DNA of 64,000 nucleotides from Thermoleophilia bacterium (GTDB lineage: Bacteria > Actinomycetota > Thermoleophilia > UBA2241). Under the pieces are notes generated by a model, which made no database searches, was not told where the DNA came from, and worked only from the letters and a program-made list of their open reading frames with translations. The stretch is taken from the NCBI GenBank assembly GCA_017882325.1, contig JADGPQ010000001.1:541-64540 (forward strand), given 5' to 3'. Both the position numbers and the translations under genes were made by a program. Positions within the stretch are counted from its first letter, which is position 1. Each line of letters begins with the position of its first letter. Of the stretch, positions 1-64,000 are shown piece after piece.

Positions 1-272
1 CCACCGGTCCGGGCGCCTCTCGAGAATACTTGACCTGTCTTGGACCACCTGCAATCATGTTCGCATCATGGATGGGCTGTTCCGCATCGCGGGCACTCTC
101 GCAGCGGGCGACCTTGCTGCCGGGGGAGTCACGAGCGCGCACGGCCGGAGCGACAAAGCGTTGCCGGGAGCTAGACGCCACCGTCGCCGGGCTCTGTCAC
201 TCGAGCTCGACCAGCCGACGGCGACCCCCGCTTTGACGAGCGGATTCGACTTCATGCGAGAGGAGAGCTGCG

Positions 273-1067
273 ATGGAACGTGAGATCTGGAGCCTCGAGA
301 GGATGCGCGGTCTGTTCGATCTGGCCGGCAAGGTCGCGATCGTCACCGGCGGATCCGGCGCCTTTGGCCACGCCGCCGCCAAGGGCCTCGCCGCCTTCGG
401 CGCTGACGTCGTCATCACGAGTCGCCGCCTTGAGAAACTCGAGACGGCGGCGGCCGACATCGGCGCGGCGGGGACCAAGGTGCTGCCGATCTCGTGCGAC
501 GCCACCGACGCCGACAGCGTCGAAGCCATGGTGCAGAAGACCGTCGACGAGTTCGGAAAGGTCGACATCCTCGTGTCGGCCGCCGGCCAGGCGAACCGCT
601 TCGCCGCCGAGGAGTTCCCGATCGACGAGTGGCAGAAGGTCATGGATTCGCTGGTCAAGGGCACCTACATCGCCTGCCAGGCCGCCGGCAAGCGGATGAT
701 CGCCCAGGGCGGCGGCAAGATCATCACCGTCGGGTCGGTGCGCGGCGAGCTCGGCCACCCCGGCGGCTACTCCGCCTATGGCACCGCCAAGGGCGCCGTG
801 CACCTGCTCACCAAGCAGCTGGCGACCGAGTGGGCCAAGTACCACATCAACGTCAATTCCATCGCCCCCTGCATCTTCTGGACCCCTCTCACGCAGCAGG
901 TCCTCGACGATCCGGAGCTCTACAAGATCTTCATGCAGCGCATCCCGTGGGGCCGCGCCGCCGATCCGCAGGACTTCATCGGCGCGGCCGTCTATCTCGC
1001 TTCGGCGGCATCCGACTTTGTCACCGGCGACATCCTCATGGTCGACGGCGGCAGCACGGCCGGCTGA
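273..1067 (+). CDS. short-chain dehydrogenase/reductase (SDR) family oxidoreductase
   Basis: N-terminal Rossmann motif VTGGSGAFG and SDR-like catalytic region (YSAYGTAKGAV); GAGAGGAGAG RBS 6 nt upstream of ATG 273. Confidence 0.85.
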   Translation: MEREIWSLERMRGLFDLAGKVAIVTGGSGAFGHAAAKGLAAFGADVVITSRRLEKLETAAADIGAAGTKVLPISCDATDADSVEAMVQKTVDEFGKVDILVSAAGQANRFAAEEFPIDEWQKVMDSLVKGTYIACQAAGKRMIAQGGGKIITVGSVRGELGHPGGYSAYGTAKGAVHLLTKQLATEWAKYHINVNSIAPCIFWTPLTQQVLDDPELYKIFMQRIPWGRAADPQDFIGAAVYLASAASDFVTGDILMVDGGSTAG

Positions 1068-1092
1068 TCGCCGCCGACACGGGGGGGCCCAC

Positions 1093-2043
1093 GTGGACAG
1101 TGAACGCGCAGAGCGCGTCGCCGTTATCGGCGGCGGCATGATGGGCACCGGCATCGCCCAGGTCTTCTCTGCCGCCGGCCACCGGGTCGCGCTCCAGGAT
1201 CTCTACGCGGAGGCCCTCGAACGGGCGCCGGGGGCGATCCGCGGCAACCTGAGCCTACTGGCCGAGCGCGGGCTGTTCTCGGCCGACGCCGTCGAGGCGG
1301 CGGTCGGCCGCGTCCGCACGGCCACCGACCTCGCCGACGCGGCGGACGGCGCTGACTTCGTCGTCGAATGCGTCTTCGAAGACCTTGCTCTGAAGCAGGA
1401 CGTCTTCGAGCAGCTGGACGGCGTCTGTCCGCCCGAAACGGTACTGTGCACCAACACCTCGGTGATGAGCATCGCCGAGATCGGCGCCCACACCAGGCAC
1501 AAGGAGCGGGTCGTCGGCACGCACTTCTGGAACCCGCCGTACCTGATACCTCTGGTCGAGGTCGTGCGCACTGAGGACGTCGATGATGCGGTCGTCGAAC
1601 GCACGATGGATCTGCTGCGGAGGGCCGGCAAGCACCCGATCGACTGCAAGAAGGACGTGCCGGGATTCGTTGCCAATCGCCTGCAGCACGCCCTGTGGCG
1701 GGAGGCCATCTCCATCGTGGAGCACGGCATCGCCGACGCCGCGACCGTGGACGAGAGCATCCGCTTCGGCCCGGGTCTTCGCCTGCCCGTCCTGGCGCCC
1801 ATGGAGAACGCGGACATGGTGGGTCTCGACCTGACGCTGGCGATACACGACTACATCTTGCCGCACCTGGAAGCCTCCGGCGAAGCGTCTCCGCTCCTGA
1901 AGCGGAAGGTCGCGGCCGGCGATCTGGGCTTCAAGTCGGGGCGCGGCTTCCAGGAGTGGAGTGAGGGGGCGGCGGACGCCTCGCGGCGCCGGCTGGTGGA
2001 CTATCTGGTGCACGTGCTGGGCGACCCCGCCCGCGGTCTCTGA
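1093..2043 (+). CDS. 3-hydroxyacyl-CoA dehydrogenase family protein (L-carnitine-dehydrogenase-like clade)
   Basis: VAVIGGGMMGTG NAD motif, HFWNPPYLIPLVEV and GFVANRLQHALWREA motifs typical of HBD/LcdH family; ~316 aa; GTG start 1093 (alt ATG 1138). Confidence 0.8.
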   Translation: MDSERAERVAVIGGGMMGTGIAQVFSAAGHRVALQDLYAEALERAPGAIRGNLSLLAERGLFSADAVEAAVGRVRTATDLADAADGADFVVECVFEDLALKQDVFEQLDGVCPPETVLCTNTSVMSIAEIGAHTRHKERVVGTHFWNPPYLIPLVEVVRTEDVDDAVVERTMDLLRRAGKHPIDCKKDVPGFVANRLQHALWREAISIVEHGIADAATVDESIRFGPGLRLPVLAPMENADMVGLDLTLAIHDYILPHLEASGEASPLLKRKVAAGDLGFKSGRGFQEWSEGAADASRRRLVDYLVHVLGDPARGL

Positions 2044-2062
2044 CGCCGGGACGTGCCGGGCA

Positions 2063-2830
2063 GTGACGGAGAAGAGGGCAGTGGCAGAGCGGCGTGACGG
2101 GGTACAGGTGTTGTCACGCGCCGCTCAGATGCTGCGCCGTCTGGCGGCCGAACCGGACGGCCTGACGTCGATCGAACTCGCCGATCGCGTGGGACTGCCA
2201 CGGTCCACAGCCTATCGCATCGTCGGCACCTTGTGCCAGGAGGGCCTGATGCGCGTCCTGCCCTCCGGCAAGCTGCGCATCGGGGCCGGCCTCATGGGCA
2301 TCGCGGCTGCCGGCCGGCGCGACCTGCGTCACGAGGCGGCCCCGTACCTCGAGCGTCTCTCTCACGAGCTCGACGAGACCGTCGAGCTCGTCGTCCTCGA
2401 CGGTGACGAGGCGCTCTTCACGAACCAGTTCGTGTCGTCGCGCTCGCTGCGCGTTGTTGCCGAGGTCGGTGACAGGTTTCCCCTGCACTGCACCGCGTGC
2501 GGCAAGGCGTTGCTCTCGGAGCTTCCGCACGCCGAGGCCGAACGGCTGGTGCCCGCGAAGCTCGAGCCCTTCACGCCGCACACCAACGTCAATCGCGGGG
2601 AGCTCCTCAGGGAACTGGACCTGGTCCGTGCGACCGGAGTGGCGTACGACCATCAGGAGCACAGCCTGGGGATCTCGGCCGTCGGGGCCGCGATCCGCGA
2701 CGCGGCAGGCGCAAGTGCGGCCGTCACCGTGGTCATGCCGGCGGCGCGCCTCGAAGGCAACGAGGCGCACGTGGCGGCCGCCCTCCTGCGTGTCCGCGAC
2801 GATATCCAACGCGCTCTCAACGGCGACTGA
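2063..2830 (+). CDS. IclR family transcriptional regulator
   Basis: N-terminal wHTH (VQVLSRAAQMLRRL...LTSIELADRVGLPRSTAYRIV) plus C-terminal IclR effector domain; start uncertain (GTG 2063). Confidence 0.8.
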   Translation: MTEKRAVAERRDGVQVLSRAAQMLRRLAAEPDGLTSIELADRVGLPRSTAYRIVGTLCQEGLMRVLPSGKLRIGAGLMGIAAAGRRDLRHEAAPYLERLSHELDETVELVVLDGDEALFTNQFVSSRSLRVVAEVGDRFPLHCTACGKALLSELPHAEAERLVPAKLEPFTPHTNVNRGELLRELDLVRATGVAYDHQEHSLGISAVGAAIRDAAGASAAVTVVMPAARLEGNEAHVAAALLRVRDDIQRALNGD

Positions 2831-2961
2831 CGTTGTCGCCTCGTCAACGGCGGCAAGTCTTGACAGCGGCTTCTCGGGGCGAGTAGCGTATCCACGATAC
2901 GGCAAGTCAGTTCCACAATACGGACAGTGCGCCGACCGATCGACTACCCTCTGGAGGAGCT

Positions 2962-3777
2962 ATGGATCAACAGCCAAACGATCCGGGGAACGGCCTCGAG
3001 TTCTACGACCTGAGCGCGACCTTCGGCCACAACGCGCCTCTGTGGCCGTACTTCGAGGACGTCAAGATCGAGCGCATGCATTACCACGCCAAGTCCGGCG
3101 TGCTCTCTCAGAAGATCACCACCGTGATGCACTGCACCACGCATGCCGATGCGCCGGCGCATGTCATCGAGGGCACTGAGTTCACCGACCAGGTGCCCCT
3201 CTACAAGTACTTCGGCCCGGCCGTCGTCGTTTCGATCCCCAAGACCGAGAACTGGGCGCCTATCACGCGTGAGGATCTCGAGAAGGCCACACCCAAGATC
3301 CAGCCCGGCGACCTCGTGATCATCAACTGCGGCTGGCACAAGTACTACAGCGACTCGCAGAAGTACTTCGCCTACTCGCCCGGCCTTGTGCCGAGCGCCG
3401 TCGAGTACCTGCTCGAAGTGGGCGCCAAGGGCGTCGGCGTCGATCAGCAGGCGCTTGACCACCCGCTGGCCACCGCCATCGGCATGCACGGCCCCGGGCC
3501 GCTGCTCCCCGCCGTGGTCAAAGAGTACGAGGCGCTGAAGGGCCACCCCATCCAGGATGACTTCCCCGACTGGGAGCCCTGCCACCGTCTGATCCTCGGC
3601 AACGGCATGGTGGGCTTCGAGAACGTGTGCGGCGCCGACATCGACAAGGTCACCGGCAAGCGCGTCACGATCGCCGCCTTCCCGATCCGCTGGGAAAAGG
3701 GCGACGGTTCGATCGTACGCGTGGTCGCCATCGTCGATCCCAAGGGCGAGTTCCGCATCCCGACCGGGAAGGAGTGA
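2962..3777 (+). CDS. cyclase family protein (kynurenine formamidase-like fold)
   Basis: HxGTHxDxPxH-like motif (MHCTTHADAPAHV) characteristic of PF04199 cyclases. Confidence 0.7.
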   Translation: MDQQPNDPGNGLEFYDLSATFGHNAPLWPYFEDVKIERMHYHAKSGVLSQKITTVMHCTTHADAPAHVIEGTEFTDQVPLYKYFGPAVVVSIPKTENWAPITREDLEKATPKIQPGDLVIINCGWHKYYSDSQKYFAYSPGLVPSAVEYLLEVGAKGVGVDQQALDHPLATAIGMHGPGPLLPAVVKEYEALKGHPIQDDFPDWEPCHRLILGNGMVGFENVCGADIDKVTGKRVTIAAFPIRWEKGDGSIVRVVAIVDPKGEFRIPTGKE

Positions 3778-3779
3778 CC

Positions 3780-4130
3780 ATGGAAGTCACGCGCTACGAC
3801 GAGGCCCCGCCGTACGAGGCCCCCAAGCACCACGAGTGTTTCGGCCTGCGTCTCCAGGGCTTCGAGGTCAGCAAGACGCGCAACTTCTGGATGGGCCTCT
3901 CGCACTTCCTGCCCGGCGGCGGCGCCTTCGAGGACGCGACGCCGGTCGAGAAGGTATACCTGGTGCTCGAGGGCGAAGTCACGGTCATCACTCCCGAGGG
4001 CGAGGTCACCCTGAAGCGCATGGACTCTTGCTACCTCGCCCCCAACGAGTCCCGCTCGATCGAGAACCGCACCAACTCACCCGCCTCGATGCTCGTCGCC
4101 ATCCCCTACCCGGAGCCCCGCGAGGGCTGA
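3780..4130 (+). CDS. cupin domain protein
   Basis: small beta-barrel cupin-like sequence (VYLVLEGEVTVITPEGEVTLKRMDSCYL); ATG 3780 two nt after upstream stop. Confidence 0.6.
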   Translation: MEVTRYDEAPPYEAPKHHECFGLRLQGFEVSKTRNFWMGLSHFLPGGGAFEDATPVEKVYLVLEGEVTVITPEGEVTLKRMDSCYLAPNESRSIENRTNSPASMLVAIPYPEPREG

Positions 4131-4295
4131 TGCGGGTCTCCAGGACCTCCGTCCTGGCCCCCACGGCGATGGCGCATCCACAGGCGCTAGACGGTCGCGA
4201 TAGGGACGCGCGGCGGCTCAAGAGCCGCCGCGCGTCCCGCCGCGGCCCGCAGCCTCCCAGCGGTCTCGCGACTTGCGCGAGCCCCCGGTCGTCCG

Positions 4296-5240
4296 GTGGC
4301 GATGGCGTCGCCTGAACGCATATGCGTCGTCGGGGCAGGTCTCATGGGTCACGGCATCGCGCAGGTCTTCGCCTGCGCTGGTCACCCCGTGGCCGTGCAC
4401 GACCCCGTCCCAGAGGCGCTGGCGACGGTCCACTCGCGTGTGGCCGCGAATCTCGCGCGCCTCGGCCTGCGTGACGATGCGCTCGGGCGCATCAGCGTGC
4501 ACGAGGATCTCGCCGACGCGCTGGAGGGCGCCGCGTTCGCCTTCGAGGCGGCGCCCGAGGACGTGACCCTGAAAGTGCGGCTCGTGGAGGAGATCACCTC
4601 CATCGCGCCTCCCGGCGTCGTCGTGGCCAGCAACACGTCGTCGATGCCGGTGGCCGTGTACACGCCGAGGGCGGTGGGCGCCGACCGCGTGATCGGCACG
4701 CACTTCTGGAACCCGCCGTATCTCATCCCGCTCGTCGAGGTGGTGCAGGGCGAGCAGACGTCCACCGGGACGGTGGCGAGGACGATGGACGTCCTCCGCG
4801 CTGCCGGGAAGCTTCCCGTGCACGTCCGCAAGGATGTCCCCGGCTTCGTCGCCAACCGCCTGCAGCACGCCCTGTGGCGCGAGGCCATGTCGATCGTCCA
4901 GCACGGTGTCGCCGACGCCGAGACAGTGGACCTGTGCGTCAAGAACAGCTTCGGACTGAGGCTCGCGGTGATGGGCCCCCTCGAGACCGCCGACCTCGGC
5001 GGCCTCGACCTCGCCCTGAACATCCACGAGCAGATCCTGCCGTTCATCGATCGCACACCCGGTCCGCTGCAGATCCTGCGCGACAAAGTCGCCGCCGGCG
5101 AGCTCGGCATGAAGACAGGGCAGGGTTTCCTGCCTTGGACCGAGGAGACGGCCGCGGCCGCCCACGCGCGGCTCGCCGACCACCTGATCGCCGTGCTTGC
5201 GGCCGGGAACGCTCCGCCCGAAGCGCCAACCACGACCTAA
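4296..5240 (+). CDS. 3-hydroxyacyl-CoA dehydrogenase family protein (second paralogue)
   Basis: ICVVGAGLMGHGIAQ NAD motif, HFWNPPYLIPLVEVV, GFVANRLQHALWREA; paralogue of 1093-2043. Confidence 0.8.
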   Translation: MAMASPERICVVGAGLMGHGIAQVFACAGHPVAVHDPVPEALATVHSRVAANLARLGLRDDALGRISVHEDLADALEGAAFAFEAAPEDVTLKVRLVEEITSIAPPGVVVASNTSSMPVAVYTPRAVGADRVIGTHFWNPPYLIPLVEVVQGEQTSTGTVARTMDVLRAAGKLPVHVRKDVPGFVANRLQHALWREAMSIVQHGVADAETVDLCVKNSFGLRLAVMGPLETADLGGLDLALNIHEQILPFIDRTPGPLQILRDKVAAGELGMKTGQGFLPWTEETAAAAHARLADHLIAVLAAGNAPPEAPTTT

Positions 5241-5262
5241 ACGACCCCCGAGGAGCCGCCCA

Positions 5263-6087
5263 ATGCCGAATCCCATCATCACCGCCGCGCTCACCGGCCC
5301 CGTGGCGACGAAGGCCGACAACCCCGGGATGCCCGGCACCGTGGCAGAGATCGCCGCGGACGCCAAAGCCGCCTACGACGCCGGCGCGGCCGTCATCCAC
5401 ATCCACCTGCGCGACGACGAAGGCAGCATGACCGTCGACCTGGACGTGGCGCGGCGCACCGTCGAGGCGGTGCGCGCCGTGTGCCCCGGCATCGTGCAGC
5501 TCTCCACCGGCGGTCTGGCCTTCACGTACGAAGACCGCATGAGGATGGTCGAGGCCAAGCCGGCCATGGCGACGCTCAACCCCTGTACGATGACGTTCGG
5601 CGCGGCCGAGTTCCGCAACCCGCCCAAACAGATGATGGAGCTGGCGGCCCGCATGATCGAGCTCGGGGTCAAACCCGAGGTCGAGGTCTACGACACCGGT
5701 CATCTCGAGATGATGCTGTACCTCGTGCACAAGGGGCTGCTCGTCGAGCCACTGCAGGTCTCGTTCGTGATGGGCGTGCGCGGCGGCATGAAGGGTGACC
5801 CGACCCTGCTCGCCTACCTCGTGCGCGAGCTCCCGGAGGGCACGAGCTGGCAGGTCATCGCCGTCGCCAAGGCCAACCTGCCGATGACCACCATTGGCCT
5901 GGCCATGGGGGGCAATGCGCGCACCGGCATGGAAGACACGCTGACCCTGGAGAAAGGCGTGCCGGCTGCGTCCAACGCCCAGCTTGTCGAGCGCCTCGTG
6001 AGGATCGCGCGCTCGCTGCAGCAGGAACCCGCGGGGGTGGCCGAGGTCGTCGAGCGGCTCAAGCTGTCAGCGGAGCTTGTCGGCTAA
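5263..6087 (+). CDS. beta-keto acid cleavage enzyme (BKACE / 3-keto-5-aminohexanoate cleavage enzyme family, DUF849)
   Basis: MPNPIITAALTGP...IHIHLRDDEG...LSTGG typical Kce/BKACE N-terminus and TIM-barrel core; AGGAG RBS 8 nt upstream. Confidence 0.8.
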   Translation: MPNPIITAALTGPVATKADNPGMPGTVAEIAADAKAAYDAGAAVIHIHLRDDEGSMTVDLDVARRTVEAVRAVCPGIVQLSTGGLAFTYEDRMRMVEAKPAMATLNPCTMTFGAAEFRNPPKQMMELAARMIELGVKPEVEVYDTGHLEMMLYLVHKGLLVEPLQVSFVMGVRGGMKGDPTLLAYLVRELPEGTSWQVIAVAKANLPMTTIGLAMGGNARTGMEDTLTLEKGVPAASNAQLVERLVRIARSLQQEPAGVAEVVERLKLSAELVG

Positions 6088-6420
6088 GCATGAGCGTCGG
6101 TGCTGCCCTCCTGCGTTGTTCGAGGGCGTCTGCGCGAGTCTTGCGCGCGGGACAAGAAGGCTTGACAGCGATGCTGGCGGCTATATGATGCCCGTATCGT
6201 GGGAGGGAATGTCCGCATGGTGGATAGCACCGGAGGTGCGAAGGCGCCGTGACGACAGGACCTGACCGGGCTGGGAAGCCCGCGTCGTCAGTGCGATCTC
6301 CATCGCGCACTCCGGCGCGTCGGACCCGCTCCGGCAAGGAGCCCAAGGGCGAGTTCTCGTTGGTCTGTGCGGCTCGCAGCTGAGCCGCTGGTGACCGCGG
6401 GACCAAAGCAAGGAGGCGGC

Positions 6421-7824
6421 ATGAGTTCGGACGACCGCAAGTCAAGCGAGGCGTCGGAAGGCGCCGGGATCGTCAAGACCCCGGTCACGCGACGCGATTT
6501 CCTCAAGGTTGCCGGCGTGGCGGGCGCGGCGCTCGGCATCGGCGGCGCCGGCAGCGTGCTGGCCGCCTGCGGCAGCGGCAGCAGCGGTGGCGGCAGCAGC
6601 AGTAGCGCTACCGGCCGCACCATCAAGGTCGGTTTCGTCTCGCCGCTCACCGGCCCGCTGGCCACGTTCGGCGAGACCGACCAGTGGATCGTCGACCAGT
6701 GGAAGGCGGCGGTCAAGGACGGCGTCAAGTGCGGCGACGGCCAGGTGCACCCGATCGAGATCATCGTGAAGGACTCGCAGTCCGACACGAACCGTGCCGC
6801 CACCGTGGCCGGCGACCTGGTCACCAACGACGGCATCGACGTCATGATGGTCGCCTCTACGCCCGACACCGTGAACCCCGTCGCCGACCAGGCGGAAGCC
6901 CTGCAGGTCCCCTGCGTCTCCAACGACTGTCCGTGGCAGCCCTACTACTTCGGCCGCGGCGCCACGCCCGACAAGCCCTTCAAGTGGACCTACCACGCGT
7001 TCTGGGGCCTCGAGGACGTGACGACGGTCTTCACGGGGATGTGGAACCAGCTCAACACGAACAAGCTCGTCGGCGCGATGTGGCCGAACGACGCCGACGG
7101 TCTGGGCTGGGCCGACCCCAAGACGGGCCAGCCGCCCCTGCTCAAGCAGGCGGGCTACAAGTTCGTCGACGGCGGCCGTTTCCCGGACGGCACCGAGGAC
7201 TACAGCTCGCAGATCGGCAAGTTCAAGGCCGCCGGCTGTCAGATCCTCAGCGGCGTCTTCATCCCGCCGGACTTCGTGAACTTCTGGAAGCAGTCGTACC
7301 AGCAGGGGTTCAAGCCCGTGGCCGCGACGGTCGGCAAGGCACTCCTCTTCCCGGCAGAGCTTGAGGCGATCGGGTCCATCGGCTACGGCCTCACCACCGA
7401 GTGCTGGTGGTCGCCGTGGCACCCGTTCAAGTCATCGCTCAGCGGCCAGACCTGTCAGCAGCTGGCGGATGCCTGGACCGCGGACACCAAGAAGGAGTGG
7501 ACGCAGCCGCTGCTGCACTACGCCGTGTTCGAGGTCGTGGTCGACGCCCTCAAGCGCACGACCAACGTCGACGACAAGCAGGTCATCCTGGACGCCATCA
7601 AGGCCACGACCCTCGACACGATCCAGGGCAAGATCACGTGGACTGCCGGGGCGCCGCTGAACCCGGTCCCCAACGTCTGCCGCACCGTGCTCGTCGGCGG
7701 CATGTGGACCAAGGGCTCGACGTACCCCTTCGAGCTCCTGCTCGTCGACACGGCCCACGCCAAGGAGGCGCCGTTCGACGTCACGATCCCGACCAACGGC
7801 AAGCTCGCCCCGATGAAGTACTGA
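6421..7824 (+). CDS. ABC transporter substrate-binding lipoprotein (branched-chain amino acid/amide LivK-like family) with Tat signal
   Basis: RRDFLKVAGVAGAALGIGGAGSVLAAC twin-arginine signal plus lipobox; periplasmic binding protein type I fold; AAGGAGG RBS. Confidence 0.8.
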   Translation: MSSDDRKSSEASEGAGIVKTPVTRRDFLKVAGVAGAALGIGGAGSVLAACGSGSSGGGSSSSATGRTIKVGFVSPLTGPLATFGETDQWIVDQWKAAVKDGVKCGDGQVHPIEIIVKDSQSDTNRAATVAGDLVTNDGIDVMMVASTPDTVNPVADQAEALQVPCVSNDCPWQPYYFGRGATPDKPFKWTYHAFWGLEDVTTVFTGMWNQLNTNKLVGAMWPNDADGLGWADPKTGQPPLLKQAGYKFVDGGRFPDGTEDYSSQIGKFKAAGCQILSGVFIPPDFVNFWKQSYQQGFKPVAATVGKALLFPAELEAIGSIGYGLTTECWWSPWHPFKSSLSGQTCQQLADAWTADTKKEWTQPLLHYAVFEVVVDALKRTTNVDDKQVILDAIKATTLDTIQGKITWTAGAPLNPVPNVCRTVLVGGMWTKGSTYPFELLLVDTAHAKEAPFDVTIPTNGKLAPMKY

Positions 7825-7901
7825 GAGAGGAAACCGGACCCTTTGCCCAGCAATGTCAGATCACTCGAGGAGGTCTCGGTGACGCAAGGCGGTGAAGACT
7901 C

Positions 7902-8627
7902 ATGACCGTAGTGCTCGAGACCACGGGCCTGATGAAATCCTTCGGCGGCGTGCAGGTCATCGACGACCTGAGCGTGCAGCTGAACGATGGCGAAGCTCTG
8001 GGCATCGTCGGGCCGAACGGCGCCGGCAAGACCACGTTGTTCAACCTCATCACCGGCGTGTATCGGCCCGACGCGGGTCGGGTCACGTTCAAGGAGAAGG
8101 ACATCACCCATCTCGCGCGGCAGGACCGCTGCCGCGAGGGCATCGGCCGCACGTTCCAGATCCCCAAGCCGTTCGCCGACATGAGCGTCTTCGAGAACGT
8201 GCTGGTCTGCGCGGCCTACGGGCGGAGCATGAGCGAGCGCGCCAGCTACGCGCGCTGCGTGGAGACGATGGAGCTCACCAAGCTCTCCACCAAAGCCAAC
8301 AAGCAGGCAGGCGCTTTGCCACTACTCGACCGCAAACGCCTGGAGCTGGCCCGGGCGCTGGCCGGCGACCCCAGTGTGCTCTTGCTGGACGAGGTCGCCG
8401 GCGGGCTCACGGAGAGCGAGGTCGAGGAGCTTATCGAGACGATCAAAGACCTGCACCGCGAGGGCATCTCGATCATCTGGATCGAGCACATCGTCCACGC
8501 CCTGCTGGCAGTGGTCGGTCGCATCGTGGCGATCAGCTTCGGCCGCAATCTCATCGAAGGCGACCCCAACGAAGTCATGTGCAGCGACGAGGTCCAGGCC
8601 TGCTACATGGGGGGGACACCGGTATGA
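7902..8627 (+). CDS. livG: ABC transporter ATP-binding protein (LivG-like)
   Basis: Walker A GPNGAGKTT, LSGGQ-like signature, Walker B LLLDEVAGGL. Confidence 0.85.
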   Translation: MTVVLETTGLMKSFGGVQVIDDLSVQLNDGEALGIVGPNGAGKTTLFNLITGVYRPDAGRVTFKEKDITHLARQDRCREGIGRTFQIPKPFADMSVFENVLVCAAYGRSMSERASYARCVETMELTKLSTKANKQAGALPLLDRKRLELARALAGDPSVLLLDEVAGGLTESEVEELIETIKDLHREGISIIWIEHIVHALLAVVGRIVAISFGRNLIEGDPNEVMCSDEVQACYMGGTPV

Positions 8628-9322
8628 GCGTGCTCGAGCTCCAGGAGGTCGACGTCTTCTACGGCGACTTCCAGGCCCTCTTCAAAGTCTCGTTCAAGGT
8701 CGAAGAGGGACAGACCTTCGCCTGCATCGGCGCCAACGGTGGCGGCAAGTCCACGCTCCTGAGAACGATCGCCGGGCTCCAGCGTCCCTCGTCGGGCCAG
8801 ATCTTCTTCCACGGTGAGCCGGTCGACAAGCACCCCGCACACGACCGCGTCGGCATGGGCATCGCGCTCGTGCCCGAGGGGCGCCGCGTCTTCCCGAGCC
8901 TAACCGTCTTTGAGAACCTGCAGATCGGCGCCTACGGCGGTCGCAAGGGCGACTGGAACACCGACTCGGTCATGGAGCTCTTCCCGCTCCTGAAGCCGCT
9001 TGTCAAGCGCCAGGCGTCGAGCCTCTCCGGCGGCGAGCAGCAGGCCCTGGCCATCGGGCGCGCCTTGATGGCCAACCCGCACCTCCTGCTGCTCGACGAA
9101 GTCTCTCTGGGCCTCGCGCCCGTGGTCATCAAGCGCATCTACGAGGCCATGGTGCACCTCGTCGACACGGGCACCACGATCCTGGTCGTCGAACAGGACG
9201 TGCAGCACGTCCTCACCGTCGCCGATCACGTCGCCTGCTTCCTCGAAGGCCGCATCAGCCTCGAGGGCAAGCCAAGCGATCTGAGCTCTGAAGCGATCAC
9301 TGCAGCCTACTTCGGGATGTGA
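8624..9322 (+). CDS. livF: ABC transporter ATP-binding protein (LivF-like)
   Basis: Walker A GANGGGKST, signature LSGGEQQ, LLLDEVSLGLAP; ATGA overlap with upstream gene. Confidence 0.85.
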   Translation: MSVLELQEVDVFYGDFQALFKVSFKVEEGQTFACIGANGGGKSTLLRTIAGLQRPSSGQIFFHGEPVDKHPAHDRVGMGIALVPEGRRVFPSLTVFENLQIGAYGGRKGDWNTDSVMELFPLLKPLVKRQASSLSGGEQQALAIGRALMANPHLLLLDEVSLGLAPVVIKRIYEAMVHLVDTGTTILVVEQDVQHVLTVADHVACFLEGRISLEGKPSDLSSEAITAAYFGM

Positions 9323-9326
9323 CGGT

Positions 9327-10199
9327 ATGGATTGGGCCAACGTAGCGATTCAAGGCATTCTCCTGGGCGGGCTGTACGCGCTGTTCGCGACCGGTCTTGC
9401 CCTCGTGTTCGGCGTCATGCGCATGGTCAACTTGGCGCACGGCGACCTCGGCATCCTGGCGGCGTTCGTCGCCCTGTTCCTCGTCCAGTCGTTCCACATC
9501 GGTGTCTTGTGGTCGGGACTCCTGACCATCGTCATCATGTTCGTCGTGGGTTATCTCCTGCAGCGCGGGTTGCTCAACTTCACCTTGGGCAGCGACGACA
9601 CGCGTCCCATCGTGGTCACGTTCGGCCTCTCCATCATCATCCAGAATGGCCTCATCATGTGGTTCTCGGCCGACTCGCAGGGCCTGGACGCCGGCAAGAT
9701 CGAGAACATCAGCATCCGCATCAGCGACAAGCTGTCGATCGGGTGGTTCCCGCTGCTCGTCTTCATCACATCTATCGTGGTCATCGCCTTGCTGCAGACC
9801 TTCCTCAACCGGACCAAACTGGGGCGCGCCTTCAGGGCCACATCGGATGACCGTGAAGCGGCCGAGCTGATGGGCATCAACAACCGTCACATCTACGGCC
9901 TGGCCATGGCCATCGCCTTGGCCATCGTCGCCCTGGCCGGCATCCTGCTCGCGGTGCGCACGACCTTCGACCCCACGCAGGGTCCGTTCCGGCTCATCTA
10001 TGCCTTCGAGGCTGTGATCATGGGCGGCATGGGGTCCATCTGGGGGACGCTCATCGGTGGCATCGTCCTCGGCCTGTCCCAGACGCTCGGGTCCCAGGCC
10101 TTCGGCTCCGGCTGGGGCCTCCTGGTGGGCCACCTGGTCTTCCTCACCGTGCTGGCGGTCCGGCCGAGCGGCTTCTTCGCGAAGACGGTGACGGCATGA
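9327..10199 (+). CDS. livH: branched-chain amino acid ABC transporter permease (LivH-like)
   Basis: multi-TM permease typical of LivH family (GLALVFGVMRMVNLAHGDL). Confidence 0.8.
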   Translation: MDWANVAIQGILLGGLYALFATGLALVFGVMRMVNLAHGDLGILAAFVALFLVQSFHIGVLWSGLLTIVIMFVVGYLLQRGLLNFTLGSDDTRPIVVTFGLSIIIQNGLIMWFSADSQGLDAGKIENISIRISDKLSIGWFPLLVFITSIVVIALLQTFLNRTKLGRAFRATSDDREAAELMGINNRHIYGLAMAIALAIVALAGILLAVRTTFDPTQGPFRLIYAFEAVIMGGMGSIWGTLIGGIVLGLSQTLGSQAFGSGWGLLVGHLVFLTVLAVRPSGFFAKTVTA

Positions 10200-11254
10200 G
10201 CGCGCAGGACTTCAGCGTCGCGCGCTCCACGCGCATGCACCGCTACGTGCTCATCATGGGAGTGCTCATCGTGGCCGCGCTCGCCAGCTTCCCGTTCTGG
10301 GCCCAGGTCAGCTTCCTACGTACCATGGTCACGTTCTTCACGCTGGTCGCGCTGGCCCAGATGTGGAACCTGCTCGGTGGGTACGCCGGCATGATCTCCG
10401 TCGGCCAGCAGGCATACCTCGGCCTCGGAGCGTACGGCCTCTGGCTCATGGGTGACGTCTTCCACATCCATCCGTTCGTGTCCGTGATCTTGGCCGGCGG
10501 TCTCGCGCTGCTTGTGGCGCTGCCGGTCGCGCCGCTGATCTTCCGCCTGCGCGGCGGCTACTTCGCCATCGGCACCTGGGTCGTGGCCGAGGTGGTCCGC
10601 CTCGTCGTGGCCAATATCCAGGCGACGGGCGGCGGGTCCGGCAAGACCGTCATCTCCGCCGCCCGCCTACCGATCGACACGCGCATCAACGGCACATACC
10701 TGCTCGCGCTGTTCGTCGCCGTGGGCTCGATCCTGCTGGTCTACTTCCTGCTGCGTTCGCGCCTCGGGCTCGCCCTCACGGCGATCCGCGACAACGAGCT
10801 GGCGGCGCAGAGCTCCGGCGTCAACATCTTCCGTTCGAAGCTGTACGTCTATCTCATCTCCGCGTTCGGTTGCGGCGTTGTGGGCGCGGTAGTCGCCATG
10901 AACCTCCTGCGCATCCAACCCGCCGCGGCATTCAGCATCAACTGGACGGCCTATGCTCTTTTCATCGTGGTGATCGGCGGGTTCGGCTCGATCGAAGGCC
11001 CGATCATCGGCGCGGTGATCTACTTCACCCTGCTGCAGAGTCTCAGCCAGTACGGTACGACGTACATGTTGCTGCTCGGCGTGATCGCCGTCGCCATGGC
11101 GACGAAGGCGCCTCGCGGCATCTGGGGCATCGTGACCAAGCGCTGGAACGTCCACCTGTTCCCGGTGCGCCGCCGGCTCGTCCTGGAAGAGCCGCCGGAG
11201 CCGCAGGGTACGACTGGCGCAGGCGCGGCCGGGCCGGTCGCCGAGGCGAGCTGA
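10196..11254 (+). CDS. livM: branched-chain amino acid ABC transporter permease (LivM-like)
   Basis: hydrophobic multi-TM protein, 4-nt overlap with livH-like gene. Confidence 0.8.
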   Translation: MSAQDFSVARSTRMHRYVLIMGVLIVAALASFPFWAQVSFLRTMVTFFTLVALAQMWNLLGGYAGMISVGQQAYLGLGAYGLWLMGDVFHIHPFVSVILAGGLALLVALPVAPLIFRLRGGYFAIGTWVVAEVVRLVVANIQATGGGSGKTVISAARLPIDTRINGTYLLALFVAVGSILLVYFLLRSRLGLALTAIRDNELAAQSSGVNIFRSKLYVYLISAFGCGVVGAVVAMNLLRIQPAAAFSINWTAYALFIVVIGGFGSIEGPIIGAVIYFTLLQSLSQYGTTYMLLLGVIAVAMATKAPRGIWGIVTKRWNVHLFPVRRRLVLEEPPEPQGTTGAGAAGPVAEAS

Positions 11255-11261
11255 GCGGTCC

Positions 11262-12101
11262 GTGCCGGACATGGCAGAAGAGGCTCCGCGATCCGGCGGC
11301 AACGGCGATGGTGCGACGGTGACCGAACCAGGCCGGGAGGCAGAGCAGGAGCAGCGAAGCGGCGTCCAGGTTCTCGCCAGGGCCGCGACGATCCTGCGGC
11401 TGCTCGCGGCTGATTCATCCGGCGGTCTCACCTTCAGCGAGCTGGTCGCACGCGCAGGCCTGCCACGCACGACGGTACATCGCATCCGGTACGCGCTGGA
11501 GGAAGAGGGATTCGTCTGCGCCGACGAGGCCACCGGCCGCCTTCACCTGGGGCCGGGTCTTCTCCAGCTGGCGGTGGCGAGCCGGCGCGACCTGCCGACG
11601 GTCGTGAGCCCGTACCTCGAGCGCCTGTCGAGGGAGCTCAACGAGACCGTCGACCTCGGCGTGCTCGACGGCATGCACGTGCTCTTCATCGCCCAGCATC
11701 CCGCGCCGCAGCGCTCGCTCATGGTAGTCTCTCGCGTCGGCGCCCGCTTCCCGGCCTTCTGCACGTCCAACGGCAAGGTCCTTCTGGCGCAGCTGCCCCC
11801 TGACGAGCTCAAGCGGCGTCTGCCCAAGAGGCTCGAGACGCCCTCTCAGCACACGCCGGTCTCGCGCGACGATCTGCTGCGCGAGCTCGAGGAAGTCCGC
11901 CGCACGGGCCTCGCCTTCGATCGGGAAGAGCATCACGCCGGCATCTGTGGGGCCGGCGTGGCCATCACCGACCTCGACGGAAGCGTGGCGGCGATCTCCG
12001 TGCCGATGCCCGCCGCCCGCTTCTACGCGGATGCGGATGCCATCTCCGCGACTCTCCTCCGCGTGCGCGACGAGATCCAGATCGCCCTGCAGGGTGCCTG
12101 A
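11262..12101 (+). CDS. IclR family transcriptional regulator
   Basis: VQVLARAATILRLLAA...LTFSELVARAGLPRTTVHRI HTH and IclR C-terminal domain. Confidence 0.8.
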   Translation: MPDMAEEAPRSGGNGDGATVTEPGREAEQEQRSGVQVLARAATILRLLAADSSGGLTFSELVARAGLPRTTVHRIRYALEEEGFVCADEATGRLHLGPGLLQLAVASRRDLPTVVSPYLERLSRELNETVDLGVLDGMHVLFIAQHPAPQRSLMVVSRVGARFPAFCTSNGKVLLAQLPPDELKRRLPKRLETPSQHTPVSRDDLLRELEEVRRTGLAFDREEHHAGICGAGVAITDLDGSVAAISVPMPAARFYADADAISATLLRVRDEIQIALQGA

Positions 12102-12117
12102 GCCAGGACGACCGCTG

Positions 12118-12669
12118 GTGGTCGCCGTTGTCGGCAGCCCCCGGCCGCACGGCAACACCGCGCTGCTCGTCGATGTCGCGCACGAGGAGCTGGGCCGTCG
12201 CGGCATCCGTGTCGACAAGATCGTGCTGAGCGAGCGCCGCATGGCCGGCTGTCTGGGCCACGACGACTGCGCCGACCGGCGCGCGTGCCCGCACGGCGAC
12301 GATGCCGCCGACATCCTCGACGCGGTGTATGCGGCCGACGGGCTGATCCTCGCGACGCCGGTGTACTACGAAAACGTCTCCGCGCAGATGAAAGCCTTCA
12401 TGGATCGCAACGTCTTTCGGTACGCGCACGACGAGTGGTTGCGGGCGAAGGTGGTGGGCCTCGTGGCGATCACTGCGGAGACGGGCCTGGACGAGACACT
12501 GGCGGCGCTGCGCCGCTACGTCGCGCTCTCCACCGACGGGGAGGTGCCGATCTTCAGCGTGAGAGGGTACGCCGACGCGGCGGGGTCCGCGGCGAAGCAG
12601 CCGGAGCTCCTCGCCGCCGCCCGTCGGCTTGCGAGCGATCTGGCCGCGGCGCTGCTGTCCGGCGCCTGA
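12118..12669 (+). CDS. flavodoxin-like fold NAD(P)H-dependent FMN reductase-type protein with Cys-rich insert
   Basis: VVAVVGSPRPHGNT...LILATPVYYENVSAQMKAFMDR typical NADPH-dependent FMN reductase/iron-sulfur flavoprotein-like; CxxxxxCxxxxxC cluster; start codon uncertain (GTG 12118). Confidence 0.6.
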   Translation: MVAVVGSPRPHGNTALLVDVAHEELGRRGIRVDKIVLSERRMAGCLGHDDCADRRACPHGDDAADILDAVYAADGLILATPVYYENVSAQMKAFMDRNVFRYAHDEWLRAKVVGLVAITAETGLDETLAALRRYVALSTDGEVPIFSVRGYADAAGSAAKQPELLAAARRLASDLAAALLSGA

Positions 12670-12676
12670 GGCTCGC

Positions 12677-13288
12677 CTAACGTGTCCGGATGACTCGCGC
12701 CTCGGTGACCACGGAGCCCACCGCGAGGTCGTGCGGTTCGCAGGGGAGCTCGTCCACGAGCTGGGCCTCGAACGCAAGCGCCACCCACGGGATGCCCGGA
12801 CGCGTGCGCGGCAGATAGGAATCGTAGAAGCCGCCGCCGTAGCCGCAGCGCCCTCCAGCGGCGTCGAACGCCGCACCCGGTACGACGACCACGTCCATAC
12901 GCTCCGGAGGCACCTCCTCGAGACCCTCGCGCGGCTCTGGGACGCCCCAGGCGCTGGGCACCAGGTCAGCCGCCGGGTCGGCTATCCGATACGCGGCCAT
13001 GTGACGGGGTCTCAGCACGCGCGGCAAGCAGACGGTCTTGCCCTGCTCGAGGGCCCACGACACGAGGGGCTCCGTGTCGACCTCGCTGCGGAACGCGGCG
13101 AAGAGCATGACGGTGCCGGCCTTGTCCAGCTCGGGGAGAGCGGCGGCGCGGGCGCAGACGGCGACGCTGAGCAGGGCGCGTTCCGCGCCCGGCAGGGCGT
13201 CGCGCGCCGCGAGCGCGCGCCGCCGGAACTCCACCTTGGCGCGGGGAATCGCCGGCCGGGATCCCGCATCGCCGCGTCCGTCGGCCAT
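12677..13288 (-). CDS. 5-formyltetrahydrofolate cyclo-ligase
   Basis: MTHFS family motifs (GGRCGYGGGFYD); ends with TAG. Confidence 0.8.
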   Translation of the reverse strand: MADGRGDAGSRPAIPRAKVEFRRRALAARDALPGAERALLSVAVCARAAALPELDKAGTVMLFAAFRSEVDTEPLVSWALEQGKTVCLPRVLRPRHMAAYRIADPAADLVPSAWGVPEPREGLEEVPPERMDVVVVPGAAFDAAGGRCGYGGGFYDSYLPRTRPGIPWVALAFEAQLVDELPCEPHDLAVGSVVTEARVIRTR

Positions 13289-13473
13289 CGATTCGCCCTC
13301 CTCGCGTGAACTGTCTTGACAACGCTTCGGGGGAGGTAACGCAGAGTGCGACCCCCCAGAAGCCTCTCCTTCCTCTATAGTATAAGTGCGCAGACGCCCG
13401 GCGGGCTTCCGGGTCGCGCGCTGAGACGAGAGGGGACCGCTGGCCCAGGGGCCGCGCGGGCGGGAGGACAGGC

Positions 13474-14643
13474 ATGACGCTTCGTTCCCAGGAAGAGATG
13501 ACTCTGGCGACGGTGTTCGCGCGCACCCTCGGCAACGTGATCGCGCTCACGACGGCCGAGGAGAAGCGTGCCTGGCCGACCCCTGCGCAGGTGTTCGAAC
13601 ACACCCCGGACGGCGCCGCAGCACCCGTGGCCCTGCTTCGCCTGCTGCAATTCTCCGTCCTGCCCGAGATCCTCGGGGCCAGCGCCGGCCCCGCCATCTA
13701 CCTGGCGAGCAAACGGTTCAGCGGCGAGCTCGGCATCCACTCCATCCAGGGCCTCAAAGACTGGTTCCGGCACATGAGCCTCGGAGACCTTGAGGTGGAG
13801 CTCGACGAAGAGCGGGTGCTGGTCAAGCTGGGTCATTGCCTGAGCTGCCAGCGGCTGCCGGCCGGCGGCACCCCCGTCTGCGACTTCGAACGGGGCCTCG
13901 TCGACGGCGTGCTGGAGGGCATCACCGGCAGGGAGGTCGTCACCAAGGAGACGCTCTGCTGGGGCCTCGGTGACACGGTGTGCCAGTTCGAGGGCTACAA
14001 CGGCGAGCACGCGGGCTATCTCTATCGCGAGAACGGGTTCCACCCCGACGCGCAGCGACGCCTGCTGACGCAGCTCGCGGACCAGTCCGAAGTGGCGCTG
14101 GACAACCTGCGCCTCATCAGCGAACGCCGCGAGCACGAGACGCACGATCCTCTCACCGGGCTCGTGAACTTCCGCCAGCTCCGCGAGCGCGCGGCCTTTG
14201 AGCTGGCGCGCGCCGGGCGTCACGGCCACACGGTGGCGTTCGCCATGCTCGACCTCGACGATTTCCGCGCGGTCAATGAAGAGGCCGGGCGCGAGGGCGG
14301 AGACGAGGTCCTGTGCCACTGGGCCGCCGCCCTCACCGCGCAGCTGCGGAACTGCGACCTGGTGTGCCGCTATGGCGCCGACGAGTTCCTGCTGGTGCTG
14401 CCGGAGACAGCCGAACAGCAGGCCGACGCGGCTCTGGAGCGCGTGCTGGGCACGATGCAGCAGCTGGCCGTCGAGACCGGCGGCCGCACGTTCGCGCTCA
14501 CTGCTTCGGCCGGCGTCGCGAGCTTCCCCGGCGATGGCCGGACGGTCGAAGATCTGGTCGCCAAGGCCGCCACCACCATGTACACGGCCCGGGCCGCAGG
14601 CGCGGGCCGTGTCGCCTTCTACTCTCGCCCGCCCCGGCGCTGA
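13474..14643 (+). CDS. diguanylate cyclase with N-terminal V4R (4-vinyl reductase) sensor domain; GGDEF variant GADEF
   Basis: C-terminal GGDEF domain (RYGADEFLLVL, preceding LTGLVNFRQL); N-terminal Cys-containing V4R-like domain (CLSCQRL...CDFERGLVDG). Confidence 0.75.
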   Translation: MTLRSQEEMTLATVFARTLGNVIALTTAEEKRAWPTPAQVFEHTPDGAAAPVALLRLLQFSVLPEILGASAGPAIYLASKRFSGELGIHSIQGLKDWFRHMSLGDLEVELDEERVLVKLGHCLSCQRLPAGGTPVCDFERGLVDGVLEGITGREVVTKETLCWGLGDTVCQFEGYNGEHAGYLYRENGFHPDAQRRLLTQLADQSEVALDNLRLISERREHETHDPLTGLVNFRQLRERAAFELARAGRHGHTVAFAMLDLDDFRAVNEEAGREGGDEVLCHWAAALTAQLRNCDLVCRYGADEFLLVLPETAEQQADAALERVLGTMQQLAVETGGRTFALTASAGVASFPGDGRTVEDLVAKAATTMYTARAAGAGRVAFYSRPPRR

Positions 14644-14654
14644 GCGTCGCCACG

Positions 14655-15119
14655 GTGGCGGCACGCGTCGAGATCCTCGCCGTGGGGTCGCTGCACCGCG
14701 ACCTCGAGCCCGCGGCGCACCACTTCATGGACCTTCTGCGACCGCACGCCACGGTCTCCGTGCGCGAGGTCAAGGAGGTGTCGCTGCGCGGTCGCAGCGA
14801 AGCCGAAGTGCTGCGTGAAGAGGGCCGTCGCCTGCTCGCGGCATGGCCGCAGGCGCCTGTCGTCGGCGCGCTCGCCGTGGACGGGCGCGTTGTCGACACT
14901 CAGGCATTCGCCGCATGGCTGCAGAGGGCGTTCGAGCGCGGCGGCGCGGGCTTCGTGATCGGCGGCTCGCTGGGACTCGCCGGCGACGTGCAGGGACGCG
15001 CCGCGGAGCGGCTCTCCCTCTCGGCGCTCACCTTGCCGCACCAGCTGGCGAGGGTCGTCCTGCTGGAGCAGCTCTTCCGCGCCGGCAAGATCCTGCGCGG
15101 CGAGCCGTACCACCACTGA
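14655..15119 (+). CDS. rlmH: 23S rRNA (pseudouridine1915-N3)-methyltransferase RlmH
   Basis: SPOUT RlmH family sequence (VEILAVGSL...FVIGGSLGL); start codon uncertain. Confidence 0.7.
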   Translation: MAARVEILAVGSLHRDLEPAAHHFMDLLRPHATVSVREVKEVSLRGRSEAEVLREEGRRLLAAWPQAPVVGALAVDGRVVDTQAFAAWLQRAFERGGAGFVIGGSLGLAGDVQGRAAERLSLSALTLPHQLARVVLLEQLFRAGKILRGEPYHH

Positions 15120-15228
15120 GCCCGCGGGCGGGTGCCGGGCGGCAATCGCACCGCCCGGCCGGGGCCGCTAGAATGGGCTTCCGCGCCGGCGCCCCCGTCG
15201 GCGCGCCCACTACGACGGGCGGTGAGCC

Positions 15229-16974
15229 ATGACCGACGACCTCTACGATCTGGACGGCCTCGCGACTTCGCTGGCTGCGACGCTGCGAGAGCTGCTCACC
15301 GAGGCCGGCGTGGCCGACGCTGACGTGCCGGCCGTCGAGCTGGCGCTGCCCGCCCGCCCCGAACACGGCGACCTCACCACCAACGCCGCCATGGTGAGCG
15401 CCAAGCGTGCCGGCCGCCCGCCGCGCGAGCTGGCCCAGGCACTTGGCGAGCGCTGGCAGGCCGGCCCGGGAGCCGCGCTCTGCGAGCGCGCCTCAGTGGC
15501 CGGCCCGGGCTTCCTCAACCTGTTCCTCAACGCGGCCTGGTACCGCGGCGCCGTGCAGCGCATGCGCGCCGCGGGCACCGACTTCGGACGCGGCGCGCTG
15601 CCCCTCGGCGAGCGCCTCAAGATGAACGTCGAGTTCGTGAGCGTGAACCCCACGGGCCCGCTCCACGTCGGGCACGCGCGGTACGCTTCGTACGGCGACG
15701 CGCTCTGCCGCATCTTCACGTTCGTCGGTCACGACGTCACCCGCGAGTTCTACGTGAACGACTACGGCACGCAGATGCTGCGCTTCGGGCAGTCGCTCGC
15801 GGCGCGCTACGGCGAGCGGCTCGGCCTGGACACGCCGGTACCGGAAGAGGGCTACCAGGGGGAGTACCTTCTGGGCCTCGCGGATGACCTCATCGCGGCG
15901 GTGGGCGACCGCTACCGCGCAGCCGTTGCCGCGGCCGCCCCCGATGTGACCGCGCTCGCCACCGACGCGCTCGCGGCGATCAAAGAATGGGGCCGCGACG
16001 CCATCCTGGCCCAGTTCCGCCTCACGCTCGAGCGCCTGCGCGTGCCGTTCGACGTGTGGGCGCAGGAGAGCTCGCTGTACGCCGGCGAAGTCGAGCATCG
16101 GAGCTTCGCCGGCGAGGTCGGCAAGACGCTTGCCGATCTGGACGGCGAAGCCCTCCTCTACGACGAGGGCGGCGCCGTTTGGCTCAAGACCACGCGGTAC
16201 GGCGACGACAAGGACCGCGTGCTCATCCGCTCCAGCGGCGATCCCACCTACTTCCTCAGCGACATCGCCTACCATCGCGACAAGATGGACCGCGGGTTCG
16301 CGCACATGATCGACGTCTGGGGAGCCGATCACCACGGCTACGTGCCGCGCATGAAGGCCGCCTTCACGGCCCTGCCGCCACACGATCCCGACCGCCTCGA
16401 GCTCATCATCGGGCAGCTCGTGAATCTCCTGGAGAGCGGCGAAGCCAAGCGCATGAGCAAGCGCAAGGGCGACATCGTGACGGTCGACGACCTCCTTGAC
16501 GCCATCGGCGTGGACGCCGCGCGCTTCCTGCTCGTCGGGCGTTCGCACGACACGACGCTCGAGCTCGACATCGACCTCGCGTGCGAGCAGTCGAACAAGA
16601 ACCCCGTCTACTACGTGCAGTACGCGCACGCGCGCATCTGCAGCATCCTCCGCAACCTCGAGGGCGTAGGGGAGGGGTCGGCCGACGAAGCCCTGCCGGC
16701 CGTCGCCGTGGACGGCCACGAGAGGTCACTGGTGCGCGCGCTGGCCAGGTACGCCGACGTGCTGCTCGCGGCCGCCGATCAGCGCGCACCGCACCGCGTG
16801 CACACCTATCTCGGGGAGCTGGCGGCGGAGTTCCACGTGTTCTATCGCCACTGCCGGGTGCTGAGCGACGACCCCGATACCACCAGGTTCCGGGCCGCGC
16901 TCTGCGGGGCCACCAGAGACACGCTGGCGAGCGGGCTGGCGCTCCTCGGGGTGAGCGCGCCGGAGGCGATGTAA
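15229..16974 (+). CDS. argS: arginine--tRNA ligase
   Basis: class I aaRS HIGH-type motif (PTGPLHVGHAR) and KMSK motif (MSKRKG); 581 aa. Confidence 0.95.
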   Translation: MTDDLYDLDGLATSLAATLRELLTEAGVADADVPAVELALPARPEHGDLTTNAAMVSAKRAGRPPRELAQALGERWQAGPGAALCERASVAGPGFLNLFLNAAWYRGAVQRMRAAGTDFGRGALPLGERLKMNVEFVSVNPTGPLHVGHARYASYGDALCRIFTFVGHDVTREFYVNDYGTQMLRFGQSLAARYGERLGLDTPVPEEGYQGEYLLGLADDLIAAVGDRYRAAVAAAAPDVTALATDALAAIKEWGRDAILAQFRLTLERLRVPFDVWAQESSLYAGEVEHRSFAGEVGKTLADLDGEALLYDEGGAVWLKTTRYGDDKDRVLIRSSGDPTYFLSDIAYHRDKMDRGFAHMIDVWGADHHGYVPRMKAAFTALPPHDPDRLELIIGQLVNLLESGEAKRMSKRKGDIVTVDDLLDAIGVDAARFLLVGRSHDTTLELDIDLACEQSNKNPVYYVQYAHARICSILRNLEGVGEGSADEALPAVAVDGHERSLVRALARYADVLLAAADQRAPHRVHTYLGELAAEFHVFYRHCRVLSDDPDTTRFRAALCGATRDTLASGLALLGVSAPEAM

Positions 16975-16980
16975 GGGGCT

Positions 16981-17403
16981 CTACGCGCCGAAGCGCTCGC
17001 GCGCCCAGACGCGGAGCTCTTCGGTCTGCTCCGGCGTGAGTTCCTTGTCGAGCTTGAGCAGCTGCGATACCGCGACGTTGTACTGCCCTGTCAAGAGGCG
17101 GTCGACGACGCTCTCGAGGACGGTCTGGGCTACCTCGCGTCCGGGGATCGCCGGCGTGTACACGTAGGCGATGCGCGTCCTGTCCTGGACGAGGAGATGC
17201 TTCTTGACGAGGTTGTTCATCACCGTCATCACGGTGGTGTAGGCGATCTGCCGGCGCTCGCGCAGCGTCTCGTAGACTTGCCGGACTGTGGTCTGATCGT
17301 GTTGCCAGACCACTGCCAGGATGTCGGCCTCCAGGGAGCCGATGCCGGTGAAGGGCGCTCCTTTCGTGCTGCGTAGCCAACTGGGCCGGCCGGATTCTTC
17401 CAT
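16981..17403 (-). CDS. BlaI/MecI/CopY family transcriptional repressor (orphan, no BlaR1/CopZ partner adjacent)
   Basis: winged-helix penicillinase-repressor family sequence (ADILAVVWQHDQTTVRQVYETL...AYTTVMTVMNNLVKKHLL); ends with TAG; longer start at 17451 possible. Confidence 0.75.
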   Translation of the reverse strand: MEESGRPSWLRSTKGAPFTGIGSLEADILAVVWQHDQTTVRQVYETLRERRQIAYTTVMTVMNNLVKKHLLVQDRTRIAYVYTPAIPGREVAQTVLESVVDRLLTGQYNVAVSQLLKLDKELTPEQTEELRVWARERFGA

Positions 17404-17445
17404 CACGACCCCTTTCGCCAGATAATCTCGGGATGTGTCCGCACT

Positions 17446-17476
17446 CTGCATGCAGTACGTATGTAGTGCTACGTAT
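17446..17476. promoter_or_regulatory. dyad-symmetric operator candidate in divergent blaI-like / M42 peptidase promoter region
   Basis: perfect 10-bp palindrome CTGCATGCAG followed by TACGTA-N8-TACGTA inverted repeat; TACGTATGTA resembles CopY/BlaI TACAnnTGTA box. Confidence 0.35.
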
Positions 17477-17546
17477 TCCCGCTGTCTCCAAACTCACGCC
17501 CCGCATATTGTAGAATCGTGCCTCAGTGCCTGAAGGAGGTGTGCCC

Positions 17547-18614
17547 GTGTCCGCCGACGCCGCACTGTTGAAGTCGCTGTGCCTCGCCCCGGGCCCGACG
17601 GGGTTCGAGGCGCCGGCCCAAGAAGTTGTACGCCGGCGCCTGGCGCCCCTCGGAGAGGTCCAGGTCGACCCGCTGGGCAACGTCTGGCTCGACGTCGGTC
17701 CCGCCGGCGACCAGCAGGTCGTCGTGACCGCGCACGCCGACCAGATCGGCCTGATCGTCACCTATGTTGACGATCACGGCTACGCTTCCGTCGAGAAGAT
17801 CGGCGGCGTCGCGCCCCTGCTCGTCCCCGGCCGCCATTTCGTGATCCATGGCGCCGGCGGCCCGGTGCACGCGGTCGGCGGCAAAAAGCCCACGCACCTC
17901 ATCCCCGCCGACGAGCGCGACAAGGCGCCGGCTCTCGCCGAGCAGTTCCTCGACATCGGCGCCTCGAGCCGGGAGGCTGCGCTCGAGCGCGTCGCGGTCG
18001 GCGACCCCATCACGTTCACGCCCGAGTTCATCGAACTGTCGCCAGGCGTCTTCGGTACCCAGGCGCTTGACGACCGCGCCGGTGTGTACTGCCTTGTGCG
18101 CGCCCTCGAGCTCTACGCCGCCGAGCCGGGCGCGGCGCGGCTCAGCGGCGTCTCCACCGTGCACGAAGAGACCACGTTCATGGGCGCCAAGGCGCAGGCG
18201 AAGCGGCTTACGCCGGCCGTCATGATCGTCGTCGACGCCGATTTCTGCAGCGACACACCCGCCGCCGACGCCAAGAAGCTCGCCGGCGAGGTCAAGCTCG
18301 GCGCCGGCCCGGTGCTCGGCCGCGGCGCCGGCAGCAACCAACGCCTCCTGGCGATCGCTCGCGAAGTAGCGGCTGCGGAAGGCATCCCGGTGCAGCTCAA
18401 GGCCGCTCCCGAGGCGATGTCCACCGATGCCGACGAGCTCATGGCGGCCGGCGCCGCCGCGACGCTCTCGCTGAGCCTCCCGGTCCGCTACATGCACTCT
18501 CCGCTCGAGGTCGCGCACGGCGACGATCTGGAGGCCGCGGCGCATCTCATCGCCGCCCTCGCGCGGCGGGTGGGCCAGGACGGCGCGCCCGAATCCTTCG
18601 TCCCACGCATCTGA
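17547..18614 (+). CDS. M42 family metallopeptidase (FrvX/YsdC-like aminopeptidase)
   Basis: M42 family sequence; GAAGGAGG RBS 7 nt upstream of GTG 17547 (alt GTG 17526); TAGAAT -10-like box at 17511-17516. Confidence 0.8.
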   Translation: MSADAALLKSLCLAPGPTGFEAPAQEVVRRRLAPLGEVQVDPLGNVWLDVGPAGDQQVVVTAHADQIGLIVTYVDDHGYASVEKIGGVAPLLVPGRHFVIHGAGGPVHAVGGKKPTHLIPADERDKAPALAEQFLDIGASSREAALERVAVGDPITFTPEFIELSPGVFGTQALDDRAGVYCLVRALELYAAEPGAARLSGVSTVHEETTFMGAKAQAKRLTPAVMIVVDADFCSDTPAADAKKLAGEVKLGAGPVLGRGAGSNQRLLAIAREVAAAEGIPVQLKAAPEAMSTDADELMAAGAAATLSLSLPVRYMHSPLEVAHGDDLEAAAHLIAALARRVGQDGAPESFVPRI

Positions 18615-18645
18615 GGCGGCCCGCCGCCACGTCCCCGGAGGCTCC

Positions 18646-19461
18646 TTGAAGCTGTTCATCGCCATCGATCTGGAAGGCATCACGGGCGTGGTGTCCGAAC
18701 GTGACACGGACCGTGAAGGACCAGCCGCGAAGGCCGCCCGCGAGCACATGCGCGCCGATCTCGACGCGGTGCTCGAGGGCTGTGTCGCGGCGGGCGCCGA
18801 CGAGGTCGTCGTCTGTGACGCGCACGCGGACGGCCGCAACCTTGACGTTGCCGACCTGCCCCCGCGCGCCGTCCTCGTAGGCGGCTCCCCGACACCGTAC
18901 AGCATGCTTCAAGGCATCGCACGCGGCTACGACGGCGCACTGTTCGTGGGCTATCACGCGCGCGCCGGCACCGCCGCGGCCGTTCTCGAGCACACTTGGA
19001 ACTACAAGGTCTTCGCCGCCACGCTCGGTGATCTGGAGGTCGGCGAGTTCGGCCTCGGCGCCCTGCTGGCCGGGCACTTCGGCGTGCCCGCCGTCTATCT
19101 CTCCGGCGACGACAAGGCCGCCGCCGAGGCCGAGGCGCTGGTGCCGGGCATCGTCACCACCGTTGTCAAGACCGGGATCACGCGGCTCGCCGCCGTCTTG
19201 CTCTCGCCGGACGACGCCCGCGTACGCATTCGCGACGACGTCGAGCGCGCACTGCGCGCCGACGACAAGCCGGCCCCGCTCGCCTGGAACGGCAAGGCCC
19301 TGCGGCTGACCTTCACGCGTGTCGAGTTCTGCGACGTCGCCGAAGGCTGCCCGGGCGTGCGGCGCCTGGACGGGCGCACTCTGGAGATCCCCGGGGTGGA
19401 CTTCGAAGAGGTCTACCGCGGCTTCCTCGCCTGCGTGCGGTTGTCCGAGCTCAAGGATTGA
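18646..19461 (+). CDS. M55 family D-aminopeptidase (DppA-like)
   Basis: MKLFIAIDLEGITGV N-terminus characteristic of DppA/M55; TTG start with GGAGG RBS. Confidence 0.8.
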   Translation: MKLFIAIDLEGITGVVSERDTDREGPAAKAAREHMRADLDAVLEGCVAAGADEVVVCDAHADGRNLDVADLPPRAVLVGGSPTPYSMLQGIARGYDGALFVGYHARAGTAAAVLEHTWNYKVFAATLGDLEVGEFGLGALLAGHFGVPAVYLSGDDKAAAEAEALVPGIVTTVVKTGITRLAAVLLSPDDARVRIRDDVERALRADDKPAPLAWNGKALRLTFTRVEFCDVAEGCPGVRRLDGRTLEIPGVDFEEVYRGFLACVRLSELKD

Positions 19462-19509
19462 CCGGCGCAGTTGCGGGGGCGCGGCCGGTGTGGTGAACTA
19501 CTGCTGCGG

Positions 19510-19585
19510 GCGGATGTAGTGTAGTTGGCAACACGTCAGCTTCCCAAGCTGAAGATCGCGGGTTCGACTCCCGTCATCCGCTCCA
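19510..19585 (+). tRNA. tRNA-Gly (anticodon CCC), CCA encoded
   Basis: manual cloverleaf: 7-bp acceptor GCGGATG/CATCCGC, D stem GTGT/ACAC, anticodon stem TCAGC/GCTGA with loop TTCCCAA, T arm GCGGG-TTCGACT-CCCGT, discriminator T, CCA. Confidence 0.85.
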
Positions 19586-19612
19586 AGTGTTTCCGGGGAT
19601 TCTGTGGGAATC

Positions 19613-19637
19613 GCGGCCCGCTCTTCGGGGCCGTTTT
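19613..19637 (+). terminator. rho-independent terminator-like hairpin plus TTTT after tRNA-Gly
   Basis: GGCCCG-loop-CGGGGCC stem followed by TTTTCGTT. Confidence 0.5.
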
Positions 19638-19653
19638 CGTTCGATGCGACCCT

Positions 19654-20184
19654 CTAACGGGCGCTGTGGCGCTCCATCAGGCCCAAGCCTCGCAGGCGCG
19701 TCTGCATGGCCTTGCGGCTGACCTCGAAGCGATCTGCGAGGCGAGCGACATCGAGGCCCTGCTCGCGCACCGCGTCGCGCACCAGATGTTCGGGCATGAG
19801 CAGCTCGGCGGCGAACGTGTCGGCCTCGCGCTCCTCCATGCGCCCCGCCTCGTTGACGCCGCCGCCGCGCTCGGGACGGCAGCGCTCCGGGTGCAGCACG
19901 AAGTGGCCGATCTCGTGGGCGATCGTGAAGCGTCGGCGGCCAGAGTCGCCGGAGCCGTTGAGCACGATGGCGCGCCCGTCACCCAGGGGCTCCAGGGCGG
20001 CTTCGCTGGTAAAGGGCTCGCGAGTCTTGCTGACCAGCTCGAGATTGAGCGCGCTGACGACATCGCGCAGCGACACCGGCTCGTGCGAGATGCCGGCCGC
20101 ATCGAGCAGGCGCGTAGCCTGATTGCGGATGTCTGACGCGGGATGGTTCACGAGGTTGGCCCCCTCCGGCCCGCATTCTACCAC
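19654..20184 (-). CDS. ImmA/IrrE family zinc metallo-endopeptidase (DUF955), peptidase domain only
   Basis: HExxH motif IAHEIGHFVLH and downstream EREADTFAAELLMP signature; ends TAG; no adjacent XRE partner. Confidence 0.75.
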   Translation of the reverse strand: MVECGPEGANLVNHPASDIRNQATRLLDAAGISHEPVSLRDVVSALNLELVSKTREPFTSEAALEPLGDGRAIVLNGSGDSGRRRFTIAHEIGHFVLHPERCRPERGGGVNEAGRMEEREADTFAAELLMPEHLVRDAVREQGLDVARLADRFEVSRKAMQTRLRGLGLMERHSAR

Positions 20185-20232
20185 CCGGCGCGGAGCACTC
20201 GCGACCGGTCGCCGCGCGACGTGGAGTGGCGG

Positions 20233-22191
20233 TCAGGCGCCGATGAGCGGCAGCAGGCGGGCGACGACCCCGCCGACGGCAAGAGCCAGCACGATGGTGC
20301 CGGCTGAGATCGTCGCCGTCCACTTCCAGCCCAGCTCTCGCCGCAGAACGGCGATTGTGGCAAGACAGGGGATGTAGATCGTGTTCACGATCGCGTACGT
20401 GATGATCTGCGGCTTGGTCATGATGCTCGAGATGTTGGCCACCGCGCCGCCGGCGCTCACCGCGGCGAACACCAGCAGAAGCTGCAGGGCCAGCTCCTTG
20501 CGCAGCACGGCGAAGACCAGCGTGAGCCCGGCGACGGCGGGAAGCATGAGCCAGCCCTCCACCACGGGCGACAGGGGAGCGGTGAGCTTCCACACAAGCC
20601 CGGTCTCGTAGAGGGCGCCCAGCACCATGCTGCCGATGAGGATGATGGGCGCGGCGTCCCACACGAACTCGCGAAAGCGCCGCCACGTCTTGGCGGCCAC
20701 CTGGCGGATCACCGGACGACGGAAGGGGAACATCTCCATGACAAAGGCGCCCTTCTGCCCGGGCAGGAGCCGGTTGAGGCCGAGCCCGGCCGAGACGCCG
20801 ATGACGAAGACCACGAAGTAGGTGAACAGGGCCCACTGCCAGCCGGCGAACGCCGCCACCGCGCCGATGATCACGGCGGTGCGGGCGCTGCAGGGTGTGA
20901 GCGTGGCGAGCGCCGAGGCGATCACGCGCTCGCGCTTGGTCGGCAGCGAACGTGTGGCGATGATCGCCGGCACGTTGCAGCCACCGGCCGCGATCAGGGG
21001 GATCACGGCGCGCCCGTGCAGGCCGAAGCGGTGCATCACGCGGTCGCTGAGGAAGGCGGCGGCGTTCATGTAGCCGGTGTCCTCGATGAACGCCAGCAGG
21101 AAGTAGAACGTGAGGATGTACGGGATGCCGACAGCGATCGTGGCGAGGATGCCGCCGTCGACTCCCCACAAGAGGGTACGGCCTAGTACGCCGTTACCGA
21201 AGATATCGGTGACGGCCGAGGTGACGGCCGGTGACACCCAGGCCGCCCAGGCGCCGGTGAGCAGGCGCGAGAGTACGTCGCCGACCACGAAGAGCGTGGC
21301 GAACATCGCGGCGATGACCCCAATGAGGATGGGGATGCCGGTGCGCGACGAGGTGGTGAGGCGCCACCAGGTGTCGGCGGCGGCTCGCGGCGGGGGCGCC
21401 TGCGCCGCCACCGCGAGCCGCCGCGCCTCCGCATGACGCGCCTGGGCGATGGCCAGCGCGAGGCCGTCGTCGTCGGACGTGAGCACCCCGGCCGTGTCGA
21501 GCTGGAGCGCCTCGACGACCTCGGCGTCGCCCTCGAGCACGGTGATGGCCGCGGCGCGGGGCGCCAGCCCGAAGGGCGGGCGTCCGGCTTCCGCGGCCCG
21601 CGCGGAGATCTCGGCGGCGAGCGTCGCGACGCGGTCGGCGACGCCCTCGGGAAGGGGCGTGCCCGCGGCCCGCCCGAGGCCGTTGACTGAAGCTGCGACT
21701 CGCAACATCTCGGCCTCCAGTCGCGGCAGACCTTCACCCCGAGGCGCCACCGTTGCGACCACCGGTACGCCGAGCTCACGGGCGAGCGCCTCGGCGTCCA
21801 CGTCGCGGTCGCGGCGGCGCGCCTCATCGGACAGGTTGACCGCGACGACCACGCGGAAGCCGAGGTCGAGAAGCTGCAGGGGCAGGTACAGACTGCGGCC
21901 CAGATTCGTGGCGTCGACGACCGCGACGACCACGTCCGGCTCGCGGGTGAGCAGGGCGACCCGTGCGGCGCGCTGATCGCCCCCTTGGCCGTCCAAAGAG
22001 TAGGTGCCGGGTAGATCGACGACTTCGACGTGCCGGCCGCCCCACTGCGTGCACACCGTGCACGCCTCCGTCGTCACACCGGCGCAGTTGGCGGTCTCGC
22101 AGCCGGCGCCGGTGAGGGCGTTGAACAGCGAGCTCTTGCCGACGTTGGGGTTTCCGGCCAGACAGGCGACGAGCGGACGCTCGCCGCGCAT
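20233..22191 (-). CDS. feoB: ferrous iron transporter FeoB
   Basis: N-terminal G domain (GNPNVGKSSLFNALTG) plus large polytopic membrane domain; start at ATG 22191 (MRGERPLVACLAGNPN). Confidence 0.9.
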   Translation of the reverse strand: MRGERPLVACLAGNPNVGKSSLFNALTGAGCETANCAGVTTEACTVCTQWGGRHVEVVDLPGTYSLDGQGGDQRAARVALLTREPDVVVAVVDATNLGRSLYLPLQLLDLGFRVVVAVNLSDEARRRDRDVDAEALARELGVPVVATVAPRGEGLPRLEAEMLRVAASVNGLGRAAGTPLPEGVADRVATLAAEISARAAEAGRPPFGLAPRAAAITVLEGDAEVVEALQLDTAGVLTSDDDGLALAIAQARHAEARRLAVAAQAPPPRAAADTWWRLTTSSRTGIPILIGVIAAMFATLFVVGDVLSRLLTGAWAAWVSPAVTSAVTDIFGNGVLGRTLLWGVDGGILATIAVGIPYILTFYFLLAFIEDTGYMNAAAFLSDRVMHRFGLHGRAVIPLIAAGGCNVPAIIATRSLPTKRERVIASALATLTPCSARTAVIIGAVAAFAGWQWALFTYFVVFVIGVSAGLGLNRLLPGQKGAFVMEMFPFRRPVIRQVAAKTWRRFREFVWDAAPIILIGSMVLGALYETGLVWKLTAPLSPVVEGWLMLPAVAGLTLVFAVLRKELALQLLLVFAAVSAGGAVANISSIMTKPQIITYAIVNTIYIPCLATIAVLRRELGWKWTATISAGTIVLALAVGGVVARLLPLIGA

Positions 22192-22238
22192 CGGGCCGGT
22201 CTTCTCGCGGCGCCGTGTGAAAACCGTCGCCACGGCGG

Positions 22239-22895
22239 TCAGGCGCGCACCAGGATCTTGCCCGCGACCTCGCGCCCGAGGGCGTACTGCGAGCCGGCCA
22301 CGCGGACGAGGAGAGGGCCGCCGAATGGCGCCACGCTCTCGACCGCGACGGGCGTCTCGGGCAGCAGGCCGAGGGAACCGAGGTACCTCAGCAGCTCGCC
22401 GTCCTCCTCGGTGATACAGCCGATCACGCCGTGCTCCCCGGCGCCGAACTCGACGAGCGGCCGCATGGCGTCGTCGGGAAGCGTCCCGTCTTCGCCGGGG
22501 ATGGCGTGCCCGTGCGGGCACGTCGTGGGGTTGCCGAGCTGCTCCGCGAGCCGCGCCTCGACCTCCCGGCTGAGCACGTGCTCGAGCTTGCAGGCCTCAT
22601 CGTGCACGGCATCCCAGGGCATGTCGAGGTAGTCGACGAGAAAGCGTTCGCTGAGACGGTGACGGCGCACGAGCGCCGCGCCCTCGTGTTCGCCGTTGGG
22701 AGTAAGCTTGATGCCGACCTCGCCCTGCGGCGTCACCAGACCCGCGGCGCGGAGCCGGGCCAGCATCTCGGAGACCGATGGAGGAGCCACTCCGAGTTCC
22801 GCGGCCAGGCGCTTGACGGTGACGGGGGAGCCGCCGCGCTGCAGCTTGAACACGGCCTCGAGATACTCCTCGGTGCTCTGCGTGAGCTTGTTCAC
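22239..22895 (-). CDS. DtxR/MntR family metal-dependent transcriptional regulator fused to C-terminal FeoA domain
   Basis: N-terminal DtxR HTH and metal-binding/dimerisation region (TVKRLAAELGVAPPSVSEMLARL...RRHRLSERFLVD), C-terminal SH3-like FeoA domain; directly upstream of feoB. Confidence 0.8.
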   Translation of the reverse strand: MNKLTQSTEEYLEAVFKLQRGGSPVTVKRLAAELGVAPPSVSEMLARLRAAGLVTPQGEVGIKLTPNGEHEGAALVRRHRLSERFLVDYLDMPWDAVHDEACKLEHVLSREVEARLAEQLGNPTTCPHGHAIPGEDGTLPDDAMRPLVEFGAGEHGVIGCITEEDGELLRYLGSLGLLPETPVAVESVAPFGGPLLVRVAGSQYALGREVAGKILVRA

Positions 22896-22965
22896 GGTCT
22901 CCTCCGGCGCCTCGGCACACTCCCCATCACAGACGCACCTCCGTGAGATGCGATGTGTTTGGGCT

Positions 22966-22984
22966 CCTTGTAAGGATAACCTAA
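22966..22984. promoter_or_regulatory. candidate DtxR/IdeR-type iron box upstream of dtxR-feoA-feoB
   Basis: CCTTGTAAGGATAACCTAA matches the TTAGGTTAGGCTAACCTAA consensus at 13/19 positions (right half 8/9); lies in an AT-richer stretch about 70 bp upstream of the start codon. Confidence 0.3.
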
Positions 22985-23296
22985 CTATCGGCAGCAGGGA
23001 AGCCTGACATTAGTCAAGAGGAGCGGATGCCTCGCGCGGTGAGGTGGGCCGAACGCGCCCAAAGGATCATGTGCAGGGCCTGCCAAGAACGGTAGTGTTG
23101 TCTCGCACTCCACGAGAGCGGGACGCAGTCCGCGTCACACCATCACGCGTGATCGAAATGACCGCTCACGCACAAAAGAGCAGGGTACCGCCGAGATCCA
23201 CTCAGACTGCATGGTCCTTGTTGCGCGGAGCAGAGCAGGTCACGTGGTTCGTCGGGGGGTCGCACGGATAGCCGCCTGAACGATCGTCACCGTGCG

Positions 23297-24097
23297 GTGG
23301 GTCAGCACTACGACGACGTCGCGTGCGAGTACGAGGTCACGCGGCTCGAGCAGCACAGTGCCGTAGAGCGCGAGATGACCGAGCGCTACCTGGAGCGCTT
23401 CGTCCCATCCGGCAGCACCGTGGCCGACGTCGGCGTCGGGCACTATGACGAGTTACTGGCCCGGCGCCGATGTAGGCTCCACCTCGTCGATGTGTCCGCC
23501 CGACTGCTCGAGACAGCGCTCGGCCGCCTTGAGTCGTGCGGTCTGTCTGGGCACGTCCTCGACGCCCAGGTTGCCTCGGCCACCGATCTCGCCCACCTCT
23601 CCGACGCCAGCTGGGACGCCGTGCTCCTCCTGGGGCCACTCTGCCATCTGCTCACGCTGGCCGAGCGTCAGAGGGCTGTGCGTGAAGCGCGTCGCGTTCT
23701 GCGCGGCGACGGCTTACTCGCCGCGTCGGGCTGCAATCGGATCGTGGGGGTCGGCGGCGGGTACTACCTCGAACCGGAGCGGTGCATCGAGCCGCTCGAG
23801 GACTATCGGCAGTTCGTCGCCGATGGCATCGTCGAGCCCGACCTCGCCCCCACCATCGGCCACGCACACTTCACCGGCGCAGCCGAGTTCCGGGCCCTGT
23901 TCGAGGGTGTGTTCGAGGAGGCGATGTTCGTCGGAATCGAGTCGTTCACCGGGAGCCGGCAGAAGATCTTCAGCGAGATCAGTCCCGATGCTCAGCAGGC
24001 CTGGCTCGACCTCGTTGAGGCGACGGCTGCCACAGCGGAGGGGATTGGCCTCTCGGAGCACTTCCTCTTCATCGGCAGACCGCAATCCGACTGGTGA
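23297..24097 (+). CDS. class I SAM-dependent methyltransferase
   Basis: motif I VADVGVGHY and typical small-molecule MTase fold length. Confidence 0.65.
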   Translation: MGQHYDDVACEYEVTRLEQHSAVEREMTERYLERFVPSGSTVADVGVGHYDELLARRRCRLHLVDVSARLLETALGRLESCGLSGHVLDAQVASATDLAHLSDASWDAVLLLGPLCHLLTLAERQRAVREARRVLRGDGLLAASGCNRIVGVGGGYYLEPERCIEPLEDYRQFVADGIVEPDLAPTIGHAHFTGAAEFRALFEGVFEEAMFVGIESFTGSRQKIFSEISPDAQQAWLDLVEATAATAEGIGLSEHFLFIGRPQSDW

Positions 24098-24315
24098 CAT
24101 GACATGAGGAATGGGAGCCTACGACGGGACCGGACGGTGGTGCGCGCGTGACTTCAACATTGAGGCGCAACGCTTGCGCTCTCGTCTGGTCGGTCGTGAG
24201 CTGACGCCCGCCTGAGAGGCGGGCACCGAGATTTGCGAGTTGCCGCGGTGCCTCACCTTGGCCGCGCGGCCGGGGACCGGTCCGCGCCTCCCCTGCGCGT
24301 GTCGCGCTGGCCCGC

Positions 24316-25056
24316 TCACCCACCGTTCGTCACGACCCAGTCGAGCGTCGCCCGCGCGACCTCGGGCGAGCGTCCGGGACCGTGGTGGCCGCCCTCTTCC
24401 AGAGCGATGAAACGCGTCGGGTCAGCCAGAACGGCCGCCAGACGCTCGCTGTGCGAGAACGGCACCGCCTCGTCGTCCCGGGCGTGCGCGAGGAGCACGC
24501 GCGGCACGCCGCGCGCGGCCGCGACGAGGTCGAGCCGCCGCAGATACGGCCGCAAGGTGGTGGCGTCGAAACGGCCGTAGTACTCCCGGTCGGGGTCGTC
24601 GTCGCGCTTGAGCTGTTCGAGGTCGTCGAGGCCGGCGAGCAATGACGGTCCGTCCGCCGGGCAGAGGAGCACCAGCGAGCGGTAAAGCCGTGGGTGGGCG
24701 CGCGTCGCCAGCAGCAGGAAGCACCCTCCCATGCTGGCCCCGCGCGCCGCCAGCCACGGTGCGTCGCTCGCGGCCAGCAGCGCCTCACCGGCCGCGACGG
24801 CGTCGTGCCAGCCCTCCGGGCCCATGACGCCCTCGCTCTCGCCGTGGCCGCGGAAGTCGAAGGTCAGCGCGGCCAGCCCCGCGTCCGCCGCCTGCTCGCC
24901 CATGACGCCGTGGTTCTCCTTGCGGCTGCCGGCGCCGTGGCACACCAGCAGGGCGCCGCGTGGCGGGCCGGCCGGCCGGAAGAGCAGGCCGGCGAGCTCG
25001 AGCTCATCGGAGGCGATGACGAGCGTCTCCGGCGGCGGTGTGGACGAGGTGCGCAC
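24316..25056 (-). CDS. alpha/beta hydrolase (dienelactone hydrolase-like)
   Basis: LLVCHGAGSRKENH, nucleophile elbow GASMGG, C-terminal His. Confidence 0.7.
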   Translation of the reverse strand: MRTSSTPPPETLVIASDELELAGLLFRPAGPPRGALLVCHGAGSRKENHGVMGEQAADAGLAALTFDFRGHGESEGVMGPEGWHDAVAAGEALLAASDAPWLAARGASMGGCFLLLATRAHPRLYRSLVLLCPADGPSLLAGLDDLEQLKRDDDPDREYYGRFDATTLRPYLRRLDLVAAARGVPRVLLAHARDDEAVPFSHSERLAAVLADPTRFIALEEGGHHGPGRSPEVARATLDWVVTNGG

Positions 25057-25181
25057 GGCCCGAGTTTAGCCGACGCCTCCGTTGTGGTGTACTACTCGGA
25101 CCGCGAGGCGACTGCGCCGCCGCGGCCGTACCGTCACTGCGACATCCGGCGGGCTGCGACGCCCGCCGTCACGGAGGTACC

Positions 25182-26435
25182 ATGCACGAGGTCAACGTCG
25201 GCCACAAGGCCCTGGCCGACTACCGCTCCATCGTCCCCAGGGAGCTCATGGCCGAGATCGACGAGCTGTCCGCGGAGCTCCGCGGGAAGCGCGTGCTGCA
25301 CGTGAACGCCACCGCCTTCGGCGGCGGCGTGGCCGAGATCCTCTACGCCCTGGTGCCGCTCATCTCCGACGCCGGACTGCCGGCCGAGTGGCAGGTGATC
25401 ACGGCGCCGCCCGAGTTCTACAACGTGACGAAGAGCTTCCACAATGGCCTGCAGGGCCATGCTGTGGACTTCCCGGCCGAGGCGCGGGAGCTCTACGAAA
25501 GCGTCTGCCGCGCCAACGCCGCCGATCTCACGCGCGCCTACGACTTCGTCATGGTCCACGATCCGCAGCCGTTGGCCATGCGCGACTACGTCACCATGAG
25601 CCAGGACCGGTCGACCCGGTGGATCTGGCGCTGCCACATCGACACGTCCACGCCGGACCAGGGGCTGTACGACTACCTGCTCCCGTCGATCAACGGCTAC
25701 GACGCGGCCGTTTACACCCTGCGTGACTACGTGCCGCAGGGCCTCACCGTGCCGGTGCGCGAGATCGCCCCGACCATCGACCCTCTGGCGCCCAAGAACA
25801 TGAAGCTCTCCGCCGAGGATGCCACCTACATCGTGCGCCAGTTCGGCATCGACGTGGAACGCCCGCTTCTCCTGCAGGTCTCGCGCTTCGACCCCTGGAA
25901 GGACCCGCTGGGCGTCGTCGACGTCTACCGCGCCGTCAAGGCGAACTACCCGGCGATGCAGCTCGCTCTCGTGGGGTCGATGGCGAGCGACGATCCGGAG
26001 GGCTGGGAGTACCTGGAGAAGGTGATCGAATATGTGGCCGCCGACCCCGACGTGTTCCTTCTGTCCAATCTCGACAACGTGGGCTCGGTGGAGATCAACG
26101 CCTTCCAGAGCCACGCCGACGTGATCGTGCAGAAGTCAACGCGCGAGGGCTTCGGCCTCACCGTCACCGAGGGGTTGTGGAAGGCGCGGCCGACCATCGG
26201 CGGCGACGTCGGGGGGATCCCGCTGCAGATCGAGGACGGCGTCACCGGGTATCTCGTCAAGTCCGCGGCCCAGTGTGCTGAGCGGTGCCTCCAGGTCCTG
26301 GCGAAGCCCGAGAAGCACCGGCGCATGGCTCTGCTGGGCAAGGAGCACGTGCGCCGCGAGTTCCTCACGCCGCGGCTGCTGCGCGACGACCTCAGGCTCT
26401 TCTCGGACCTTCAGGCGGGTAAGATAGGGCGGTAG
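25182..26435 (+). CDS. treT: trehalose synthase TreT (trehalose glycosyltransferring synthase, GT4)
   Basis: strong similarity to archaeal/Rubrobacter TreT: HVNATAFGGGVAEILYALVPL, WRCHIDTS, VSRFDPWKDP, DDPEGW, REGFGLTVTEGLWK; GGAGG RBS. Confidence 0.85.
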   Translation: MHEVNVGHKALADYRSIVPRELMAEIDELSAELRGKRVLHVNATAFGGGVAEILYALVPLISDAGLPAEWQVITAPPEFYNVTKSFHNGLQGHAVDFPAEARELYESVCRANAADLTRAYDFVMVHDPQPLAMRDYVTMSQDRSTRWIWRCHIDTSTPDQGLYDYLLPSINGYDAAVYTLRDYVPQGLTVPVREIAPTIDPLAPKNMKLSAEDATYIVRQFGIDVERPLLLQVSRFDPWKDPLGVVDVYRAVKANYPAMQLALVGSMASDDPEGWEYLEKVIEYVAADPDVFLLSNLDNVGSVEINAFQSHADVIVQKSTREGFGLTVTEGLWKARPTIGGDVGGIPLQIEDGVTGYLVKSAAQCAERCLQVLAKPEKHRRMALLGKEHVRREFLTPRLLRDDLRLFSDLQAGKIGR

Positions 26436-26497
26436 GCCCCGGCCGGCGACGCTTCGCCGGTCCGGCCGGACCCGAACAGCGACGCAGGGGGCGCGGC

Positions 26498-28009
26498 GTG
26501 CACGCGGCCGATCTCGCAGGACGCCGTCTCGTGGTGGCCGCCAATCGTGGCCCCGTCTCGTTCCACAACGACCCCTCCGGGGAGCCGGTGGTGACGCGCG
26601 GTCCCGGCGGCCTCGTGACTGTCCTCACCGAGCTCCTGCGCAAACACCCCGGCACCTGGGTCGCGACCGCGGTGGGCGACGAAGAAGAGCGCCTTGCCGC
26701 CGAGGGACGGGCCGTCGAGGTCGAGCTCGACGGCGACGCGTACCGCGTGCGCTACGTCGCCATCGACCACGACGTCTACGACAAGTACTACAACATCATC
26801 GCCAACCCGATCCTCTGGTTCATCCAGCACTACCTCTGGGACCTCGGGCGCCATCCGGACATCTCGCCGAACGAGGTCGACGCTTGGGAGAACGGCTACC
26901 TGCCGGTGCAGCGGCTCTTCGCGGAGGCGATCGCCGGCGAACTGGGCGCTCTCGCGGCGGGCGCCGGAGAAGCGGCCGTGCCGCCCGCCCGCCCCGGCGC
27001 TCTCGTCATGCTCCACGACTACCACCTCTACGGCGTCGCGCCGCTTGTGCGCGCCGCCGTCCCGGGCGCCTTCATCCATCAGTTCGTGCACATCCCCTGG
27101 GCACAGAGCGACGCCTGGCTGGTCCTTCCCGAGGAGATGCGCCGGGCGGTCTTCACCGGCCTGCTCGGCAACGACGTGGTGGCCTTCCACACGCGCCACT
27201 ATGCCGTGAACTTCCTGCAAGGCTGCCGCGACCTGCTCGACCTGGAGGTCGATGAGCGCCACCTCGCGGTCGCCTACGGCGACCGCGAGGTGTGGGTGCG
27301 CGCCTACCCGGTGTCGATCGACCCGGAAGAGCTGCGCAAGGCCGCCACGGCGCAGCGGGTGGCGGCCGAGGAACGCAGCCTCCTGCAGCGACGCAGGGAG
27401 TTCCTCGTGCTCCGCGTCGATCGCCTCGACCTCAGCAAGAACGTGATCCGCGGGTTCGTCGCCTTCGACCGCTTCCTCGACCTGCACCCCGAATTCAAGG
27501 ACCGCATCACCTTCCTCGCGTTGCTGCAGGCGTCGCGCGAGGACGTAGAGGAATACGTGGTCTACCGTGAGCGCGTGACGCGCATCGTGGAACAGATCAA
27601 CACCAAACACGGCAACACCGACTGGATGCCGATCGACCTGCGCGTCCAGGACAATTTTCCGCAGACGCTGGCCGCCTACCGGCACTACGACGCCCTGATG
27701 GTCAACGCCATCTTCGACGGCATGAACCTGGTGGCCAAAGAGGGGCCGGTGGTCAACACGCGCGACGGCGTGCTCATCCTCAGCGAGAACACGGGGGCCT
27801 TCGAGGAGATCGGCATGTTCGCCGTGGCCGTCAACCCATTCGACATCGAGCAGCAGGCCGCGGCGATCCACGAGGCCCTGACGATGCCGGCCGCCGAGAA
27901 GCGCGCCCGCGGCGAGGCCATCCGCGGCGTCGTCGACGGCAACAGCATCGAGAAGTGGGTGCGCGCGCAGTTCGACGACATCGCCGCGAAGCTCTCCGGC
28001 GGCGGCTGA
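26498..28009 (+). CDS. otsA: alpha,alpha-trehalose-phosphate synthase OtsA (GT20)
   Basis: GT20 hallmarks (VVAANRGPVSF, HDYHLYGV, FHTRHY, LLQASRED). Confidence 0.85.
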   Translation: MHAADLAGRRLVVAANRGPVSFHNDPSGEPVVTRGPGGLVTVLTELLRKHPGTWVATAVGDEEERLAAEGRAVEVELDGDAYRVRYVAIDHDVYDKYYNIIANPILWFIQHYLWDLGRHPDISPNEVDAWENGYLPVQRLFAEAIAGELGALAAGAGEAAVPPARPGALVMLHDYHLYGVAPLVRAAVPGAFIHQFVHIPWAQSDAWLVLPEEMRRAVFTGLLGNDVVAFHTRHYAVNFLQGCRDLLDLEVDERHLAVAYGDREVWVRAYPVSIDPEELRKAATAQRVAAEERSLLQRRREFLVLRVDRLDLSKNVIRGFVAFDRFLDLHPEFKDRITFLALLQASREDVEEYVVYRERVTRIVEQINTKHGNTDWMPIDLRVQDNFPQTLAAYRHYDALMVNAIFDGMNLVAKEGPVVNTRDGVLILSENTGAFEEIGMFAVAVNPFDIEQQAAAIHEALTMPAAEKRARGEAIRGVVDGNSIEKWVRAQFDDIAAKLSGGG

Positions 28010-28066
28010 CGCCTCGGGCGCTCGCGGGTCGCCGGCCCGCGCCGGCGCGGCCGCCCCCGCTGCGCC

Positions 28067-28762
28067 TCAGGCGTGCGGGTAGCTGATCAGCAGGACGATG
28101 CAGTACACGAGGAACGCGCCGGCGACTCCGGACACCGTCAAGCGCACGCCCCTGACGCGAAAGCGCTGCCCGATGGCGAGCAGGAACAGCACCGCTGCCA
28201 GGATGACGGTGACTCTCACGTAGTCCTCGCCGATGCCCCTGTCGTGTACGCCCTCGTTGAACGCCTCGGTGGCCTGGTCGCCCAGGCTCTGCGCTTTCTC
28301 CGCCAACGGGTCCTTGTACTGGGGCATGTACCGGGGCCCGGGCGGCGCGCCGGGCTTGTTCAGCGGATCGAGCTTCAGCCAGGCGTCGAAGGCCAGCTTG
28401 TACTCTGGGGTGAACCGGCGGGCGAGGATGCCCGCGAGCTTCGCATCGTTTGCCGTGTAGGCCTGCAACCATGCGGTGAACGTGCCGGTGTCGTAGAGGA
28501 GCGTCTGATTGCCGGTGAGCTGGATGTCGGTGCTCTGCACGCGCAGCCGGGACGAGGTCGCGTAGGCCTTGGCGCTCTCGCCGTCCCACTTGGCCGCCTG
28601 GTAGCCGCTGAGTGCGGTCGAGAGGGCGACGATCGCGAGGAGGATCGCCTCGAGGATCTCGATGGTCTCGATGCGCCTTTGGCGGGGCTCGCCGTGAGTC
28701 TCGTGCCCGCCGTGCTCTCTCAAGTGTTGCGCGATCTCCGTGTTGATGTTGCCTTCGGGCAT
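28067..28762 (-). CDS. DUF4337-like membrane protein
   Basis: N-terminal HGGHETHGE His-rich stretch, two predicted TM helices; hypothetical. Confidence 0.5.
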   Translation of the reverse strand: MPEGNINTEIAQHLREHGGHETHGEPRQRRIETIEILEAILLAIVALSTALSGYQAAKWDGESAKAYATSSRLRVQSTDIQLTGNQTLLYDTGTFTAWLQAYTANDAKLAGILARRFTPEYKLAFDAWLKLDPLNKPGAPPGPRYMPQYKDPLAEKAQSLGDQATEAFNEGVHDRGIGEDYVRVTVILAAVLFLLAIGQRFRVRGVRLTVSGVAGAFLVYCIVLLISYPHA

Positions 28763-28864
28763 GCGCGCTCCGCTCTGTGGTCGTCACCTCAGTTTCGGCC
28801 CTGCACGGCGCCGTGTGCGGGACATCGTAGTACAGGCGAGTGCGCGGCGAAACGCTCCTTCGGG

Positions 28865-29932
28865 TCAGGCGTGCCGGGCGCAGCGCTCGCGCGCCAAGAC
28901 GAGGTACTCTTCTGCTACGTCGATACCGATGGAGCGGCGCCCCAGCGCCATCGCCACGCACATCGCGGTCCCGGTGCCGCAGAAGGGGTCGAGCAGCACG
29001 CCTCCGGGCGGGCACGTGGCGAGGATGGGGATGCGGCAGAGATCGGCCGGGAACGGCGCGAAGTGCGCCGAGCGGCCCTGCGTGTCCTCGGGCATGATGT
29101 CCCAGACGTCGCCGGGCTTGGCGCCGCCGGGATGGTAGCGGAGAAAGTAGAAGCCGCGCTCCTGCAACTCCCTGGCGCGGCCCGACACGGCCGTCTCGTT
29201 GGAGTGCGTCGTGCGCTGCTGGCCGCGTACGACCATGCGAAAGTCGGCGAGGCGGCCGGCACCGACCTCAGCCAGCATCCCGTCGAGGGCGGCTTCCGCC
29301 GCCGCTTTCTCCGCCGCGCTCAGCGCCGTTGAAAGCTCGATCTGCCGCCGGTAGCGCACGCCGCGCACGCCGGTGGCCGAGACCACGGCGCCGCCGACCA
29401 CGCGCGCGGCGCGCGGCGCGCGGCGCACGGCGTCGGCGTCGTAGTAGTACCCCTTGGGCTGCGCGACGAAGTGGAACAGCAGCTCGTGCACGTTGCGCAG
29501 CCGGTCGCGGCTGTTGTCCGGGCCGCCCTTGACCTTGTGCCACACCACGCTGTTGCGAAGCGTCCAGTGCTGCTCGTCGGTGAGGTGGAAGGCGACCCGC
29601 CACGGGATGCCCAGCTGGCGCTTGCCGCGGTAGGTGTCTCCGAGGTTGAGCCAGAGCGAGCCGGTCGGTCGCAGCACGCGCCGGAGCTCGGCGGTGACGG
29701 CGCCGAGTGCCGCCAAGTAGTCCTGCCAGCGGCCCTCGGCGCCGAGGCCGCCGCCGGCGTAGCGCCGGTGGCCGAAGTACGGCGGGCTCGTGAGGCAGCA
29801 ATCCACGGAGCCGGTGGGGAAGAGGCGCAGTGTCTCGAGGCCGTCTCCGCAGAGAAAGAGCGGCTGCGAGTCGCGGCCCGCCAGATACTCCGCCAGGCCG
29901 CCGTGCCCCGCGTCGCTGTGCGCCCGGCTCAC
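28865..29932 (-). CDS. DNA methyltransferase, N-4/N-6 family (beta class; SPPY motif suggests N4-cytosine)
   Basis: motif IV TSPPY early, motif I FCGTGT near C-terminus (beta-class order); GTG start overlaps GT4 stop (GTGA). Confidence 0.8.
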   Translation of the reverse strand: MSRAHSDAGHGGLAEYLAGRDSQPLFLCGDGLETLRLFPTGSVDCCLTSPPYFGHRRYAGGGLGAEGRWQDYLAALGAVTAELRRVLRPTGSLWLNLGDTYRGKRQLGIPWRVAFHLTDEQHWTLRNSVVWHKVKGGPDNSRDRLRNVHELLFHFVAQPKGYYYDADAVRRAPRAARVVGGAVVSATGVRGVRYRRQIELSTALSAAEKAAAEAALDGMLAEVGAGRLADFRMVVRGQQRTTHSNETAVSGRARELQERGFYFLRYHPGGAKPGDVWDIMPEDTQGRSAHFAPFPADLCRIPILATCPPGGVLLDPFCGTGTAMCVAMALGRRSIGIDVAEEYLVLARERCARHA

Positions 29933-30954
29933 GCTCCGAGCACGCGCCGGTAGATCGCCTCGTAGTCGGCGACCATGCGCTCCACGGTGAAACGCTCCTC
30001 CACCGTGCGTCGGCAGACGGCGGGGTCGATCTCGCCGACGCGGCCCAGCGCGGCGACGAACTCCTCGAAGGTGTCGCAGACGAAGCCGGTCTTGCCGTCG
30101 TCGAGCACCTCGGGCACCGAGCCCTGCCGCAGCGCGACGACCGGAGTCCCGGTGGCCATGGCCTCGATCATCACGAGGCCGAAGGGCTCGGGCCAGGTGA
30201 TGGGGAAGACGAACGCCTTGGCGTGCGCGAACAGCTCGCGCTTGCGCGCGTCGCTCACCTCGCCCTCATAGACGATCTGTTCGCCGTCGACGAGCGGCTC
30301 GACCTTCTCTTCGAAGTAGTCTCGGTAGGGCTCCTGGAGCACGCCGGCCATGATGAGCTTGTGACCCGTGCGCTTGGCGGCCGCGATCGCCAGGTGGAAA
30401 CCCTTGGCTTCGCACACCCTGCCGAAGGCGAGCAGGTAGTCGCCTTTCTGCGGCGTGTACGGCCACTGCTCGACGGCGATGGCGTTGTAGGCGAGGCCGG
30501 CCCAGTTCATGCCGGCCGGCCCCATGGACTGCTGGTACTCGCTGATGCCGATGTAGGCGACCTCGTTCTGGAACTGCTCGTAGAAGCCGTACGCCTGGTC
30601 GTCGAAGGCGCAGTGGACCGTGTGCACCATGGGAGCCGCGAGGTAGCGGCTGAAGGCGATGCCGAGGAAGCCGGAGTGGTCGTGGATGAGGTCGAAGTCG
30701 CCCTGCTCGATGTCGGCGAAAGCGAACGATACGTGGCGCGCGTCATAGCTCGTCTGGCCCAGCACCTCGGGCATCTGCCGCGGGAAGAGGGCGCAGAGCT
30801 CGGCGGCCGTGTGGGAATCGCCGGTAGCGTACAGCACGACCTCGTGCCCTCGCGCGACGAGGCCGTCGCAGAGCTGCTGCACGACCCACTCCGTGCCGCC
30901 GTAGCCGGCGGGCGGGACGGTGATCCACGGTGGGGCGATCTGGGCGATGCGCAT
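29929..30954 (-). CDS. glycosyltransferase family 4 protein
   Basis: GT4 EX7E-type C-terminal region (WPEPFGLVMIEAMATGTPVVA), N-terminal GYGGTEWVV; ATG 30954. Confidence 0.75.
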   Translation of the reverse strand: MRIAQIAPPWITVPPAGYGGTEWVVQQLCDGLVARGHEVVLYATGDSHTAAELCALFPRQMPEVLGQTSYDARHVSFAFADIEQGDFDLIHDHSGFLGIAFSRYLAAPMVHTVHCAFDDQAYGFYEQFQNEVAYIGISEYQQSMGPAGMNWAGLAYNAIAVEQWPYTPQKGDYLLAFGRVCEAKGFHLAIAAAKRTGHKLIMAGVLQEPYRDYFEEKVEPLVDGEQIVYEGEVSDARKRELFAHAKAFVFPITWPEPFGLVMIEAMATGTPVVALRQGSVPEVLDDGKTGFVCDTFEEFVAALGRVGEIDPAVCRRTVEERFTVERMVADYEAIYRRVLGA

Positions 30955-31045
30955 GCCGGCATTGTATAGGACGCCGCCCGGACTGCCGACGTTCTTGCGC
31001 TCGCGGTCTGTCCAACTCCGGCGTCGGAAGGGTAGAGTGTCGGGG

Positions 31046-32311
31046 ATGATCCTGTACCTCGACTGCGCGAACGGCATCAGCGGCGACATGCTCGTGGCCG
31101 CGCTGCTCGCCGTGTCCGGCGCGCGGCCTGACGACCCCGGCCCGCTGGACGACGTCGTGCGGCCGGCGCTGGCGGCTGCCGGCATCGACCCACGGCTGGT
31201 CGCCCTCCAGGAGGTGCGCCGCGGCGGCTTCGCGGCGCTGTCGTTCCGGGTCTCGGACGGCCCGGGCTTCGCCACCTTCGACGAGCTGATCATGTCGATG
31301 TACGCGTCGGACCTGGAGCAGCCCGTGACCGACGCCGTCGCCTCGATCGCGGAGCGCATGGCGGCCGCCGAGGCCGAGATCCACGGCCGCGACGAGGAGC
31401 ACCTGCACGAGCTCGGCGGCATCGACACGGCCGTCGACCTGATCAGCGCCGTGTCGCTGCTCCACCGCCTTGCGCCGGAGCGCGTCGTGGCCTCGCCGCC
31501 GGCGCTGGGCGACGGGTCGATCGAGACGGCGCACGGCGTGCTGCCGGTGCCGGCGCCGGCCGTGCTGTCCTTGCTCGCAGGCCTGCCTACGGCCGGCGGA
31601 CCCGCGGCGCCCGGCGGGCAGCCGCTGGGCGAGCTCACGACGCCCACGGGCGCCGCGCTGCTCGCTCATTTCGCGGAGGAGTTCACGGGCCTGCCGGCGG
31701 GCCGTATCGAGCTCACCGGCTACGGCGCCGGGACGCGTGACGTCCCCGGCCGGCCGAACGTGCTGCGCGCCGTGTGCGTCGAGCCGCCGGCCGCCGGAGA
31801 GGCGAGCGCGGATGCCGGAGCCGCGGAGGCCGGGGCGGATGCCGCCTTCGGCGGCCATGGCCCCGGCGGCCACGTGCTGCTCGAGACCAGCATCGACGAC
31901 TTGAGCCCGGAGCTGCTGGCGCACGCCGCCGACACGCTGCGCGAAGCCGGTGCCGTCGATGTGTGGATGAGCCAGGCGCTCATGAAGAAGGGCCGCCCGG
32001 GCGTGGTGCTGCACGTGCTGACCGCCGCCGCGGACCGCGATCGACTGGCCGGTCTCATCCTCGCCGAGACCTCGACCTTCGGGCTGCGCGTGGTGCCGTG
32101 CGGGCGCCTGTACGCTGAGGAGCGGCACGAGACGATCAAGATCGGCAAGCTCGAGGTGGCGGTGCGATTGGGCTTCGTGGACGGAAAGCTCGCCACCGTC
32201 TCGCCTGAGTTCGAGGATGTGCGTCGCGTGGCGGCCGCCGTCGGGCGGCCGGCCAAGGTCGTGTACGAGGCCGCCCAGTCGGCGGCGCGCACGCGGTTCA
32301 GCGGCGCCTGA
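31046..32311 (+). CDS. larC: LarC family nickel-insertion protein (nickel-pincer nucleotide cofactor biosynthesis, DUF111)
   Basis: MILYLDCANGISGDM N-terminus diagnostic of LarC; TAGAGT -10-like box upstream. Confidence 0.75.
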   Translation: MILYLDCANGISGDMLVAALLAVSGARPDDPGPLDDVVRPALAAAGIDPRLVALQEVRRGGFAALSFRVSDGPGFATFDELIMSMYASDLEQPVTDAVASIAERMAAAEAEIHGRDEEHLHELGGIDTAVDLISAVSLLHRLAPERVVASPPALGDGSIETAHGVLPVPAPAVLSLLAGLPTAGGPAAPGGQPLGELTTPTGAALLAHFAEEFTGLPAGRIELTGYGAGTRDVPGRPNVLRAVCVEPPAAGEASADAGAAEAGADAAFGGHGPGGHVLLETSIDDLSPELLAHAADTLREAGAVDVWMSQALMKKGRPGVVLHVLTAAADRDRLAGLILAETSTFGLRVVPCGRLYAEERHETIKIGKLEVAVRLGFVDGKLATVSPEFEDVRRVAAAVGRPAKVVYEAAQSAARTRFSGA

Positions 32312-32492
32312 GGCCGGAGCTTGTGCGCCGTCCCGGCGCCGTCGTCCGTCCGGCCCTTTCCGCCCCTTGACCAAATTGACCCTCTCGAATACGCACCTGT
32401 AGAATCCATCACAAAGCTCCGCTTCGTCGTGCCACCCGGCACAGGCTCCCCCCAGTGAGACGCGCGGAAGAGTGGAAACAAAGGAGGACGCG

Positions 32493-34211
32493 TTGACATC
32501 GTCTGCGAAGCCCGTTCGCAAATCCCCGGTGCCGAGCGATATCGAGATCGCCCAGGCCGCCACCATGCAGCCCATCCAGGCGATCGCCAAGAATGCGGGC
32601 ATCCTGGAGGACGAGCTCGAGCTGTACGGTCGCTACAAGGCCAAGATCGACTACATGGCCCTGCTCGAGCGCCTCAAGGACAAGCCCGACGGCAAGATCA
32701 TCAACGTCACCGCCATCACCCCGACGCCGCTGGGCGAGGGCAAGACCGTTACCGCCATCGGGCTTACCGAGTCGATGAACGCCATCGGCATCGATACGAT
32801 GCTCGCCCTGCGCGAGCCGTCGCTCGGCCCGGTCTTCGGCATCAAGGGCGGCGCTGCCGGCGGCGGGTACTCGCAGGTCGTCCCGATGGAGGACATCAAC
32901 CTCCACTTCACCGGCGACATCCATGCAGTCGGCGTAGCCAACAACCTGCTCGCCGCCATGGTCGACACCCATCTCATGCACGGCAATGCTCTCGCGATCG
33001 ACCCTCTGAGCATCTCCTGGCGCCGCGTCGTCGATCTCAACGATCGCGCCATGCGCGAGATCGTCAACGGCCTGGGCGGCACGCTCAACGGGATCCCGCG
33101 CCAAACGGGCTATGACATCACAGTCGCCAGCGAGGTCATGGCTATCCTCGGCCTCGCCACCTCACTGAAGGACCTGCGCGAGCGCCTCGGTCGCATCACC
33201 TTCGGCTACAGTACTGCGGGAAAGCCGCTGACCGCCGACGACATCGGTGCCGGCGGCGCCATGGCGGTGCTGCTCAAGGACGCCATCAAGCCCAACCTCG
33301 TGCAGACGCTCGAGGGCAATGCCTGCCTCGTCCACGCCGGTCCGTTCGCCAATATCGCCCAGGGCAACAACTCGATCATCGCCGACAAGGTCGCCATGAA
33401 GCTGGCCGACTACGTCGTCACCGAGTCGGGCTTCGGCGCCGATCTGGGCTCCGAGAAGTTCATGGACATCATCTGCCGCTACGGCGGGTTCGAGCCGAGC
33501 TGTGTGGTCATCACCTGCACCATGCGGGCCCTGAAGATGCACGGCGGCCTGCCGGTCGACCCCGAGCTGCTCAAGGCCGAGAACAACGCCGCCCTCGAAA
33601 AGGGCTGCGAGAACCTCGCCAAGCAGGTCGAGAACATGAAGCTTTTCGGCATCCCCGTGGTGGTCACGATCAACCGCTTCGCCTTCGACCGCGACAGCGA
33701 GGTCGAGATCGTGCGCAGGGAGGCCATCGCGGCCGGCGCCGAAGACGCCGTGCCGATCGACGTCCACGCCCTGGGCGGCGACGGCGCCCAGGAGGCCGCC
33801 GAGATCGTCAAGGCGGCCGCCGACAAGGGCGGCGACTTCAAGTTCCTCTACTCGCTCGACGCCTCCATCAAGGAGAAGATAGAGACCATCGCCACCAAGG
33901 TCTACGGCGCCGACGGCGTGGACTACCTGCCGGATGCCGAGGCCAAGATCAAGCAGTTCACCGAGCAGGGCCTGGACAAGCTGCCGCTGTGCATGGCCAA
34001 GACGCACCTCTCGCTCAGTCACGACCCTGCGCTCAAGGGCCGGCCGCGCGGCTTCCGCGTGCCGATCCGCGACATCAGGCCGGCCACCGGCGCCGGGTAC
34101 TTGTACCCGCTGCTCGGCGAGATGCGCACGATGCCGGGCCTGGCCAAGCGGCCGGCCGCCGTCGACGTCGACATCGACGTCGAGACCGGCCGCATCATCG
34201 GCCTGTTCTAG
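32493..34211 (+). CDS. fhs: formate--tetrahydrofolate ligase
   Basis: SDIEIAQ N-terminus and PTPLGEGKTVTAIGL P-loop; AAGGAGG RBS 5 nt before TTG 32493 (alt GTG 32472); ends TAG. Confidence 0.9.
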   Translation: MTSSAKPVRKSPVPSDIEIAQAATMQPIQAIAKNAGILEDELELYGRYKAKIDYMALLERLKDKPDGKIINVTAITPTPLGEGKTVTAIGLTESMNAIGIDTMLALREPSLGPVFGIKGGAAGGGYSQVVPMEDINLHFTGDIHAVGVANNLLAAMVDTHLMHGNALAIDPLSISWRRVVDLNDRAMREIVNGLGGTLNGIPRQTGYDITVASEVMAILGLATSLKDLRERLGRITFGYSTAGKPLTADDIGAGGAMAVLLKDAIKPNLVQTLEGNACLVHAGPFANIAQGNNSIIADKVAMKLADYVVTESGFGADLGSEKFMDIICRYGGFEPSCVVITCTMRALKMHGGLPVDPELLKAENNAALEKGCENLAKQVENMKLFGIPVVVTINRFAFDRDSEVEIVRREAIAAGAEDAVPIDVHALGGDGAQEAAEIVKAAADKGGDFKFLYSLDASIKEKIETIATKVYGADGVDYLPDAEAKIKQFTEQGLDKLPLCMAKTHLSLSHDPALKGRPRGFRVPIRDIRPATGAGYLYPLLGEMRTMPGLAKRPAAVDVDIDVETGRIIGLF

Positions 34212-34339
34212 AACCTGACCTGCGGGTGATGCCCGGGGCGGGCCGGCGCTGCCGGCCCGCCCCGCGGCGCCGCCCAAAGGGCCGCGGCACGCGGCCCTCG
34301 GGCGGCGCCGGCCATCCCTGCCGTACTCGGAGGTACACG

Positions 34340-34981
34340 TTGAGCGACGCTCCCACCATGTATTGCATCGAACCGCTGCAGGTCTACCTTGACGACGCTG
34401 CCGCCAACAAGCCGGCGCCCGGCGGCGGCAGCGTGTCCGCCTGCGCCGGCGCTCTCGGCGCCGCCCTTGTCTCGATGGTCTGCAATCTCACCCGCGGGCG
34501 CGAGAAGTTCGCCGGCGTCGAGGCCCAGATGATCACGCTGGTCGCGGCGTCCGAGGCCGCGCGCGGTCGCCTCGAGCAACTCCTACAGGAAGACACCACC
34601 GCCTACAACGGCGTCATCGCCGCCTACAAGATGCCCAAGGAGACGGCCGAGGAGCAGGCGGCGCGCAGCCAGGCCATCCAGGATGGCCTGATCATCGCCG
34701 CCGACGTGCCGCTCGAGATCTGCGGCGTCGCGGTGGAGGTGTGCCGCCTCTCCAAGGTCGCGGCCGGCCTCGGCAATCCGCAGGCGGTCACCGACGCCGG
34801 CATCGGCGCTATCCTCGGCGAGGCCGCCGTGGTGGGCGCCGCGCTCAACGTCAGGATCAACCTCGGCTCCATCAAGGATCAGGCGTACGTGCAGTCGGCC
34901 GCCGCCCGGATCGACGAGATCCAGGCCGAGGCCGCGGCGCTGCGCGCAGAGGTCCTGGCCATCACGCTCTCCAAGCTCTAG
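34340..34981 (+). CDS. cyclodeaminase/cyclohydrolase family protein (FtcD C-terminal domain-like; methenyl-THF cyclohydrolase candidate)
   Basis: helical FTCD_C-like sequence; GGAGG RBS 6 nt before TTG 34340 (alt ATG 34358); ends TAG. Confidence 0.65.
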   Translation: MSDAPTMYCIEPLQVYLDDAAANKPAPGGGSVSACAGALGAALVSMVCNLTRGREKFAGVEAQMITLVAASEAARGRLEQLLQEDTTAYNGVIAAYKMPKETAEEQAARSQAIQDGLIIAADVPLEICGVAVEVCRLSKVAAGLGNPQAVTDAGIGAILGEAAVVGAALNVRINLGSIKDQAYVQSAAARIDEIQAEAAALRAEVLAITLSKL

Positions 34982-35013
34982 ACCAACCTCCGACGACACA
35001 CGGAAGGGATGCC

Positions 35014-35871
35014 ATGGCAGCTCAGATCATCGACGGCAAGGCGATCGCCGCACAGGTACGCGAAGAGATCAAGGCCGAGGTCGCCGCGCTCGCGACGTGC
35101 GGAGTGAAGCCCGGCGTCGCCACCATCCTGGTGGGCGACGACGGCGGCGCGCAGTTCTACCGCGGCCAGATCGAGAAGAACACCGGCACGGTCGGCTTCA
35201 ACTACTACAACAGCACCTTGCCCGACGGCACCAGCGAAGAAGAAGTCCTCGCCCTCATCGACAAGCTCAACAACGACGCCCACGTGCACGGCATCCTGGC
35301 GCTGATGCCTATGGCCGGTGGCATCGACCAGAACAAGGTCTTCAACGCCATCTCGCCGGTCAAGGACCTCGACTGCGTCAACCCGGCCAACATCGGCCAC
35401 GTACTGCTCGGCGACCAGCTGTTCGCGCCGGCGACGCCCTCGGCCTGCATGGAGATCCTCGACCGTGAGGGCGTGGAGCTGCAGGGCCTCGACGTCACTA
35501 TCGTCAACCACTCCAACATCGTCGGAAAGCCAGTCGCGCTGCTGTGCCTCAACCGCAATGCCTCGGTCCACGTCGTGCACGTGTTCAGCAAGGACGTGCC
35601 CGCCGCCTGCCGCGAGGCCGACGTCCTCATCAGCGCAGCGCCGGTGCGCAACCTCATCAAGAGGGACATGGTGAAGCCGGGCGCCGTGGTGATCGACGTC
35701 ACCACCATGCGTGGTGACGATGGCAAGCAGGTCGGCAGCCTGGAGTGGGAAGGCGTCCTCGAGGTCGCCGGCAGCGCCACGCCGGTGCCCGGCGGCGTGG
35801 GCCCCGTGACCAACGTGATGCTGCTGAAGAACGCGCTTGCGGCCTGCAAGGCGCAGAGCGCGTGCGCCTAG
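35014..35871 (+). CDS. folD: bifunctional methylene-THF dehydrogenase / methenyl-THF cyclohydrolase
   Basis: MAAQIIDGKAIA...ATILVGDDG... FolD hallmark N-terminus and NAD(P) domain; ends TAG. Confidence 0.9.
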   Translation: MAAQIIDGKAIAAQVREEIKAEVAALATCGVKPGVATILVGDDGGAQFYRGQIEKNTGTVGFNYYNSTLPDGTSEEEVLALIDKLNNDAHVHGILALMPMAGGIDQNKVFNAISPVKDLDCVNPANIGHVLLGDQLFAPATPSACMEILDREGVELQGLDVTIVNHSNIVGKPVALLCLNRNASVHVVHVFSKDVPAACREADVLISAAPVRNLIKRDMVKPGAVVIDVTTMRGDDGKQVGSLEWEGVLEVAGSATPVPGGVGPVTNVMLLKNALAACKAQSACA

Positions 35872-36055
35872 CAGCCAAGAGGAGCAACGCTGCGAGGTGC
35901 ACGCACATTGATGTATTCTTTTCCTTACTACTGATGGTGGTTAAGCTCATAACCTTCACGCCTCGCGTGGGTCCTGGCTCCATCGGTCCCGCGCGTGCCA
36001 GGCCAAGCCTGCCATCTCGTGCGCGAGATGGGCGTCTTCGAACCGGAGGATCATC

Positions 36056-36598
36056 ATGCCGCGTCGCGTGCTGACCCCCGAGCGCGAGCTCGAGGGCCGG
36101 GAGGGAGCGGGCTCCTCGCTCGATCTCACACCGCTCGCGGAGATCGTCGCCGAGCACTACGCGTCGTCGGGCGACCTGATCCCCGTCCTCCAAAGAGCCC
36201 AGCGCCACTTCGGCTACTTGCCCGATGAGGTCGTCACCGAGATCGCACGTCTCACGCGCTTGCCCGCCTCCCGCGCTTACGGCGTGATCACGTTCTACGC
36301 TCAGTTCTCGACGGTGCCCAGCGGGCGGCACAAGATCTGCGTCTGTCAAGGGACCGCATGCCACGTTCGCGGAGGTCACGGCGTCCTACGCGCGGTCGAA
36401 AGCGAGCTCGGCATCAAAGCCGGCACGACGAGCGACGACCTGGAGCACACGCTCGTGACCGCGGCCTGTCTGGGGGCTTGCTCGCTCGCTCCTGTGATGA
36501 CCGTCGACAGTCAGTACTTCGGCAAGCTGACAGGCGCCAAGGCGGCGGCGGCGCTGGAACGGATCGGCGGTGACGGCGGTGAGCTCGATGACGACTGA
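36056..36598 (+). CDS. NuoE/HoxE-family [2Fe-2S] thioredoxin-like subunit
   Basis: CxxxxC...CxxxC pattern (ICVCQGTACHVRGG ... CLGACSLAPV) of NADH dehydrogenase 24 kDa family. Confidence 0.8.
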   Translation: MPRRVLTPERELEGREGAGSSLDLTPLAEIVAEHYASSGDLIPVLQRAQRHFGYLPDEVVTEIARLTRLPASRAYGVITFYAQFSTVPSGRHKICVCQGTACHVRGGHGVLRAVESELGIKAGTTSDDLEHTLVTAACLGACSLAPVMTVDSQYFGKLTGAKAAAALERIGGDGGELDDD

Positions 36599-39500
36599 CA
36601 CCGATGCGCTCCCCCTGCCGTCGCGCCGGTTGACCTCGGTCGTCGCGCTGCAGGAATATCGTGACGTGGTGCGTGCTCGCCCGGAGGCCGAAAAGACCGT
36701 GCGTGTGTGCATGGACACCGGCTGTCGCGCGGGTGGCGGGGAGAACATCATGCGCGCCTTTGAGCGTGAACTCGAGCACCGCGGCCTCACAGGTTCGGTG
36801 GCCGTTCGGGCGACGGGCTGTCACGGATTCTGCGCCCGCGGTCCGGTCGTGGTCGTCGACCCGGAGGATGTCTTCTACCAGATGGTCGAGCCCGGCGACG
36901 TCCCCGACATCGTCGCCCAGACCATCGTCCGCGGTGAGGTCGTCTCGCGTCTGACCTATCACAGCGCCGACGGTTGCCCGACCGCGCGCCAGCCGGAAAT
37001 CCCTTTCTTCTCCGGGCAGAAGCGCGTGGTGCTGCGCAACTGTGGCACGATCGACCCGACGGACATCGACGCCTACATCGCGCGGGGCGGGTACGAGGCC
37101 TTGGCAAGGGCTCTCGAAGCGATGCCACCCGCTGATGTAGTCGAGACGGTCAAGGCGAGCGGGCTGCGCGGCCGCGGCGGTGGCGGCTTCCCTACGGGGC
37201 GCAAGTGGGAGCTCGCGGCCGCACAGCAGAGCGACAAGAAATACGTGATCTGCAACGCCGACGAAGGCGACCCTGGGGCGTTCATGGACCGCGGGCTCCT
37301 GGAGGGCGACACTCACGCCGTCATCGAGGGCATGTTGATCGGCGCCTATGCGATGGGCGCCGACGAGGGGTACGTCTACTGCCGCGCGGAGTACCCCGGC
37401 GCGATCAAGCATCTTCGCATCGCTCTGGACCAGGCCGAGGAGCGGGGGCTGCTGGGCAACGATATTCTCGGCAGTGGAGTCAACTTCCATCTCAAGGTCA
37501 AGGAAGGGGCCGGCGCTTTCGTCTGCGGGGAAGAGACGGCTTTGATCGCCAGCATAGAGGGCAAGCGCGGGATGCCACGCACGCGCCCGCCGTTCCCGGC
37601 GGTCAGCGGCCTGTGGGGCCGGCCCACGAACATCAACAACGTCGAGACGTGGGCCAACGTCCCTGCGATCATCGATCGCGGCGCCGAATGGTACCGGTCG
37701 ATGGGCACCGAGAACAGCCCGGGCACCAAGGTCTTCTCGCTGGCCGGCAAGCTCAACAACACGGGTCTCGTCGAGGTCCCCATGGGGGTCACCCTCCGTG
37801 AGCTCATCTTCGATATCGGCGGCGGGATCACGCGCAATCGGCATTTCAAGGCCGTCCAGATGGGTGGTCCGTCCGGAGGCTGCCTGAGCGAGCAGCATCT
37901 CGACTTACCGATCGACTACGACTCGCTCCGCAACGCCGGCGCGATCATGGGCTCCGGCGGGGTCATCGTCATGGACGAGACGACGTGCATGGTCGACCTG
38001 GCCCGGTTCTTCGTCAACTTCACGCAGGCCGAGTCGTGCGGCAAGTGCGTGCCGTGCCGGCTGGGCACCAAACGCATGCTTGAGATCCTCACCCGCATCA
38101 CGAACGGTGAGGGCACTATGGACGATCTCGGCCGCCTTGAGAAGCTGGCGCAAACGATCAAGGCTACGAGTCTGTGTGGGCTCGGCCAGACGGCCCCCAA
38201 CCCGGTGCTGTCGACGCTCAAGTACTTCCGCCACGAGTACGAAGCCCACATCCTCGACAAGCACTGTGCGGCTTGTCAGTGTGAGGGCCTGGTCAAGGCT
38301 CCCTGCAGTCACACCTGCCCGGCGGGGGTCGACACGGCGAGCTACCTCGCTCTGGTGGCCGCCGGGCAGTTCAAGGAGGCCATGGCGGTGCACATGGAGC
38401 GCAATCCGCTGCCCAGCATCTGCGGCCGCGTGTGCCATCATCCCTGTGAGTCCATGTGTAAGCGCGCCGAGCTCGATGATGCTGTGTCGGTGGCGGCTGT
38501 CAAGCGCTTCATGGGGGACATCGCTCCCTCGACCGAGATCGTGCGTCCTCGGCCGCTCGATCAGGGCAAACGTGTAGCGGTGGTGGGCTCTGGCCCGGCG
38601 GGGCTTTCGTGCGCCTATCAGCTCGCCTTGGCCGGCTTTCCCGTCACCATGTTCGAGGCTCTGTCCGTGGCCGGAGGGATGCTTGCCGTCGGTCTGCCCG
38701 CGTTCCGCATGCCCAAGGATGTCGTGGCGCGCGAGATCGAAGCCATCGCCGAGCTCGGGGTGGAGATACGCCTCGGCGAGGCGCTCGGACGCGACTTCTC
38801 GCTGGACTCGCTTCTCAGCGACGGCTACGAGGCGGTGTTCCTGGCTTTGGGCACGCACGTTTCCAATCCCCTCGACATCGAGAACGAGAACTCCCCGGGC
38901 GTCCTGGTCGGCTTGGAGTTCCTCCGAGACGTCAATCTCGACAACGGGGCCTCGGTGGGCGACTCGGTGGTGGTCGTCGGTGGCGGTTCAGTCGCCATGG
39001 ACGCGGCTCGTTGCGCGCTTCGCCTGCAGGCTATCGACGGTAGGGAGCGCGATGTCACGCTTGTGTACCGGCGCTCCCGCCACGAGATGCCGGCCTACGA
39101 GTGGGAGATCGTGGAGGGAGACGAGGAAGGTCTGAGGTTCGAGTATCTGGCGGCTCCAGCCCGCGTCTTGCTCGGCCAGGACGGCCGGGTGTCCGGGCTC
39201 GAGTGTGTGCGCATGGAGCTGGGCGAGCCCGACGAGAGCGGGCGCCGCCGTCCCCGCGCGGTGCCAGGCTCGGAGTTCGTCATCCCCTGCGACACGATCA
39301 TCCCGGCCGTCGGCCTGTCGGTCGATCTGAGCTGGCTGTCCGGCGAGCTCGCGGTCACTCCGCGGGGGACGATAGCGGCGGACAGGTTCGAGTTCCGGAC
39401 GTCCCATCCCAAAGTGTTTGCCGGTGGAGATTCGGTGCGGGGCCCATCGACCCTGATCGAGGCGATCGGGGATGGCCAGCGCGCGGCCTTCGCGATCGAG

Positions 39501-39737
39501 CGCCTGCTCACCGGCACCGGCATGAGGGAGGAGTACCTGAGCACCATCCAGGAGGCCCGGAGGGTGCCGCGCTACGTGCCGCTCGACCGCCTCGAGGAGG
39601 AGGTCCCGCGCGTGGCGGCTGAGCACGTTCCCGCCGACTCACGCGTGAGGAGCTTCGCCGAGGTCGTGCAGACGATCACTGCCGAGGAAGCCTGCTGCGA
39701 GGCTGGTCGCTGTCTGCGCTGCGATCTCGAACACTGA
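36570..39737 (+). CDS. multidomain flavoprotein: N-terminal Trx-like [2Fe-2S] + NuoF-like (FMN/NADH, 4Fe-4S) fused to GltD/NfnB-like FAD/NAD(P)H oxidoreductase
   Basis: NuoF motifs (GRGGGGFPTG, SLAGKLNNTGLVEVP, ESCGKCVPCR) followed by ferredoxin-like Cys clusters and GltD-like VAVVGSGPAGLSCAYQLA dinucleotide fold; 1055 aa; start GTG 36570 or ATG 36588. Confidence 0.8.
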   Translation: MTAVSSMTTDTDALPLPSRRLTSVVALQEYRDVVRARPEAEKTVRVCMDTGCRAGGGENIMRAFERELEHRGLTGSVAVRATGCHGFCARGPVVVVDPEDVFYQMVEPGDVPDIVAQTIVRGEVVSRLTYHSADGCPTARQPEIPFFSGQKRVVLRNCGTIDPTDIDAYIARGGYEALARALEAMPPADVVETVKASGLRGRGGGGFPTGRKWELAAAQQSDKKYVICNADEGDPGAFMDRGLLEGDTHAVIEGMLIGAYAMGADEGYVYCRAEYPGAIKHLRIALDQAEERGLLGNDILGSGVNFHLKVKEGAGAFVCGEETALIASIEGKRGMPRTRPPFPAVSGLWGRPTNINNVETWANVPAIIDRGAEWYRSMGTENSPGTKVFSLAGKLNNTGLVEVPMGVTLRELIFDIGGGITRNRHFKAVQMGGPSGGCLSEQHLDLPIDYDSLRNAGAIMGSGGVIVMDETTCMVDLARFFVNFTQAESCGKCVPCRLGTKRMLEILTRITNGEGTMDDLGRLEKLAQTIKATSLCGLGQTAPNPVLSTLKYFRHEYEAHILDKHCAACQCEGLVKAPCSHTCPAGVDTASYLALVAAGQFKEAMAVHMERNPLPSICGRVCHHPCESMCKRAELDDAVSVAAVKRFMGDIAPSTEIVRPRPLDQGKRVAVVGSGPAGLSCAYQLALAGFPVTMFEALSVAGGMLAVGLPAFRMPKDVVAREIEAIAELGVEIRLGEALGRDFSLDSLLSDGYEAVFLALGTHVSNPLDIENENSPGVLVGLEFLRDVNLDNGASVGDSVVVVGGGSVAMDAARCALRLQAIDGRERDVTLVYRRSRHEMPAYEWEIVEGDEEGLRFEYLAAPARVLLGQDGRVSGLECVRMELGEPDESGRRRPRAVPGSEFVIPCDTIIPAVGLSVDLSWLSGELAVTPRGTIAADRFEFRTSHPKVFAGGDSVRGPSTLIEAIGDGQRAAFAIERLLTGTGMREEYLSTIQEARRVPRYVPLDRLEEEVPRVAAEHVPADSRVRSFAEVVQTITAEEACCEAGRCLRCDLEH

Positions 39738-39789
39738 CGCCTCGGGGCCCAGGATGGTCGGGCGAGCCGGCACGTGAGGCCAACCGTGG

Positions 39790-39830
39790 CGGCGCCCCCG
39801 GGGACCGGCGCCGTCGCGGCCCTTCTTGTT
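39790..39830 (+). terminator. candidate terminator hairpin after the flavoprotein gene
   Basis: CGGCGCC-N10-GGCGCCG 7-bp stem followed by T-rich CCTTCTTGTTCC. Confidence 0.3.
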
Positions 39831-40194
39831 CCCGGTTCATCCGGTGGTGGCCACTCTGGCGGTTGCCGTAACATTCCCTATGCCCTGCGCGACGTGGGCG
39901 TCATCGACTCGGAGAGTCTGGGCGAGCATCTGGCGCACGGCGGCTCGCGCTGTATCACGGCCTACTCGGTGACCACTACGGCGGCGCGCCATCCTCTGGG
40001 CCCCCGGGACGTCTTGCGGCGGGCGCCCACGTCGCGTTCTCGCTCGCATCAAGGCTGACGAGGGGCTGTCTGATTCGGCAACCTTCGAAGACGGCGCATT
40101 GCCGAAACCTACGAAAGTCTTCCGGCTCTTGACATTTTCCGACGCCGGGTATCGAAATAGCCTCACAGAATCGACGCGGACCAGGGGGGTCGAC

Positions 40195-40686
40195 TTGCCG
40201 TTCAGTCTCGACGCGATCGATCGCCAGATCATATCGCTCCTGTTGGAAGACGGCCGCATTTCGTCGGCCGAGATCACACGGCGTATCGGGCACGTTTCCG
40301 AGCGCGCCGTGCGCTACCGCATCGAGCGGCTGGTCCGCACGGGCGTGATCCGCATCAGCGCCATCGTCAATCCTCAGGCGGTGGGGTTCACAGTGATTGG
40401 AGACGTCCTCATCGACGTCGCTCCCGGCAAGCTGCAGGACGTGGCCGCGCAGCTCGTCGAGTTCCCGACTGTCAGCTACGTGGCCGGATCCGTCGGCGAA
40501 GGCGATCTCAGCGTGCAGGTCTACGCTCGCGACACCGAGGAGCTGCTGCGCTTCGTCAATGAAGTCATCGGCAAGGTCCCTGGGGTCACCCGCACCAAGC
40601 TCGCGATGGTGCCGTGGAAGCTCAAGGATGTCTATCAGTGGCATGTGCCTGTGGAGGCCGCCGAAGAAGGGAGGGCGATCGGCTGA
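40195..40686 (+). CDS. Lrp/AsnC family transcriptional regulator
   Basis: AsnC HTH (LDAIDRQIISLLLEDGRISSAEITRRIG) and RAM domain; TTG 40195 start inferred. Confidence 0.75.
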   Translation: MPFSLDAIDRQIISLLLEDGRISSAEITRRIGHVSERAVRYRIERLVRTGVIRISAIVNPQAVGFTVIGDVLIDVAPGKLQDVAAQLVEFPTVSYVAGSVGEGDLSVQVYARDTEELLRFVNEVIGKVPGVTRTKLAMVPWKLKDVYQWHVPVEAAEEGRAIG

Positions 40687-40777
40687 GTCGCTGCCGTTCT
40701 CGTTTGTCGTCTACCATCAACTACGGAACCGCTGGCAGGGGCAGCTCAGCGATACGTTGTGCCAGCAAGGGGGGAAT

Positions 40778-42007
40778 GTGGCTGAAGAACTAGCCTTTGC
40801 TCGTAAGGCCAGCGGCTTGGTCCGCGGCCTTTCTATGTGGGACGCTTTCGCCGTCGGCTTCATGTTCGTCGTGTTCGGCATCAGGATCTTCGCCAAGGTC
40901 CAGAAGGTCGTCATGGTCTTCGGCATCGGCGGGTGCGCCATCATCGGCATCGCGCTCACCGTCACCTCCAGGGCGTCTTTCATGGTGAAGTGGGATGCGT
41001 GGGTCACGGCCAACCACTCGGCCGACCTCATCTACAGCAAGTTCCCCGCCGTCGTCGCCAAGGCTGCCAGCGTGCCGATCATCCCTATCACCTGGAACTG
41101 GGCCGACACCCTCGGCGTGATGGTCGCCATGTCGTGGCTCTTTGCCTACGCGTACTCGATCTCGTTCATCGCCGGCGAGGTCAAGCGCCCCGACAAGACC
41201 ATCATCATGTCCAACCTGTTCGCGATCCTGGTGCCGGCCGCGTTCATGCTCTGGATCGGCGCCGCGATGTACCACTCGATCGGCTTCCAGTTCTTGTCCG
41301 CGTCAGGCTACGCGGACAACAACGGCATCGACGCCATCGCCAACCTGCCGTGGTCCACGCACTTCGTCGGCCTCGCGGCCGTCATGGCGGGCGGCAGCGC
41401 TTTCGGCAAGTTCATCAGCGCGATCATGGGCCTTTCGTACGTGGCCTTCACCCTGTGGTGGATCGCCCTTTCGTACCTGGCCTTCCCGCGCATCCTTTTC
41501 GCCTGGGGCATGGACCGTATGGGCCCGAAGTGGTTCACGGACATCAATCCCCGCTTCGCATCGCCCGTGAAGAACCACCTTCTGTGCTTCGTCCTCGGCG
41601 AGGCTCTCCTGGCCCTGTACTTCTTCAAGTTCAACAGCACCATGCAGAACATCACCGTGACGGGCATGCAGATCACCTCCGTGTTCGCGGTCACGGCTCT
41701 CGCTGCGGTCCTGTTCCCGTATATGAAGCGCTCCAAGGGTGTGTGGGACTCCTCGCCCTACAAGACGTGGAGGTTCCTGGGGCTGCCGATGGTCGTCTGG
41801 GGCGGTGCCGTCAACCTCGTCTATCTTGCCCTGCTCATGTACGAGTTCGTCTTCAAGAAGGCGGCCGGCGCCTTCACGACGGGCTCCACGATCCTCTTTG
41901 GGTTGGTGTGGGTGTTGGGCATCATCTGGTACTTCTTCTGGAAACAGCGCAGCAGGAGCGTGGGCGTCGACGTGTCGATGACCTACGGCGAGTTGCCGCC
42001 TGAATAA
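40778..42007 (+). CDS. APC-superfamily amino acid permease
   Basis: RGLSMWDAFAVGFMFV TM1-like motif, about 11 TM segments; GTG 40778 with AAGGGGGG RBS; GC lower than flanks. Confidence 0.6.
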   Translation: MAEELAFARKASGLVRGLSMWDAFAVGFMFVVFGIRIFAKVQKVVMVFGIGGCAIIGIALTVTSRASFMVKWDAWVTANHSADLIYSKFPAVVAKAASVPIIPITWNWADTLGVMVAMSWLFAYAYSISFIAGEVKRPDKTIIMSNLFAILVPAAFMLWIGAAMYHSIGFQFLSASGYADNNGIDAIANLPWSTHFVGLAAVMAGGSAFGKFISAIMGLSYVAFTLWWIALSYLAFPRILFAWGMDRMGPKWFTDINPRFASPVKNHLLCFVLGEALLALYFFKFNSTMQNITVTGMQITSVFAVTALAAVLFPYMKRSKGVWDSSPYKTWRFLGLPMVVWGGAVNLVYLALLMYEFVFKKAAGAFTTGSTILFGLVWVLGIIWYFFWKQRSRSVGVDVSMTYGELPPE

Positions 42008-42071
42008 TGTAGCAGTACCGTAAGGGGCGGGAGCTCCCGCTCCCGCCCCTTCCTGTCCCTGGAGTGTGCAG

Positions 42072-43004
42072 ATGAGCAAGCTATTCTTCGTCACAGACAT
42101 TCATGGCTCCAATGTGTGCTACCGCAAGTTCCTCAACGCGCTCCCGATCTACGGCGCCGACGTCGCAGTCCTCATGGGTGACCTCACCGGCAAGGTCCTC
42201 GTGCCCCTCGTCGAGAAGGGTAACGACACCTGGGAGTGCACCCTCATGGGGCAGCACCGTGACGTGACCACCAAGGACGAGCTCGCCGACATCAAGAAGA
42301 TCATCGAGAACGCCGGCTATTACTGGGTCCACCAGACGCGCGAGGAGTTCGAGGACACGCGCAGCGACCCCGCGAAGATCGATGCGCTGTTCAAGAGCCT
42401 CGTCTTTACGCGCGTGCAGGAGTGGCTCGACCTCGCCGACGAGCGCCTCGAGGGCAAGCCGTTCCAGATGTACATGTGCCCGGGCAACGACGACTGGTTC
42501 GTCATCGATGACATGATCGACAACGCCAAGCTCGTGCACCCCTGCGACAAGCGCGTCGTGCAGATCGACAACCACGAGATGGTGACGTCGTCGGCTTCAA
42601 ACCCCACCCCATGGGATACGCCTCGAGAGATGAGCGAGGAGGACCTCGAGACGCACTACCGCGGCCTCGTCTCGCAGATCAAGAACCAGGAGACGGCGAT
42701 CTACAATTTCCACGTGCCGCCGCACGGCTACTCGCTGGACCTATGCCCCAAGCTCGACGAGAACCTCACGATGGCTGCCGAAGAGAAGATCCACGCCGGC
42801 AGCATCGGCGCCAAGAAGGTCATCGAGGAGTATCAGCCGCTGCTTGGCACCTTCGGCCACATCCACGAGTCGCGCGGCGCTCAGAAGGCCGGTCGCACGC
42901 TGCTCATCAACCCGGGCAGCGAGTACTCCGAAGGCATCCTCAAGGGCGTGATCATCATTCTCGACAAGAAGAAGGTGAAGGACTACGTCTTCACGTCCGG
43001 TTGA
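42072..43004 (+). CDS. metallophosphoesterase (calcineurin-like phosphoesterase)
   Basis: FFVTDIHGS motif I and MGDLTGK motif II of MPP superfamily; about 60% GC. Confidence 0.7.
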   Translation: MSKLFFVTDIHGSNVCYRKFLNALPIYGADVAVLMGDLTGKVLVPLVEKGNDTWECTLMGQHRDVTTKDELADIKKIIENAGYYWVHQTREEFEDTRSDPAKIDALFKSLVFTRVQEWLDLADERLEGKPFQMYMCPGNDDWFVIDDMIDNAKLVHPCDKRVVQIDNHEMVTSSASNPTPWDTPREMSEEDLETHYRGLVSQIKNQETAIYNFHVPPHGYSLDLCPKLDENLTMAAEEKIHAGSIGAKKVIEEYQPLLGTFGHIHESRGAQKAGRTLLINPGSEYSEGILKGVIIILDKKKVKDYVFTSG

Positions 43005-43059
43005 TCGGCGCGTAGACTACGGGCTTCATCGAGACGCCGATCCCGAAAGGGGGCGATAG

Positions 43060-43866
43060 ATGGGTCAGTTCATCCTGCCCAAGGATATCCCGCTCGACCG
43101 CTATCCCAAGCCCGAGGTCTTTCTGAGCGAGGGCAAGCGGATCGCCGAGGCGGCACAGCAGCAGGGCATCGTCATGCGCGTCATGGGTCCGCTGGCGCTG
43201 CACTATTACTTCCCCGACCAGATCGACCTGTACGCCAGGCTCGAGCGCCTCGGAGACCGCTACTTCACCGATATCGACTATGCGACCTACGGCAAGACGC
43301 GCAAGCATCTGGTGAAGTTCATGGAGTCGGTCGGCTACGAGTGCGACCTGCAGACCATGGCCATGACCGGCACGACCCGCCACATCTACTTCGGCGGGGC
43401 GGTGCCCATGATCGACGTCTTCATCGACAAGCTCGACTACTGCCACGAGGTCAACTACGATGGCCGGCTCGAGTCTGACCCGTGGAGCGTTTCGCTGGCC
43501 GACATCCTGCTGCAGAAGCTGCAGATCTGGGAGATCAACGATAAGGACCTCAAGGACATCGAGTACCTGTTCACGGTCGCCGACTTCGGCGAGGACGACG
43601 CCAAGAAGGTCAACGAGGGCTACATCGCCCGGCGCTTCGCCGACGACTGGGGCTTCTGGTACACCGGTACCACGAACCTCGATCGCGTGAAGGAGCATGT
43701 GGGCAACGTCGACGCCCTCAGCGACGACCAGAAGGCCAAGATCAGGCAGGTCGCCGACGAGGTGCGGGCGCGCATCGATCGGGAGCCCAAGACCAAGAAG
43801 TGGGAGAAGCGCGCCAAGAAGGGCACCAAGAAGATCTGGTACAACACCGGCTTCTCCGACTGGTGA
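43060..43866 (+). CDS. hypothetical protein (Lys-rich C-terminus; function unknown)
   Basis: 268-aa ORF with good coding periodicity and start context; no family recognised; about 60% GC. Confidence 0.45.
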   Translation: MGQFILPKDIPLDRYPKPEVFLSEGKRIAEAAQQQGIVMRVMGPLALHYYFPDQIDLYARLERLGDRYFTDIDYATYGKTRKHLVKFMESVGYECDLQTMAMTGTTRHIYFGGAVPMIDVFIDKLDYCHEVNYDGRLESDPWSVSLADILLQKLQIWEINDKDLKDIEYLFTVADFGEDDAKKVNEGYIARRFADDWGFWYTGTTNLDRVKEHVGNVDALSDDQKAKIRQVADEVRARIDREPKTKKWEKRAKKGTKKIWYNTGFSDW

Positions 43867-43922
43867 TCCCGCCGGCGCGGCGCCGCGGGACGCGGCCGCC
43901 GTCGCCGCCACGCAGCAACGAA

Positions 43923-43961
43923 CGCGAGGGCCGGGGCGCCATGGGCTCCCCGGCCCTCGCG
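43923..43961. terminator. perfect 14-bp GC-rich hairpin between convergent genes (bidirectional terminator candidate, no U-tract)
   Basis: CGCGAGGGCCGGGG-cgccatgggct-CCCCGGCCCTCGCG. Confidence 0.5.
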
Positions 43962-44020
43962 TCGCGTACGGCGCGTGCCCGGCGGCCACCGCAAACGGCG
44001 CCGCCGGGAGGGTGCGCGGT

Positions 44021-45412
44021 TCAGTGCGCGACCAGCTCTCCCTGACTGGCGAGCGCACGCACGCCGGCGAGCGTCGCGTCGAGACGTTCGAGTACCTGGT
44101 CCATTTGCTTCTGAGTGATCACGGCCGGCGGCTGCATGCGCAGGGTGAGGGAGTTGAACAGCGTCCCCCCGATGAGCACCCCGCGGCTGAAGAGGCCCCG
44201 GCTCACGGCGTAGCCGATGTCGGAGTTCCTGAACTGCATGCCGATGAGCACGCCGACGCCGCGGACCTCCTCGAGAAGGTCGTCGTAGACGCCGGCGAGC
44301 TCGGAGAGCTTGCTCTTGAGGTACGCGCCCTTCACGGCCGCCTGGCCGGGGATGTCTTCTTCCAGGGTGGCGTGAAGGGCGCCGATGGCGGCCGCGGTCG
44401 CCATGGGGTTGCCGCCGAAGGTGGTGGTGTGGATGTACGGGTTCTCGTACATCGTCGAGAACACCTCTTCGGTGGCGATGAAGTTGCCGATCGGGATGAC
44501 CGCGCCGCCGAGGGCCTTGCCCATCGTCATGATGTCCGGGGCCACGCCCGAGTGCTCCATGCCCCAGAGCTTGCCCGTGCGACCCATGCCCGTCTGCACT
44601 TCGTCGGCGATGAGGAGGATGCCCCACCTGTCACAGATCTCGCGCACCTTGGGGAAGTAGTCGTCGGGCGGGACGATGGCGCCCGCCTCGCCCTGCACGG
44701 GCTCGACGATGAAGGCGGCGATGTCGAAGCCCACGGCGTCGCAGATGCCGAGCTGCTTGTCGAGGGCCTCGGCGTCGCCGTACGGGACGAAACGGACTCC
44801 GGACATGAGCGGGTAGAAGGGTTCGCGAAACTCGCCCTTGCCGCTCACGCTCAGGGAGCCGAACGACTTGCCGTGGAAGCCGCGCGTCGTGGCGATCATG
44901 CCGAGCGTGTGGTTCGCCTTCTTGCGGCGCGCCCAGAGCTTGGCGAGCTTCATCGCGCCTTCGTTGGCCTCGGTGCCCGAGTTGCAGAAGAACGAGTATT
45001 GCAGATCGCCGGGTGTGACCATGGCGAGCAGGTGGCTAAGGTAGCCGCGCATGGGATCCAGCAGCTCCTGCGAGTGCAGCGCCTGGTGCTCGAGCTGATC
45101 GCGCACAGCCTTGACCACGGTGGGGTGCCGGTGCCCCAGCATGTAGATGCCGAAGCCTCCGAGGCAATCGATGAATTTCTTGCCGTGGATGTCGTAGCAC
45201 ACGGAACCTTCGTCGCGCCATTCGACCGACGTGTAGTCGCTCGACACCGACTTGCGGTACTCGAGGATTCCGGGGTTGACGTAGCGATCGAAGTTCGTCA
45301 CGCAGTCGTCGACGACAGCTTGCTGTTCGGTCGCCGTGAGCACGGATTTCGCCATGAGATCGAGCGCCTTGCGCGATTCTCGTAACGCCTCATCCTTGAG
45401 CTTGTCCTGCAT
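44021..45412 (-). CDS. patA: putrescine aminotransferase-like class III PLP aminotransferase (YgjG/PatA-like)
   Basis: very close to E. coli YgjG over full length (FIDCLGGFGI, HSQELLDP, FFCNSGTE, DEVQTGMGRTGK, HTTTFGGNP); ATG 45412. Confidence 0.8.
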   Translation of the reverse strand: MQDKLKDEALRESRKALDLMAKSVLTATEQQAVVDDCVTNFDRYVNPGILEYRKSVSSDYTSVEWRDEGSVCYDIHGKKFIDCLGGFGIYMLGHRHPTVVKAVRDQLEHQALHSQELLDPMRGYLSHLLAMVTPGDLQYSFFCNSGTEANEGAMKLAKLWARRKKANHTLGMIATTRGFHGKSFGSLSVSGKGEFREPFYPLMSGVRFVPYGDAEALDKQLGICDAVGFDIAAFIVEPVQGEAGAIVPPDDYFPKVREICDRWGILLIADEVQTGMGRTGKLWGMEHSGVAPDIMTMGKALGGAVIPIGNFIATEEVFSTMYENPYIHTTTFGGNPMATAAAIGALHATLEEDIPGQAAVKGAYLKSKLSELAGVYDDLLEEVRGVGVLIGMQFRNSDIGYAVSRGLFSRGVLIGGTLFNSLTLRMQPPAVITQKQMDQVLERLDATLAGVRALASQGELVAH

Positions 45413-45599
45413 CCGTTCCCCCAGTCCTGTGCCTCGCACGACGAGCTTTTGTTCTGATTTGCGGTATAGTTCGTACAGCCGACCGAATCACGAGATCACT
45501 CTACCGCGAGATCCGCAACCGCGCAATGCCTCCGCGAGGCGGTCGCCGTCCCGAGCCGGCGGCCACTGCGGTGGTAGTGCGGGACAGGGAGAGGACGAG

Positions 45600-46217
45600 A
45601 TGTCGCCGGACCAGGACAGAATGACCGTCGACCCTACGGCGCAGCTGTCGCCGACGGCGCGGCGCCTCGTGGCGGCTGCGCGCACGCTTCTGGCGCGCGG
45701 CGGCTTCGAGGCGCTCACGGTCGAGGGCGTCGCCGCGGAGGCAGGCGCCTATCGCGACTCCGTGCGCTACTACTTCGGCAGCAAGGCGGCGTTCATCGCC
45801 GCCGTGGTCGACTCTCTGGCGCACGACCAGAGCATGGCCACCGTGGCGGAGACTCTGGCGCACCCGGCGGGGGAGGAGCGCGTGCACGCCTTGGTCGCCG
45901 GCGACCGGCAGCTCGTGGAAGACCGCGACTCCTTTCGCGATTTCTTCGCGATCTTCCCGCATGTGCTTCTCGACGAAGAGCTGCGTTCGCGGGTCGCCGC
46001 ACTCTACGACTGGTATCGCGACCTTTACGCGGCCAGTATGGGAGGGGCCGGGGCCGAAGACGACGCGCGCTTGCGCGGTCTCGCCTCCCTGATGGTCGCC
46101 ATGGCCGACGGGCTCGCCGTCCAGAAGCTCCTTGACCCCGACGGCGTGGCGCTCGAGTTCCTGTTTGGCCTGTGGGAGGAGATCCTGCGTCGCGCGTTCC
46201 CGGGGACGGCCGAGTGA
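45600..46217 (+). CDS. TetR/AcrR family transcriptional regulator
   Basis: N-terminal TetR HTH (FEALTVEGVAAEAGAYRDSVRYYFGSKAA); divergent from patA. Confidence 0.75.
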   Translation: MSPDQDRMTVDPTAQLSPTARRLVAAARTLLARGGFEALTVEGVAAEAGAYRDSVRYYFGSKAAFIAAVVDSLAHDQSMATVAETLAHPAGEERVHALVAGDRQLVEDRDSFRDFFAIFPHVLLDEELRSRVAALYDWYRDLYAASMGGAGAEDDARLRGLASLMVAMADGLAVQKLLDPDGVALEFLFGLWEEILRRAFPGTAE

Positions 46218-46282
46218 AGACGCTCATTTACAGCACCTGAAGCGTGATGTACGCTCGCCGCGCGTGTGCGGCGCCGCATGGG

Positions 46283-46319
46283 GGGCTCCGCCGGCCGCAA
46301 GGCCAGCACGAGGTTTTTT
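46283..46319 (+). terminator. GC-rich stem followed by TTTTTT (terminator of tetR or attenuator in cspA leader)
   Basis: GGCCGCAAGGCC-containing stem region then GGTTTTTTCG; T6 tract is rare at this GC. Confidence 0.3.
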
Positions 46320-46336
46320 CGTAGGAGGGTGTCGCC

Positions 46337-46540
46337 GTGGCGCAAGGGTCTGTGAAGTGGTTCAGCAACGAGAAGGGGTACGGTTTCATCGAACGGGAGG
46401 ATGGTGACGACCTGTTCGTGCACTACTCCGAGATCACCATGGACGGCTACAAGACGCTGGTCCAGGGGCAGAGGGTGGAGTTCGAGATCACTGAGGGCGA
46501 CAAAGGGCTCCAGGCTTCTACGGTACGGCCCGTCGCCTGA
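46337..46540 (+). CDS. cspA: cold-shock protein (CspA family)
   Basis: [18 protein letters not shown]1 and VHYSEI RNP2 motifs; GTG start, AGGAGGG RBS. Confidence 0.95.
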
Positions 46541-46668
46541 CGCGCGCGTGCGCTGAGAAGGGGCCCGCCGGCTGGCGCAGCCGGCGGGCCCCTTTTCTTG
46601 TCCCTCCTGTATGGCAGGAGTAATATAGCCGTCCCGCTTTTTGCGGCCCGTCGCAGGAGGAACACACC

Positions 46669-46950
46669 ATGATCGGTGAAGACGACGTCCGCTACGTCGC
46701 GAAACTCGCCCGCCTGCGTCTCGACCCGGACGAGGTCGCCCGCATGGCCGCCGAGTTGGCCAAGATCCTCGCTCACATCGGCAAAATGAGCGAGCTCGAC
46801 ATGACCGGCGTACCGCCCACCGCCCACGTTCTCGACGTGGTGAACGTGACGCGCCCCGACAAACCGCGGCCGAGCCTCTCGCGCGCGGACGCCCTCCGCA
46901 ACGCGCCGGCCGTGAGTGACGACTGCTTCCGCGTGCCGAGGATGGGCTGA
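46669..46950 (+). CDS. gatC: Asp-tRNA(Asn)/Glu-tRNA(Gln) amidotransferase subunit C
   Basis: VRYVAKLARLRLDPDEVARMAAELAKIL GatC hallmark. Confidence 0.9.
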   Translation: MIGEDDVRYVAKLARLRLDPDEVARMAAELAKILAHIGKMSELDMTGVPPTAHVLDVVNVTRPDKPRPSLSRADALRNAPAVSDDCFRVPRMG

Positions 46951-46952
46951 CG

Positions 46953-48467
46953 GTGCCTGCGCTGGACCCGCTGCGGCTGACCGCCCGTGTCGCCAAGCGC
47001 CTGCTCGTCGACGGCGAGATCTCGTCGGCCGAACTGACCAAGGTCTACCTCGACCAGATCGCCGCTGTTGAGGGTCACGTGCGCGCCTACATCCGCGTGA
47101 CCTACGACAACGCCGCCAAGTACTCGACCAAGGTCGACCGCGAGATGCAGGCCATGCGCGGCCCACTCGCCGGCCTGCCCATCGCCATCAAGGACAACAT
47201 GGTCACGGAAGGCGTCACGACAACCTGTGCCTCCCGGATCCTGCACGACTACATGCCCGTGTACACGGCGACCGCCGTCCGCCAGGTGTGGGACGACCAC
47301 GTCGTGATGCTCGGCAAGACCAACCTCGACGAGTTTGCCATGGGCTCTTCCACAGAGAACTCGTCGTACCAGACGACGCGCAACCCCTGGGACCTGGCCA
47401 CAGTGCCCGGCGGCTCCAGCGGTGGCTCCGCTGCCGCCGTCGCCGCCGGCGAAGCGCTGTGGGCCCTCGGTAGCGACACCGGCGGATCCATCCGCCAGCC
47501 GGCGGCGCTCTGCGGCACCGTCGGCATGAAGCCCACCTATGGCGCCGTGAGCCGCTATGGGCTTGTGGCGTTCGCCAGCTCGCTCGACCAGATCGGGCCT
47601 CTCACTCGCTCGGTGTACGATTGCGCCCTCCTGCTGCAGCACATCGTCGGCTATGACCCCAACGACGCCACCAGCGTCGCGCTCCCCGAGCCCGTCGCGC
47701 TTCCGGACGCGGAGCGGCTTGACGGCCTGCGCGTGGGCATCCCCGCGGAGTACCTTGCTGTCGGCATCGAGCCGGGCGTGCGCGCCCGCTTCGACGAGAC
47801 GATCGCGCGCGTCGAAGAGCTGGGCGGCAACTGCGTCGAGATCAGCCTGCCCCACACGGAGTATGCGCTGCCCGCCTACTACATCATCGCTCCGGCCGAG
47901 GCGAGCGCGAATCTCGCGCGCTTCGATGGCGTCCGCTACGGCTACCGCTGCGCCGACCCGGTCGACCTGCTCGACATGTACGAGCGCACACGCGGCGAGG
48001 GCTTCGGACCCGAGGTCAAACGGCGCATCGTGATCGGCACGTACGCGCTTTCGGCCGGCTACTACGATGCCTACTACGGTCGCGCCCAGAAGGTGCGCAC
48101 GCTCGTGCGCCGCGACTTCGAGCGGGCTTTCGCCGACGTCGACCTCATCGCCTCGCCGACGTCGCCTTCGGTGGCGTTCAAGGCCGGTTCACGCACGGCC
48201 GACCCGCTCTCGATGTATATGTGCGACATCTGCACCATCCCAGTGAACCTCGCGGGCCTGCCCGCCATCAGCATCCCCTGCGGGCTCAGCGACGGGCTCC
48301 CGGTGGGCTTCCAGCTCATCGGACCCGCGTTCAGCGAGAACCGCATCCTGCAGGCCGCACACGCGCTGGAGGGCGCCATCGGCTTCGCACCGGCGCCCAC
48401 CTTCTGCGACTCGGGCGCCGACGCAGCCTGCCTCGGCGCGCACGCCGGGACGGAGGCGCAGGAATGA
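46953..48467 (+). CDS. gatA: Asp-tRNA(Asn)/Glu-tRNA(Gln) amidotransferase subunit A
   Basis: amidase signature (GGSSGGSAAAVAAG) and full-length GatA similarity. Confidence 0.95.
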   Translation: MPALDPLRLTARVAKRLLVDGEISSAELTKVYLDQIAAVEGHVRAYIRVTYDNAAKYSTKVDREMQAMRGPLAGLPIAIKDNMVTEGVTTTCASRILHDYMPVYTATAVRQVWDDHVVMLGKTNLDEFAMGSSTENSSYQTTRNPWDLATVPGGSSGGSAAAVAAGEALWALGSDTGGSIRQPAALCGTVGMKPTYGAVSRYGLVAFASSLDQIGPLTRSVYDCALLLQHIVGYDPNDATSVALPEPVALPDAERLDGLRVGIPAEYLAVGIEPGVRARFDETIARVEELGGNCVEISLPHTEYALPAYYIIAPAEASANLARFDGVRYGYRCADPVDLLDMYERTRGEGFGPEVKRRIVIGTYALSAGYYDAYYGRAQKVRTLVRRDFERAFADVDLIASPTSPSVAFKAGSRTADPLSMYMCDICTIPVNLAGLPAISIPCGLSDGLPVGFQLIGPAFSENRILQAAHALEGAIGFAPAPTFCDSGADAACLGAHAGTEAQE

Positions 48468-49918
48468 GCGCTTGGGAACCGGTCATCGGCCTCGAGATGC
48501 ACGTGGAGCTCGACACGCGCACCAAGATGTTCTGCGCCTGCGAGGTCACCAAGGGCGACGAGCCCAACCTGCACACGTGCCCCAAGTGCCTCGCGCACCC
48601 GGGCGCGCTGCCCGTGGTCAACGAGCGCGCCGTCGAGTACGCCGCGCGCATCGCCCTGGCGCTCAACTGCAGCGTGCAGCCGCGCAACATCTTCCACCGC
48701 AAGAACTACTTCTATCCCGACCTGCCCAAGGCGTATCAGATCAGCCAGTACGATGAGCCGCTCGCCGTCGACGGCTGGTTCGAGTACTGGGTCGACGATG
48801 AGAAGCTCGGCTGTCGCATCAACCGCGTGCACATGGAGGAGGACGCCGCCAAGCTGGTGCACGCGGGCGGAGACGCCGGGCGCATCGCCGGCTCCGATTT
48901 CTCCATGGTCGACTTCAACCGCGGCGGCACGCCGCTCATCGAGATCGTCAGCGAGCCCGACATCCCCTCGCCGGAGGCGGCTCGCGAGTTCCTCCAGCAG
49001 CTCCGCAATCTCGTCATTGAGCTGGGCGTGAGCGAATGCAACATGGAGGAAGGGCAGATCCGCTGGGACGCCAACATCAGCGTGCGGCCCGAAGGGAGCG
49101 CCGAGCTGGGGACCCGTACCGAGCTCAAGAACATGAACAGCTTCCGCTATCTGCAACAGGCGCTCGAAGCCGAGATCCCGCGCCAGGTCGAGATCATCGA
49201 GGCCGGCGGACGGATCGACCTCGAGACCCTGCACTTCGACCCGGACACCGGCAGCACGACGCCGCTGCGCTCGAAAGAGGAGGCTCACGACTACCGCTAC
49301 TTCCCCGAGCCCGACCTGGTGCCGCTGGTCATCGACCCGGATTGGGTCGAGGGTCTGCGCGCGACGCAGCCGGAGCTGCCGGCGGCGCGCGCCGAACGGT
49401 TCATGTCGCAGTACAGCCTCTCGCGCGCGGACGCCCTCGTGCTCGGCAGCTCGCACGCGCTGGCCGCGTTCTACGAGGAGGTCGTGGCGCTGGGGGCCGG
49501 CGCCAAGCCGGTGGCCAACTGGACGATGGGCGAGTACCTCGCCCATCTCAACGCCGCCGGCCTCGAGGCCGGCCACGGCCACGTCACCGCCGAACGCCTC
49601 GCTAAGCTGGTCAAGCTCGTCGAGGACGGCACCGTGTCGACGAGCTCCGGCAAGGACGTCTTCGCCAGGATGATCGCCGAGAGGGCCGAGCCCGAGGAGA
49701 TCGTCGAGAGACACGGCCTCGGCCAGATCAGCGACATGTCGAAGCTCAAGGCCGCCGTCGCTCGGGTGGTCGCCGACAATCCGGCGCAGGTCGAGCAGTA
49801 CCGCGGCGGCAAGCAGCAGGTGCTGGGCTTCTTCGTCGGGCAGATCATGAAGGCCACCGGGGGGCGCGCCAACCCGCAGCTTGTCAACGAGCTGCTGCGC
49901 AAAGCGCTGGACGGCTGA
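48464..49918 (+). CDS. gatB: Asp-tRNA(Asn)/Glu-tRNA(Gln) amidotransferase subunit B
   Basis: WEPVIGLEMHVEL...KMFCAC N-terminus and full-length GatB similarity; ATGA overlap with gatA. Confidence 0.95.
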   Translation: MSAWEPVIGLEMHVELDTRTKMFCACEVTKGDEPNLHTCPKCLAHPGALPVVNERAVEYAARIALALNCSVQPRNIFHRKNYFYPDLPKAYQISQYDEPLAVDGWFEYWVDDEKLGCRINRVHMEEDAAKLVHAGGDAGRIAGSDFSMVDFNRGGTPLIEIVSEPDIPSPEAAREFLQQLRNLVIELGVSECNMEEGQIRWDANISVRPEGSAELGTRTELKNMNSFRYLQQALEAEIPRQVEIIEAGGRIDLETLHFDPDTGSTTPLRSKEEAHDYRYFPEPDLVPLVIDPDWVEGLRATQPELPAARAERFMSQYSLSRADALVLGSSHALAAFYEEVVALGAGAKPVANWTMGEYLAHLNAAGLEAGHGHVTAERLAKLVKLVEDGTVSTSSGKDVFARMIAERAEPEEIVERHGLGQISDMSKLKAAVARVVADNPAQVEQYRGGKQQVLGFFVGQIMKATGGRANPQLVNELLRKALDG

Positions 49919-50089
49919 GCCTTCTTGCCTGCCCTCGCTGGCCTGTGGGACAATGAACGTGTCTTGGAGCCGCGCGCTGCCGCCCAGCATCGCGAGTCGC
50001 CTTTCTCTCACACCGCAGGCTCATCCCACGGTAGCGCCGTCCTCGGGGCCGGGGCGCGTGGCGGTACCCGCGTCGACAGGTAGGTGCGC

Positions 50090-51331
50090 ATGACCAGCGA
50101 CCTCTCGAGTTTCGTCATCGCCAGGGCCCGGCCGGCCGAGCCGGCGGTGCGCATCGACGACACGACGCTGCGCGACGGGGAGCAGACGGCCGGCGTCGTC
50201 TTCTCCAACCACGAGAAGATCCGCATCGCCAAGCTTCTCGACGAGGTCGGCGTCCACCAGATCGAGGTGGGCATCCCCGCCATGGGCGGCGACGAGAAGG
50301 CGACGATCAGGGAGATCGTCGACCTCGGGCTCGACGCCTCCATCCTCGCCTGGAACCGGGCCGTCATCGAGGACGTCAGGCACTCGCTCGACTGCGGAGT
50401 CGACGCCGTGGCCATCTCGATGTCGGCCAGCGACATCCACATCGAGCACAAGCTGGCCAAGTCGCGGCAGTGGGTCCTCGACCAGATTCGCGAGTGCGTG
50501 GCCTTCGCCAAGGATAAGAACCTCTACGTCTCGGTCAACGCCGAGGACGCCTCACGCGCCGATCTCGAGTTTCTGCTGCGCTTCAGCCAGGCCGCCAAGG
50601 AGGAGGGCGCCGACCGCCTGCGTTTCTGCGACACGCTCGGCATCCTCGACCCGTTCGATACCTTCAACGTCATCACGTTCCTCAAGAAACAGGGCGGGCT
50701 CGACATCGAGATGCACACCCACGACGACTTCGGCATGGCGACGGCCAACGCGCTCGCCGGCATCAAGGCCGGAGCCACCTACGTCAACACCACCGTCAAC
50801 GGTCTCGGGGAGCGCGCCGGCAACGCCGCCCTCGAGGAGGTCGTCATGGCGCTCAAGTACCTCGGCAAGGTGGATGTGGGCCTGCACACGAGCCGCTTCC
50901 GCGAGCTCAGCGAATACGTGGCCGCCGCCTCGGCGCGCACCATCCCGGCCTGGAAGAGTATCGTCGGCACCAACGTCTTCGCCCACGAAAGCGGCATCCA
51001 CGCCGACGGGGTCATCAAGAACCCGCTCAACTACGAAGCGTTCGCCCCCGAGGACGTCGGCCTCGAACGCCAGATCGTGGTGGGCAAGCACTCCGGGTCG
51101 CGCACCATCTACCGCAAGTTCCAGGAGTTCGGCCTGGAGCTCACGCAGGCCGACTGCGACGGCGTCCTCGCCCTGGTGCGCAAGACGGCCGTGGAGCTCA
51201 AGCGAGCCCTCTTCGACAAGGAGCTCATGTACATCTATCAGGACTATCTGGCGCGCCTCGGCGACGCCGTGCCCATGGGCAAGCGGGCGGACGGCGCAGC
51301 CGCGGCCGAGACCGCCGGAGCGTCTTCGTGA
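50090..51331 (+). CDS. homocitrate synthase / (R)-citramalate synthase / 2-isopropylmalate synthase family enzyme, short form (no LeuA regulatory domain)
   Basis: HMGL-like TIM barrel (IDDTTLRDGEQ...HTHDDFGMATANALAGIKAGATYV), about 413 aa. Confidence 0.75.
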   Translation: MTSDLSSFVIARARPAEPAVRIDDTTLRDGEQTAGVVFSNHEKIRIAKLLDEVGVHQIEVGIPAMGGDEKATIREIVDLGLDASILAWNRAVIEDVRHSLDCGVDAVAISMSASDIHIEHKLAKSRQWVLDQIRECVAFAKDKNLYVSVNAEDASRADLEFLLRFSQAAKEEGADRLRFCDTLGILDPFDTFNVITFLKKQGGLDIEMHTHDDFGMATANALAGIKAGATYVNTTVNGLGERAGNAALEEVVMALKYLGKVDVGLHTSRFRELSEYVAAASARTIPAWKSIVGTNVFAHESGIHADGVIKNPLNYEAFAPEDVGLERQIVVGKHSGSRTIYRKFQEFGLELTQADCDGVLALVRKTAVELKRALFDKELMYIYQDYLARLGDAVPMGKRADGAAAAETAGASS

Positions 51332-52584
51332 CCGCGCTCACCCTCGCCGAGAAGATCCTCGCGGCGCGCGCCGGCCTCGGCACGGTCGTGCCCGGGCAGA
51401 TCGTCGTGGCCGCCGTCGACGTGGCCATCGCCCAGGACGGCACGGGGCCGCTCGCCATCGAGCAGCTCGAGGCGCTCGGCGCCGCCACCGTCAAGGCGCC
51501 GACCTGCGTGTTCTTCATCGACCACGCCGCCCCGGCGCCGCGCAGCGAGCTGGCCAATGCGCAGAAGACGATCAGGGCGTTCTGCGCGTCCTCCGGCGCC
51601 ACGCTCAGCGACGTCGAGATGGGCGTCTGCCACCAGAGGGTCGCCGAGAGCTACGCACGGCCCGGCGACCTGGTCATCGGCGCCGACTCGCACACCTGCA
51701 TGGCGGGCGCCCTCGGAGCATTTGCGACGGGCATGGGCAGCACCGACGTCGCCGTCGGCATGGCCAGCGGCCAGACCTGGCTGCGCGTGCCCGAGACGTT
51801 TCGTATCGAGGTCGCCGGCGTGCTGCGCGACGGCGTCGAAGCCAAGGATCTGATGCTCACGCTGATCGGCGCCATTGGCGCCGACGGCGCCACGTACAAG
51901 GCGCTCGAGTTCGGCGGGACGGGCATCGACGTTCTGCCAATGCCCGGCCGCTTCACGCTCAGCAACATGGCGGTGGAGGCCGGCGCGAAGGCGGGCCTCA
52001 TGCCCAGCGACGACACGACGCGCGAGTTCCTCATCGGTCAGGGCCGCGAGGAGGTCTGGCGGCCGCTCGCCGCCGACCCCGGCGCCGCCTACGAGAGCGT
52101 CGTCGAGTCCGACGCCCGTGCCATCGTCCCGATGGTGGCCCGTCCGCACACGGTAGACAACACGGCGCCGGTCGCGGAGCTCAAGGGCACCAGGGTCGAC
52201 CAGGTGCTCATCGGCACGTGCACCAACGGGCGGCTTGCCGACCTGCGCTCGGCGGCGCGCCTGCTGCGCGGGCGCCGCCGAGCCTCCCACACGCGTCTCA
52301 TCGTCACGCCGGCCTCTCAGGCCGTGGCGCGAGCCGCGGCTGCGGAGGGCCTGTTCGACGTGTTCTGGGATGCCGGAGCCGTGGTCACCAACCCCGGCTG
52401 CGGCGCCTGCGTCGGCATCCACGAGGGCATCCTCGCCGACGGCGAGGTCTGCCTCAGCACCGCCAATCGCAACTTCCACGGGCGCATGGGCAACCCCGAG
52501 GCGTCCATCTATTTGGCCTCGCCGGCCACCGCGGCCGCCACGGCCGTGGCCGGCGAGATCACCGATCCCCGTGAACTGCTCTAG
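51328..52584 (+). CDS. 3-isopropylmalate dehydratase / homoaconitase large subunit (archaeal-type aconitase family)
   Basis: aconitase family Cys ligands ([26 protein letters not shown]); GTGA overlap upstream; ends TAG. Confidence 0.8.
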
Positions 52585-52597
52585 GAAGGAGGACGCC

Positions 52598-53119
52598 GTG
52601 GCCAAGCAATACGACGCGCCGCCGCCGTTGGTCATCGACCCCGCCAAGCGCTTCACCGCCACCATCAGCACCGACCAGGGCGACATCGTCATCGAGCTCT
52701 ACGCGGACAAGGCGCTCGCGACGGTCAACAACTTCGTGTTCCTGGCTCGCGAGGGCTTTTACGACGGCGTCACGTTTCATCGCGTCATCAAGGGGTTCAT
52801 GGCGCAGGGCGGCGACCCAACCGGCAGTGGCAGCGGCGGCCCCGGCTACCGCTTCGCCGACGAGTTCCACCCGGCGCTCAAGCACGACCAGCCCGGCATC
52901 CTGTCGATGGCCAACGCCGGCCCGAACACGAACGGGTCGCAGTTCTTCATCACGTACCGCGACGCGCCCCATCTCGACGGCAAACACGCCGTGTTCGGGC
53001 GCGTCATCGAAGGCATGGACGTCCTCGAGGCCATCCCCGAGCGAGACCCTACGCGCGCGCGTGAGCCCGGCCTCGCGATGAACAGCATCACGGTCCATGA
53101 GGAGGAATGGATCACGTGA
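52598..53119 (+). CDS. cyclophilin-type peptidyl-prolyl cis-trans isomerase
   Basis: [31 protein letters not shown] cyclophilin motifs; GGAAGGAGG RBS before GTG. Confidence 0.85.
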
Positions 53120-53631
53120 GCGAGGAGCTGCTACGCGGCAAGGCTTGGCTTTTCGGCGACGACATCTCCACCGACCACATCGCCCCGGGCCGCCTGTTCC
53201 ACCTACGCACCGACCTCCCCGAGCTGGCCAAGCACGTCCTCGAGGACGCACGTCCGGAGTTTGCCGCGTCTCTGGCGCCCGGCGACTTCGTCGTGGGCAG
53301 GCGCAACTTCGGCCTCGGATCCAGCCGGGAGCACGCGCCGCGTATCATCAAGCTCGCCGGCGCGGGTGCGGTGATTGCTCAGAGCTTCGCTCGTATCTTC
53401 TTCCGCAACGCCATCAACGTCGGCTTGCCCGTGCTGCAGTGCGACACGAGCGGCATCGGCGAGCAGGACGACCTCGAGGTCGTCTTGATCGCCGGCGAGG
53501 TGCGCGATCTCACGAGCGGAGCCGTCATCCCGTTCGTGCCCCTGCCGCCGGTGATGGTGACGATCTTGAACGACGGCGGCCTGGTGGCGCACGTCAAGAA
53601 GCACGGCGGCTTTGCATTGCCTCAGGGCTGA
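53107..53631 (+). CDS. 3-isopropylmalate dehydratase / homoaconitase small subunit (short archaeal type)
   Basis: aconitase swivel domain ([11 protein letters not shown]...[12 protein letters not shown]). Confidence 0.8.
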
Positions 53632-53684
53632 CCGGCCCCGCGAGGCGCCATCAGCCCGTTGAGATCCGAGACCACAGGAGCTAC

Positions 53685-54689
53685 ATGACCTTTACAGTCA
53701 CCCTGATCCCGGGCGACGGCACCGGCCCCGAGCTCGCCGCCGCCCTCGAGACCGTGATCGCCGCGACCGGCGTACCGATCCTGTGGGAAGTGCACGACGC
53801 CGGCGTGGATGTGATGAAGGAGTATGGCACGCCGCTGCCCGAGCACGTCCTCGACTCCATCCGTCGCACCAGAGTGGCGATCAAGGGACCCATCACGACA
53901 CCGGTCGGCCACGGATTTCGGAGTGTGAACGTGGCCCTGCGCAAAGAGCTCGATCTCTACGCCTGCCTGCGCCCCTCCAAGTCGATGAAGGGCGTGCGCA
54001 GCCGCTTTGAGGATATCGACCTCGTCGTCGTCCGCGAGAACACGGAAGACCTCTACGCAGGCATCGAGCACATGGTCGGCGAGGACGCGGCGGAGAGCAT
54101 CAAGATCATCACCCGCAAAGGCAGCGAACGTATCGTGCGGTTTGCCTTCGAGTACGCGCGCCGGCGCGGCCGCCGCAAGGTCACCGCCGTGCACAAGGCC
54201 AACATCATGAAGTGCACCGACGGGCTCTTTCTGCGCGTCGCCGGCGAAGTGGCCGCGCGGTACCCGGACATCGAGTTCGAGGATCGCATCGTCGACAACA
54301 TGTGCATGCAGCTCGTCCAGAAGCCGGAGCTCTACGACGTGCTGGTGCTGCCCAATCTGTACGGCGACATCGTCAGCGACCTGTGCGCCGGTCTCATCGG
54401 CGGCCTCGGCGTGGCGCCGGGCGCCAACTTCGGCGACGACATCGCCGTGTTCGAGCCCGTGCACGGCAGCGCCCCCAAGTACGCCGGCCGGGACAAGGTC
54501 AACCCCATGGCGCTGCTGCGCTCGGGCGTTCTGCTGCTCGAGCATCTCGGCGAGGACGCCGCGGCGCGCCGCATGGAGGACGCCATCGCGGCCGTCGTCG
54601 CCGAGGGCAAGGACGTGACCTACGACCTGGGCGGCACGGCCGGCACCAGCAGCATGGCCGCCGCCATCGCACGCCGCATCCAAAGTTAG
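53685..54689 (+). CDS. homoisocitrate/isocitrate/3-isopropylmalate dehydrogenase family (Thermus HICDH-like NAD enzyme)
   Basis: [52 protein letters not shown]; ends TAG. Confidence 0.8.
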
Positions 54690-54730
54690 CGCGCCGCCCG
54701 CCCGCCGGGCGCGCCCGCAAAGGAGGCTTC

Positions 54731-55021
54731 ATGGAGGAGCAAGAGAAGCACATCAACCTGCACGCCACCCCTGAGATGATGGCGGGCGTCTACGCCAACT
54801 TCGCCAACGTCAGCCACTCGGACTACGAGTTCTCGATCACGTTCGTGCGCCTCGACCATGAGAGTGAGGAGCCGGGCGAGATGCAAGGCGTTGTCGTCAG
54901 CCGCGTCAACCTCTCGGCGCGCTTCCTCAAGGAACTGCTCGACGCCATGGCCGACAATTACAGCAAGTGGCAGGCCGCCGAGAACATCAGAGACCTGCCG
55001 GAGGCGCCGGGCCGCGATTAG
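54731..55021 (+). CDS. DUF3467-like small protein
   Basis: GVYANFANVSHSDYEFSITF signature; AAAGGAGG RBS. Confidence 0.6.
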   Translation: MEEQEKHINLHATPEMMAGVYANFANVSHSDYEFSITFVRLDHESEEPGEMQGVVVSRVNLSARFLKELLDAMADNYSKWQAAENIRDLPEAPGRD

Positions 55022-55040
55022 CCGCCGTAGGCGCGCTAAG

Positions 55041-55068
55041 GTCGGGTGCGCCGAAAGGCTCACCCGAC
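55041..55068 (+). repeat. perfect 8-bp stem hairpin GTCGGGTG-N12-CACCCGAC inside a repeat-containing aor leader
   Basis: inverted repeat seen directly; part of imperfect direct repeat TAAGGT..GTGCGCCGA (55035-55057 / 55093-55107) and GAATGGCSAAGC (55160-55173 / 55249-55262). Confidence 0.4.
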
Positions 55069-55246
55069 ACTGACCAGCGCAGCCGGGTCAACGTAAGGTG
55101 CGCCGACAGGCCAACCGAACACAAGCGCGGCGACGCCGACGCGGCCGACGCGCCTGCCGGAATGGCCAAGCGAAGCCCCTTTTCGGCTCCGTTTTGCCCT
55201 GCAAGATGGCGGTTTCTCCGCTGTTGCTCCGCCTCCGGCCGTTGGC

Positions 55247-55252
55247 TAGAAT
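55247..55252 (+). promoter_or_regulatory. -10-like hexamer TAGAAT upstream of aor (same GCTAGAATGG context as upstream of argS at 15169-15174)
   Basis: sequence motif only; implies about 90-nt 5' UTR before TTG 55344. Confidence 0.3.
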
Positions 55253-55343
55253 GGCGAAGCCGGTAAGCCCACCGTTTCCCGCCCCGATGGCTAGTTCGCG
55301 ACGCCCGCGGAGCGGGGAAGGAGTACGTCGTCAGGAGGACGCA

Positions 55344-57122
55344 TTGGATTTCTACCAAGGCAAAGTGCTCAAGATCGACCTGAGCGCGGGCACTGCCATC
55401 GTCGAGCCGCTCAACATGGAGTGGGCGGAGTTGTACATCGGCGGCAAGGGCCTCATGCTGCGCTACCTGTGGGAGCTCACCGAGCCTGGCCTCGACCCAT
55501 GGTCACCTGACAACCCCTTCATCGTGGCCACCGGCCCCTTCGCCGGCACAAACGTCAGCACGTGTTCGCGCGTCGTCATCGGCGGCAAGAGCCCGGCCTC
55601 GGGCACCATGCTCGACAGCTACATGGGCGGCTCGTTTGGTTCCATCCTCAAGTTCGCCGGCTACGACATGGTCATCGTCCAGGGCCTGGCGCCGCAGCTC
55701 AGCACCATCCTCATCAAGGACGACGTCGTCACCCTCGCCCCCTGCCCCGCGTACACGGGCATGAAGACGTCCGAGATCGAAGCGGCTCTGCGCGCCGACT
55801 TCGACGCGAAGATGACCGCCATCAGCATCGGCCCGGCCGGCGAGAGCAAGCTGCCGTGGGCCTGCATCTCCAACGACCAGTATCACAAGGCCGGGCGAGG
55901 CGGCACGGGCGCGCTGCTGGGCTCCAAGAACGTGAAGGCCATCGCCGTTGCCGGCACCGGCAAGGTCACCGTCGGCGACGCCAAGGCGTTCCTCGACGAC
56001 ATCGAGCGCATGGACGCCGACTACATCCTCACGGACGACAACTACTGGGTTCACGAAGAAGGCACGCCCATCCTCGTCGGCATCACCAGTGGCGCGGGGT
56101 GCCAGCCGGTGCGCAACTTCTCGGAGGGTACCAATCCGGACGTCGAGAACATCGACTCCGAGGCCTTCCAGAAGATCCGCGTCAAGAAGCGCGCCTGTTA
56201 CCAGTGCACGCTCGCCTGTCGCAACTTCCACCGCGTCGAGGGCGCCGAAGGCGAAGGCCCGGAGTACGAGACCATCGCGCTCTGCGGCGCCAACGTCGGC
56301 GTCGGTGACATCGACGCGCTGATGAAGTTCAACATCGAATGCGACGAATGGGGCCTCGACACGATCTCCACCGGCAACGTTCTCGGCCTCGCGATGGACA
56401 TGACCGAGAAGGGCATCCACGACTTTGGCGTGCGCTTCGGCGATCTCGATGCCTACCTCAAGGTGCCCGAGCAGCTCGCGACTCGCAGCGGTATCGGCGC
56501 CGAGCTGGCGATGGGTGCCAAGGCCCTTGCCGAGAAGCACGGGTGCCCCGAGCTCGCCATGCATTCCAAGAACCTCGAGATGCCCGGCTACGACCCGCGC
56601 GGCTCGTTCGGGATGAGCATCGCTTACGCGAGCTCGGATCGCGGCGGCTGCCACATGCGCTCGTTCCCCATCGGCGTCGAGGTCGTCGAGGGCAGCATGC
56701 CGGCCGATACGCTGGACTCGAGCAAGGTCGTGTGGAACATCGACTTCCAGAATCACTACGCCTTCAAGTTCTGCGGCATCTGGTGCGACTTCTGGGCCAT
56801 CGACTACGACCAGATGACGCAGCTCATGAAGCACCTCTGGAAACGCGACGTGACCGAGGACGAGCTCAAGGTCGTCGGCGAGCGGGTCTGGAACCTGGGG
56901 CGCCTGTACAATCTGCGCGAAGGCACCGAGAAGAAAGACGATTTCGTGCCCAAGGCGATGCTCGAAAAGCCCTTCACCACCGGCGTCTCCGCCGGCAAGG
57001 TCATCGGCAGCGAGCGCTTCGCCAAGGTAATGGACGAGTACTACGCGACGCGTGGCTGGGACGAGAACGCAGTGCCCACCGAAGACAAGCTCCGGCAACT
57101 CGGCATCGACGTGCGGCTCTGA
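55344..57122 (+). CDS. aor: tungsten-containing aldehyde:ferredoxin oxidoreductase (AOR family)
   Basis: N-terminal FYQGKVLKIDLSAGT...IGGKGL AOR domain 1, C-terminal AOR domains with Cys ligands (CYQCTLACRNFH); AGGAGGA RBS 4 nt before TTG 55344. Confidence 0.85.
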   Translation: MDFYQGKVLKIDLSAGTAIVEPLNMEWAELYIGGKGLMLRYLWELTEPGLDPWSPDNPFIVATGPFAGTNVSTCSRVVIGGKSPASGTMLDSYMGGSFGSILKFAGYDMVIVQGLAPQLSTILIKDDVVTLAPCPAYTGMKTSEIEAALRADFDAKMTAISIGPAGESKLPWACISNDQYHKAGRGGTGALLGSKNVKAIAVAGTGKVTVGDAKAFLDDIERMDADYILTDDNYWVHEEGTPILVGITSGAGCQPVRNFSEGTNPDVENIDSEAFQKIRVKKRACYQCTLACRNFHRVEGAEGEGPEYETIALCGANVGVGDIDALMKFNIECDEWGLDTISTGNVLGLAMDMTEKGIHDFGVRFGDLDAYLKVPEQLATRSGIGAELAMGAKALAEKHGCPELAMHSKNLEMPGYDPRGSFGMSIAYASSDRGGCHMRSFPIGVEVVEGSMPADTLDSSKVVWNIDFQNHYAFKFCGIWCDFWAIDYDQMTQLMKHLWKRDVTEDELKVVGERVWNLGRLYNLREGTEKKDDFVPKAMLEKPFTTGVSAGKVIGSERFAKVMDEYYATRGWDENAVPTEDKLRQLGIDVRL

Positions 57123-57152
57123 CAGCCGGCTCGCGGAAGGAAGGGATCGCAG

Positions 57153-57650
57153 ATGCCCCACGTCATGATCAGCAACAAGAAGTGCACCGGCTGCCACATG
57201 TGCGAGCTGGGCTGCTCGGCATTTCACGAGGGCGGGTTTCAACCCTCGCTGGCTCGGCTCTTCACGGATGTCAACCCCACGACGGCCGTGATCAAGGGTC
57301 ATTCGTGCCTGCAGACCGCCTGCGCCAAGTGCCAGGAGGCCTGTCCGGAGGACGCCATTGTGACCAGGCAGATCACCGTGAAGCCGGCGGGCGAGTTCAG
57401 CAGCAGGGAGAAGAACGGCGATACGGTCACCGGCTTCGTCCTGATCGTGGACGAGTCCAAGTGCACGAACTGCGGCGATTGCTACGAGGTCTGCCCGTAC
57501 GACGTCATCCATGAGCACCCCGCCCGCGAAGTCGCGTTCAAGTGCGATCTGTGCGATGGCGACCCGCAGTGCATCGCCTTCTGCCAGAACAAGTACGTCC
57601 TCGCCGTCGATCTCAAGCTCGACAAGAAAGATAAGGAACTGCGGGCCTGA
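57153..57650 (+). CDS. 4Fe-4S ferredoxin-domain electron-transfer subunit (AorA-like)
   Basis: four CxxCxxCxxxCP-type clusters (CTGCHMC, CAKCQEACP, CTNCGDCYEVCP, CDLCDGDPQC). Confidence 0.8.
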   Translation: MPHVMISNKKCTGCHMCELGCSAFHEGGFQPSLARLFTDVNPTTAVIKGHSCLQTACAKCQEACPEDAIVTRQITVKPAGEFSSREKNGDTVTGFVLIVDESKCTNCGDCYEVCPYDVIHEHPAREVAFKCDLCDGDPQCIAFCQNKYVLAVDLKLDKKDKELRA

Positions 57651-57652
57651 CG

Positions 57653-57922
57653 ATGGCCACGGCTTACGTCAAGCTCCCGGTCGGCATGACCACCGCGGCC
57701 GGTGAACGCGCGGTCCAGTGCCAAGCCGCTACTGTGGCCGAAGCGCTCGAGCAGGCCGTCGCCGTCGAACCGCGGCTCAAGCCGCGCATCTTTCGCGATG
57801 ACGGGCGCATGTGGGCCGGCGTGTTCCTCAATGCCCGCAACATCAACGCGCTCCAGGGTCTCGAGACGCCGCTCAGCGACGGCGACAAGCTCGCCGTGGT
57901 GCCGCCCATCTCGGGTGGCTGA
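57653..57922 (+). CDS. MoaD/ThiS family sulfur-carrier protein (AorD-like)
   Basis: 89 aa, beta-grasp, C-terminal GG. Confidence 0.75.
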   Translation: MATAYVKLPVGMTTAAGERAVQCQAATVAEALEQAVAVEPRLKPRIFRDDGRMWAGVFLNARNINALQGLETPLSDGDKLAVVPPISGG

Positions 57923-57958
57923 AGCGAGTTTCCGACGCCGGCGCAGATGACCGACCAC

Positions 57959-57986
57959 GGGGCGGGCGCCGTACGGCGCCCGCCCC
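57959..57986 (+). terminator. perfect 12-bp hairpin GGGGCGGGCGCC-GTAC-GGCGCCCGCCCC after aor operon
   Basis: seen directly; no U tract (typical for high-GC). Confidence 0.5.
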
Positions 57987-58017
57987 GTCGCTGTCGCGTT
58001 CTGGTACCATCTCGCGC

Positions 58018-58680
58018 ATGAACATCGACGCCGCCAGACGACAGCTTGCCGAAGCGGGGCTCCAGAGCGCCGTCGGCGGCCGCGCCAGCGTTCGCCGTTT
58101 CCTCCCCGACCCCGTCCCACGGGAGGACGTGACGACGATGGTCGAACTGGCGGTGCGTGCGGCCAACGCCGGCAACGCCCAGATGTGGAGGTTCGTTGCC
58201 GTGGACGACGCGGTCACGCAGGTCGCGATGCGTCAGGCCGTCGACGACGCCATCGACGAGATGGCCGCCTGGCCGCAACTCGCCGGCAGCAGCAAAGAGA
58301 TCAAGGCCCTACGGGCCTACGCGACGTTCTTTGTGGACGCGCCGCTGGTGATGGCCGTGTTCGGCCTGCCCTACCTCTCTCGCGCCGACGAGATGCTGCT
58401 CGCCCGCGGTCTCAGCACGGAGGAGCGCGACAGGCTGCGCGCGCGCCCGGACCTGCAGAGCATCGGCGCCGCCGTCCAGCTCTTCTGTTCGGCGGCGCAC
58501 GCCTTGGGCTACGGCTCGTGCTGGATGACGGCCCCCGTACTCGCGGCGCCCGGCATCGAAGGGCTGCTTGGCGTGGAGCCTCCGGCCAGGCTGGTCGCCG
58601 TCGTGCCCGTCGGGCGGCCCGCGGGAGCCGTCAATCCCACGTCACGGCGACCGGTCGGCGAGGTGCTCGAGTTCCGCTGA
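58018..58680 (+). CDS. nitroreductase family protein
   Basis: RSVRRFLPDPVPREDV N-terminus and GYGSCWM motif of NADH oxidase/nitroreductase fold. Confidence 0.7.
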   Translation: MNIDAARRQLAEAGLQSAVGGRASVRRFLPDPVPREDVTTMVELAVRAANAGNAQMWRFVAVDDAVTQVAMRQAVDDAIDEMAAWPQLAGSSKEIKALRAYATFFVDAPLVMAVFGLPYLSRADEMLLARGLSTEERDRLRARPDLQSIGAAVQLFCSAAHALGYGSCWMTAPVLAAPGIEGLLGVEPPARLVAVVPVGRPAGAVNPTSRRPVGEVLEFR

Positions 58681-58689
58681 GCGGCCACG

Positions 58690-59787
58690 GTGAAGGGGAG
58701 GAACTCCTTGATCCACGCAGCAAATGACGTCCGCGACCTCTGTCGCCGCGCGCTCGCCGGTGGCCTGCTCGAAGAGGCCGACCTCGTGACGCTCCTCTCT
58801 GCCCGCGGCGATGCCGCCGAGGTCCTGTTCGCCGCGGCGCGCGAGGTTCGCGCCCGGCGTTTCGGCGCCGTGGTCTTTCTCTACGGTTTCGTGTACTTCT
58901 CGACCTACTGCCGCAACGAGTGCGCCTTCTGCTTCTACCGCGTCGACAACGACGAGAGCCCGCGCTATCGCAAGTCCCTGGACGAGGTCGTCTCCATCTG
59001 CCGCGACCTCGCGGGCTCCGGGGTCGTCCTGCTCGACCTCACCATGGGCGAAGACCCGGTCATCCACGACGACCCCGGCTACGCCGGACTTCTCGAGCTC
59101 GTCGCGGCCGTGTGCGACGGTGGCGGGCTACCGGTCATGGTCTCGCCGGGCGTTGTGCCCGACGAGGTGCTCGCAGGTCTCCGTGCCTGCGGCGCGGACT
59201 GGTACGCGTTGTACCAGGAGACGCACAGTCCGGAGCTGTACGAGCGCCTGCGGACCGGGCAGTCGTTCGCGGCGCGGATCGCCGCGCGCCGCGCGGCTCG
59301 GCGCGCCGGTCTGCTCGTCGAGGACGGCATCCTCACGGGTATCGGCGACACGGAGGCAGACCGCGCCCGTTCCATCGCGGCGATGCGCGAGGCCGCCTGG
59401 GAGCAGGTCCGGGTCATGACGTTCGTGCCGCAGGTGGGCACGCCGCTGGCCGATGTGCGGCCGGCCGCAGACGAGGCCGAGCTGCTCGCCATCGCGGCGA
59501 TGCGTCTGGCCATGCCCCGTTCTCTGATCCCGGCGTCTCTCGACGTCGACGGCATCCGCGGTCTCGAGCGGCGCCTGAACGCGGGCGCCAACGTGGTGAC
59601 CTCCATCGTGCCACCGATCGTCGGCCTGGCCGGCGTGTCGCAGGCCGAGCTCGACATCGACGAGGGGCGCCGGACGGTGGCGGAAGTGCTGCCGCACCTC
59701 GCACGGCTGGGGCTCCGCTCGGGGACGGTCACCGAGTATCGCGCCTGGCTCGCTGCGGCGCACGAGGGCGTCGAGGTCCCGGCGTGA
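58690..59787 (+). CDS. pylB: radical SAM enzyme PylB-like (3-methylornithine synthase, lysine mutase)
   Basis: near-collinear match to Methanosarcina PylB: FVYFSTYCRNECAFCFY, LDLTMGEDP, ALYQETHSPELYERLRTGQSF, VEDGILTGIGDT, VRVMTFVPQVGTPL, LIPASLDVDGIRGLERRLNAGANVVTSIVPP; start GTG 58690 or TTG 58708 (GGGGAGG RBS). Confidence 0.85.
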   Translation: MKGRNSLIHAANDVRDLCRRALAGGLLEEADLVTLLSARGDAAEVLFAAAREVRARRFGAVVFLYGFVYFSTYCRNECAFCFYRVDNDESPRYRKSLDEVVSICRDLAGSGVVLLDLTMGEDPVIHDDPGYAGLLELVAAVCDGGGLPVMVSPGVVPDEVLAGLRACGADWYALYQETHSPELYERLRTGQSFAARIAARRAARRAGLLVEDGILTGIGDTEADRARSIAAMREAAWEQVRVMTFVPQVGTPLADVRPAADEAELLAIAAMRLAMPRSLIPASLDVDGIRGLERRLNAGANVVTSIVPPIVGLAGVSQAELDIDEGRRTVAEVLPHLARLGLRSGTVTEYRAWLAAAHEGVEVPA

Positions 59788-61028
59788 GACTCCTGGTCGT
59801 CGGCGGCAAGCTGCAGGGTACCGAGGCCGTCTACCTGGCGGCGAAGGCCGGCTGGGAGACCGTTCTCGTCGACCGCCGGGAGGCTGCTCCGGCAGCGGGG
59901 CTCGCCGACCGACACGTGGTAGCGGACATCGTCGCCCACGACTCCCTCGCGAAGACATTGGTCAGCGCCTGCGACGCCGTGTTGCCGGCCTGCGAAGACC
60001 TGGGGACGCTGGAGTGGCTCGCTGAACGCGTGCCAGCCTGGGGCGTCCCCCTTCTCTTCGACCTCGACGCATACCGCGTCAGCGAGTCCAAGCTGGCCTC
60101 GCTGAGGCTGTTCGAGGCACTCGATGTGTCGCGGCCCGTCCCGTGGCCGGCCTGCGGCTTTCCGGCGGTCGTGAAGCCCGACTCGGCGAGCGGCAGTGAG
60201 GGCGTGTCAGTGGTCGAGGACGAAGCCGAGCTCTCGGCCGCGCTCGCGTGCCTCGCGGCCGGAGGGCACCGGCCGGTGGTCGAGGAATACGTCGCCGGGC
60301 CGTCCCTATCGCTCGAGGTGCTGGCCTGGGACGGCAACGCCGTCCCGCTGCAGATCACCGGCTTGGAGTTCGACGCCCTCTACGACTGCAAGCGCGTCGT
60401 GGCGCCGGTCGGCGAGGCCGAGGCCGGAGGGCCTTCGGCCGCCGGCCCCGCCGGCCCGGGCGCGTGGGCTCACGCCGTCGCGCCTGGCACGCTTGCGGGC
60501 TTCGCCGACGCGGCCGCGCGTCTCGCGGCCGGCCTGGGCCTGAACGGGCTGATGGACGTGGAGGTGATGGTGCGCGGTCTCGAGCCCAAGGTGCTCGAGA
60601 TCGACGCTCGCCTCCCGAGCCAGACGCCGACCGCGGTGTACTGGTCCAGCGGGCTCAACATCGTCGAGCTGCTACTCGAGACGGTTCGCTGCGGCGCCCT
60701 CCCACTGGTCGACCGCAGGTCGCGCCGCGCTTGTGTCTACCAGCACGTCCATGCTCACGATGGTTTGCTGGAGGTCGCCGGCGAGCATGTGATGGGGAGC
60801 GCAGCACCTCTGCAGCTGGTGGAAGGCTTCTTCGGCGTGGACGAAGCACTCACCGACTATCGTCCCGGAGCGCGCGCTTGGGCGGCCACGTTGATCGCCA
60901 CGGGCGCGGACGTCGAAGGGGCCCAGGCGGTGGCCGACGAGGCCACGAGGGAGCTGTCGCGCTGCGAGAGGCTCGACCTGATCCTCGAGTCTGAGAGACT
61001 GGCGCGTACAGAGGCGACGAGGCCGTGA
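59784..61028 (+). CDS. pylC: ATP-grasp ligase PylC-like (3-methylornithine--L-lysine ligase)
   Basis: LVVGGKLQGTEAVYLAAKAG, FDLDAYRVSESK, SLEV, and LKVLEIDARLPSQTPTAVYWSSGLNIVELL match PylC; GTGA overlap with pylB. Confidence 0.85.
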   Translation: MRLLVVGGKLQGTEAVYLAAKAGWETVLVDRREAAPAAGLADRHVVADIVAHDSLAKTLVSACDAVLPACEDLGTLEWLAERVPAWGVPLLFDLDAYRVSESKLASLRLFEALDVSRPVPWPACGFPAVVKPDSASGSEGVSVVEDEAELSAALACLAAGGHRPVVEEYVAGPSLSLEVLAWDGNAVPLQITGLEFDALYDCKRVVAPVGEAEAGGPSAAGPAGPGAWAHAVAPGTLAGFADAAARLAAGLGLNGLMDVEVMVRGLEPKVLEIDARLPSQTPTAVYWSSGLNIVELLLETVRCGALPLVDRRSRRACVYQHVHAHDGLLEVAGEHVMGSAAPLQLVEGFFGVDEALTDYRPGARAWAATLIATGADVEGAQAVADEATRELSRCERLDLILESERLARTEATRP

Positions 61029-61831
61029 CAAGACTCACCGCAGAAGAAGTGACAACGCTCACCGACCGGTTGGGCGAGTTCGAGGCCGGGCTCAGGGAGA
61101 TCACCGGCCTCGGGCTGCGCGAGCTCGCCATGAGGACGGTCGCGCATCCGCCGGTCTGCGTGCCCCTCTACGGCGCGCGCGTGGCGGCGGTGCCGGTTAC
61201 CAGTGGAGAGGGCGTCATCCGTGGTTTCAGCGACTGCGTGGGGGCGATCCTCCGCCATCTCGGCTGCGACGCCTGGGTGACGGCGCAGCCCGACCTACGC
61301 GGCGTACAGGAGGCGTACGACGGGGCGGCGGAGGTGGTCTTCCTCGCCGATGACTTTCGTTTCGTCGCCCTGAACACTGGTGAGCGTCGCTGCGTGGACA
61401 ACGACCCGGCCACGGCCGACGGCTACGCGACCGCGCTCGAGGCGGCGGCCGGCAGCCTCCTCAGCCGGCACGTCCTTCTTCTCGGGCTCGGTCCAGTCGG
61501 CCGCGGGGCCGCGCGGCGTCTGGTGAGCCGCGGCGCCGCGGTCGAGGTCGTGGAGCCCGACCGGGCGCGACTTCGCGCCGCGCTCGACGTCGGGCTCAAG
61601 CTGCAGCCGGTGACGCTTGCCGACGGTCTCGAGCGCTGCGACCTCATCTTCGACGCCACTCCTTCCGGAGGCTTCATCGATGCCGGCGACGTGACCCCCT
61701 TCACCGTCGCGGCCGTCCCGGGCCTTCCGTCCGCCTTCACTCCGGCTGCCCAGGCCGCGCTCGGCGCGCGTCATATCCACGAGCCGCTGGCCGTCGGCGT
61801 CGCCGTCATGGTGGCACGGGCCCTCGTCTGA
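61025..61831 (+). CDS. pylD: PylD-like dehydrogenase (3-methylornithyl-N6-lysine dehydrogenase, pyrrolysine synthase)
   Basis: AAVPVTSGEGVI, VVFLADDFRFVALN, LLLGLGPVG, IFDATPSGG, AAVPGLPSAF, IHEPLAVGVAVM match PylD; GTGA overlap with pylC. Confidence 0.85.
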   Translation: MTRLTAEEVTTLTDRLGEFEAGLREITGLGLRELAMRTVAHPPVCVPLYGARVAAVPVTSGEGVIRGFSDCVGAILRHLGCDAWVTAQPDLRGVQEAYDGAAEVVFLADDFRFVALNTGERRCVDNDPATADGYATALEAAAGSLLSRHVLLLGLGPVGRGAARRLVSRGAAVEVVEPDRARLRAALDVGLKLQPVTLADGLERCDLIFDATPSGGFIDAGDVTPFTVAAVPGLPSAFTPAAQAALGARHIHEPLAVGVAVMVARALV

Positions 61832-61873
61832 GAGGTCCCACGTCTCTGCCGCGCGGCTGCCGGCGCGCCGTTG

Positions 61874-61879
61874 TAGAAT
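61874..61879 (+). promoter_or_regulatory. -10-like TAGAAT (TTGTAGAATC) 10 nt upstream of tRNA-Pyl 5' end
   Basis: same 10-mer TTGTAGAATC occurs at 17507-17516 upstream of M42 peptidase gene. Confidence 0.35.
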
Positions 61880-61889
61880 CATGGCGTGC

Positions 61890-61962
61890 GGGGGGTCGAT
61901 CGGAAGGATCAGCGTGGGCTCTAAACCCACGTAGGCGGGTGTGACTCCCGCACTCCCCGCCA
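61890..61962 (+). tRNA. pylT: tRNA-Pyl (amber suppressor, anticodon CUA), CCA encoded
   Basis: manual fold: acceptor GGGGGGT/ACTCCCC (one G-U), single nt before D arm, D stem GATC/GATC with 5-nt loop, 6-bp anticodon stem CGTGGG/CCCACG, loop CTCTAAA, 3-nt variable loop TAG, T arm GCGGG-TGTGACT-CCCGC, discriminator G; all atypical features match known tRNA-Pyl. Confidence 0.85.
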
Positions 61963-62037
61963 CTCACGTCTCCGGCGCGGACGGGCGTGGCGCGGCGAGC
62001 GGCCGGAGCTGTGCACGGGCGCCACGCGGGAGGGGAC

Positions 62038-62489
62038 ATGGTCGAGGACCGCAAGGAGCGCGTCGACCGCGAGCTCATCGAGCTGCTCAACGAGATCCGC
62101 GTCGTCCTGCCTGGGGCCCAGGTGCTGTTCGCCTTCCTGCTCAGCCTCCCGTTCCTGGCCCGTTTCGATCTGCTCACGCGGATCGATCGTGATGCTTACT
62201 ACGCCGCCTTCCTCTGCACAGCGGTGGGACGATCATATCGATGGCGCCTTCCGCGAATCATCGGCTGCGCTTTCGCGAATCCGACAAGGAACCGATGCTC
62301 CTCTGGTTCAACAGGCTGGTCCTGGTCGGCTCGGCATTCCTGGCCGCGGCGATCGCATTGGCCGTCTTCGTGGTGACGGACATGCTCTTCGACCAAAGCG
62401 CGGCGGCACTCCTGGCGGCGCTCATCGCCGCCTGGGTCGTGATCGTGTGGTACTTGGCGCCGCTCTGGCAGCGGCACTCCGCGGAGTAG
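62038..62489 (+). pseudogene. actinobacterial conserved membrane protein (DUF6328-like) disrupted by a 1-nt frameshift
   Basis: two ORFs (61987-62376 and 62241-62489) together reconstruct one family-like protein (ELLNEIRVVLPGAQVLFAFLLSLPF ... APSANHRLRFRESDKE ... VFVVTDMLF); frames switch near 62224-62232 within a GGTGGG run. Confidence 0.5.
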
Positions 62490-62529
62490 CCGCCGCGGAT
62501 CTACGCTGCCACCGACGCGGGCGGCGCCG

Positions 62530-63447
62530 TCAGTCCGACGAGAACGTTACGGGGATGCGGACTTCGTTCTGGCGTGAGCCGTCCTCCATCGACTGGCTGT
62601 AGACGATGAGCGCACCGCTCTGTGCCGTCGTGCTGAACGAGACCGTCGTGCGGAAGCGTCCGCGCCCGGGCGCGCCGGCGAACGCCTGCACCTGCCTGCG
62701 GACGAGGCTGTGGCCGGCGGCGTCGACGAGCCGTGCCGCGAAACTGCCCTCGAAGACGCTGGCCGTCCCGTTGAGCGCGAAGGGGCTGGACAGCACTGCG
62801 CCGACGCCGGGGGTCTCGACGAAGATGGCGGGCTCGAAGGCGCGCCAGTCGGCGCGCGACTGCTTGGCGAGGATCAGACCGAGGTCGCTGCCCGGCGCGA
62901 TCTCGACGAGGCCTCCGGCAAGCGTGATGTCCACGGCCCTGATCGTGGGGAACCGGGTGAGCGTGTAGACGACCTGCGCGACGCGCTCCTGCCACGAGAG
63001 GTCGCTGCCGCCCGCGACGAAGCGCCCAGGGAGGTCGACCCGCGCAGTCGTGCCGTCGATAGAGAGGCCGAGGAGGCGGACCCCGGTCGGCACGGCGCTC
63101 GTCAGGCCGGCGGCCTGCTCGGCTGCCGTGGGGCCGGTGAGCAGGGCCTTCAGCGCCGCCGTCGCCGGCATCGTGGTCTGCGGGACGCGACGCTGCGCTG
63201 AGCCGAGCTTGCCGCCGCGCAGGAAGTACAGGGAAATCGTGGTCGCAGGCTGCGGGGTGGCCGTGGGCGCCGTCGTGGGACTTGGAGATGCCGAGGGTGT
63301 CGGCGTCACGGTCACGGTGGCCGTGGGGGCGGGCGATGAGCCGCCGGAGGAGTCGCCACAGGCGGCCAGCCCGGCGGCCGCCAGCGCGCTCGCAACGGCC
63401 AGCACCAGCGTCGTCCGCGCGAATCTGGATGTGGCACGTCGTCTCAT
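62530..63447 (-). CDS. lipoprotein with GerMN / Gmad2-like domains
   Basis: signal peptide plus lipobox LAAC, low-complexity Pro/Thr/Ser linker, GerMN-like C-terminal region. Confidence 0.6.
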   Translation of the reverse strand: MRRRATSRFARTTLVLAVASALAAAGLAACGDSSGGSSPAPTATVTVTPTPSASPSPTTAPTATPQPATTISLYFLRGGKLGSAQRRVPQTTMPATAALKALLTGPTAAEQAAGLTSAVPTGVRLLGLSIDGTTARVDLPGRFVAGGSDLSWQERVAQVVYTLTRFPTIRAVDITLAGGLVEIAPGSDLGLILAKQSRADWRAFEPAIFVETPGVGAVLSSPFALNGTASVFEGSFAARLVDAAGHSLVRRQVQAFAGAPGRGRFRTTVSFSTTAQSGALIVYSQSMEDGSRQNEVRIPVTFSSD

Positions 63448-63564
63448 GTTCCACCTCGAGTCGTCACGCGTCTGACTTCACCTTTCGCCGCCGCCGATGC
63501 GGCCTCCTGCCGCCGACCTGCGCGGTCCGACGCGCTCCCCGGCCGTGCTACACTCGCACTCCCC

Positions 63565-63891
63565 ATGCCCACCGACCCCAACAAGGCGCGGTACTACCGC
63601 AAACAGGTCCCGCTCTTCCGCCTCGTCGACAAGCTCAAGCTGTGGCCGTCGCGGCGCGGCATCCTCCACGGCATCAAGGAGTTCGACGAGCGCGGCTCCT
63701 ACGCCGTGGTGATCACCCACTGCAACAAGCGCATGGTGGTGCACGACTCCAAGAAGAGCCGCGCCGCACGCTGGCTGCGCAACAAGTGGTACGCGGAAGC
63801 CTGCCCGAAGTGCCGCATTCCCGAGTGGAAACTGCAGAAGTACGCGGCGACGCACTTCAAGCGCGGCTACGGCTCGCATTTGCACGACTGA
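63565..63891 (+). CDS. pylSn: PylSn (N-terminal tRNA-Pyl-binding domain of split pyrrolysyl-tRNA synthetase)
   Basis: LWPSRRGILHGIKEF...HCNKRMVVHDSKKSRAARWLRNKWYAEACPKCRIPE matches PylRS N-domain (LWMSRTGTIHKIKHH...SRTARALRHHKYRKTCKRCRV), Zn-binding Cys/His conserved; 108 aa. Confidence 0.8.
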   Translation: MPTDPNKARYYRKQVPLFRLVDKLKLWPSRRGILHGIKEFDERGSYAVVITHCNKRMVVHDSKKSRAARWLRNKWYAEACPKCRIPEWKLQKYAATHFKRGYGSHLHD

Positions 63892-64000
63892 TCGGCGTCA
63901 AAGCAGCCGCCAGCTTTCGGGCCGCAGCTGGACGGACTCGGGCGCGAGCAGGACCTTGTCGAGCGCGACGAGCAGGGCCTGCTTGTCCTGCGGCAGCCGC

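Follow-up and report, generated by a model that had tools for sequence, protein, structure and literature searches.

In the 64,000-nucleotide stretch of DNA analysed here (the window), we identified genes for pyrrolysine (Pyl) biosynthesis (pylB, pylC and pylD), the tRNA-Pyl gene pylT, and pylSn, which encodes one subunit of a split pyrrolysyl-tRNA synthetase (PylRS) of the bacterial type (Table 1). The order of genes is pylB-pylC-pylD-pylT, one or two unrelated genes, pylSn and a radical-SAM gene. In a syntenic relative (locus L001) these are followed by a corrinoid-protein gene and by pylSc, the gene of the catalytic PylRS subunit, on the opposite strand; these last two lie off the window and their placement is taken from the relative. 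Two genes lie between pylT and pylSn in the window, a DUF6328 gene that is frameshifted and, on the minus strand, a gene for a lipoprotein. The GTG starts of pylC and pylD overlap the stop codons of pylB and pylC, respectively (GTGA at 59784 and 61025); both overlaps, given in the initial annotation as signs of translational coupling, are present in the sequence.

Table 1. Features of the pyrrolysine locus (positions are those of the window)
Feature	Product or role	Position	Strand	Evidence
pylB	methylornithine synthase (radical SAM lysine mutase)	58708..59787	+	TIGR03910, PDB 3T7V, record P0001
pylC	3-methylornithine--L-lysine ligase (ATP-grasp)	59784..61028	+	TIGR03909, Pfam PylC-like_N, PDB 4FFL
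pylD	3-methylornithyl-N6-lysine dehydrogenase (pyrrolysine synthase)	61025..61831	+	TIGR03911, Pfam PylD_N, PDB 4J43/4Q39
-10-like hexamer TAGAAT	putative dedicated pylT promoter	61874..61879	+	conserved island in spacer
pylT	tRNA-Pyl, anticodon CUA, G73 discriminator, encoded CCA	61890..61962	+	ARAGORN, fold
pylSn	small tRNA-binding subunit of split bacterial pyrrolysyl-tRNA synthetase	63565..63891	+	TIGR03912, PDB 5UD5/5V6X
radical-SAM gene	3' end, cut by window edge	63898..64000	-	tblastn with L001 radical-SAM protein

In pyrrolysine biosynthesis, PylB converts L-lysine to (3R)-3-methyl-D-ornithine, PylC joins this compound to another lysine through the epsilon-amine of the latter, and PylD oxidises the PylC product, which then cyclises to pyrrolysine. 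The proteins encoded in the window were compared with the Pyl-specific profiles listed in Table 1, using the NCBI curated equivalog thresholds as cut-offs. PylB scored 442 bits (cut-off 348; profile positions 3-347 of 347), as against 107 and 75 bits with the paralogous HydE and BioB models. The scores were 337 bits for PylC (cut-off 248; next-best family PurT-like, 42 bits), 190 bits for PylD (cut-off 150; next-best family 26.5 bits) and 126 bits for PylSn (cut-off 51). Moreover, PylC and PylD matched the Pfam families PylC-like_N and PylD_N, the latter with 92 bits. The three enzymes had been named PylB, PylC and PylD in the initial annotation, which proposed weighing them by HMM search against competing families; in every case the Pyl-specific models scored far higher than those of BioB/HydE, generic ATP-grasp enzymes or dehydrogenases.

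Solved structures, all of them archaeal proteins, led to the same families. The best PDB match of PylB was the Methanosarcina barkeri enzyme (E = 4e-87, residues 16-354 aligned), in which YCKNQCSFCYY is aligned to the CxxxCxxC motif of the window protein (YCRNECAFCFY). PylC matched a single PDB entry, 4FFL (E = 2e-45), in two blocks; the roughly 34 residues between them (207-240) are unaligned, and the window protein has 414 aa compared with 363 aa in the solved enzyme. Residues 2-264 of PylD matched the PylD structures (E = 5e-29), and PylSn matched the 109-residue chains of entries entitled ‘Pyrrolysine--tRNA ligase’ (E = 1e-11), its Cys and CxxC residues being aligned. Since all four proteins exceed Pyl-specific cut-offs and have PylB, PylC, PylD and the N-terminal domain of PylRS as their best or only strong structural matches, their family identity is established. 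On sequence grounds, PylB, PylC and PylD are pyrrolysine biosynthesis enzymes with the corresponding predicted activities. The pylB reading frame has an alternative GTG start at 58690 (ORF 58690-59787); a public record of 359 aa (P0001), 100% identical to the window PylB, begins six codons later, at the TTG at 58708, with AAGGGGAGG just before it.

The initial annotation had placed a tRNA-Pyl gene downstream of pylD, and ARAGORN independently called tRNA-Pyl (anticodon CTA) there, the spacer measuring 58 nt and not the 59 nt first given. The structural hallmarks of tRNA-Pyl are the CUA anticodon, acceptor and D stems that are one base apart, a D-loop of 5 nt, a 6-bp anticodon stem, a 3-nt variable loop and the lack of T54-Ψ55-C56 (PMC1851642). 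According to the ARAGORN call and the fold, the window tRNA has these hallmarks: one nucleotide (C8) separates the acceptor stem from the 4-bp D stem, the D-loop is GGAAG, the anticodon stem has 6 bp and a possible seventh G·U pair (leaving a variable region of 2-3 nt), and the T-loop, UGUGACU, is devoid of TΨC. The D-loop contains a GG dinucleotide, the first position of which is either G or A in the relatives. The identity elements of bacterial PylRS are G73, G1·C72, G10·C25, A11·U24, G8, U54·A58 and a purine at position 57 (PMC1851642), all of which occur in the window tRNA except for G8, which is replaced by C. The Desulfitobacterium hafniense tRNA carries G8, and its change to C lowers the efficiency of aminoacylation 8-fold in that system (PMC1851642). 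C8 is invariant throughout the clade of relatives and may have co-evolved with their PylRS.

In 25 loci from 25 species, 70 of the 73 positions of tRNA-Pyl are invariant, whereas the flanking DNA is merely 70-75% identical, and the window tRNA equals the clade consensus at all positions. The few differences include replacement of G23·U43 by G-C in several relatives and a C26·A40 mismatch in the anticodon stem of 5 of the 25; variation is too limited for a covariation test. As judged from this conservation, tRNA-Pyl is under strong purifying selection. The spacer upstream of pylT has a mean column identity of 50% in the same 25 loci, and its only conserved island (invariant G-T-A..A-T) is the -10-like hexamer TAGAAT (clade consensus TACAAT), situated 10 nt upstream of the mature 5' end of the tRNA. 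The position and conservation of this hexamer point to a putative pylT promoter; a simple two-hexamer promoter scan returned no match for one.

The presence of pylSn, also proposed in the initial annotation, is supported by public data. The protein belongs to a 90%-identity cluster of 311 members, and 14 of the 40 members examined are named (e.g. ‘pyrrolysyl-tRNA synthetase-like protein’); another name in the cluster is ‘pyrrolysine--tRNA(Pyl) ligase small subunit [Thermoleophilia bacterium]’. The window ends 109 nt past this gene, and tblastn gave no match to PylSc within it. In about 27 syntenic loci from metagenome-assembled genomes (MAGs) of Thermoleophilia, pylSc lies approximately 1.9 kb beyond pylSn, on the minus strand, beside the gene of a methyltransferase-cognate corrinoid protein. 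The PylSc of locus L001 scored 321 bits with TIGR02367 (cut-off 178) and the adjoining corrinoid protein 217.1 bits with TIGR02370 (cut-off 215.3). Among solved structures, this PylSc is closest to that of D. hafniense (3DSQ/2ZNI; E = 1e-94, residues 14-286); archaeal PylRS chains gave 198-236 bits with the PylSc of the clade, compared with 320 bits for the bacterial chain. The species-representative genome collection contains 36 PylSc loci, of which 35 are bacterial.

The reading frame cut by the window edge was recognised by tblastn, in which residues 260-292 of the L001 radical-SAM protein matched positions 63999-63901 at 85% identity. We regard this gene as a conserved synteny marker; its presence at the edge implies that the corrinoid-protein gene and pylSc should follow off the window. 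We infer that pylSc lies just past the edge, on the minus strand, beside the corrinoid-protein gene, and the Pyl system of this organism would then be complete, as it appears to be in its relatives. The 64 kb examined contain neither PylSc nor client genes, and the neighbouring DUF6328 gene is frameshifted (local decay or an assembly error), as might be expected of a decaying or incomplete remnant that kept pylBCD, pylT and pylSn, lost pylSc or the clients, and no longer expands the code. This is improbable, given that the four ORFs are intact and above their equivalog cut-offs, the coupled GTGA overlaps have been retained, and the tRNA does not deviate from the clade consensus. Moreover, synteny extends right up to the window edge and reaches the gene that precedes the corrinoid-protein gene and pylSc in the relatives, and the window stops short of the expected pylSc position.

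The actinobacterial host suggested in the initial annotation proved to be right. Contigs of MAGs, most of which are titled ‘uncultured Thermoleophilia bacterium’, show synteny with the window (70-84% nucleotide identity), and the entire segment that begins with IDH and ends with the radical-SAM gene is conserved in about 27 contigs, some as long as 2 Mb. Two related loci bear other labels (L016, ‘Deltaproteobacteria’; L032, ‘Zixibacteria’), and the similarity of the clade's PylSc to the enzyme of a Firmicute, D. hafniense, could likewise be taken to mean that the locus is mis-binned or foreign DNA (from a Firmicute or a deltaproteobacterium, or gained by recent horizontal transfer) and the actinobacterial host an artefact. 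Such an origin is very improbable: GC content stays at 0.62-0.73 over the entire window and does not shift at the pyl genes, which share the window with housekeeping genes (ArgRS, GatA/B) and occur in the same order between such genes in the Thermoleophilia contigs. Since L032 is 82% identical at the nucleotide level to the housekeeping genes of the window, the mistake more probably lies in the odd labels. Wherever the genes first came from, their conserved position speaks for vertical descent within the clade.

No Pyl-containing methyltransferase had been seen in the window, and our scans agree with this: no TAG-interrupted coding ORF was found there, tblastn gave no match to the dimethylamine methyltransferase MtbB or to the corrinoid protein, and Pfam scans of 49 window ORFs revealed no methylamine methyltransferase, corrinoid or PylSc families. 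Clients occur in clade members. L015 encodes a full-length MtbB with one in-frame TAG (PF09505, 555 bits, profile positions 4-462 of 463); the gene shares a contig with the pyl genes and is some 9 kb away from pylSc. Four more MtbB copies, in L038 and L039 (tied to the clade by similar GC content only), have TAG at the same DG[LY]-TAG-[VA]G[AT]GD site, and most of the at least 120 clusters of MtbB homologues listed are called at 344 aa, stopping at that TAG. TAG is also an ordinary stop, ending about 17-20% of genes, with no enrichment of backup stops behind it. It follows that suppression has to be partial, regulated or context-limited, which is also the view taken of other Pyl bacteria.

Directly upstream of pylBCD, with a gap of 27 nt, lies an AOR-ferredoxin-ThiS-nitroreductase block, which may be co-transcribed with these genes. 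This arrangement, and the absence of a client gene nearby in the window, could suggest that the enzymes make free pyrrolysine or a related lysine-derived metabolite for non-translational use, the proximity of pylT being incidental. We consider this extremely improbable, since the tRNA is under strong purifying selection, both PylRS subunits belong to the same conserved locus, and the clade has MtbB genes with a conserved in-frame TAG. Moreover, the pyl genes are kept in three relatives in which the AOR block is missing.

Taken together, these observations show that the locus is a real pyrrolysine system of the bacterial, split-PylRS type, and its sequence features indicate that it is most likely functional. 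We assign a probability of roughly 0.88 to the reading that the window comes from the chromosome of an uncultured bacterium of the Thermoleophilia (Actinomycetota) and carries most of such a system, which decodes UAG in methylamine methyltransferases. In the mechanism we propose, PylB, PylC and PylD (identified by homology), translated from coupled genes, would successively make pyrrolysine out of two lysines, while pylT would yield an amber-suppressor tRNA-Pyl(CUA) from its own -10-like element. PylSn would bind this tRNA, with the off-window PylSc as its probable catalytic partner, and Pyl-tRNA would read the single in-frame UAG of methylamine methyltransferases (MtbB in clade members). Methyl groups would thus be stripped from dimethylamine and trimethylamine onto the corrinoid protein and passed on, presumably, to tetrahydrofolate (THF), for which the window encodes Fhs, FolD and 5-formyl-THF cyclo-ligase.

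The system shares with the D. hafniense-type cassette the three biosynthetic enzymes, a CUA tRNA-Pyl with G73 and G1·C72, a PylRS divided between pylSn and pylSc (the latter seen in relatives) and the retention of TAG as a normal stop. It differs in its host, an actinobacterium of about 69% GC, and in its organization: in the D. hafniense-type cassette, with the order pylT, pylSc, pylB, pylC, pylD, pylSn, pylT does not follow pylD, whereas here it does, pylSn stands apart and pylSc, as seen in relatives, is on the opposite strand. With archaeal systems (Methanosarcina pylTSBCD and the ΔPylSn type of Methanomassiliicoccales) it has in common the biosynthetic chemistry, the tRNA architecture and, in clade members, an MtbB with a Pyl codon as client. 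In archaea, PylRS is usually a single fusion of both parts or has no N-terminal domain (PMC9630628). The physiology would also differ from methanogenesis, consisting probably in bacterial oxidation or assimilation of methyl groups via THF.

Pyrrolysine use is mostly discussed for methanogens and a few Firmicutes and Deltaproteobacteria. The initial annotation had considered the gene combination to be confined to Methanosarcinales, Methanomassiliicoccales and a few such bacteria, a view that is outdated, as Actinobacteria were already known to have it. Of the 81 bacterial genomes encoding PylRS in the survey of Guo et al. (2022, PMC9630628), two were those of Actinobacteria, and Ellenbogen et al. 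(2023, PMC10805028) reported that Actinobacteriota MAGs express Pyl-encoding mttB and mtbB, with RBG-16-64-13, apparently the Actinobacteriota representative, as one of the three bacterial genera most active in methylotrophy. Those MAGs, from Stordalen Mire, belong to the same phylum as our organism, and TAG-truncated methylamine methyltransferase genes are likewise found in members of its clade; the study screened mtxB genes only, with no mention of pylS or pylB, and the present locus adds the biosynthesis and decoding side. Moreover, NCBI already names pyrrolysine proteins in Thermoleophilia, and at least 30 loci of the species-representative collection titled Thermoleophilia, Actinomycetes or Actinomycetota carry the system.

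A more far-reaching interpretation, which we regard as unlikely, is that these Thermoleophilia of soils and sediments, a large clade in which the genes are inherited vertically and to which at least 30 loci of the species-representative collection and over 120 PylB clusters (90% identity) belong, constitute a major reservoir of bacterial pyrrolysine decoding that has been under-appreciated, possibly with ambiguous reading of UAG throughout the genome. It draws on the apparently simple promoter of pylT, the location of pylBCD behind constitutive-looking metabolic genes and the absence of backup stops. With expression under loose control, UAG would be read ambiguously across the genome and the bacteria would tolerate this, and Pyl might then occur outside methyltransferases (e.g. 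in C-terminal extensions, or in AOR-ferredoxin read-through fusions in some members).

To conclude, the Pyl system of the window is of textbook composition and already annotated in public databases, and its value lies in ecology and cataloguing. The GC-rich PylRS/tRNA-Pyl pair (C8, G73) may interest engineers of genetic code expansion. On sequence evidence, uncultured high-GC Thermoleophilia that live in soils and sediments and form a broad clade with shared synteny appear to have the full system together with Pyl-dependent dimethylamine methyltransferases, which bears on the question of who consumes methylamines, themselves substrates of methanogens, in terrestrial anoxic habitats.

The four ORFs that the initial annotation had named pylB, pylC, pylD and pylSn were scored against NCBIfam models with curated cut-offs, and Pfam was also scanned. 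All four exceeded the cut-offs of their pyrrolysine (Pyl)-specific models, as the annotation had proposed, and the families suggested there as possible better matches scored far lower (HydE 107, BioB 75, PurT-type ATP-grasp 42 and dipicolinate synthase 26.5 bits). Pfam added matches to PylC-like_N and PylD_N. Comparison with solved structures gave the same assignments: PylB matched Methanosarcina barkeri PylB (3T7V, E = 4e-87), with which it shares the radical-SAM CxxxCxxC motif at aligned positions, PylC had PylC 4FFL (E = 2e-45) as its sole match, PylD matched 4J43/4Q39 (E = 5e-29), and PylSn resembled 5UD5/5V6X, chains of 109 residues titled “Pyrrolysine--tRNA ligase”, in an alignment that matches up the Cys and CxxC residues. 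Both GTGA start/stop overlaps, between pylB and pylC and between pylC and pylD, are present in the sequence, as described earlier. In an identical public protein record (P0001, 100% identity, 359 aa, from the 65,637-nt NCBI contig), PylB starts at TTG 58708, upstream of which lies AAGGGGAGG, a Shine-Dalgarno-like motif. We consider pylB, pylC, pylD, pylT and pylSn to be correctly identified, with a probability of about 0.97.

Features of the pyl region and of other parts of the window
Feature	Position	Strand	Remarks
5-formyl-THF cyclo-ligase	12677-13288	-	
Glycosyltransferase ORF	29929-31647	-	longest ORF
LarC-type nickel-insertion gene	30920-32311	+	
Fhs (formate-THF ligase)	32472-34211	+	
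FolD	34741-35871	+	
Three successive ORFs	40397-43866	+	536, 312 and 268 aa
PylB	58690-59787	+	TIGR03910, 442 bits (cut-off 348)
PylC	59784-61028	+	TIGR03909, 337 bits (cut-off 248)
PylD	61025-61831	+	TIGR03911, 190 bits (cut-off 150)
TANNAT hexamer	61874-61879		TAGAAT
tRNA-Pyl (pylT)	61890-61962		ARAGORN, anticodon CTA
DUF6328 gene	62038-62489	+	PF19853, in two frames
Lipoprotein-like ORF	62501-63454	-	
PylSn	63565-63891	+	TIGR03912, 126 bits (cut-off 51)
Radical-SAM gene, 3' end	63898-64000	-	conserved; copy in related locus L001 at 14707-15585 (-), 292 aa

The tRNA-Pyl gene was recovered independently by ARAGORN as one of two tRNAs in the window. Its 73 nt have a predicted fold energy of -36.7 kcal/mol, and the fold comprises a 7-bp acceptor stem (including a G5·U wobble), a single nucleotide (C8) followed by a 4-bp D stem (GAUC/GAUC) with a 5-nt D-loop, an anticodon stem of 6 bp with a possible seventh G·U pair, and a variable region of 2-3 nt. 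The T-loop (UGUGACU) is devoid of TΨC and retains U54·A58 and purine 57; the 3' end carries discriminator G73 and an encoded CCA. Herring et al. 2007 (PMC1851642) give these non-canonical features as those of tRNA-Pyl. In a permissive Rfam search (E ≤ 1) pylT did not match the general tRNA model, and the scan of positions 57000-64000 returned zero matches. Across 25 related loci 70 of the 73 positions are invariant, compared with just 70-75% identity in the neighbouring DNA, which indicates strong purifying selection; the sequences vary too little to be tested for covariation. The lone conserved island in the spacer upstream of pylT in these loci is a TANNAT hexamer, found in the window 10 nt 5' of the mature tRNA end, which suggests a putative dedicated pylT promoter. 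A simple scan revealed no two-hexamer sigma-70 promoter, and the two terminator-like sites detected equal the number expected from shuffled sequence.

Two further genes lie between pylT and pylSn. The DUF6328 gene matches PF19853 in different frames (profile positions 2-62 at 62038-62229 and 68-142 at 62241-62486) and is either a pseudogene with a frameshift near 62230-62240 or intact but for an indel of the assembly there. In most relatives this stretch has no alignment to the window. The lipoprotein-like ORF, unrelated to Pyl, keeps its position in the aligned relatives. It has no Pfam or NCBIfam match at E ≤ 0.001, and its orthologue in L001 (a related locus on a 947-kb contig, with PylB 80% identical to that of the window) contains Germane and Gmad2 domains.

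GC content is uniformly high throughout the window (2-kb values of 0.62-0.73) and shows no step at the pyl region. The best 120 database clusters of PylB homologues all fall at 72-89% identity, one of them being titled [quoted passage not shown], and the 311-member cluster of the window PylSn includes a [quoted passage not shown]. The gene order in L001, where pylT was likewise called by ARAGORN, is gatB, homocitrate synthase-like, aconitase, IDH, DUF3467, aldehyde:ferredoxin oxidoreductase (AOR), ferredoxin, ThiS, nitroreductase, pylB, pylC, pylD, pylT, lipoprotein (-), pylSn, radical SAM (-), corrinoid protein, tRNA-synt_2d protein (-), amidase and bacA. The tRNA-synt_2d protein is PylSc (TIGR02367, 321 bits, cut-off 178); used as a query over one genome per species, it retrieved 36 loci, of which more than 30, at 70-89% identity, are titled as Thermoleophilia, Actinomycetes or Actinomycetota MAGs, mainly of the “MFD” series. 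About 27 of the loci are collinear with positions 52-64 kb of the window, with the AOR-nitroreductase block missing in three. This shared order and these titles bear out the actinobacterial-like host proposed initially, and we are confident that the host belongs to the Thermoleophilia. Thermoleophilia-type pyl loci also occur on contigs labelled “Zixibacteria” (CAVTJJ010000002.1) and “Deltaproteobacteria” (JBLMXT010000180.1), the former with 82% nucleotide identity to the window housekeeping genes at 52001-55017; both labels probably reflect mistakes in binning or labelling.

The PylSc of L001 is nearest to that of Desulfitobacterium hafniense (3DSQ/2ZNI, E = 1e-94), with archaeal PylRS chains behind, and the corrinoid protein narrowly exceeds its model cut-off (TIGR02370, 217.1 against 215.3 bits). 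When the L001 proteins were used as tblastn queries, neither of these two matched within the window. The radical-SAM gene, placed in L001 between pylSn and the corrinoid-protein gene, encodes a protein whose sole matches, to the radical-SAM half of B12-binding radical-SAM methyltransferases, are weak; its last 33 residues are 85% identical to positions 63901-63999 (-), so synteny extends to the final base of the window. Judging from the order in relatives, pylSc should start about 1.9 kb past pylSn, which would put it outside the window, close to the contig end or past it. We infer the presence of PylSc in this genome from that synteny.

No credible coding ORF interrupted by TAG turned up when the window was searched, in agreement with the initial view that no Pyl methyltransferase is encoded there. 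In a related locus (L015), about 9 kb separate pylSc from a 463-codon ORF that contains a single internal TAG and scores 555 bits against Dimeth_Pyl (PF09505), covering profile positions 4-462 of 463. With its N-terminal 344 residues as query, most of the 120 clusters listed (62-100% identity) are called at 344 aa, which shows that gene callers halt at that TAG. Two long contigs (L038 and L039, GC 0.69-0.70) carry two copies each, split into 344 aa and about 100-112 aa and adjoining an ABC transporter; the TAG stands at DG[LY]-TAG-[VA]G[AT]GD in all four copies. By sequence, these ORFs are the expected, predicted Pyl-dependent dimethylamine methyltransferase. The Pyl system is almost certainly functional in the lineage, and, to judge by its relatives, the organism studied here is likely to decode UAG as Pyl in methylamine methyltransferases.

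According to a crude GC3-based gene caller, TAG terminates 10 of 49 genes in the window and 79 of 459 (17%) over the clade loci, with no sign of TAG avoidance. Backup stops were not enriched either, the next in-frame stop lying at a median of 41 codons after TAG and 42 after TGA. Both results fit regulated or inefficient UAG suppression, as is held to occur in other Pyl bacteria. TAG is the stop codon of AOR in 11 of 22 relatives; in eight of these (L009, L010, L013, L015, L020, L027, L031 and L034) the ferredoxin ORF follows in frame. Programmed UAG read-through from AOR into ferredoxin was considered and rejected: the eight loci have essentially one 12-nt, Shine-Dalgarno-containing spacer, GAAGGGAATCCG, pointing to a single shared origin, the other loci are out of frame or use TAA or TGA, and the window itself (57120-57153) has a TGA stop and a 30-nt in-frame spacer. 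The AOR-TAG-ferredoxin junction thus looks like shared ancestry.

Elsewhere the window carries ordinary chromosomal genes (ArgRS, GatA/GatB, FeoB, trehalose synthesis, ABC transporters and regulators). A THF C1 gene set, 20-25 kb upstream of pylB, would fit a role in oxidising methyl groups derived from corrinoid; its part at 32472-39737 (+) also encodes a NuoE-like 2Fe-2S protein and a 1,055-aa NuoE/NuoF-like/Pyr_redox_2 fusion. The three successive ORFs, with no Pfam match, have the lowest GC of the window (0.62-0.63 versus about 0.68-0.71 elsewhere), the first showing unusually low first-codon-position GC, and may constitute an acquired island. The LarC-type gene overlaps a long N-terminal extension of the glycosyltransferase ORF, whose true start is probably much further in.

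In composition and inferred mechanism the system is the same as the bacterial split-PylRS Pyl system. It differs in the placement of pylT after pylBCD, in the unrelated genes between pylSn and pylSc, and in the location of pylSc on the opposite strand beside the corrinoid gene; moreover, about 34 residues of the window PylC are unaligned with PylC 4FFL, position 8 of the tRNA-Pyl is C and not G, and the host is a high-GC actinobacterium. The initial statement that Pyl is otherwise confined to methanogens and a few Firmicutes and Deltaproteobacteria is outdated, since actinobacterial hosts are already on record: a passage of Guo et al. 2022 counts two Actinobacteria in 81 PylRS-encoding bacterial genomes (PMC9630628; repeated in PMC11764691), and Ellenbogen et al. 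2023 reported expression of Pyl-encoding mttB and mtbB by Actinobacteriota MAGs and ranked RBG-16-64-13 with the most active methylotrophic bacterial genera, pylS and pylB going unmentioned (PMC10805028). In the literature on pyrrolysine in Thermoleophilia, Actinomycetota and RBG-16-64-13 we found no account of a clade-wide syntenic pyl locus. The pyl locus of Thermoleophilia is therefore unsurprising to the specialist, under-described and ecologically interesting.

Follow-up and report, generated by a model that had tools for sequence, protein, structure and literature searches.

The locus described here raises the question of whether a short element in the genome of an uncultured member of the Thermoleophilia (Actinomycetota) is a genuine gene for the pyrrolysine tRNA (pylT), and whether it belongs to a system capable of reading UAG as pyrrolysine. 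Known tRNA-Pyl molecules are recognised by the length of their anticodon stem (6 bp) and variable loop (3 nt) and by the absence of both T-psi-C and G18G19, and they also keep U54.A58 and a purine at position 57 (PMC1851642, PMC7609411, PMC11764691). Genes for PylRS were reported by Guo et al. in 2022 from 81 bacterial genomes, including "two Actinobacteria" (PMC9630628). Our own search of the literature returned no paper tying pyrrolysine to Thermoleophilia in substance. In public databases, NCBI annotation already calls Thermoleophilia proteins "pyrrolysine--tRNA(Pyl) ligase large subunit", while the JGI label for many homologues is "pyrrolysyl-tRNA synthetase-like protein". We examined the element within the whole 64-kb stretch of DNA that contains it (64,000 nucleotides, hereafter the window) and alongside related loci from other genomes, which are referred to by L numbers.

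Sequence and architecture of the tRNA gene

The element occupies positions 61890-61962 of the forward strand (73 nt), with the anticodon CTA at 61921-61923, a discriminator G and an encoded CCA. Divided by structural element it reads GGGGGGT-C-GATC-GGAAG-GATC-AG-CGTGGG-CTCTAAA-CCCACG-TAG-GCGGG-TGTGACT-CCCGC-ACTCCCC-G-CCA. A preliminary description, made from these letters alone, had assigned to it the unusual architecture of tRNA-Pyl, and every feature that it named was recovered in our analysis. The CUA anticodon lies in the 7-nt loop CUCUAAA, which carries U33 and A37 and is unchanged in every homologue. A single nucleotide, C8, separates the acceptor stem from the D stem in the sequence, in the fold and in the covariance model. 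The D stem consists of the four pairs GATC/GATC enclosing the 5-nt loop GGAAG; in an alignment of pylT sequences this GAUC/GAUC stem showed no variation across bacteria and Methanosarcina, and the statement that Methanosarcina pylT also has the GATC/GATC stem is backed by a published primer sequence. The anticodon stem, CGUGGG/CCCACG, has 6 bp, five of which show compensatory double changes across lineages. The variable loop has 3 nt, being U/C-A-G in the canonical register, and CCA is genome-encoded both here and in all homologues. As for the two remaining loops, T-psi-C is missing from the T loop UGUGACU, in which U54, G57 and A58 are retained, and the D loop GGAAG includes the dinucleotide GG, which may or may not correspond to the G18G19 that tRNA-Pyl normally lacks.

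The identity elements established for tRNA-Pyl in Desulfitobacterium hafniense are G73, G1:C72, G10:C25 and A11:U24 (Herring 2007, PMC1851642; PMC7609411), to which studies of M. barkeri add G51:C63, U33 and A37, G73 and G1:C72 being universal (PMC1851642, PMC7609411). All of these are carried by the pylT of the window, together with U54/A58 and a purine at position 57. G8, a moderate identity element in D. hafniense (PMC1851642), is absent, position 8 being C. This position is likewise C in the other Thermoleophilia and in the Clostridia locus L019, U in Dehalococcoidales, L017 and Methanosarcina, and G in L020; G8 is no universal feature of the tRNA-Pyl family.

The length of 73 nt, as opposed to 72 nt, is due to the junction that links the D stem to the anticodon stem, which has two nucleotides (A22 and G23) where the canonical number is one. 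G23 is able to pair with U43 or C43, giving an optional seventh anticodon-stem pair for which only one-sided variation was seen, and the minimum free energy (MFE) fold indeed draws a 7-bp anticodon stem and a 2-nt variable region. In the 72-nt forms of pylT the lone junction nucleotide (position 26) is usually able to pair likewise. The idea that the extra nucleotide is exclusive to Thermoleophilia was rejected: the pylT of L017, from a Deltaproteobacteria MAG, has the same A-G junction and 73 nt, and that of L020, from another Deltaproteobacteria MAG, has 74 nt with a bigger D loop. Bacterial pylT thus varies naturally to an extent that includes the 73-nt form, which is not lineage-specific.

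Detection by independent models and covariation

A search with ARAGORN, one of the checks that had been proposed, returned a tRNA-Pyl (cta) at exactly 61890-61962. The only other tRNA that this program found in the window was an ordinary tRNA-Gly(CCC) at 19510-19585 (+), which scores 71 bits on the general tRNA model of Rfam, RF00005. Both the MFE and the centroid folds of 61890-61962 are cloverleaves, at -36.7 kcal/mol. The z-score of this folding against dinucleotide shuffles is just -2.5 and the DNA of the window is 68% GC, so that folding energy alone is weak evidence.

It had been anticipated that a general tRNA model might miss a tRNA-Pyl, and this was the case: RF00005 gave no match on pylT, either at the gathering threshold or at E<=10, in a search of positions 61700-62150 (451 nt), where Rfam as a whole returned chance sub-threshold matches only at E<=10. 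This miss fits the atypical architecture of tRNA-Pyl and is a limitation of the model, not evidence against a tRNA. By the same token, annotation pipelines that use RF00005 alone will miss pylT.

An independent covariance model was then built exclusively from six pylT sequences from outside the Thermoleophilia, taken from Deltaproteobacteria, Dehalococcoidales, Clostridia and Methanosarcina. Comparison with such a model had been named beforehand as the refuting test. The model matched 61890-61962 with 90 bits and an E-value of 1.5e-21 over model positions 1-72 of 72, and the runner-up in the 64 kb was the tRNA-Gly, at 24.9 bits. Applied to the other Thermoleophilia loci, the same model found one copy in each.

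The 16 pylT copies from Thermoleophilia and Dehalococcoidales were aligned and found to be 96% identical per column, as compared with 38-87% identity for PylD. All 137 cloverleaf pair cells of this alignment are standard pairs (137/137), and double-sided changes occur in six pairs, two of them in L016 (G6:C64 to C:G and G29:C37 to A:U) and four in the Dehalococcoidales copy. None of 500 shuffles reached the covariation of the alignment, and shifting the partners by 1-3 columns abolished the signal. A cross-phylum alignment was obtained by adding two Deltaproteobacteria sequences, the Clostridia sequence of L019 and a Methanosarcina sequence to these 16 copies. The start of the Methanosarcina sequence occurs verbatim in eight papers, and all but six of its internal nucleotides match published primers or a probe. 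In this alignment, 99.5% of cells are paired and compensatory double changes are found in 10 of 22 pairs, a result equalled by none of 500 shuffles. The covariation supporting a tRNA-Pyl thereby spans five lineages.

The Clostridia pylT just mentioned (L019 5952-6023 (+)) has 72 nt and a U.U mismatch in its anticodon stem, and lies between RACo and pylB. It was missed by ARAGORN and recovered by motif and fold.

The same tRNA, nearly invariant, is present in 20 related loci, 18 from Thermoleophilia or other Actinomycetota and two from Dehalococcoidales. Near-invariance combined with compensatory changes in the stems across these 20 loci points to purifying selection, and we have little doubt that 61890-61962 is a genuine pylT gene under selection.

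The pyl cluster and related loci

With reading frames chosen by third-position GC, three genes for pyrrolysine biosynthesis were identified directly upstream of pylT, all on the forward strand: pylB at 58690-59787, coding for a methylornithine synthase of the radical SAM family (TIGR03910, 442 bits, cut-off 348; PF04055), pylC at 59784-61028, coding for an ATP-grasp 3-methylornithine--L-lysine ligase (TIGR03909, 337 bits, cut-off 248; PylC-like_N), and pylD at 61025-61831, coding for a 3-methylornithyl-N6-L-lysine dehydrogenase (TIGR03911, 190 bits, cut-off 150; PylD_N). The stop codon of pylD is separated from the start of the tRNA by 58 nt. Downstream, at a distance of 1.6 kb, lies pylSn (63565-63891, +), which codes for the small tRNA-binding subunit (108 aa) of a split pyrrolysyl-tRNA synthetase (TIGR03912, 125.8 bits, cut-off 51); its product matches the structure of the N-terminal domain of M. 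mazei PylRS, 5UD5, with an E-value of 1e-11. All four proteins thus score above their NCBIfam equivalog cut-offs. Searches by tblastn and BLASTP with M. mazei PylRS had missed this PylSn because of composition-based statistics, and it was then recovered by HMM searches.

Two genes are found between pylT and pylSn. A homologue of DUF6328 (62038-62474, +) is apparently split over two frames, with a break near 62226-62229, and has intact orthologues of 151-152 aa in L021 and L025; the split reflects a frameshift, which would make the gene a pseudogene, or else an error in the sequence. It is followed on the opposite strand by a Germane/Gmad2 gene (62530-63447, -), identified by a domain match. 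Directly 5' of pylB, a block at 55098-58680 (+) codes for an AFOR, a 4Fe-4S ferredoxin, a ThiS-like protein and a nitroreductase, the ThiS-like ORF (57635-57922, +) being assigned by synteny only. The same block was observed in every long Thermoleophilia locus (L001, L005, L007, L009, L021 and L023-L025), and in the Deltaproteobacteria MAG of L017 genes for AFOR and ThiS flank pylT-pylSn (7444-9650).

Further upstream, the stretch 50084-54689 (+) codes for a homocitrate synthase (TIGR02660, 533 bits), a homoaconitase-type large subunit and a protein of the isocitrate/homoisocitrate dehydrogenase type, and is partly conserved in L021. It may be a candidate 2-oxoadipate/lysine branch feeding lysine to pyrrolysine synthesis. 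Other translation-related genes of the window have no evident tie to the pyl cluster, namely an arginyl-tRNA synthetase-like ORF at 15226-16974 (+), recognised by eye from its translation, and the genes for GatA and GatB at 46624-49918 (+), identified by Pfam, with a small ORF just 5' that is taken to be gatC on account of its position.

A search with the PylD of the window as query, restricted to one genome per species, yielded 16 loci, 14 of them from MAGs of Thermoleophilia or other Actinomycetota (PylD 62-87% identical) and two from Dehalococcoidales (38-39% identical). Look-ups of PylSn and PylSc added the Thermoleophilia-type loci L021-L025 as well as loci from Deltaproteobacteria, Aminicenantes and Clostridia. 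ARAGORN detected a tRNA-Pyl 3' of pylD in every Thermoleophilia or Dehalococcoidales locus of sufficient length, and 20 loci show strict linkage of pylT to pylBCD and pylSn. In L025, the genes for AFOR, ferredoxin, ThiS and nitroreductase are followed by pylB, pylC, pylD and pylT, and then by DUF6328, Germane (-), pylSn, a radical SAM gene (-), a B12 corrinoid protein gene (+) and pylSc (-). Loci L005, L023 and L024 share this order except for the gene right after pylT, and the window follows the order of L025 up to its end.

It is at this end that the gene for the catalytic partner of PylSn would be expected. No pylSc was found in the 64-kb window by tblastn without composition correction. 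In L005, L023, L024, L025 and others, pylSc is a separate gene of 286 aa, and the PylSc of L005 scores 311 bits on TIGR02367. In most syntenic relatives pylSc lies about 2 kb past pylSn, a place that in the window would correspond to about 66 kb, beyond the edge at 64000. By analogy with these relatives, pylSc is likely to be present in the genome from which the window comes. Its closest long relative, L021, has no pylSc within 10 kb of pylSn, which indicates that the location of pylSc is not fixed in the lineage; in that locus (10328-20327) genes for an amino-acid permease, a transaldolase and a transketolase occupy the syntenic place. In L001 (15090-15930, -), the tblastn match to PylSc falls into two pieces in different frames, which represent either a frameshifted gene or an indel in a long-read assembly.

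A radical-SAM gene and a gene for a B12-binding corrinoid protein were observed side by side in L005 (12357-14278), L021 (11072-12949), L023, L024 and L025. This pair is conserved between pylSn and pylSc in Thermoleophilia.

UAG usage and possible targets of decoding

None of the reading frames of the window contained an in-frame TAG that was both preceded and followed by a coding signature. Candidates of this kind from L001, L006, L008, L010 and L016 proved to be adjacent genes sharing a frame and were rejected as Pyl genes. In the loci from Clostridia and Deltaproteobacteria, genes for the dimethylamine methyltransferase MtbB adjoin the pyl cluster, the one in L019 being called as two pieces across an in-frame TAG. 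When MttB and MtbB of other loci served as tblastn queries, neither the window nor any Thermoleophilia locus yielded a homologue. Methyl-transfer metabolism is hinted at solely by the B12-binding corrinoid protein that is conserved beside pylSc and scores 159.5 bits on the pyl-associated model TIGR02370, under its cut-off of 215.3.

TAG terminates 10 of the 55 predicted coding segments of the window, some of which are antisense shadows. UAG must therefore still be a normal stop, and its suppression must be limited or regulated, as has been proposed for other Pyl-using bacteria.

The Thermoleophilia pyl cluster is always located between the AFOR-ferredoxin-ThiS-nitroreductase block and the pair of radical-SAM and B12-corrinoid genes. 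Given this constant setting and the lack of mttB, mtbB or mtmB among its neighbours, pyrrolysine might enter a still-unrecognised protein family. We would allow a small chance that this is so, with pyrrolysine used in such a family and not in the classical methylamine methyltransferases and that, as a separate matter, the 73-nt tRNA, through its additional junction nucleotide and potential 7-bp anticodon stem, forms a new recognition or orthogonality class of PylRS/tRNA-Pyl.

The absence of target genes nearby is one of three observations that would fit a relic, in which the tRNA and pylBCD persist while the translation system is non-functional, for instance through loss of pylSc, leaving the tRNA uncharged or in another role. 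The others are that pylSc is missing both from the window and from its syntenic place in L021, and that the PylSc match of L001 is split over two frames. We consider a relic very improbable. The near-invariance of the tRNA and its compensatory stem changes across 20 loci indicate purifying selection, pylB, pylC, pylD and pylSn are intact and above their equivalog cut-offs, and an intact pylSc lies about 2 kb past pylSn in L025, L023, L024, L005 and others that share the gene order. The split in L001, for its part, may be an error of long-read assembly.

A putative promoter upstream of pylT

The preliminary description had pointed to a -10-like box, TAGAAT, at a distance of 10 nt from the tRNA and suggested that pylT has a promoter of its own. 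This box lies at 61874-61879 (+) and is accompanied by no recognisable -35 hexamer, which is why a generic sigma-70 promoter scan around pylT found no promoter. We compared the 80 nt upstream of pylT in 14 Thermoleophilia loci. The sole conserved island in this otherwise unalignable flank was G-TA-[GCT]-[AG]-AT (TAGAAT, TACAAT or TATGAT), which was present in 14/14 loci, always ended at a distance of 10 nt from the initial G of the tRNA and was followed by a conserved GC. The same box was found in four more loci, L021 and L023-L025, and it accompanies the tRNA in L001, L002 and L004, in which pylD and the tRNA are 0.85-1.1 kb apart. Elements of the TANNNT type are typical -10 elements of Actinobacteria, and the conserved box fits this pattern. 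Conservation at a fixed distance, together with the joint movement of box and tRNA, lends support to the suggestion of a separate promoter, from which the transcript would begin just a few nucleotides ahead of the mature 5' end.

These observations also bear on whether the element could instead be part of the pylBCD mRNA, forming in its 3' UTR a tRNA-like structure that serves stability or regulation in cis, and not a free tRNA. Its position just 58 nt past the pylD stop on the same strand would be compatible with such a structure, as would the result of a scan for intrinsic terminators around pylT, which detected none on either side. A UTR structure is nevertheless highly improbable: the box is kept at its fixed 10 nt even in the loci where the tRNA is far from pylD, the full acceptor stem, the discriminator G and CCA are conserved, and the homologous tRNA of L017 is itself far from pylD. 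Finally, it is hardly credible that the element is a generic amber suppressor which receives a standard amino acid from a housekeeping synthetase and is near the pyl genes by coincidence. G73 and G1:C72 do occur also in other tRNAs such as tRNA-Asp and tRNA-Ser (PMC1851642), but the single nucleotide at position 8, the 5-nt D loop, the 6-bp anticodon stem, the 3-nt variable region and the lack of T-psi-C are unlike the general tRNA model, RF00005 gives no match, the pylT model separates the element (90 bits) from tRNA-Gly (24.9 bits), and the linkage to pylBCD and pylSn in 20 loci is strict.

Proposed function and significance

ARAGORN, the independent covariance model, covariation and the context of pylBCD and pylSn all agree on the identity as tRNA-Pyl that had been put forward from the letters alone. 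We conclude with high confidence that the element is a pylT encoding tRNA-Pyl(CUA) and belongs to the bacterial split-synthetase pyrrolysine cluster of an uncultured member of the Thermoleophilia (Actinomycetota).

Based on conservation and synteny, the following route can be proposed. A -10-type promoter of its own, located about 10 nt upstream, would drive transcription of pylT, yielding a precursor that is almost leaderless and already contains the encoded CCA. The products of the genes directly upstream, PylB, PylC and PylD, would make pyrrolysine from two lysines, which is the established pathway to this amino acid. PylSn would bind the compact face of tRNA-Pyl formed by the T loop and the variable loop, and PylSc, expected about 2 kb beyond the edge of the window, would charge it. 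Recognition would proceed via G73, G1:C72 and the D-stem pairs G10:C25 and A11:U24, all of which are present in pylT. The charged tRNA would then read in-frame UAG as pyrrolysine with the normal elongation machinery.

The pylT of the window is a further example of a known Pyl system and reveals no new mechanism; our understanding of how pyrrolysine decoding works is unchanged by it. Its peculiarities are minor and consist of the gene order, the 73-nt junction variant and the absence of an adjacent methylamine methyltransferase gene. Its significance lies in showing that widespread uncultured Actinomycetota of soil and sediment (Thermoleophilia) possess machinery for pyrrolysine, the 22nd amino acid. 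In public data, closely related PylSc clusters number in the hundreds, and there are 1,411 PylSn clusters, which span several phyla. For annotation, UAG in Thermoleophilia genomes of this kind is not safely read as a stop only. For genetic-code expansion, the 73-nt junction variant offers an extra natural class-S tRNA-Pyl for orthogonality screens.

Comparison with known systems

Among characterised systems, that of Desulfitobacterium hafniense (class S) is of the same type as the window, with a bacterial tRNA-Pyl served by separate pylSn and pylSc genes. The gene order on the Thermoleophilia side is pylB-C-D-T ... Sn ... Sc (the latter on the opposite strand), whereas that of D. hafniense we take to be pylT-Sc-B-C-D-Sn. 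At the level of the tRNA, comparison with the description of the D. hafniense molecule in PMC1851642 showed that both share the G:C pairs at G1-G4 and G6, the G5.U68 wobble, the GAUC/GAUC D stem, the 5-nt D loop, the 6-bp anticodon stem, the 3-nt variable loop, a T loop of the form U54-G55-x-R57-A58-C59-U60 and G73. By the same description, the tRNA of the window differs in having C8 and not G8, U and not A at position 56, and one extra junction nucleotide.

The pylT of L017 (Deltaproteobacteria MAG JAFDGJ01) resembles that of the window in its 73 nt and A-G junction and differs from it in having U8 for C8 and several compensated stem differences. In that locus pylT lies directly 5' of pylSn with genes for AFOR and ThiS adjoining, and a gene for MtbB also adjoins, which the Thermoleophilia lack. 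A likeness in shape only was found with the mammalian mitochondrial tRNA-Ser(UCN), which has no sequence homology to pylT and does not belong to the family, has a different anticodon and identity, and keeps G18G19 and T-psi-C.

The Methanosarcina mazei/barkeri system (class N) has a fused PylSn-PylSc enzyme, and the CCA and promoter context of its pylT are archaeal. Its tRNA has 72 nt, as against 73 in the window, with the T loop UUAGAUU in place of UGUGACU and with different acceptor and anticodon stems, the changes being compensatory. It nonetheless has the same cloverleaf register as the pylT of the window, the same GAUC/GAUC D stem and CUCUAAA anticodon loop, and both molecules have G73 followed by CCA, G51:C63, U33 and A37.

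Follow-up and report, generated by a model that had tools for sequence, protein, structure and literature searches.

A standalone PylSn gene of a pyrrolysine gene cluster in a Thermoleophilia bacterium, with its catalytic partner out of view

Pyrrolysine (Pyl) genes occupy the 3' end of the 64,000-nucleotide stretch of Thermoleophilia DNA analysed here (hereafter, the window), where pylB, pylC and pylD are followed on the same strand by a gene for tRNA(Pyl) and, past a membrane-protein gene and a lipoprotein gene, by a 108-codon gene that starts with ATG and ends with TGA (stop codon at 63889-63891) (Table 1). To judge from its sequence and modelled fold, the product of this last gene is a genuine PylSn of a split pyrrolysyl-tRNA synthetase (PylRS), in a Thermoleophilia-type actinobacterium. 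The window closes 109 bp after the pylSn stop codon, inside a gene on the opposite strand.

Table 1. Pyl genes and their neighbours at the 3' end of the window
Feature	Coordinates	Strand	Basis
pylB, methylornithine synthase (radical SAM), 365 aa	58690..59787	+	TIGR03910, 442.4 bits (cut-off 348)
pylC, 3-methylornithine--lysine ligase (ATP-grasp), 414 aa	59784..61028	+	TIGR03909, 337 bits (cut-off 248)
pylD, dehydrogenase, 268 aa	61025..61831	+	TIGR03911, 190 bits (cut-off 150); PF21455 PylD_N
pylT, tRNA-Pyl, anticodon CUA, encoded CCA	61890..61962	+	ARAGORN
DUF6328 membrane-protein gene, frame-disrupted by a 1-nt deletion near 62228	62038..62489	+	PF19853
Germane/Gmad2 lipoprotein gene	62530..63447	-	PF10646, PF10648
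pylSn, predicted small tRNA(Pyl)-binding subunit of split PylRS, 108 aa	63565..63891	+	TIGR03912; sequence and fold match
Radical-SAM gene, 3' end (last 33 codons and stop), continuing past the window	63898..64000	-	rSAM genes of relatives

The predicted PylSn matches the PylS_Nterm family (TIGR03912) over profile positions 1-87 of 89, with 125.8 bits for a cut-off of 51.15 (E 6e-37), and it can also be aligned to positions 1-89 of the model for full-length archaeal PylRS; no Pfam model matches it. Sequence comparison relates it to the N-terminal domain of Methanosarcina mazei PylRS (chains 5UD5 and 5V6X, E 1e-11). An AlphaFold2 model built from 83 homologues (mean pLDDT 81) retrieved the same two chains when compared with the PDB by Foldseek (5V6X, E 5e-9; 5UD5, E 1e-8; TM 0.86-0.88, rmsd 1.3 A, 34-35% identity), and nothing else in the PDB fell below E 0.1, the next match being at E 0.15. 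The model thus points to the same compact zinc-binding fold as in the M. mazei domain. Residues H35, C53, C80 and C83 are invariant across the 83 homologues and are aligned to H24, C42, C69 and C72 of M. mazei PylRS, which we take to be the zinc ligands of that enzyme. The PylRS N-terminal domain binds one zinc ion (PMC11467909). A preliminary description of this DNA had regarded the gene as the standalone PylSn of a split PylRS, to be checked by its zinc-binding fold, and this reading is borne out by the family match, the agreement in sequence and fold with 5UD5/5V6X and the invariant tetrad.

The window PylSn is free-standing, with no class II catalytic core fused to it and a 3' neighbour on the opposite strand. 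Homologues of this standalone type number more than 1400 and those of PylSc more than 3000, the named carriers of PylSn and PylSc being Thermoleophilia or "Actinobacteria" metagenome-assembled genomes (MAGs). The protein is 88-97% identical to PylSn proteins encoded next to PylSc; among species-representative genomes the best identity is 95%, and none reaches 100%. An index of 153 billion genes, queried with the exact sequences of the window PylSn and PylD, gave no match. Comparison of pylSn between the window and six relatives gave dN/dS values of 0.06-0.19. By homology, the protein would be expected to bind tRNA(Pyl).

Upstream, pylB, pylC, pylD and pylT are all full-length, as is pylSn, and dN/dS values calculated against the same number of relatives were 0.20-0.30 for pylB, 0.21-0.31 for pylC and 0.14-0.25 for pylD. 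Intact pyl genes under purifying selection (dN/dS 0.06-0.31 overall) are what would be expected in the company of a catalytic subunit, and they argue against a decaying orphan cluster. The cloverleaf of the tRNA(Pyl) (folding energy -36.7 kcal/mol) is compact: its D-loop has 5 nt, its anticodon stem is long, its variable region is very short, and its T-loop lacks TPsiC. Rfam models returned nothing at E 0.1 or better over positions 53000-64000, and a promoter and terminator scan of positions 61800-64000 found none. In the gene list of the whole window, 12 of the 63 predicted genes end in TAG, indicating that amber codons are not avoided in this Pyl-encoding genome.

The two genes that separate pylSn from pylBCD-pylT are those announced by the preliminary description, namely a frameshifted membrane-protein gene (DUF6328) and a lipoprotein gene. 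Positions 2-62 and 68-142 of the DUF6328 profile fall on two ORFs that are not in the same frame, a split also obtained by tblastn, and DNA alignment with two related loci (L002 and L084; L numbers designate related loci throughout), in which the gene is intact and encodes 152 aa, places a single-base gap in the window at the position given in Table 1. This deletion could reflect a real pseudogene or an assembly indel. Since the DUF6328 gene is optional in relatives and absent from many of them, it is not part of the Pyl machinery. Similar frameshifts occur in pylSc and in the radical-SAM (rSAM) gene of the related long-read MAGs L041 and L068; with an optional gene and frequent indel errors in the MAGs of this group, the DUF6328 frameshift says little on the Pyl system. 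The lipoprotein gene is kept between pylD/pylT and pylSn in nearly all related loci.

Searches for the catalytic subunit were negative throughout the window. A tblastn search of the 64 kb with the 286-aa PylSc of locus L001, a bona fide query (313.9 bits on TIGR02367), gave chance matches alone (best E 0.21), and the PylSc of L019, a locus closer to the window, returned nothing at E 1e-6. Gene calling by coding potential yielded 63 genes, of which about 50, including every gene of sufficient length for PylSc, were scanned against Pfam; the sole aminoacyl-tRNA synthetase among them is a class I ArgRS at 15229-16974, and no class II core was found. Two PylSc queries and the Pfam scans therefore confirm the earlier statement that no class II synthetase core is encoded in these 64 kb. 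The window was equally devoid of mtbB-, mttB- or mtmB-type Pyl-dependent methyltransferase genes in tblastn searches, and its 63-gene list contains no same-frame ORF pair parted by just a TAG. The Pyl client may be encoded in another part of the genome.

The partial minus-strand ORF at the very end of the window has its stop codon at 63898-63900, and its translation ends with ...RLPQDKQALLVALDKVLLAPESVQLRPESWRLL. Over its 33 residues, identity is 94% with the C-terminal end of a 292-aa rSAM protein of L002 and 70-95% with the product of the same gene in more than 40 loci. The preliminary description had judged that this ORF did not look like PylSc; it can now be assigned to the C-terminus of a radical-SAM protein. 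In relatives, this rSAM gene is the first gene of an rSAM-corrinoid pair located between pylSn and pylSc. The pair, composed of the 292-aa rSAM gene and an MtbC-like corrinoid gene, is nested in this position in nearly all Thermoleophilia pyl clusters (positions 11072-12949 in L002, 10994-12840 in L041, and more than 50 other loci). The MtbC-like protein scores 216.6 bits on TIGR02370, the rSAM protein has weak matches alone, to B12-rSAM families, and there is usually no methyltransferase gene beside the pair.

Related loci were collected in two ways. A scan of species-representative genomes with a chimeric query, made of the window PylSn and the L001 PylSc, identified 55 loci; it included two PylSn peptide patterns and was, as such, independent of PylSc. 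Metagenome contigs scanned with a PylSc from the sub-clade of the window provided 80 further loci. All loci were annotated by tblastn with the window's own proteins and with neighbour proteins of relatives. None of them contains masked runs of N in which the window could be concealed. Approximately 36 of the 38 species-level loci having at least 4 kb downstream of pylSn, mostly from Thermoleophilia MAGs, carry a convergent pylSc 0.05-4.6 kb away. Two arrangements can be distinguished. In the L001-type clade, the 3' end of pylSc is 22-166 bp from pylSn, with no rSAM and no corrinoid gene. In the larger clade that includes the window, the 3' end of pylSc is 1.7-3.6 kb downstream of pylSn, with the rSAM and corrinoid genes in between. 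The overall organization of this larger clade is isocitrate/isopropylmalate DH - DUF3467 - [AFOR - ferredoxin - ThiS - nitroreductase] - pylB - pylC - pylD - pylT - [DUF6328] - lipoprotein(-) - pylSn(+) - [218-aa ORF(-)] - rSAM(-) - MtbC-like corrinoid(+) - [SAM-methyltransferase, ~0.7 kb] - pylSc(-) - amidase_3(-). The window matches it gene for gene as far as the 3' end of rSAM, and the same layout was found in about 20 metagenome contigs.

When PylB, PylC, PylD and PylSn are concatenated, the resulting tree groups the window with L049, L041, L019, L084, L002 and L050 in a sub-clade of star-like shape; these loci are 84-86% identical to the window over the four proteins. At the DNA level all relatives are approximately 75-78% identical to the window, so that none can serve as a same-species proxy. 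Within the sub-clade, pylSc lies 1.9-2.6 kb from pylSn in L041, L019, L084, L070 and L072. Three Thermoleophilia MAG loci, L041 (CAVOWE010000023.1), L019 (CAVXXF010000003.1) and L084 (Ga0247841_10000366), are syntenic with the window from the isocitrate/isopropylmalate dehydrogenase gene to rSAM; they belong to different species (DNA identity of about 77%), and their contigs go on to the corrinoid gene and to pylSc, 1.9-2.1 kb from pylSn, whereas the window stops earlier. The block at 55344-58680 of the window, comprising AFOR, a 4Fe-4S ferredoxin, a ThiS/MoaD-like protein and a nitroreductase inserted between DUF3467 and pylB, occurs in the clade of the window but not in the L001-type clade, in which pylB comes immediately after DUF3467. 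Loci syntenic with those of Thermoleophilia, with PylSn 88-91% identical, were also found in assemblies labelled "candidate division Zixibacteria" (L012, CAVTJJ010000002.1) and "Deltaproteobacteria" (L028/L052, JBLMXT01); their taxonomic labels or binning are probably wrong.

Based on this conserved framework, pylSc would be missing from view mainly because of the window edge, and not because the system is broken or unusual. If the genome continues like most of its relatives, as synteny suggests, the window PylSn would belong to a complete split PylRS system, with a separate catalytic PylSc encoded on the minus strand some 2-3.6 kb beyond position 64000, after the rSAM and corrinoid genes and convergent with pylSn. 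We would give this precise arrangement about an even chance. The preliminary description had located pylSc beyond position 64000 or elsewhere, in agreement with the relatives, most of which have a convergent pylSc 1.7-3.6 kb downstream of pylSn. By homology with known systems, PylB, PylC and PylD would make pyrrolysine from two lysines, and the class II core of PylSc would charge tRNA(Pyl)CUA. PylSn would clamp the T-loop and the short variable region of tRNA(Pyl), working with PylSc and raising tRNA affinity and in vivo activity. The Pyl-containing client is likely MtbB, with the clustered corrinoid protein as MtbC. The PylSn and PylSc of Desulfitobacterium hafniense are said to act together, as shown biochemically, and the same may be expected in the organism studied here. 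Binding of PylSn to the tRNA face, with raised affinity and in vivo activity, has reportedly been described for D. hafniense and M. mazei. As the two PylRS subunits act in trans, pylSn and pylSc need not adjoin.

This last property leaves room for a different arrangement, to which we attach a real though somewhat lower probability, where pylSc is present and the system still works, but a rearrangement or insertion at the corrinoid gene has uncoupled pylSc from pylSn by more than 10 kb. The catalytic gene would then probably be found as mtbB-corrinoid(+)-pylSc(-)-amidase_3(-) near dimethylamine-methyltransferase genes, and pylSn-rSAM-corrinoid would be followed by unrelated metabolic genes. Several relatives have such an appearance, and sub-clade lineages found through PylSn split about evenly between those with pylSc nearby and those without. 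In L002, the corrinoid gene is followed by genes for an amino-acid permease, a transaldolase, an aminotransferase and a transketolase, with no pylSc within 10 kb downstream; in L050, it is followed by the same permease, with no pylSc within 4 kb, and the two permeases are just 76% identical, which makes a shared assembly artefact unlikely. In the locus with the closest PylSn (L067, 97% identity), the corrinoid gene is followed by an unrelated tail of 390 bp that matches nothing, and L064 breaks inside the small SAM-methyltransferase gene before saccharopine dehydrogenase, aldehyde dehydrogenase and ABC-transporter genes. Complementary half-loci are provided by L076, L079 and L099, where amidase_3-pylSc-corrinoid is associated with dimethylamine-utilisation genes in place of rSAM-pylSn; mtbB directly adjoins the corrinoid gene in L079 and L099, and L076 has a permease and mtbB a few kb beyond it. 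L084 and L076 are 96-98% identical across pylSc-corrinoid and diverge right after the corrinoid gene, identifying this gene as a breakpoint, either as a recombination or insertion hotspot or, in some cases, as a mis-assembly hotspot. However, uncoupling is rare among species representatives (about 2 of 38), near-identical corrinoid paralogues can mislead assemblers so that some contigs may be mis-joins, and seven apparent cases of separation (CAVUGS, CAVOMB, JBLMXT, CAYTRM, DASUMX, CAZJGT and JAAYBE) were rejected, the assembly simply breaking off in these MAGs within or close to the corrinoid gene. The contigs of L028 and L052, for instance, stop inside that gene, and those of L056 and L062 reach just the final 23-27 codons of pylSc. 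The window itself lacks the 218-aa ORF of L002 and gives no positive sign of a rearranged state, and its genome could be of either type, with pylSc linked or unlinked.

Far less probable than either placement is the loss of pylSc, in which a non-functional Pyl system would be decaying and the frameshifted neighbour would testify to local gene decay. The 64 kb hold no PylSc and no Pyl-dependent methyltransferase gene, the adjacent DUF6328 gene has its 1-nt deletion, and mismatched sets of components are known in some bacteria, 11 of 81 genomes having PylSc but no detectable PylSn (PMC9630628). Such a loss is nevertheless very unlikely, given that pylB, pylC, pylD, pylT and pylSn are full-length, with protein genes above curated cut-offs and the dN/dS values reported above, that DUF6328 is an optional, non-Pyl gene in a group where single-base indels are common sequencing errors of MAGs (L041, L068), and that every relative examined with enough sequence has PylSc somewhere in its lineage. 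Also very unlikely, in our estimate, would be a genome truly without PylSc whose pylBCD, pylT and pylSn stay intact under selection or, in a milder form, an rSAM-corrinoid pair that serves as a functional, undescribed Pyl accessory; true absence of PylSc with selected pyl genes would imply a PylSc-independent function of PylSn or the charging of tRNA(Pyl) by another enzyme. The least credible proposal is that of a PylSn whose role does not depend on PylSc, such as that of a free factor binding tRNA(Pyl) or of a partner to another synthetase. PylSc is not seen in the window, and the two subunits are separable, as the D. hafniense PylSc shows by its in vitro activity in the absence of PylSn (Herring et al. 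2007, PMC1851642); yet no positive evidence speaks for this proposal, the two subunits are encoded together in essentially all related loci with enough sequence, and the sequence of the window protein is close to that of PylSn proteins adjoining PylSc.

Compared with known systems, the window falls into the established PylSn + PylSc class and comes from a lineage that has been little described and has a gene order of its own. Like D. hafniense and other Firmicutes, this lineage has PylSn (TIGR03912) and PylSc (TIGR02367) as two polypeptides, and pylBCD and an amber-suppressor tRNA(Pyl) in one neighbourhood, in a cluster that may be interrupted. Bacterial pyl clusters have been described with the orders pylTScBCDSn or pylSnScBCD in Firmicutes, sometimes with interruptions (Borrel et al. 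2014, PMC3941956), and the gene order of the window differs from both, as the preliminary description had noted for Desulfitobacterium. In the window, pylT does not open the cluster but comes after pylD, pylSn shares the strand of pylBCD but is placed past a divergently oriented lipoprotein gene, and pylSc, in relatives, is convergent with pylSn, with the radical-SAM and corrinoid-protein genes between them. The host also differs, being a high-GC actinobacterium and not a Firmicute or a deltaproteobacterium. In Methanosarcina, a linker joins the PylSn domain and the catalytic core in one protein, whereas the window encodes a free-standing protein of 108 aa. The DeltaPylSn class of PylRS (Methanomassiliicoccales) likewise does not have the two modules together, but is the opposite case, with PylSc present and no PylSn anywhere, whereas in the window PylSn is present and PylSc is out of view.

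PylSn and PylSc were reported as distinct genes in all bacteria, in a survey that listed just two Actinobacteria (Guo et al. 2022, PMC9630628), and the searchable literature contained no paper linking Thermoleophilia to pyrrolysine encoding. Split PylRS genes that are not contiguous are already known in bacteria, and the window boundary is the simplest account of the missing partner. Pyrrolysine systems of Actinomycetota are barely covered in the searchable literature, while a conserved, distinctive pyl layout, characterized by pylT after pylD and by pylSn and pylSc converging around an rSAM/corrinoid pair, recurs in the databases in dozens of MAGs from Thermoleophilia and in hundreds of contigs from metagenomes. 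Recognizing these genes has annotation value, gene callers labelling such PylSn proteins as hypothetical, and work on genetic-code expansion could draw on the high-GC PylSn + PylSc/tRNA pairs of the lineage.

Several candidate interpretations of individual loci were considered and rejected. MAGs without a PylSc locus (L049, L050, L064 and L066) were not retained as evidence of loss, the scan patterns being blind to sub-clade PylSc: the four PylSc peptide patterns of the scan are absent from the PylSc of L041 and L019, and a distant copy would thus be missed. L037 (DASRZL01), which has PylSc and no PylSn match, was considered as the other half of the window locus and discarded, because its PylSc shares 97.6% identity with the PylSc of L031, and the PylSn of the L031 lineage is just 90% identical to that of the window. 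An apparent TAG read-through fusion of the L076 corrinoid gene (467-aa product) was also dismissed; what follows the TAG is a distinct SAM-methyltransferase gene that has a start codon of its own and happens to share the frame.

Other features of these loci are worth recording. In L076, mtbB (6864-8267, plus strand) reaches 482.8 bits on TIGR02368 (cut-off 369), and its codon 353 is an in-frame TAG. An mtbB with an in-frame TAG was also found in L079, L099, L027 and L141, and it is the apparent pyrrolysine client gene of the clade. L002 (1520-1683) and L084 (10943-11105) share a palindromic element of 164 bp whose ends are inverted repeats (TTAGGGCCTATCCC...GGGATAGGCCCTTA), with 94% identity between the two copies, at two different intergenic positions, one of which is the pylSc/corrinoid spacer; it is not in the window and looks like a MITE-type mobile repeat.

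Elsewhere in the window, three consecutive, well-scoring ORFs on the plus strand (40778-42007, 42066-43004 and 43060-43866), encoding 409, 312 and 268 aa, have no Pfam match at E 1e-5 and no NCBIfam match at E 1e-4, and their first-codon-position G+C (0.48-0.59) is unusually low compared with that of their neighbours. A large NuoF-like/GltD-like fusion protein is encoded at 36570-39737. Finally, regions 32493-35871 and 12677-13288 encode a formate-THF ligase, a cyclodeaminase/cyclohydrolase-type FTCD_C protein, FolD and a 5-formyl-THF cyclo-ligase, a tetrahydrofolate C1 toolkit that is consistent with the oxidation of methyl groups from methylamines.
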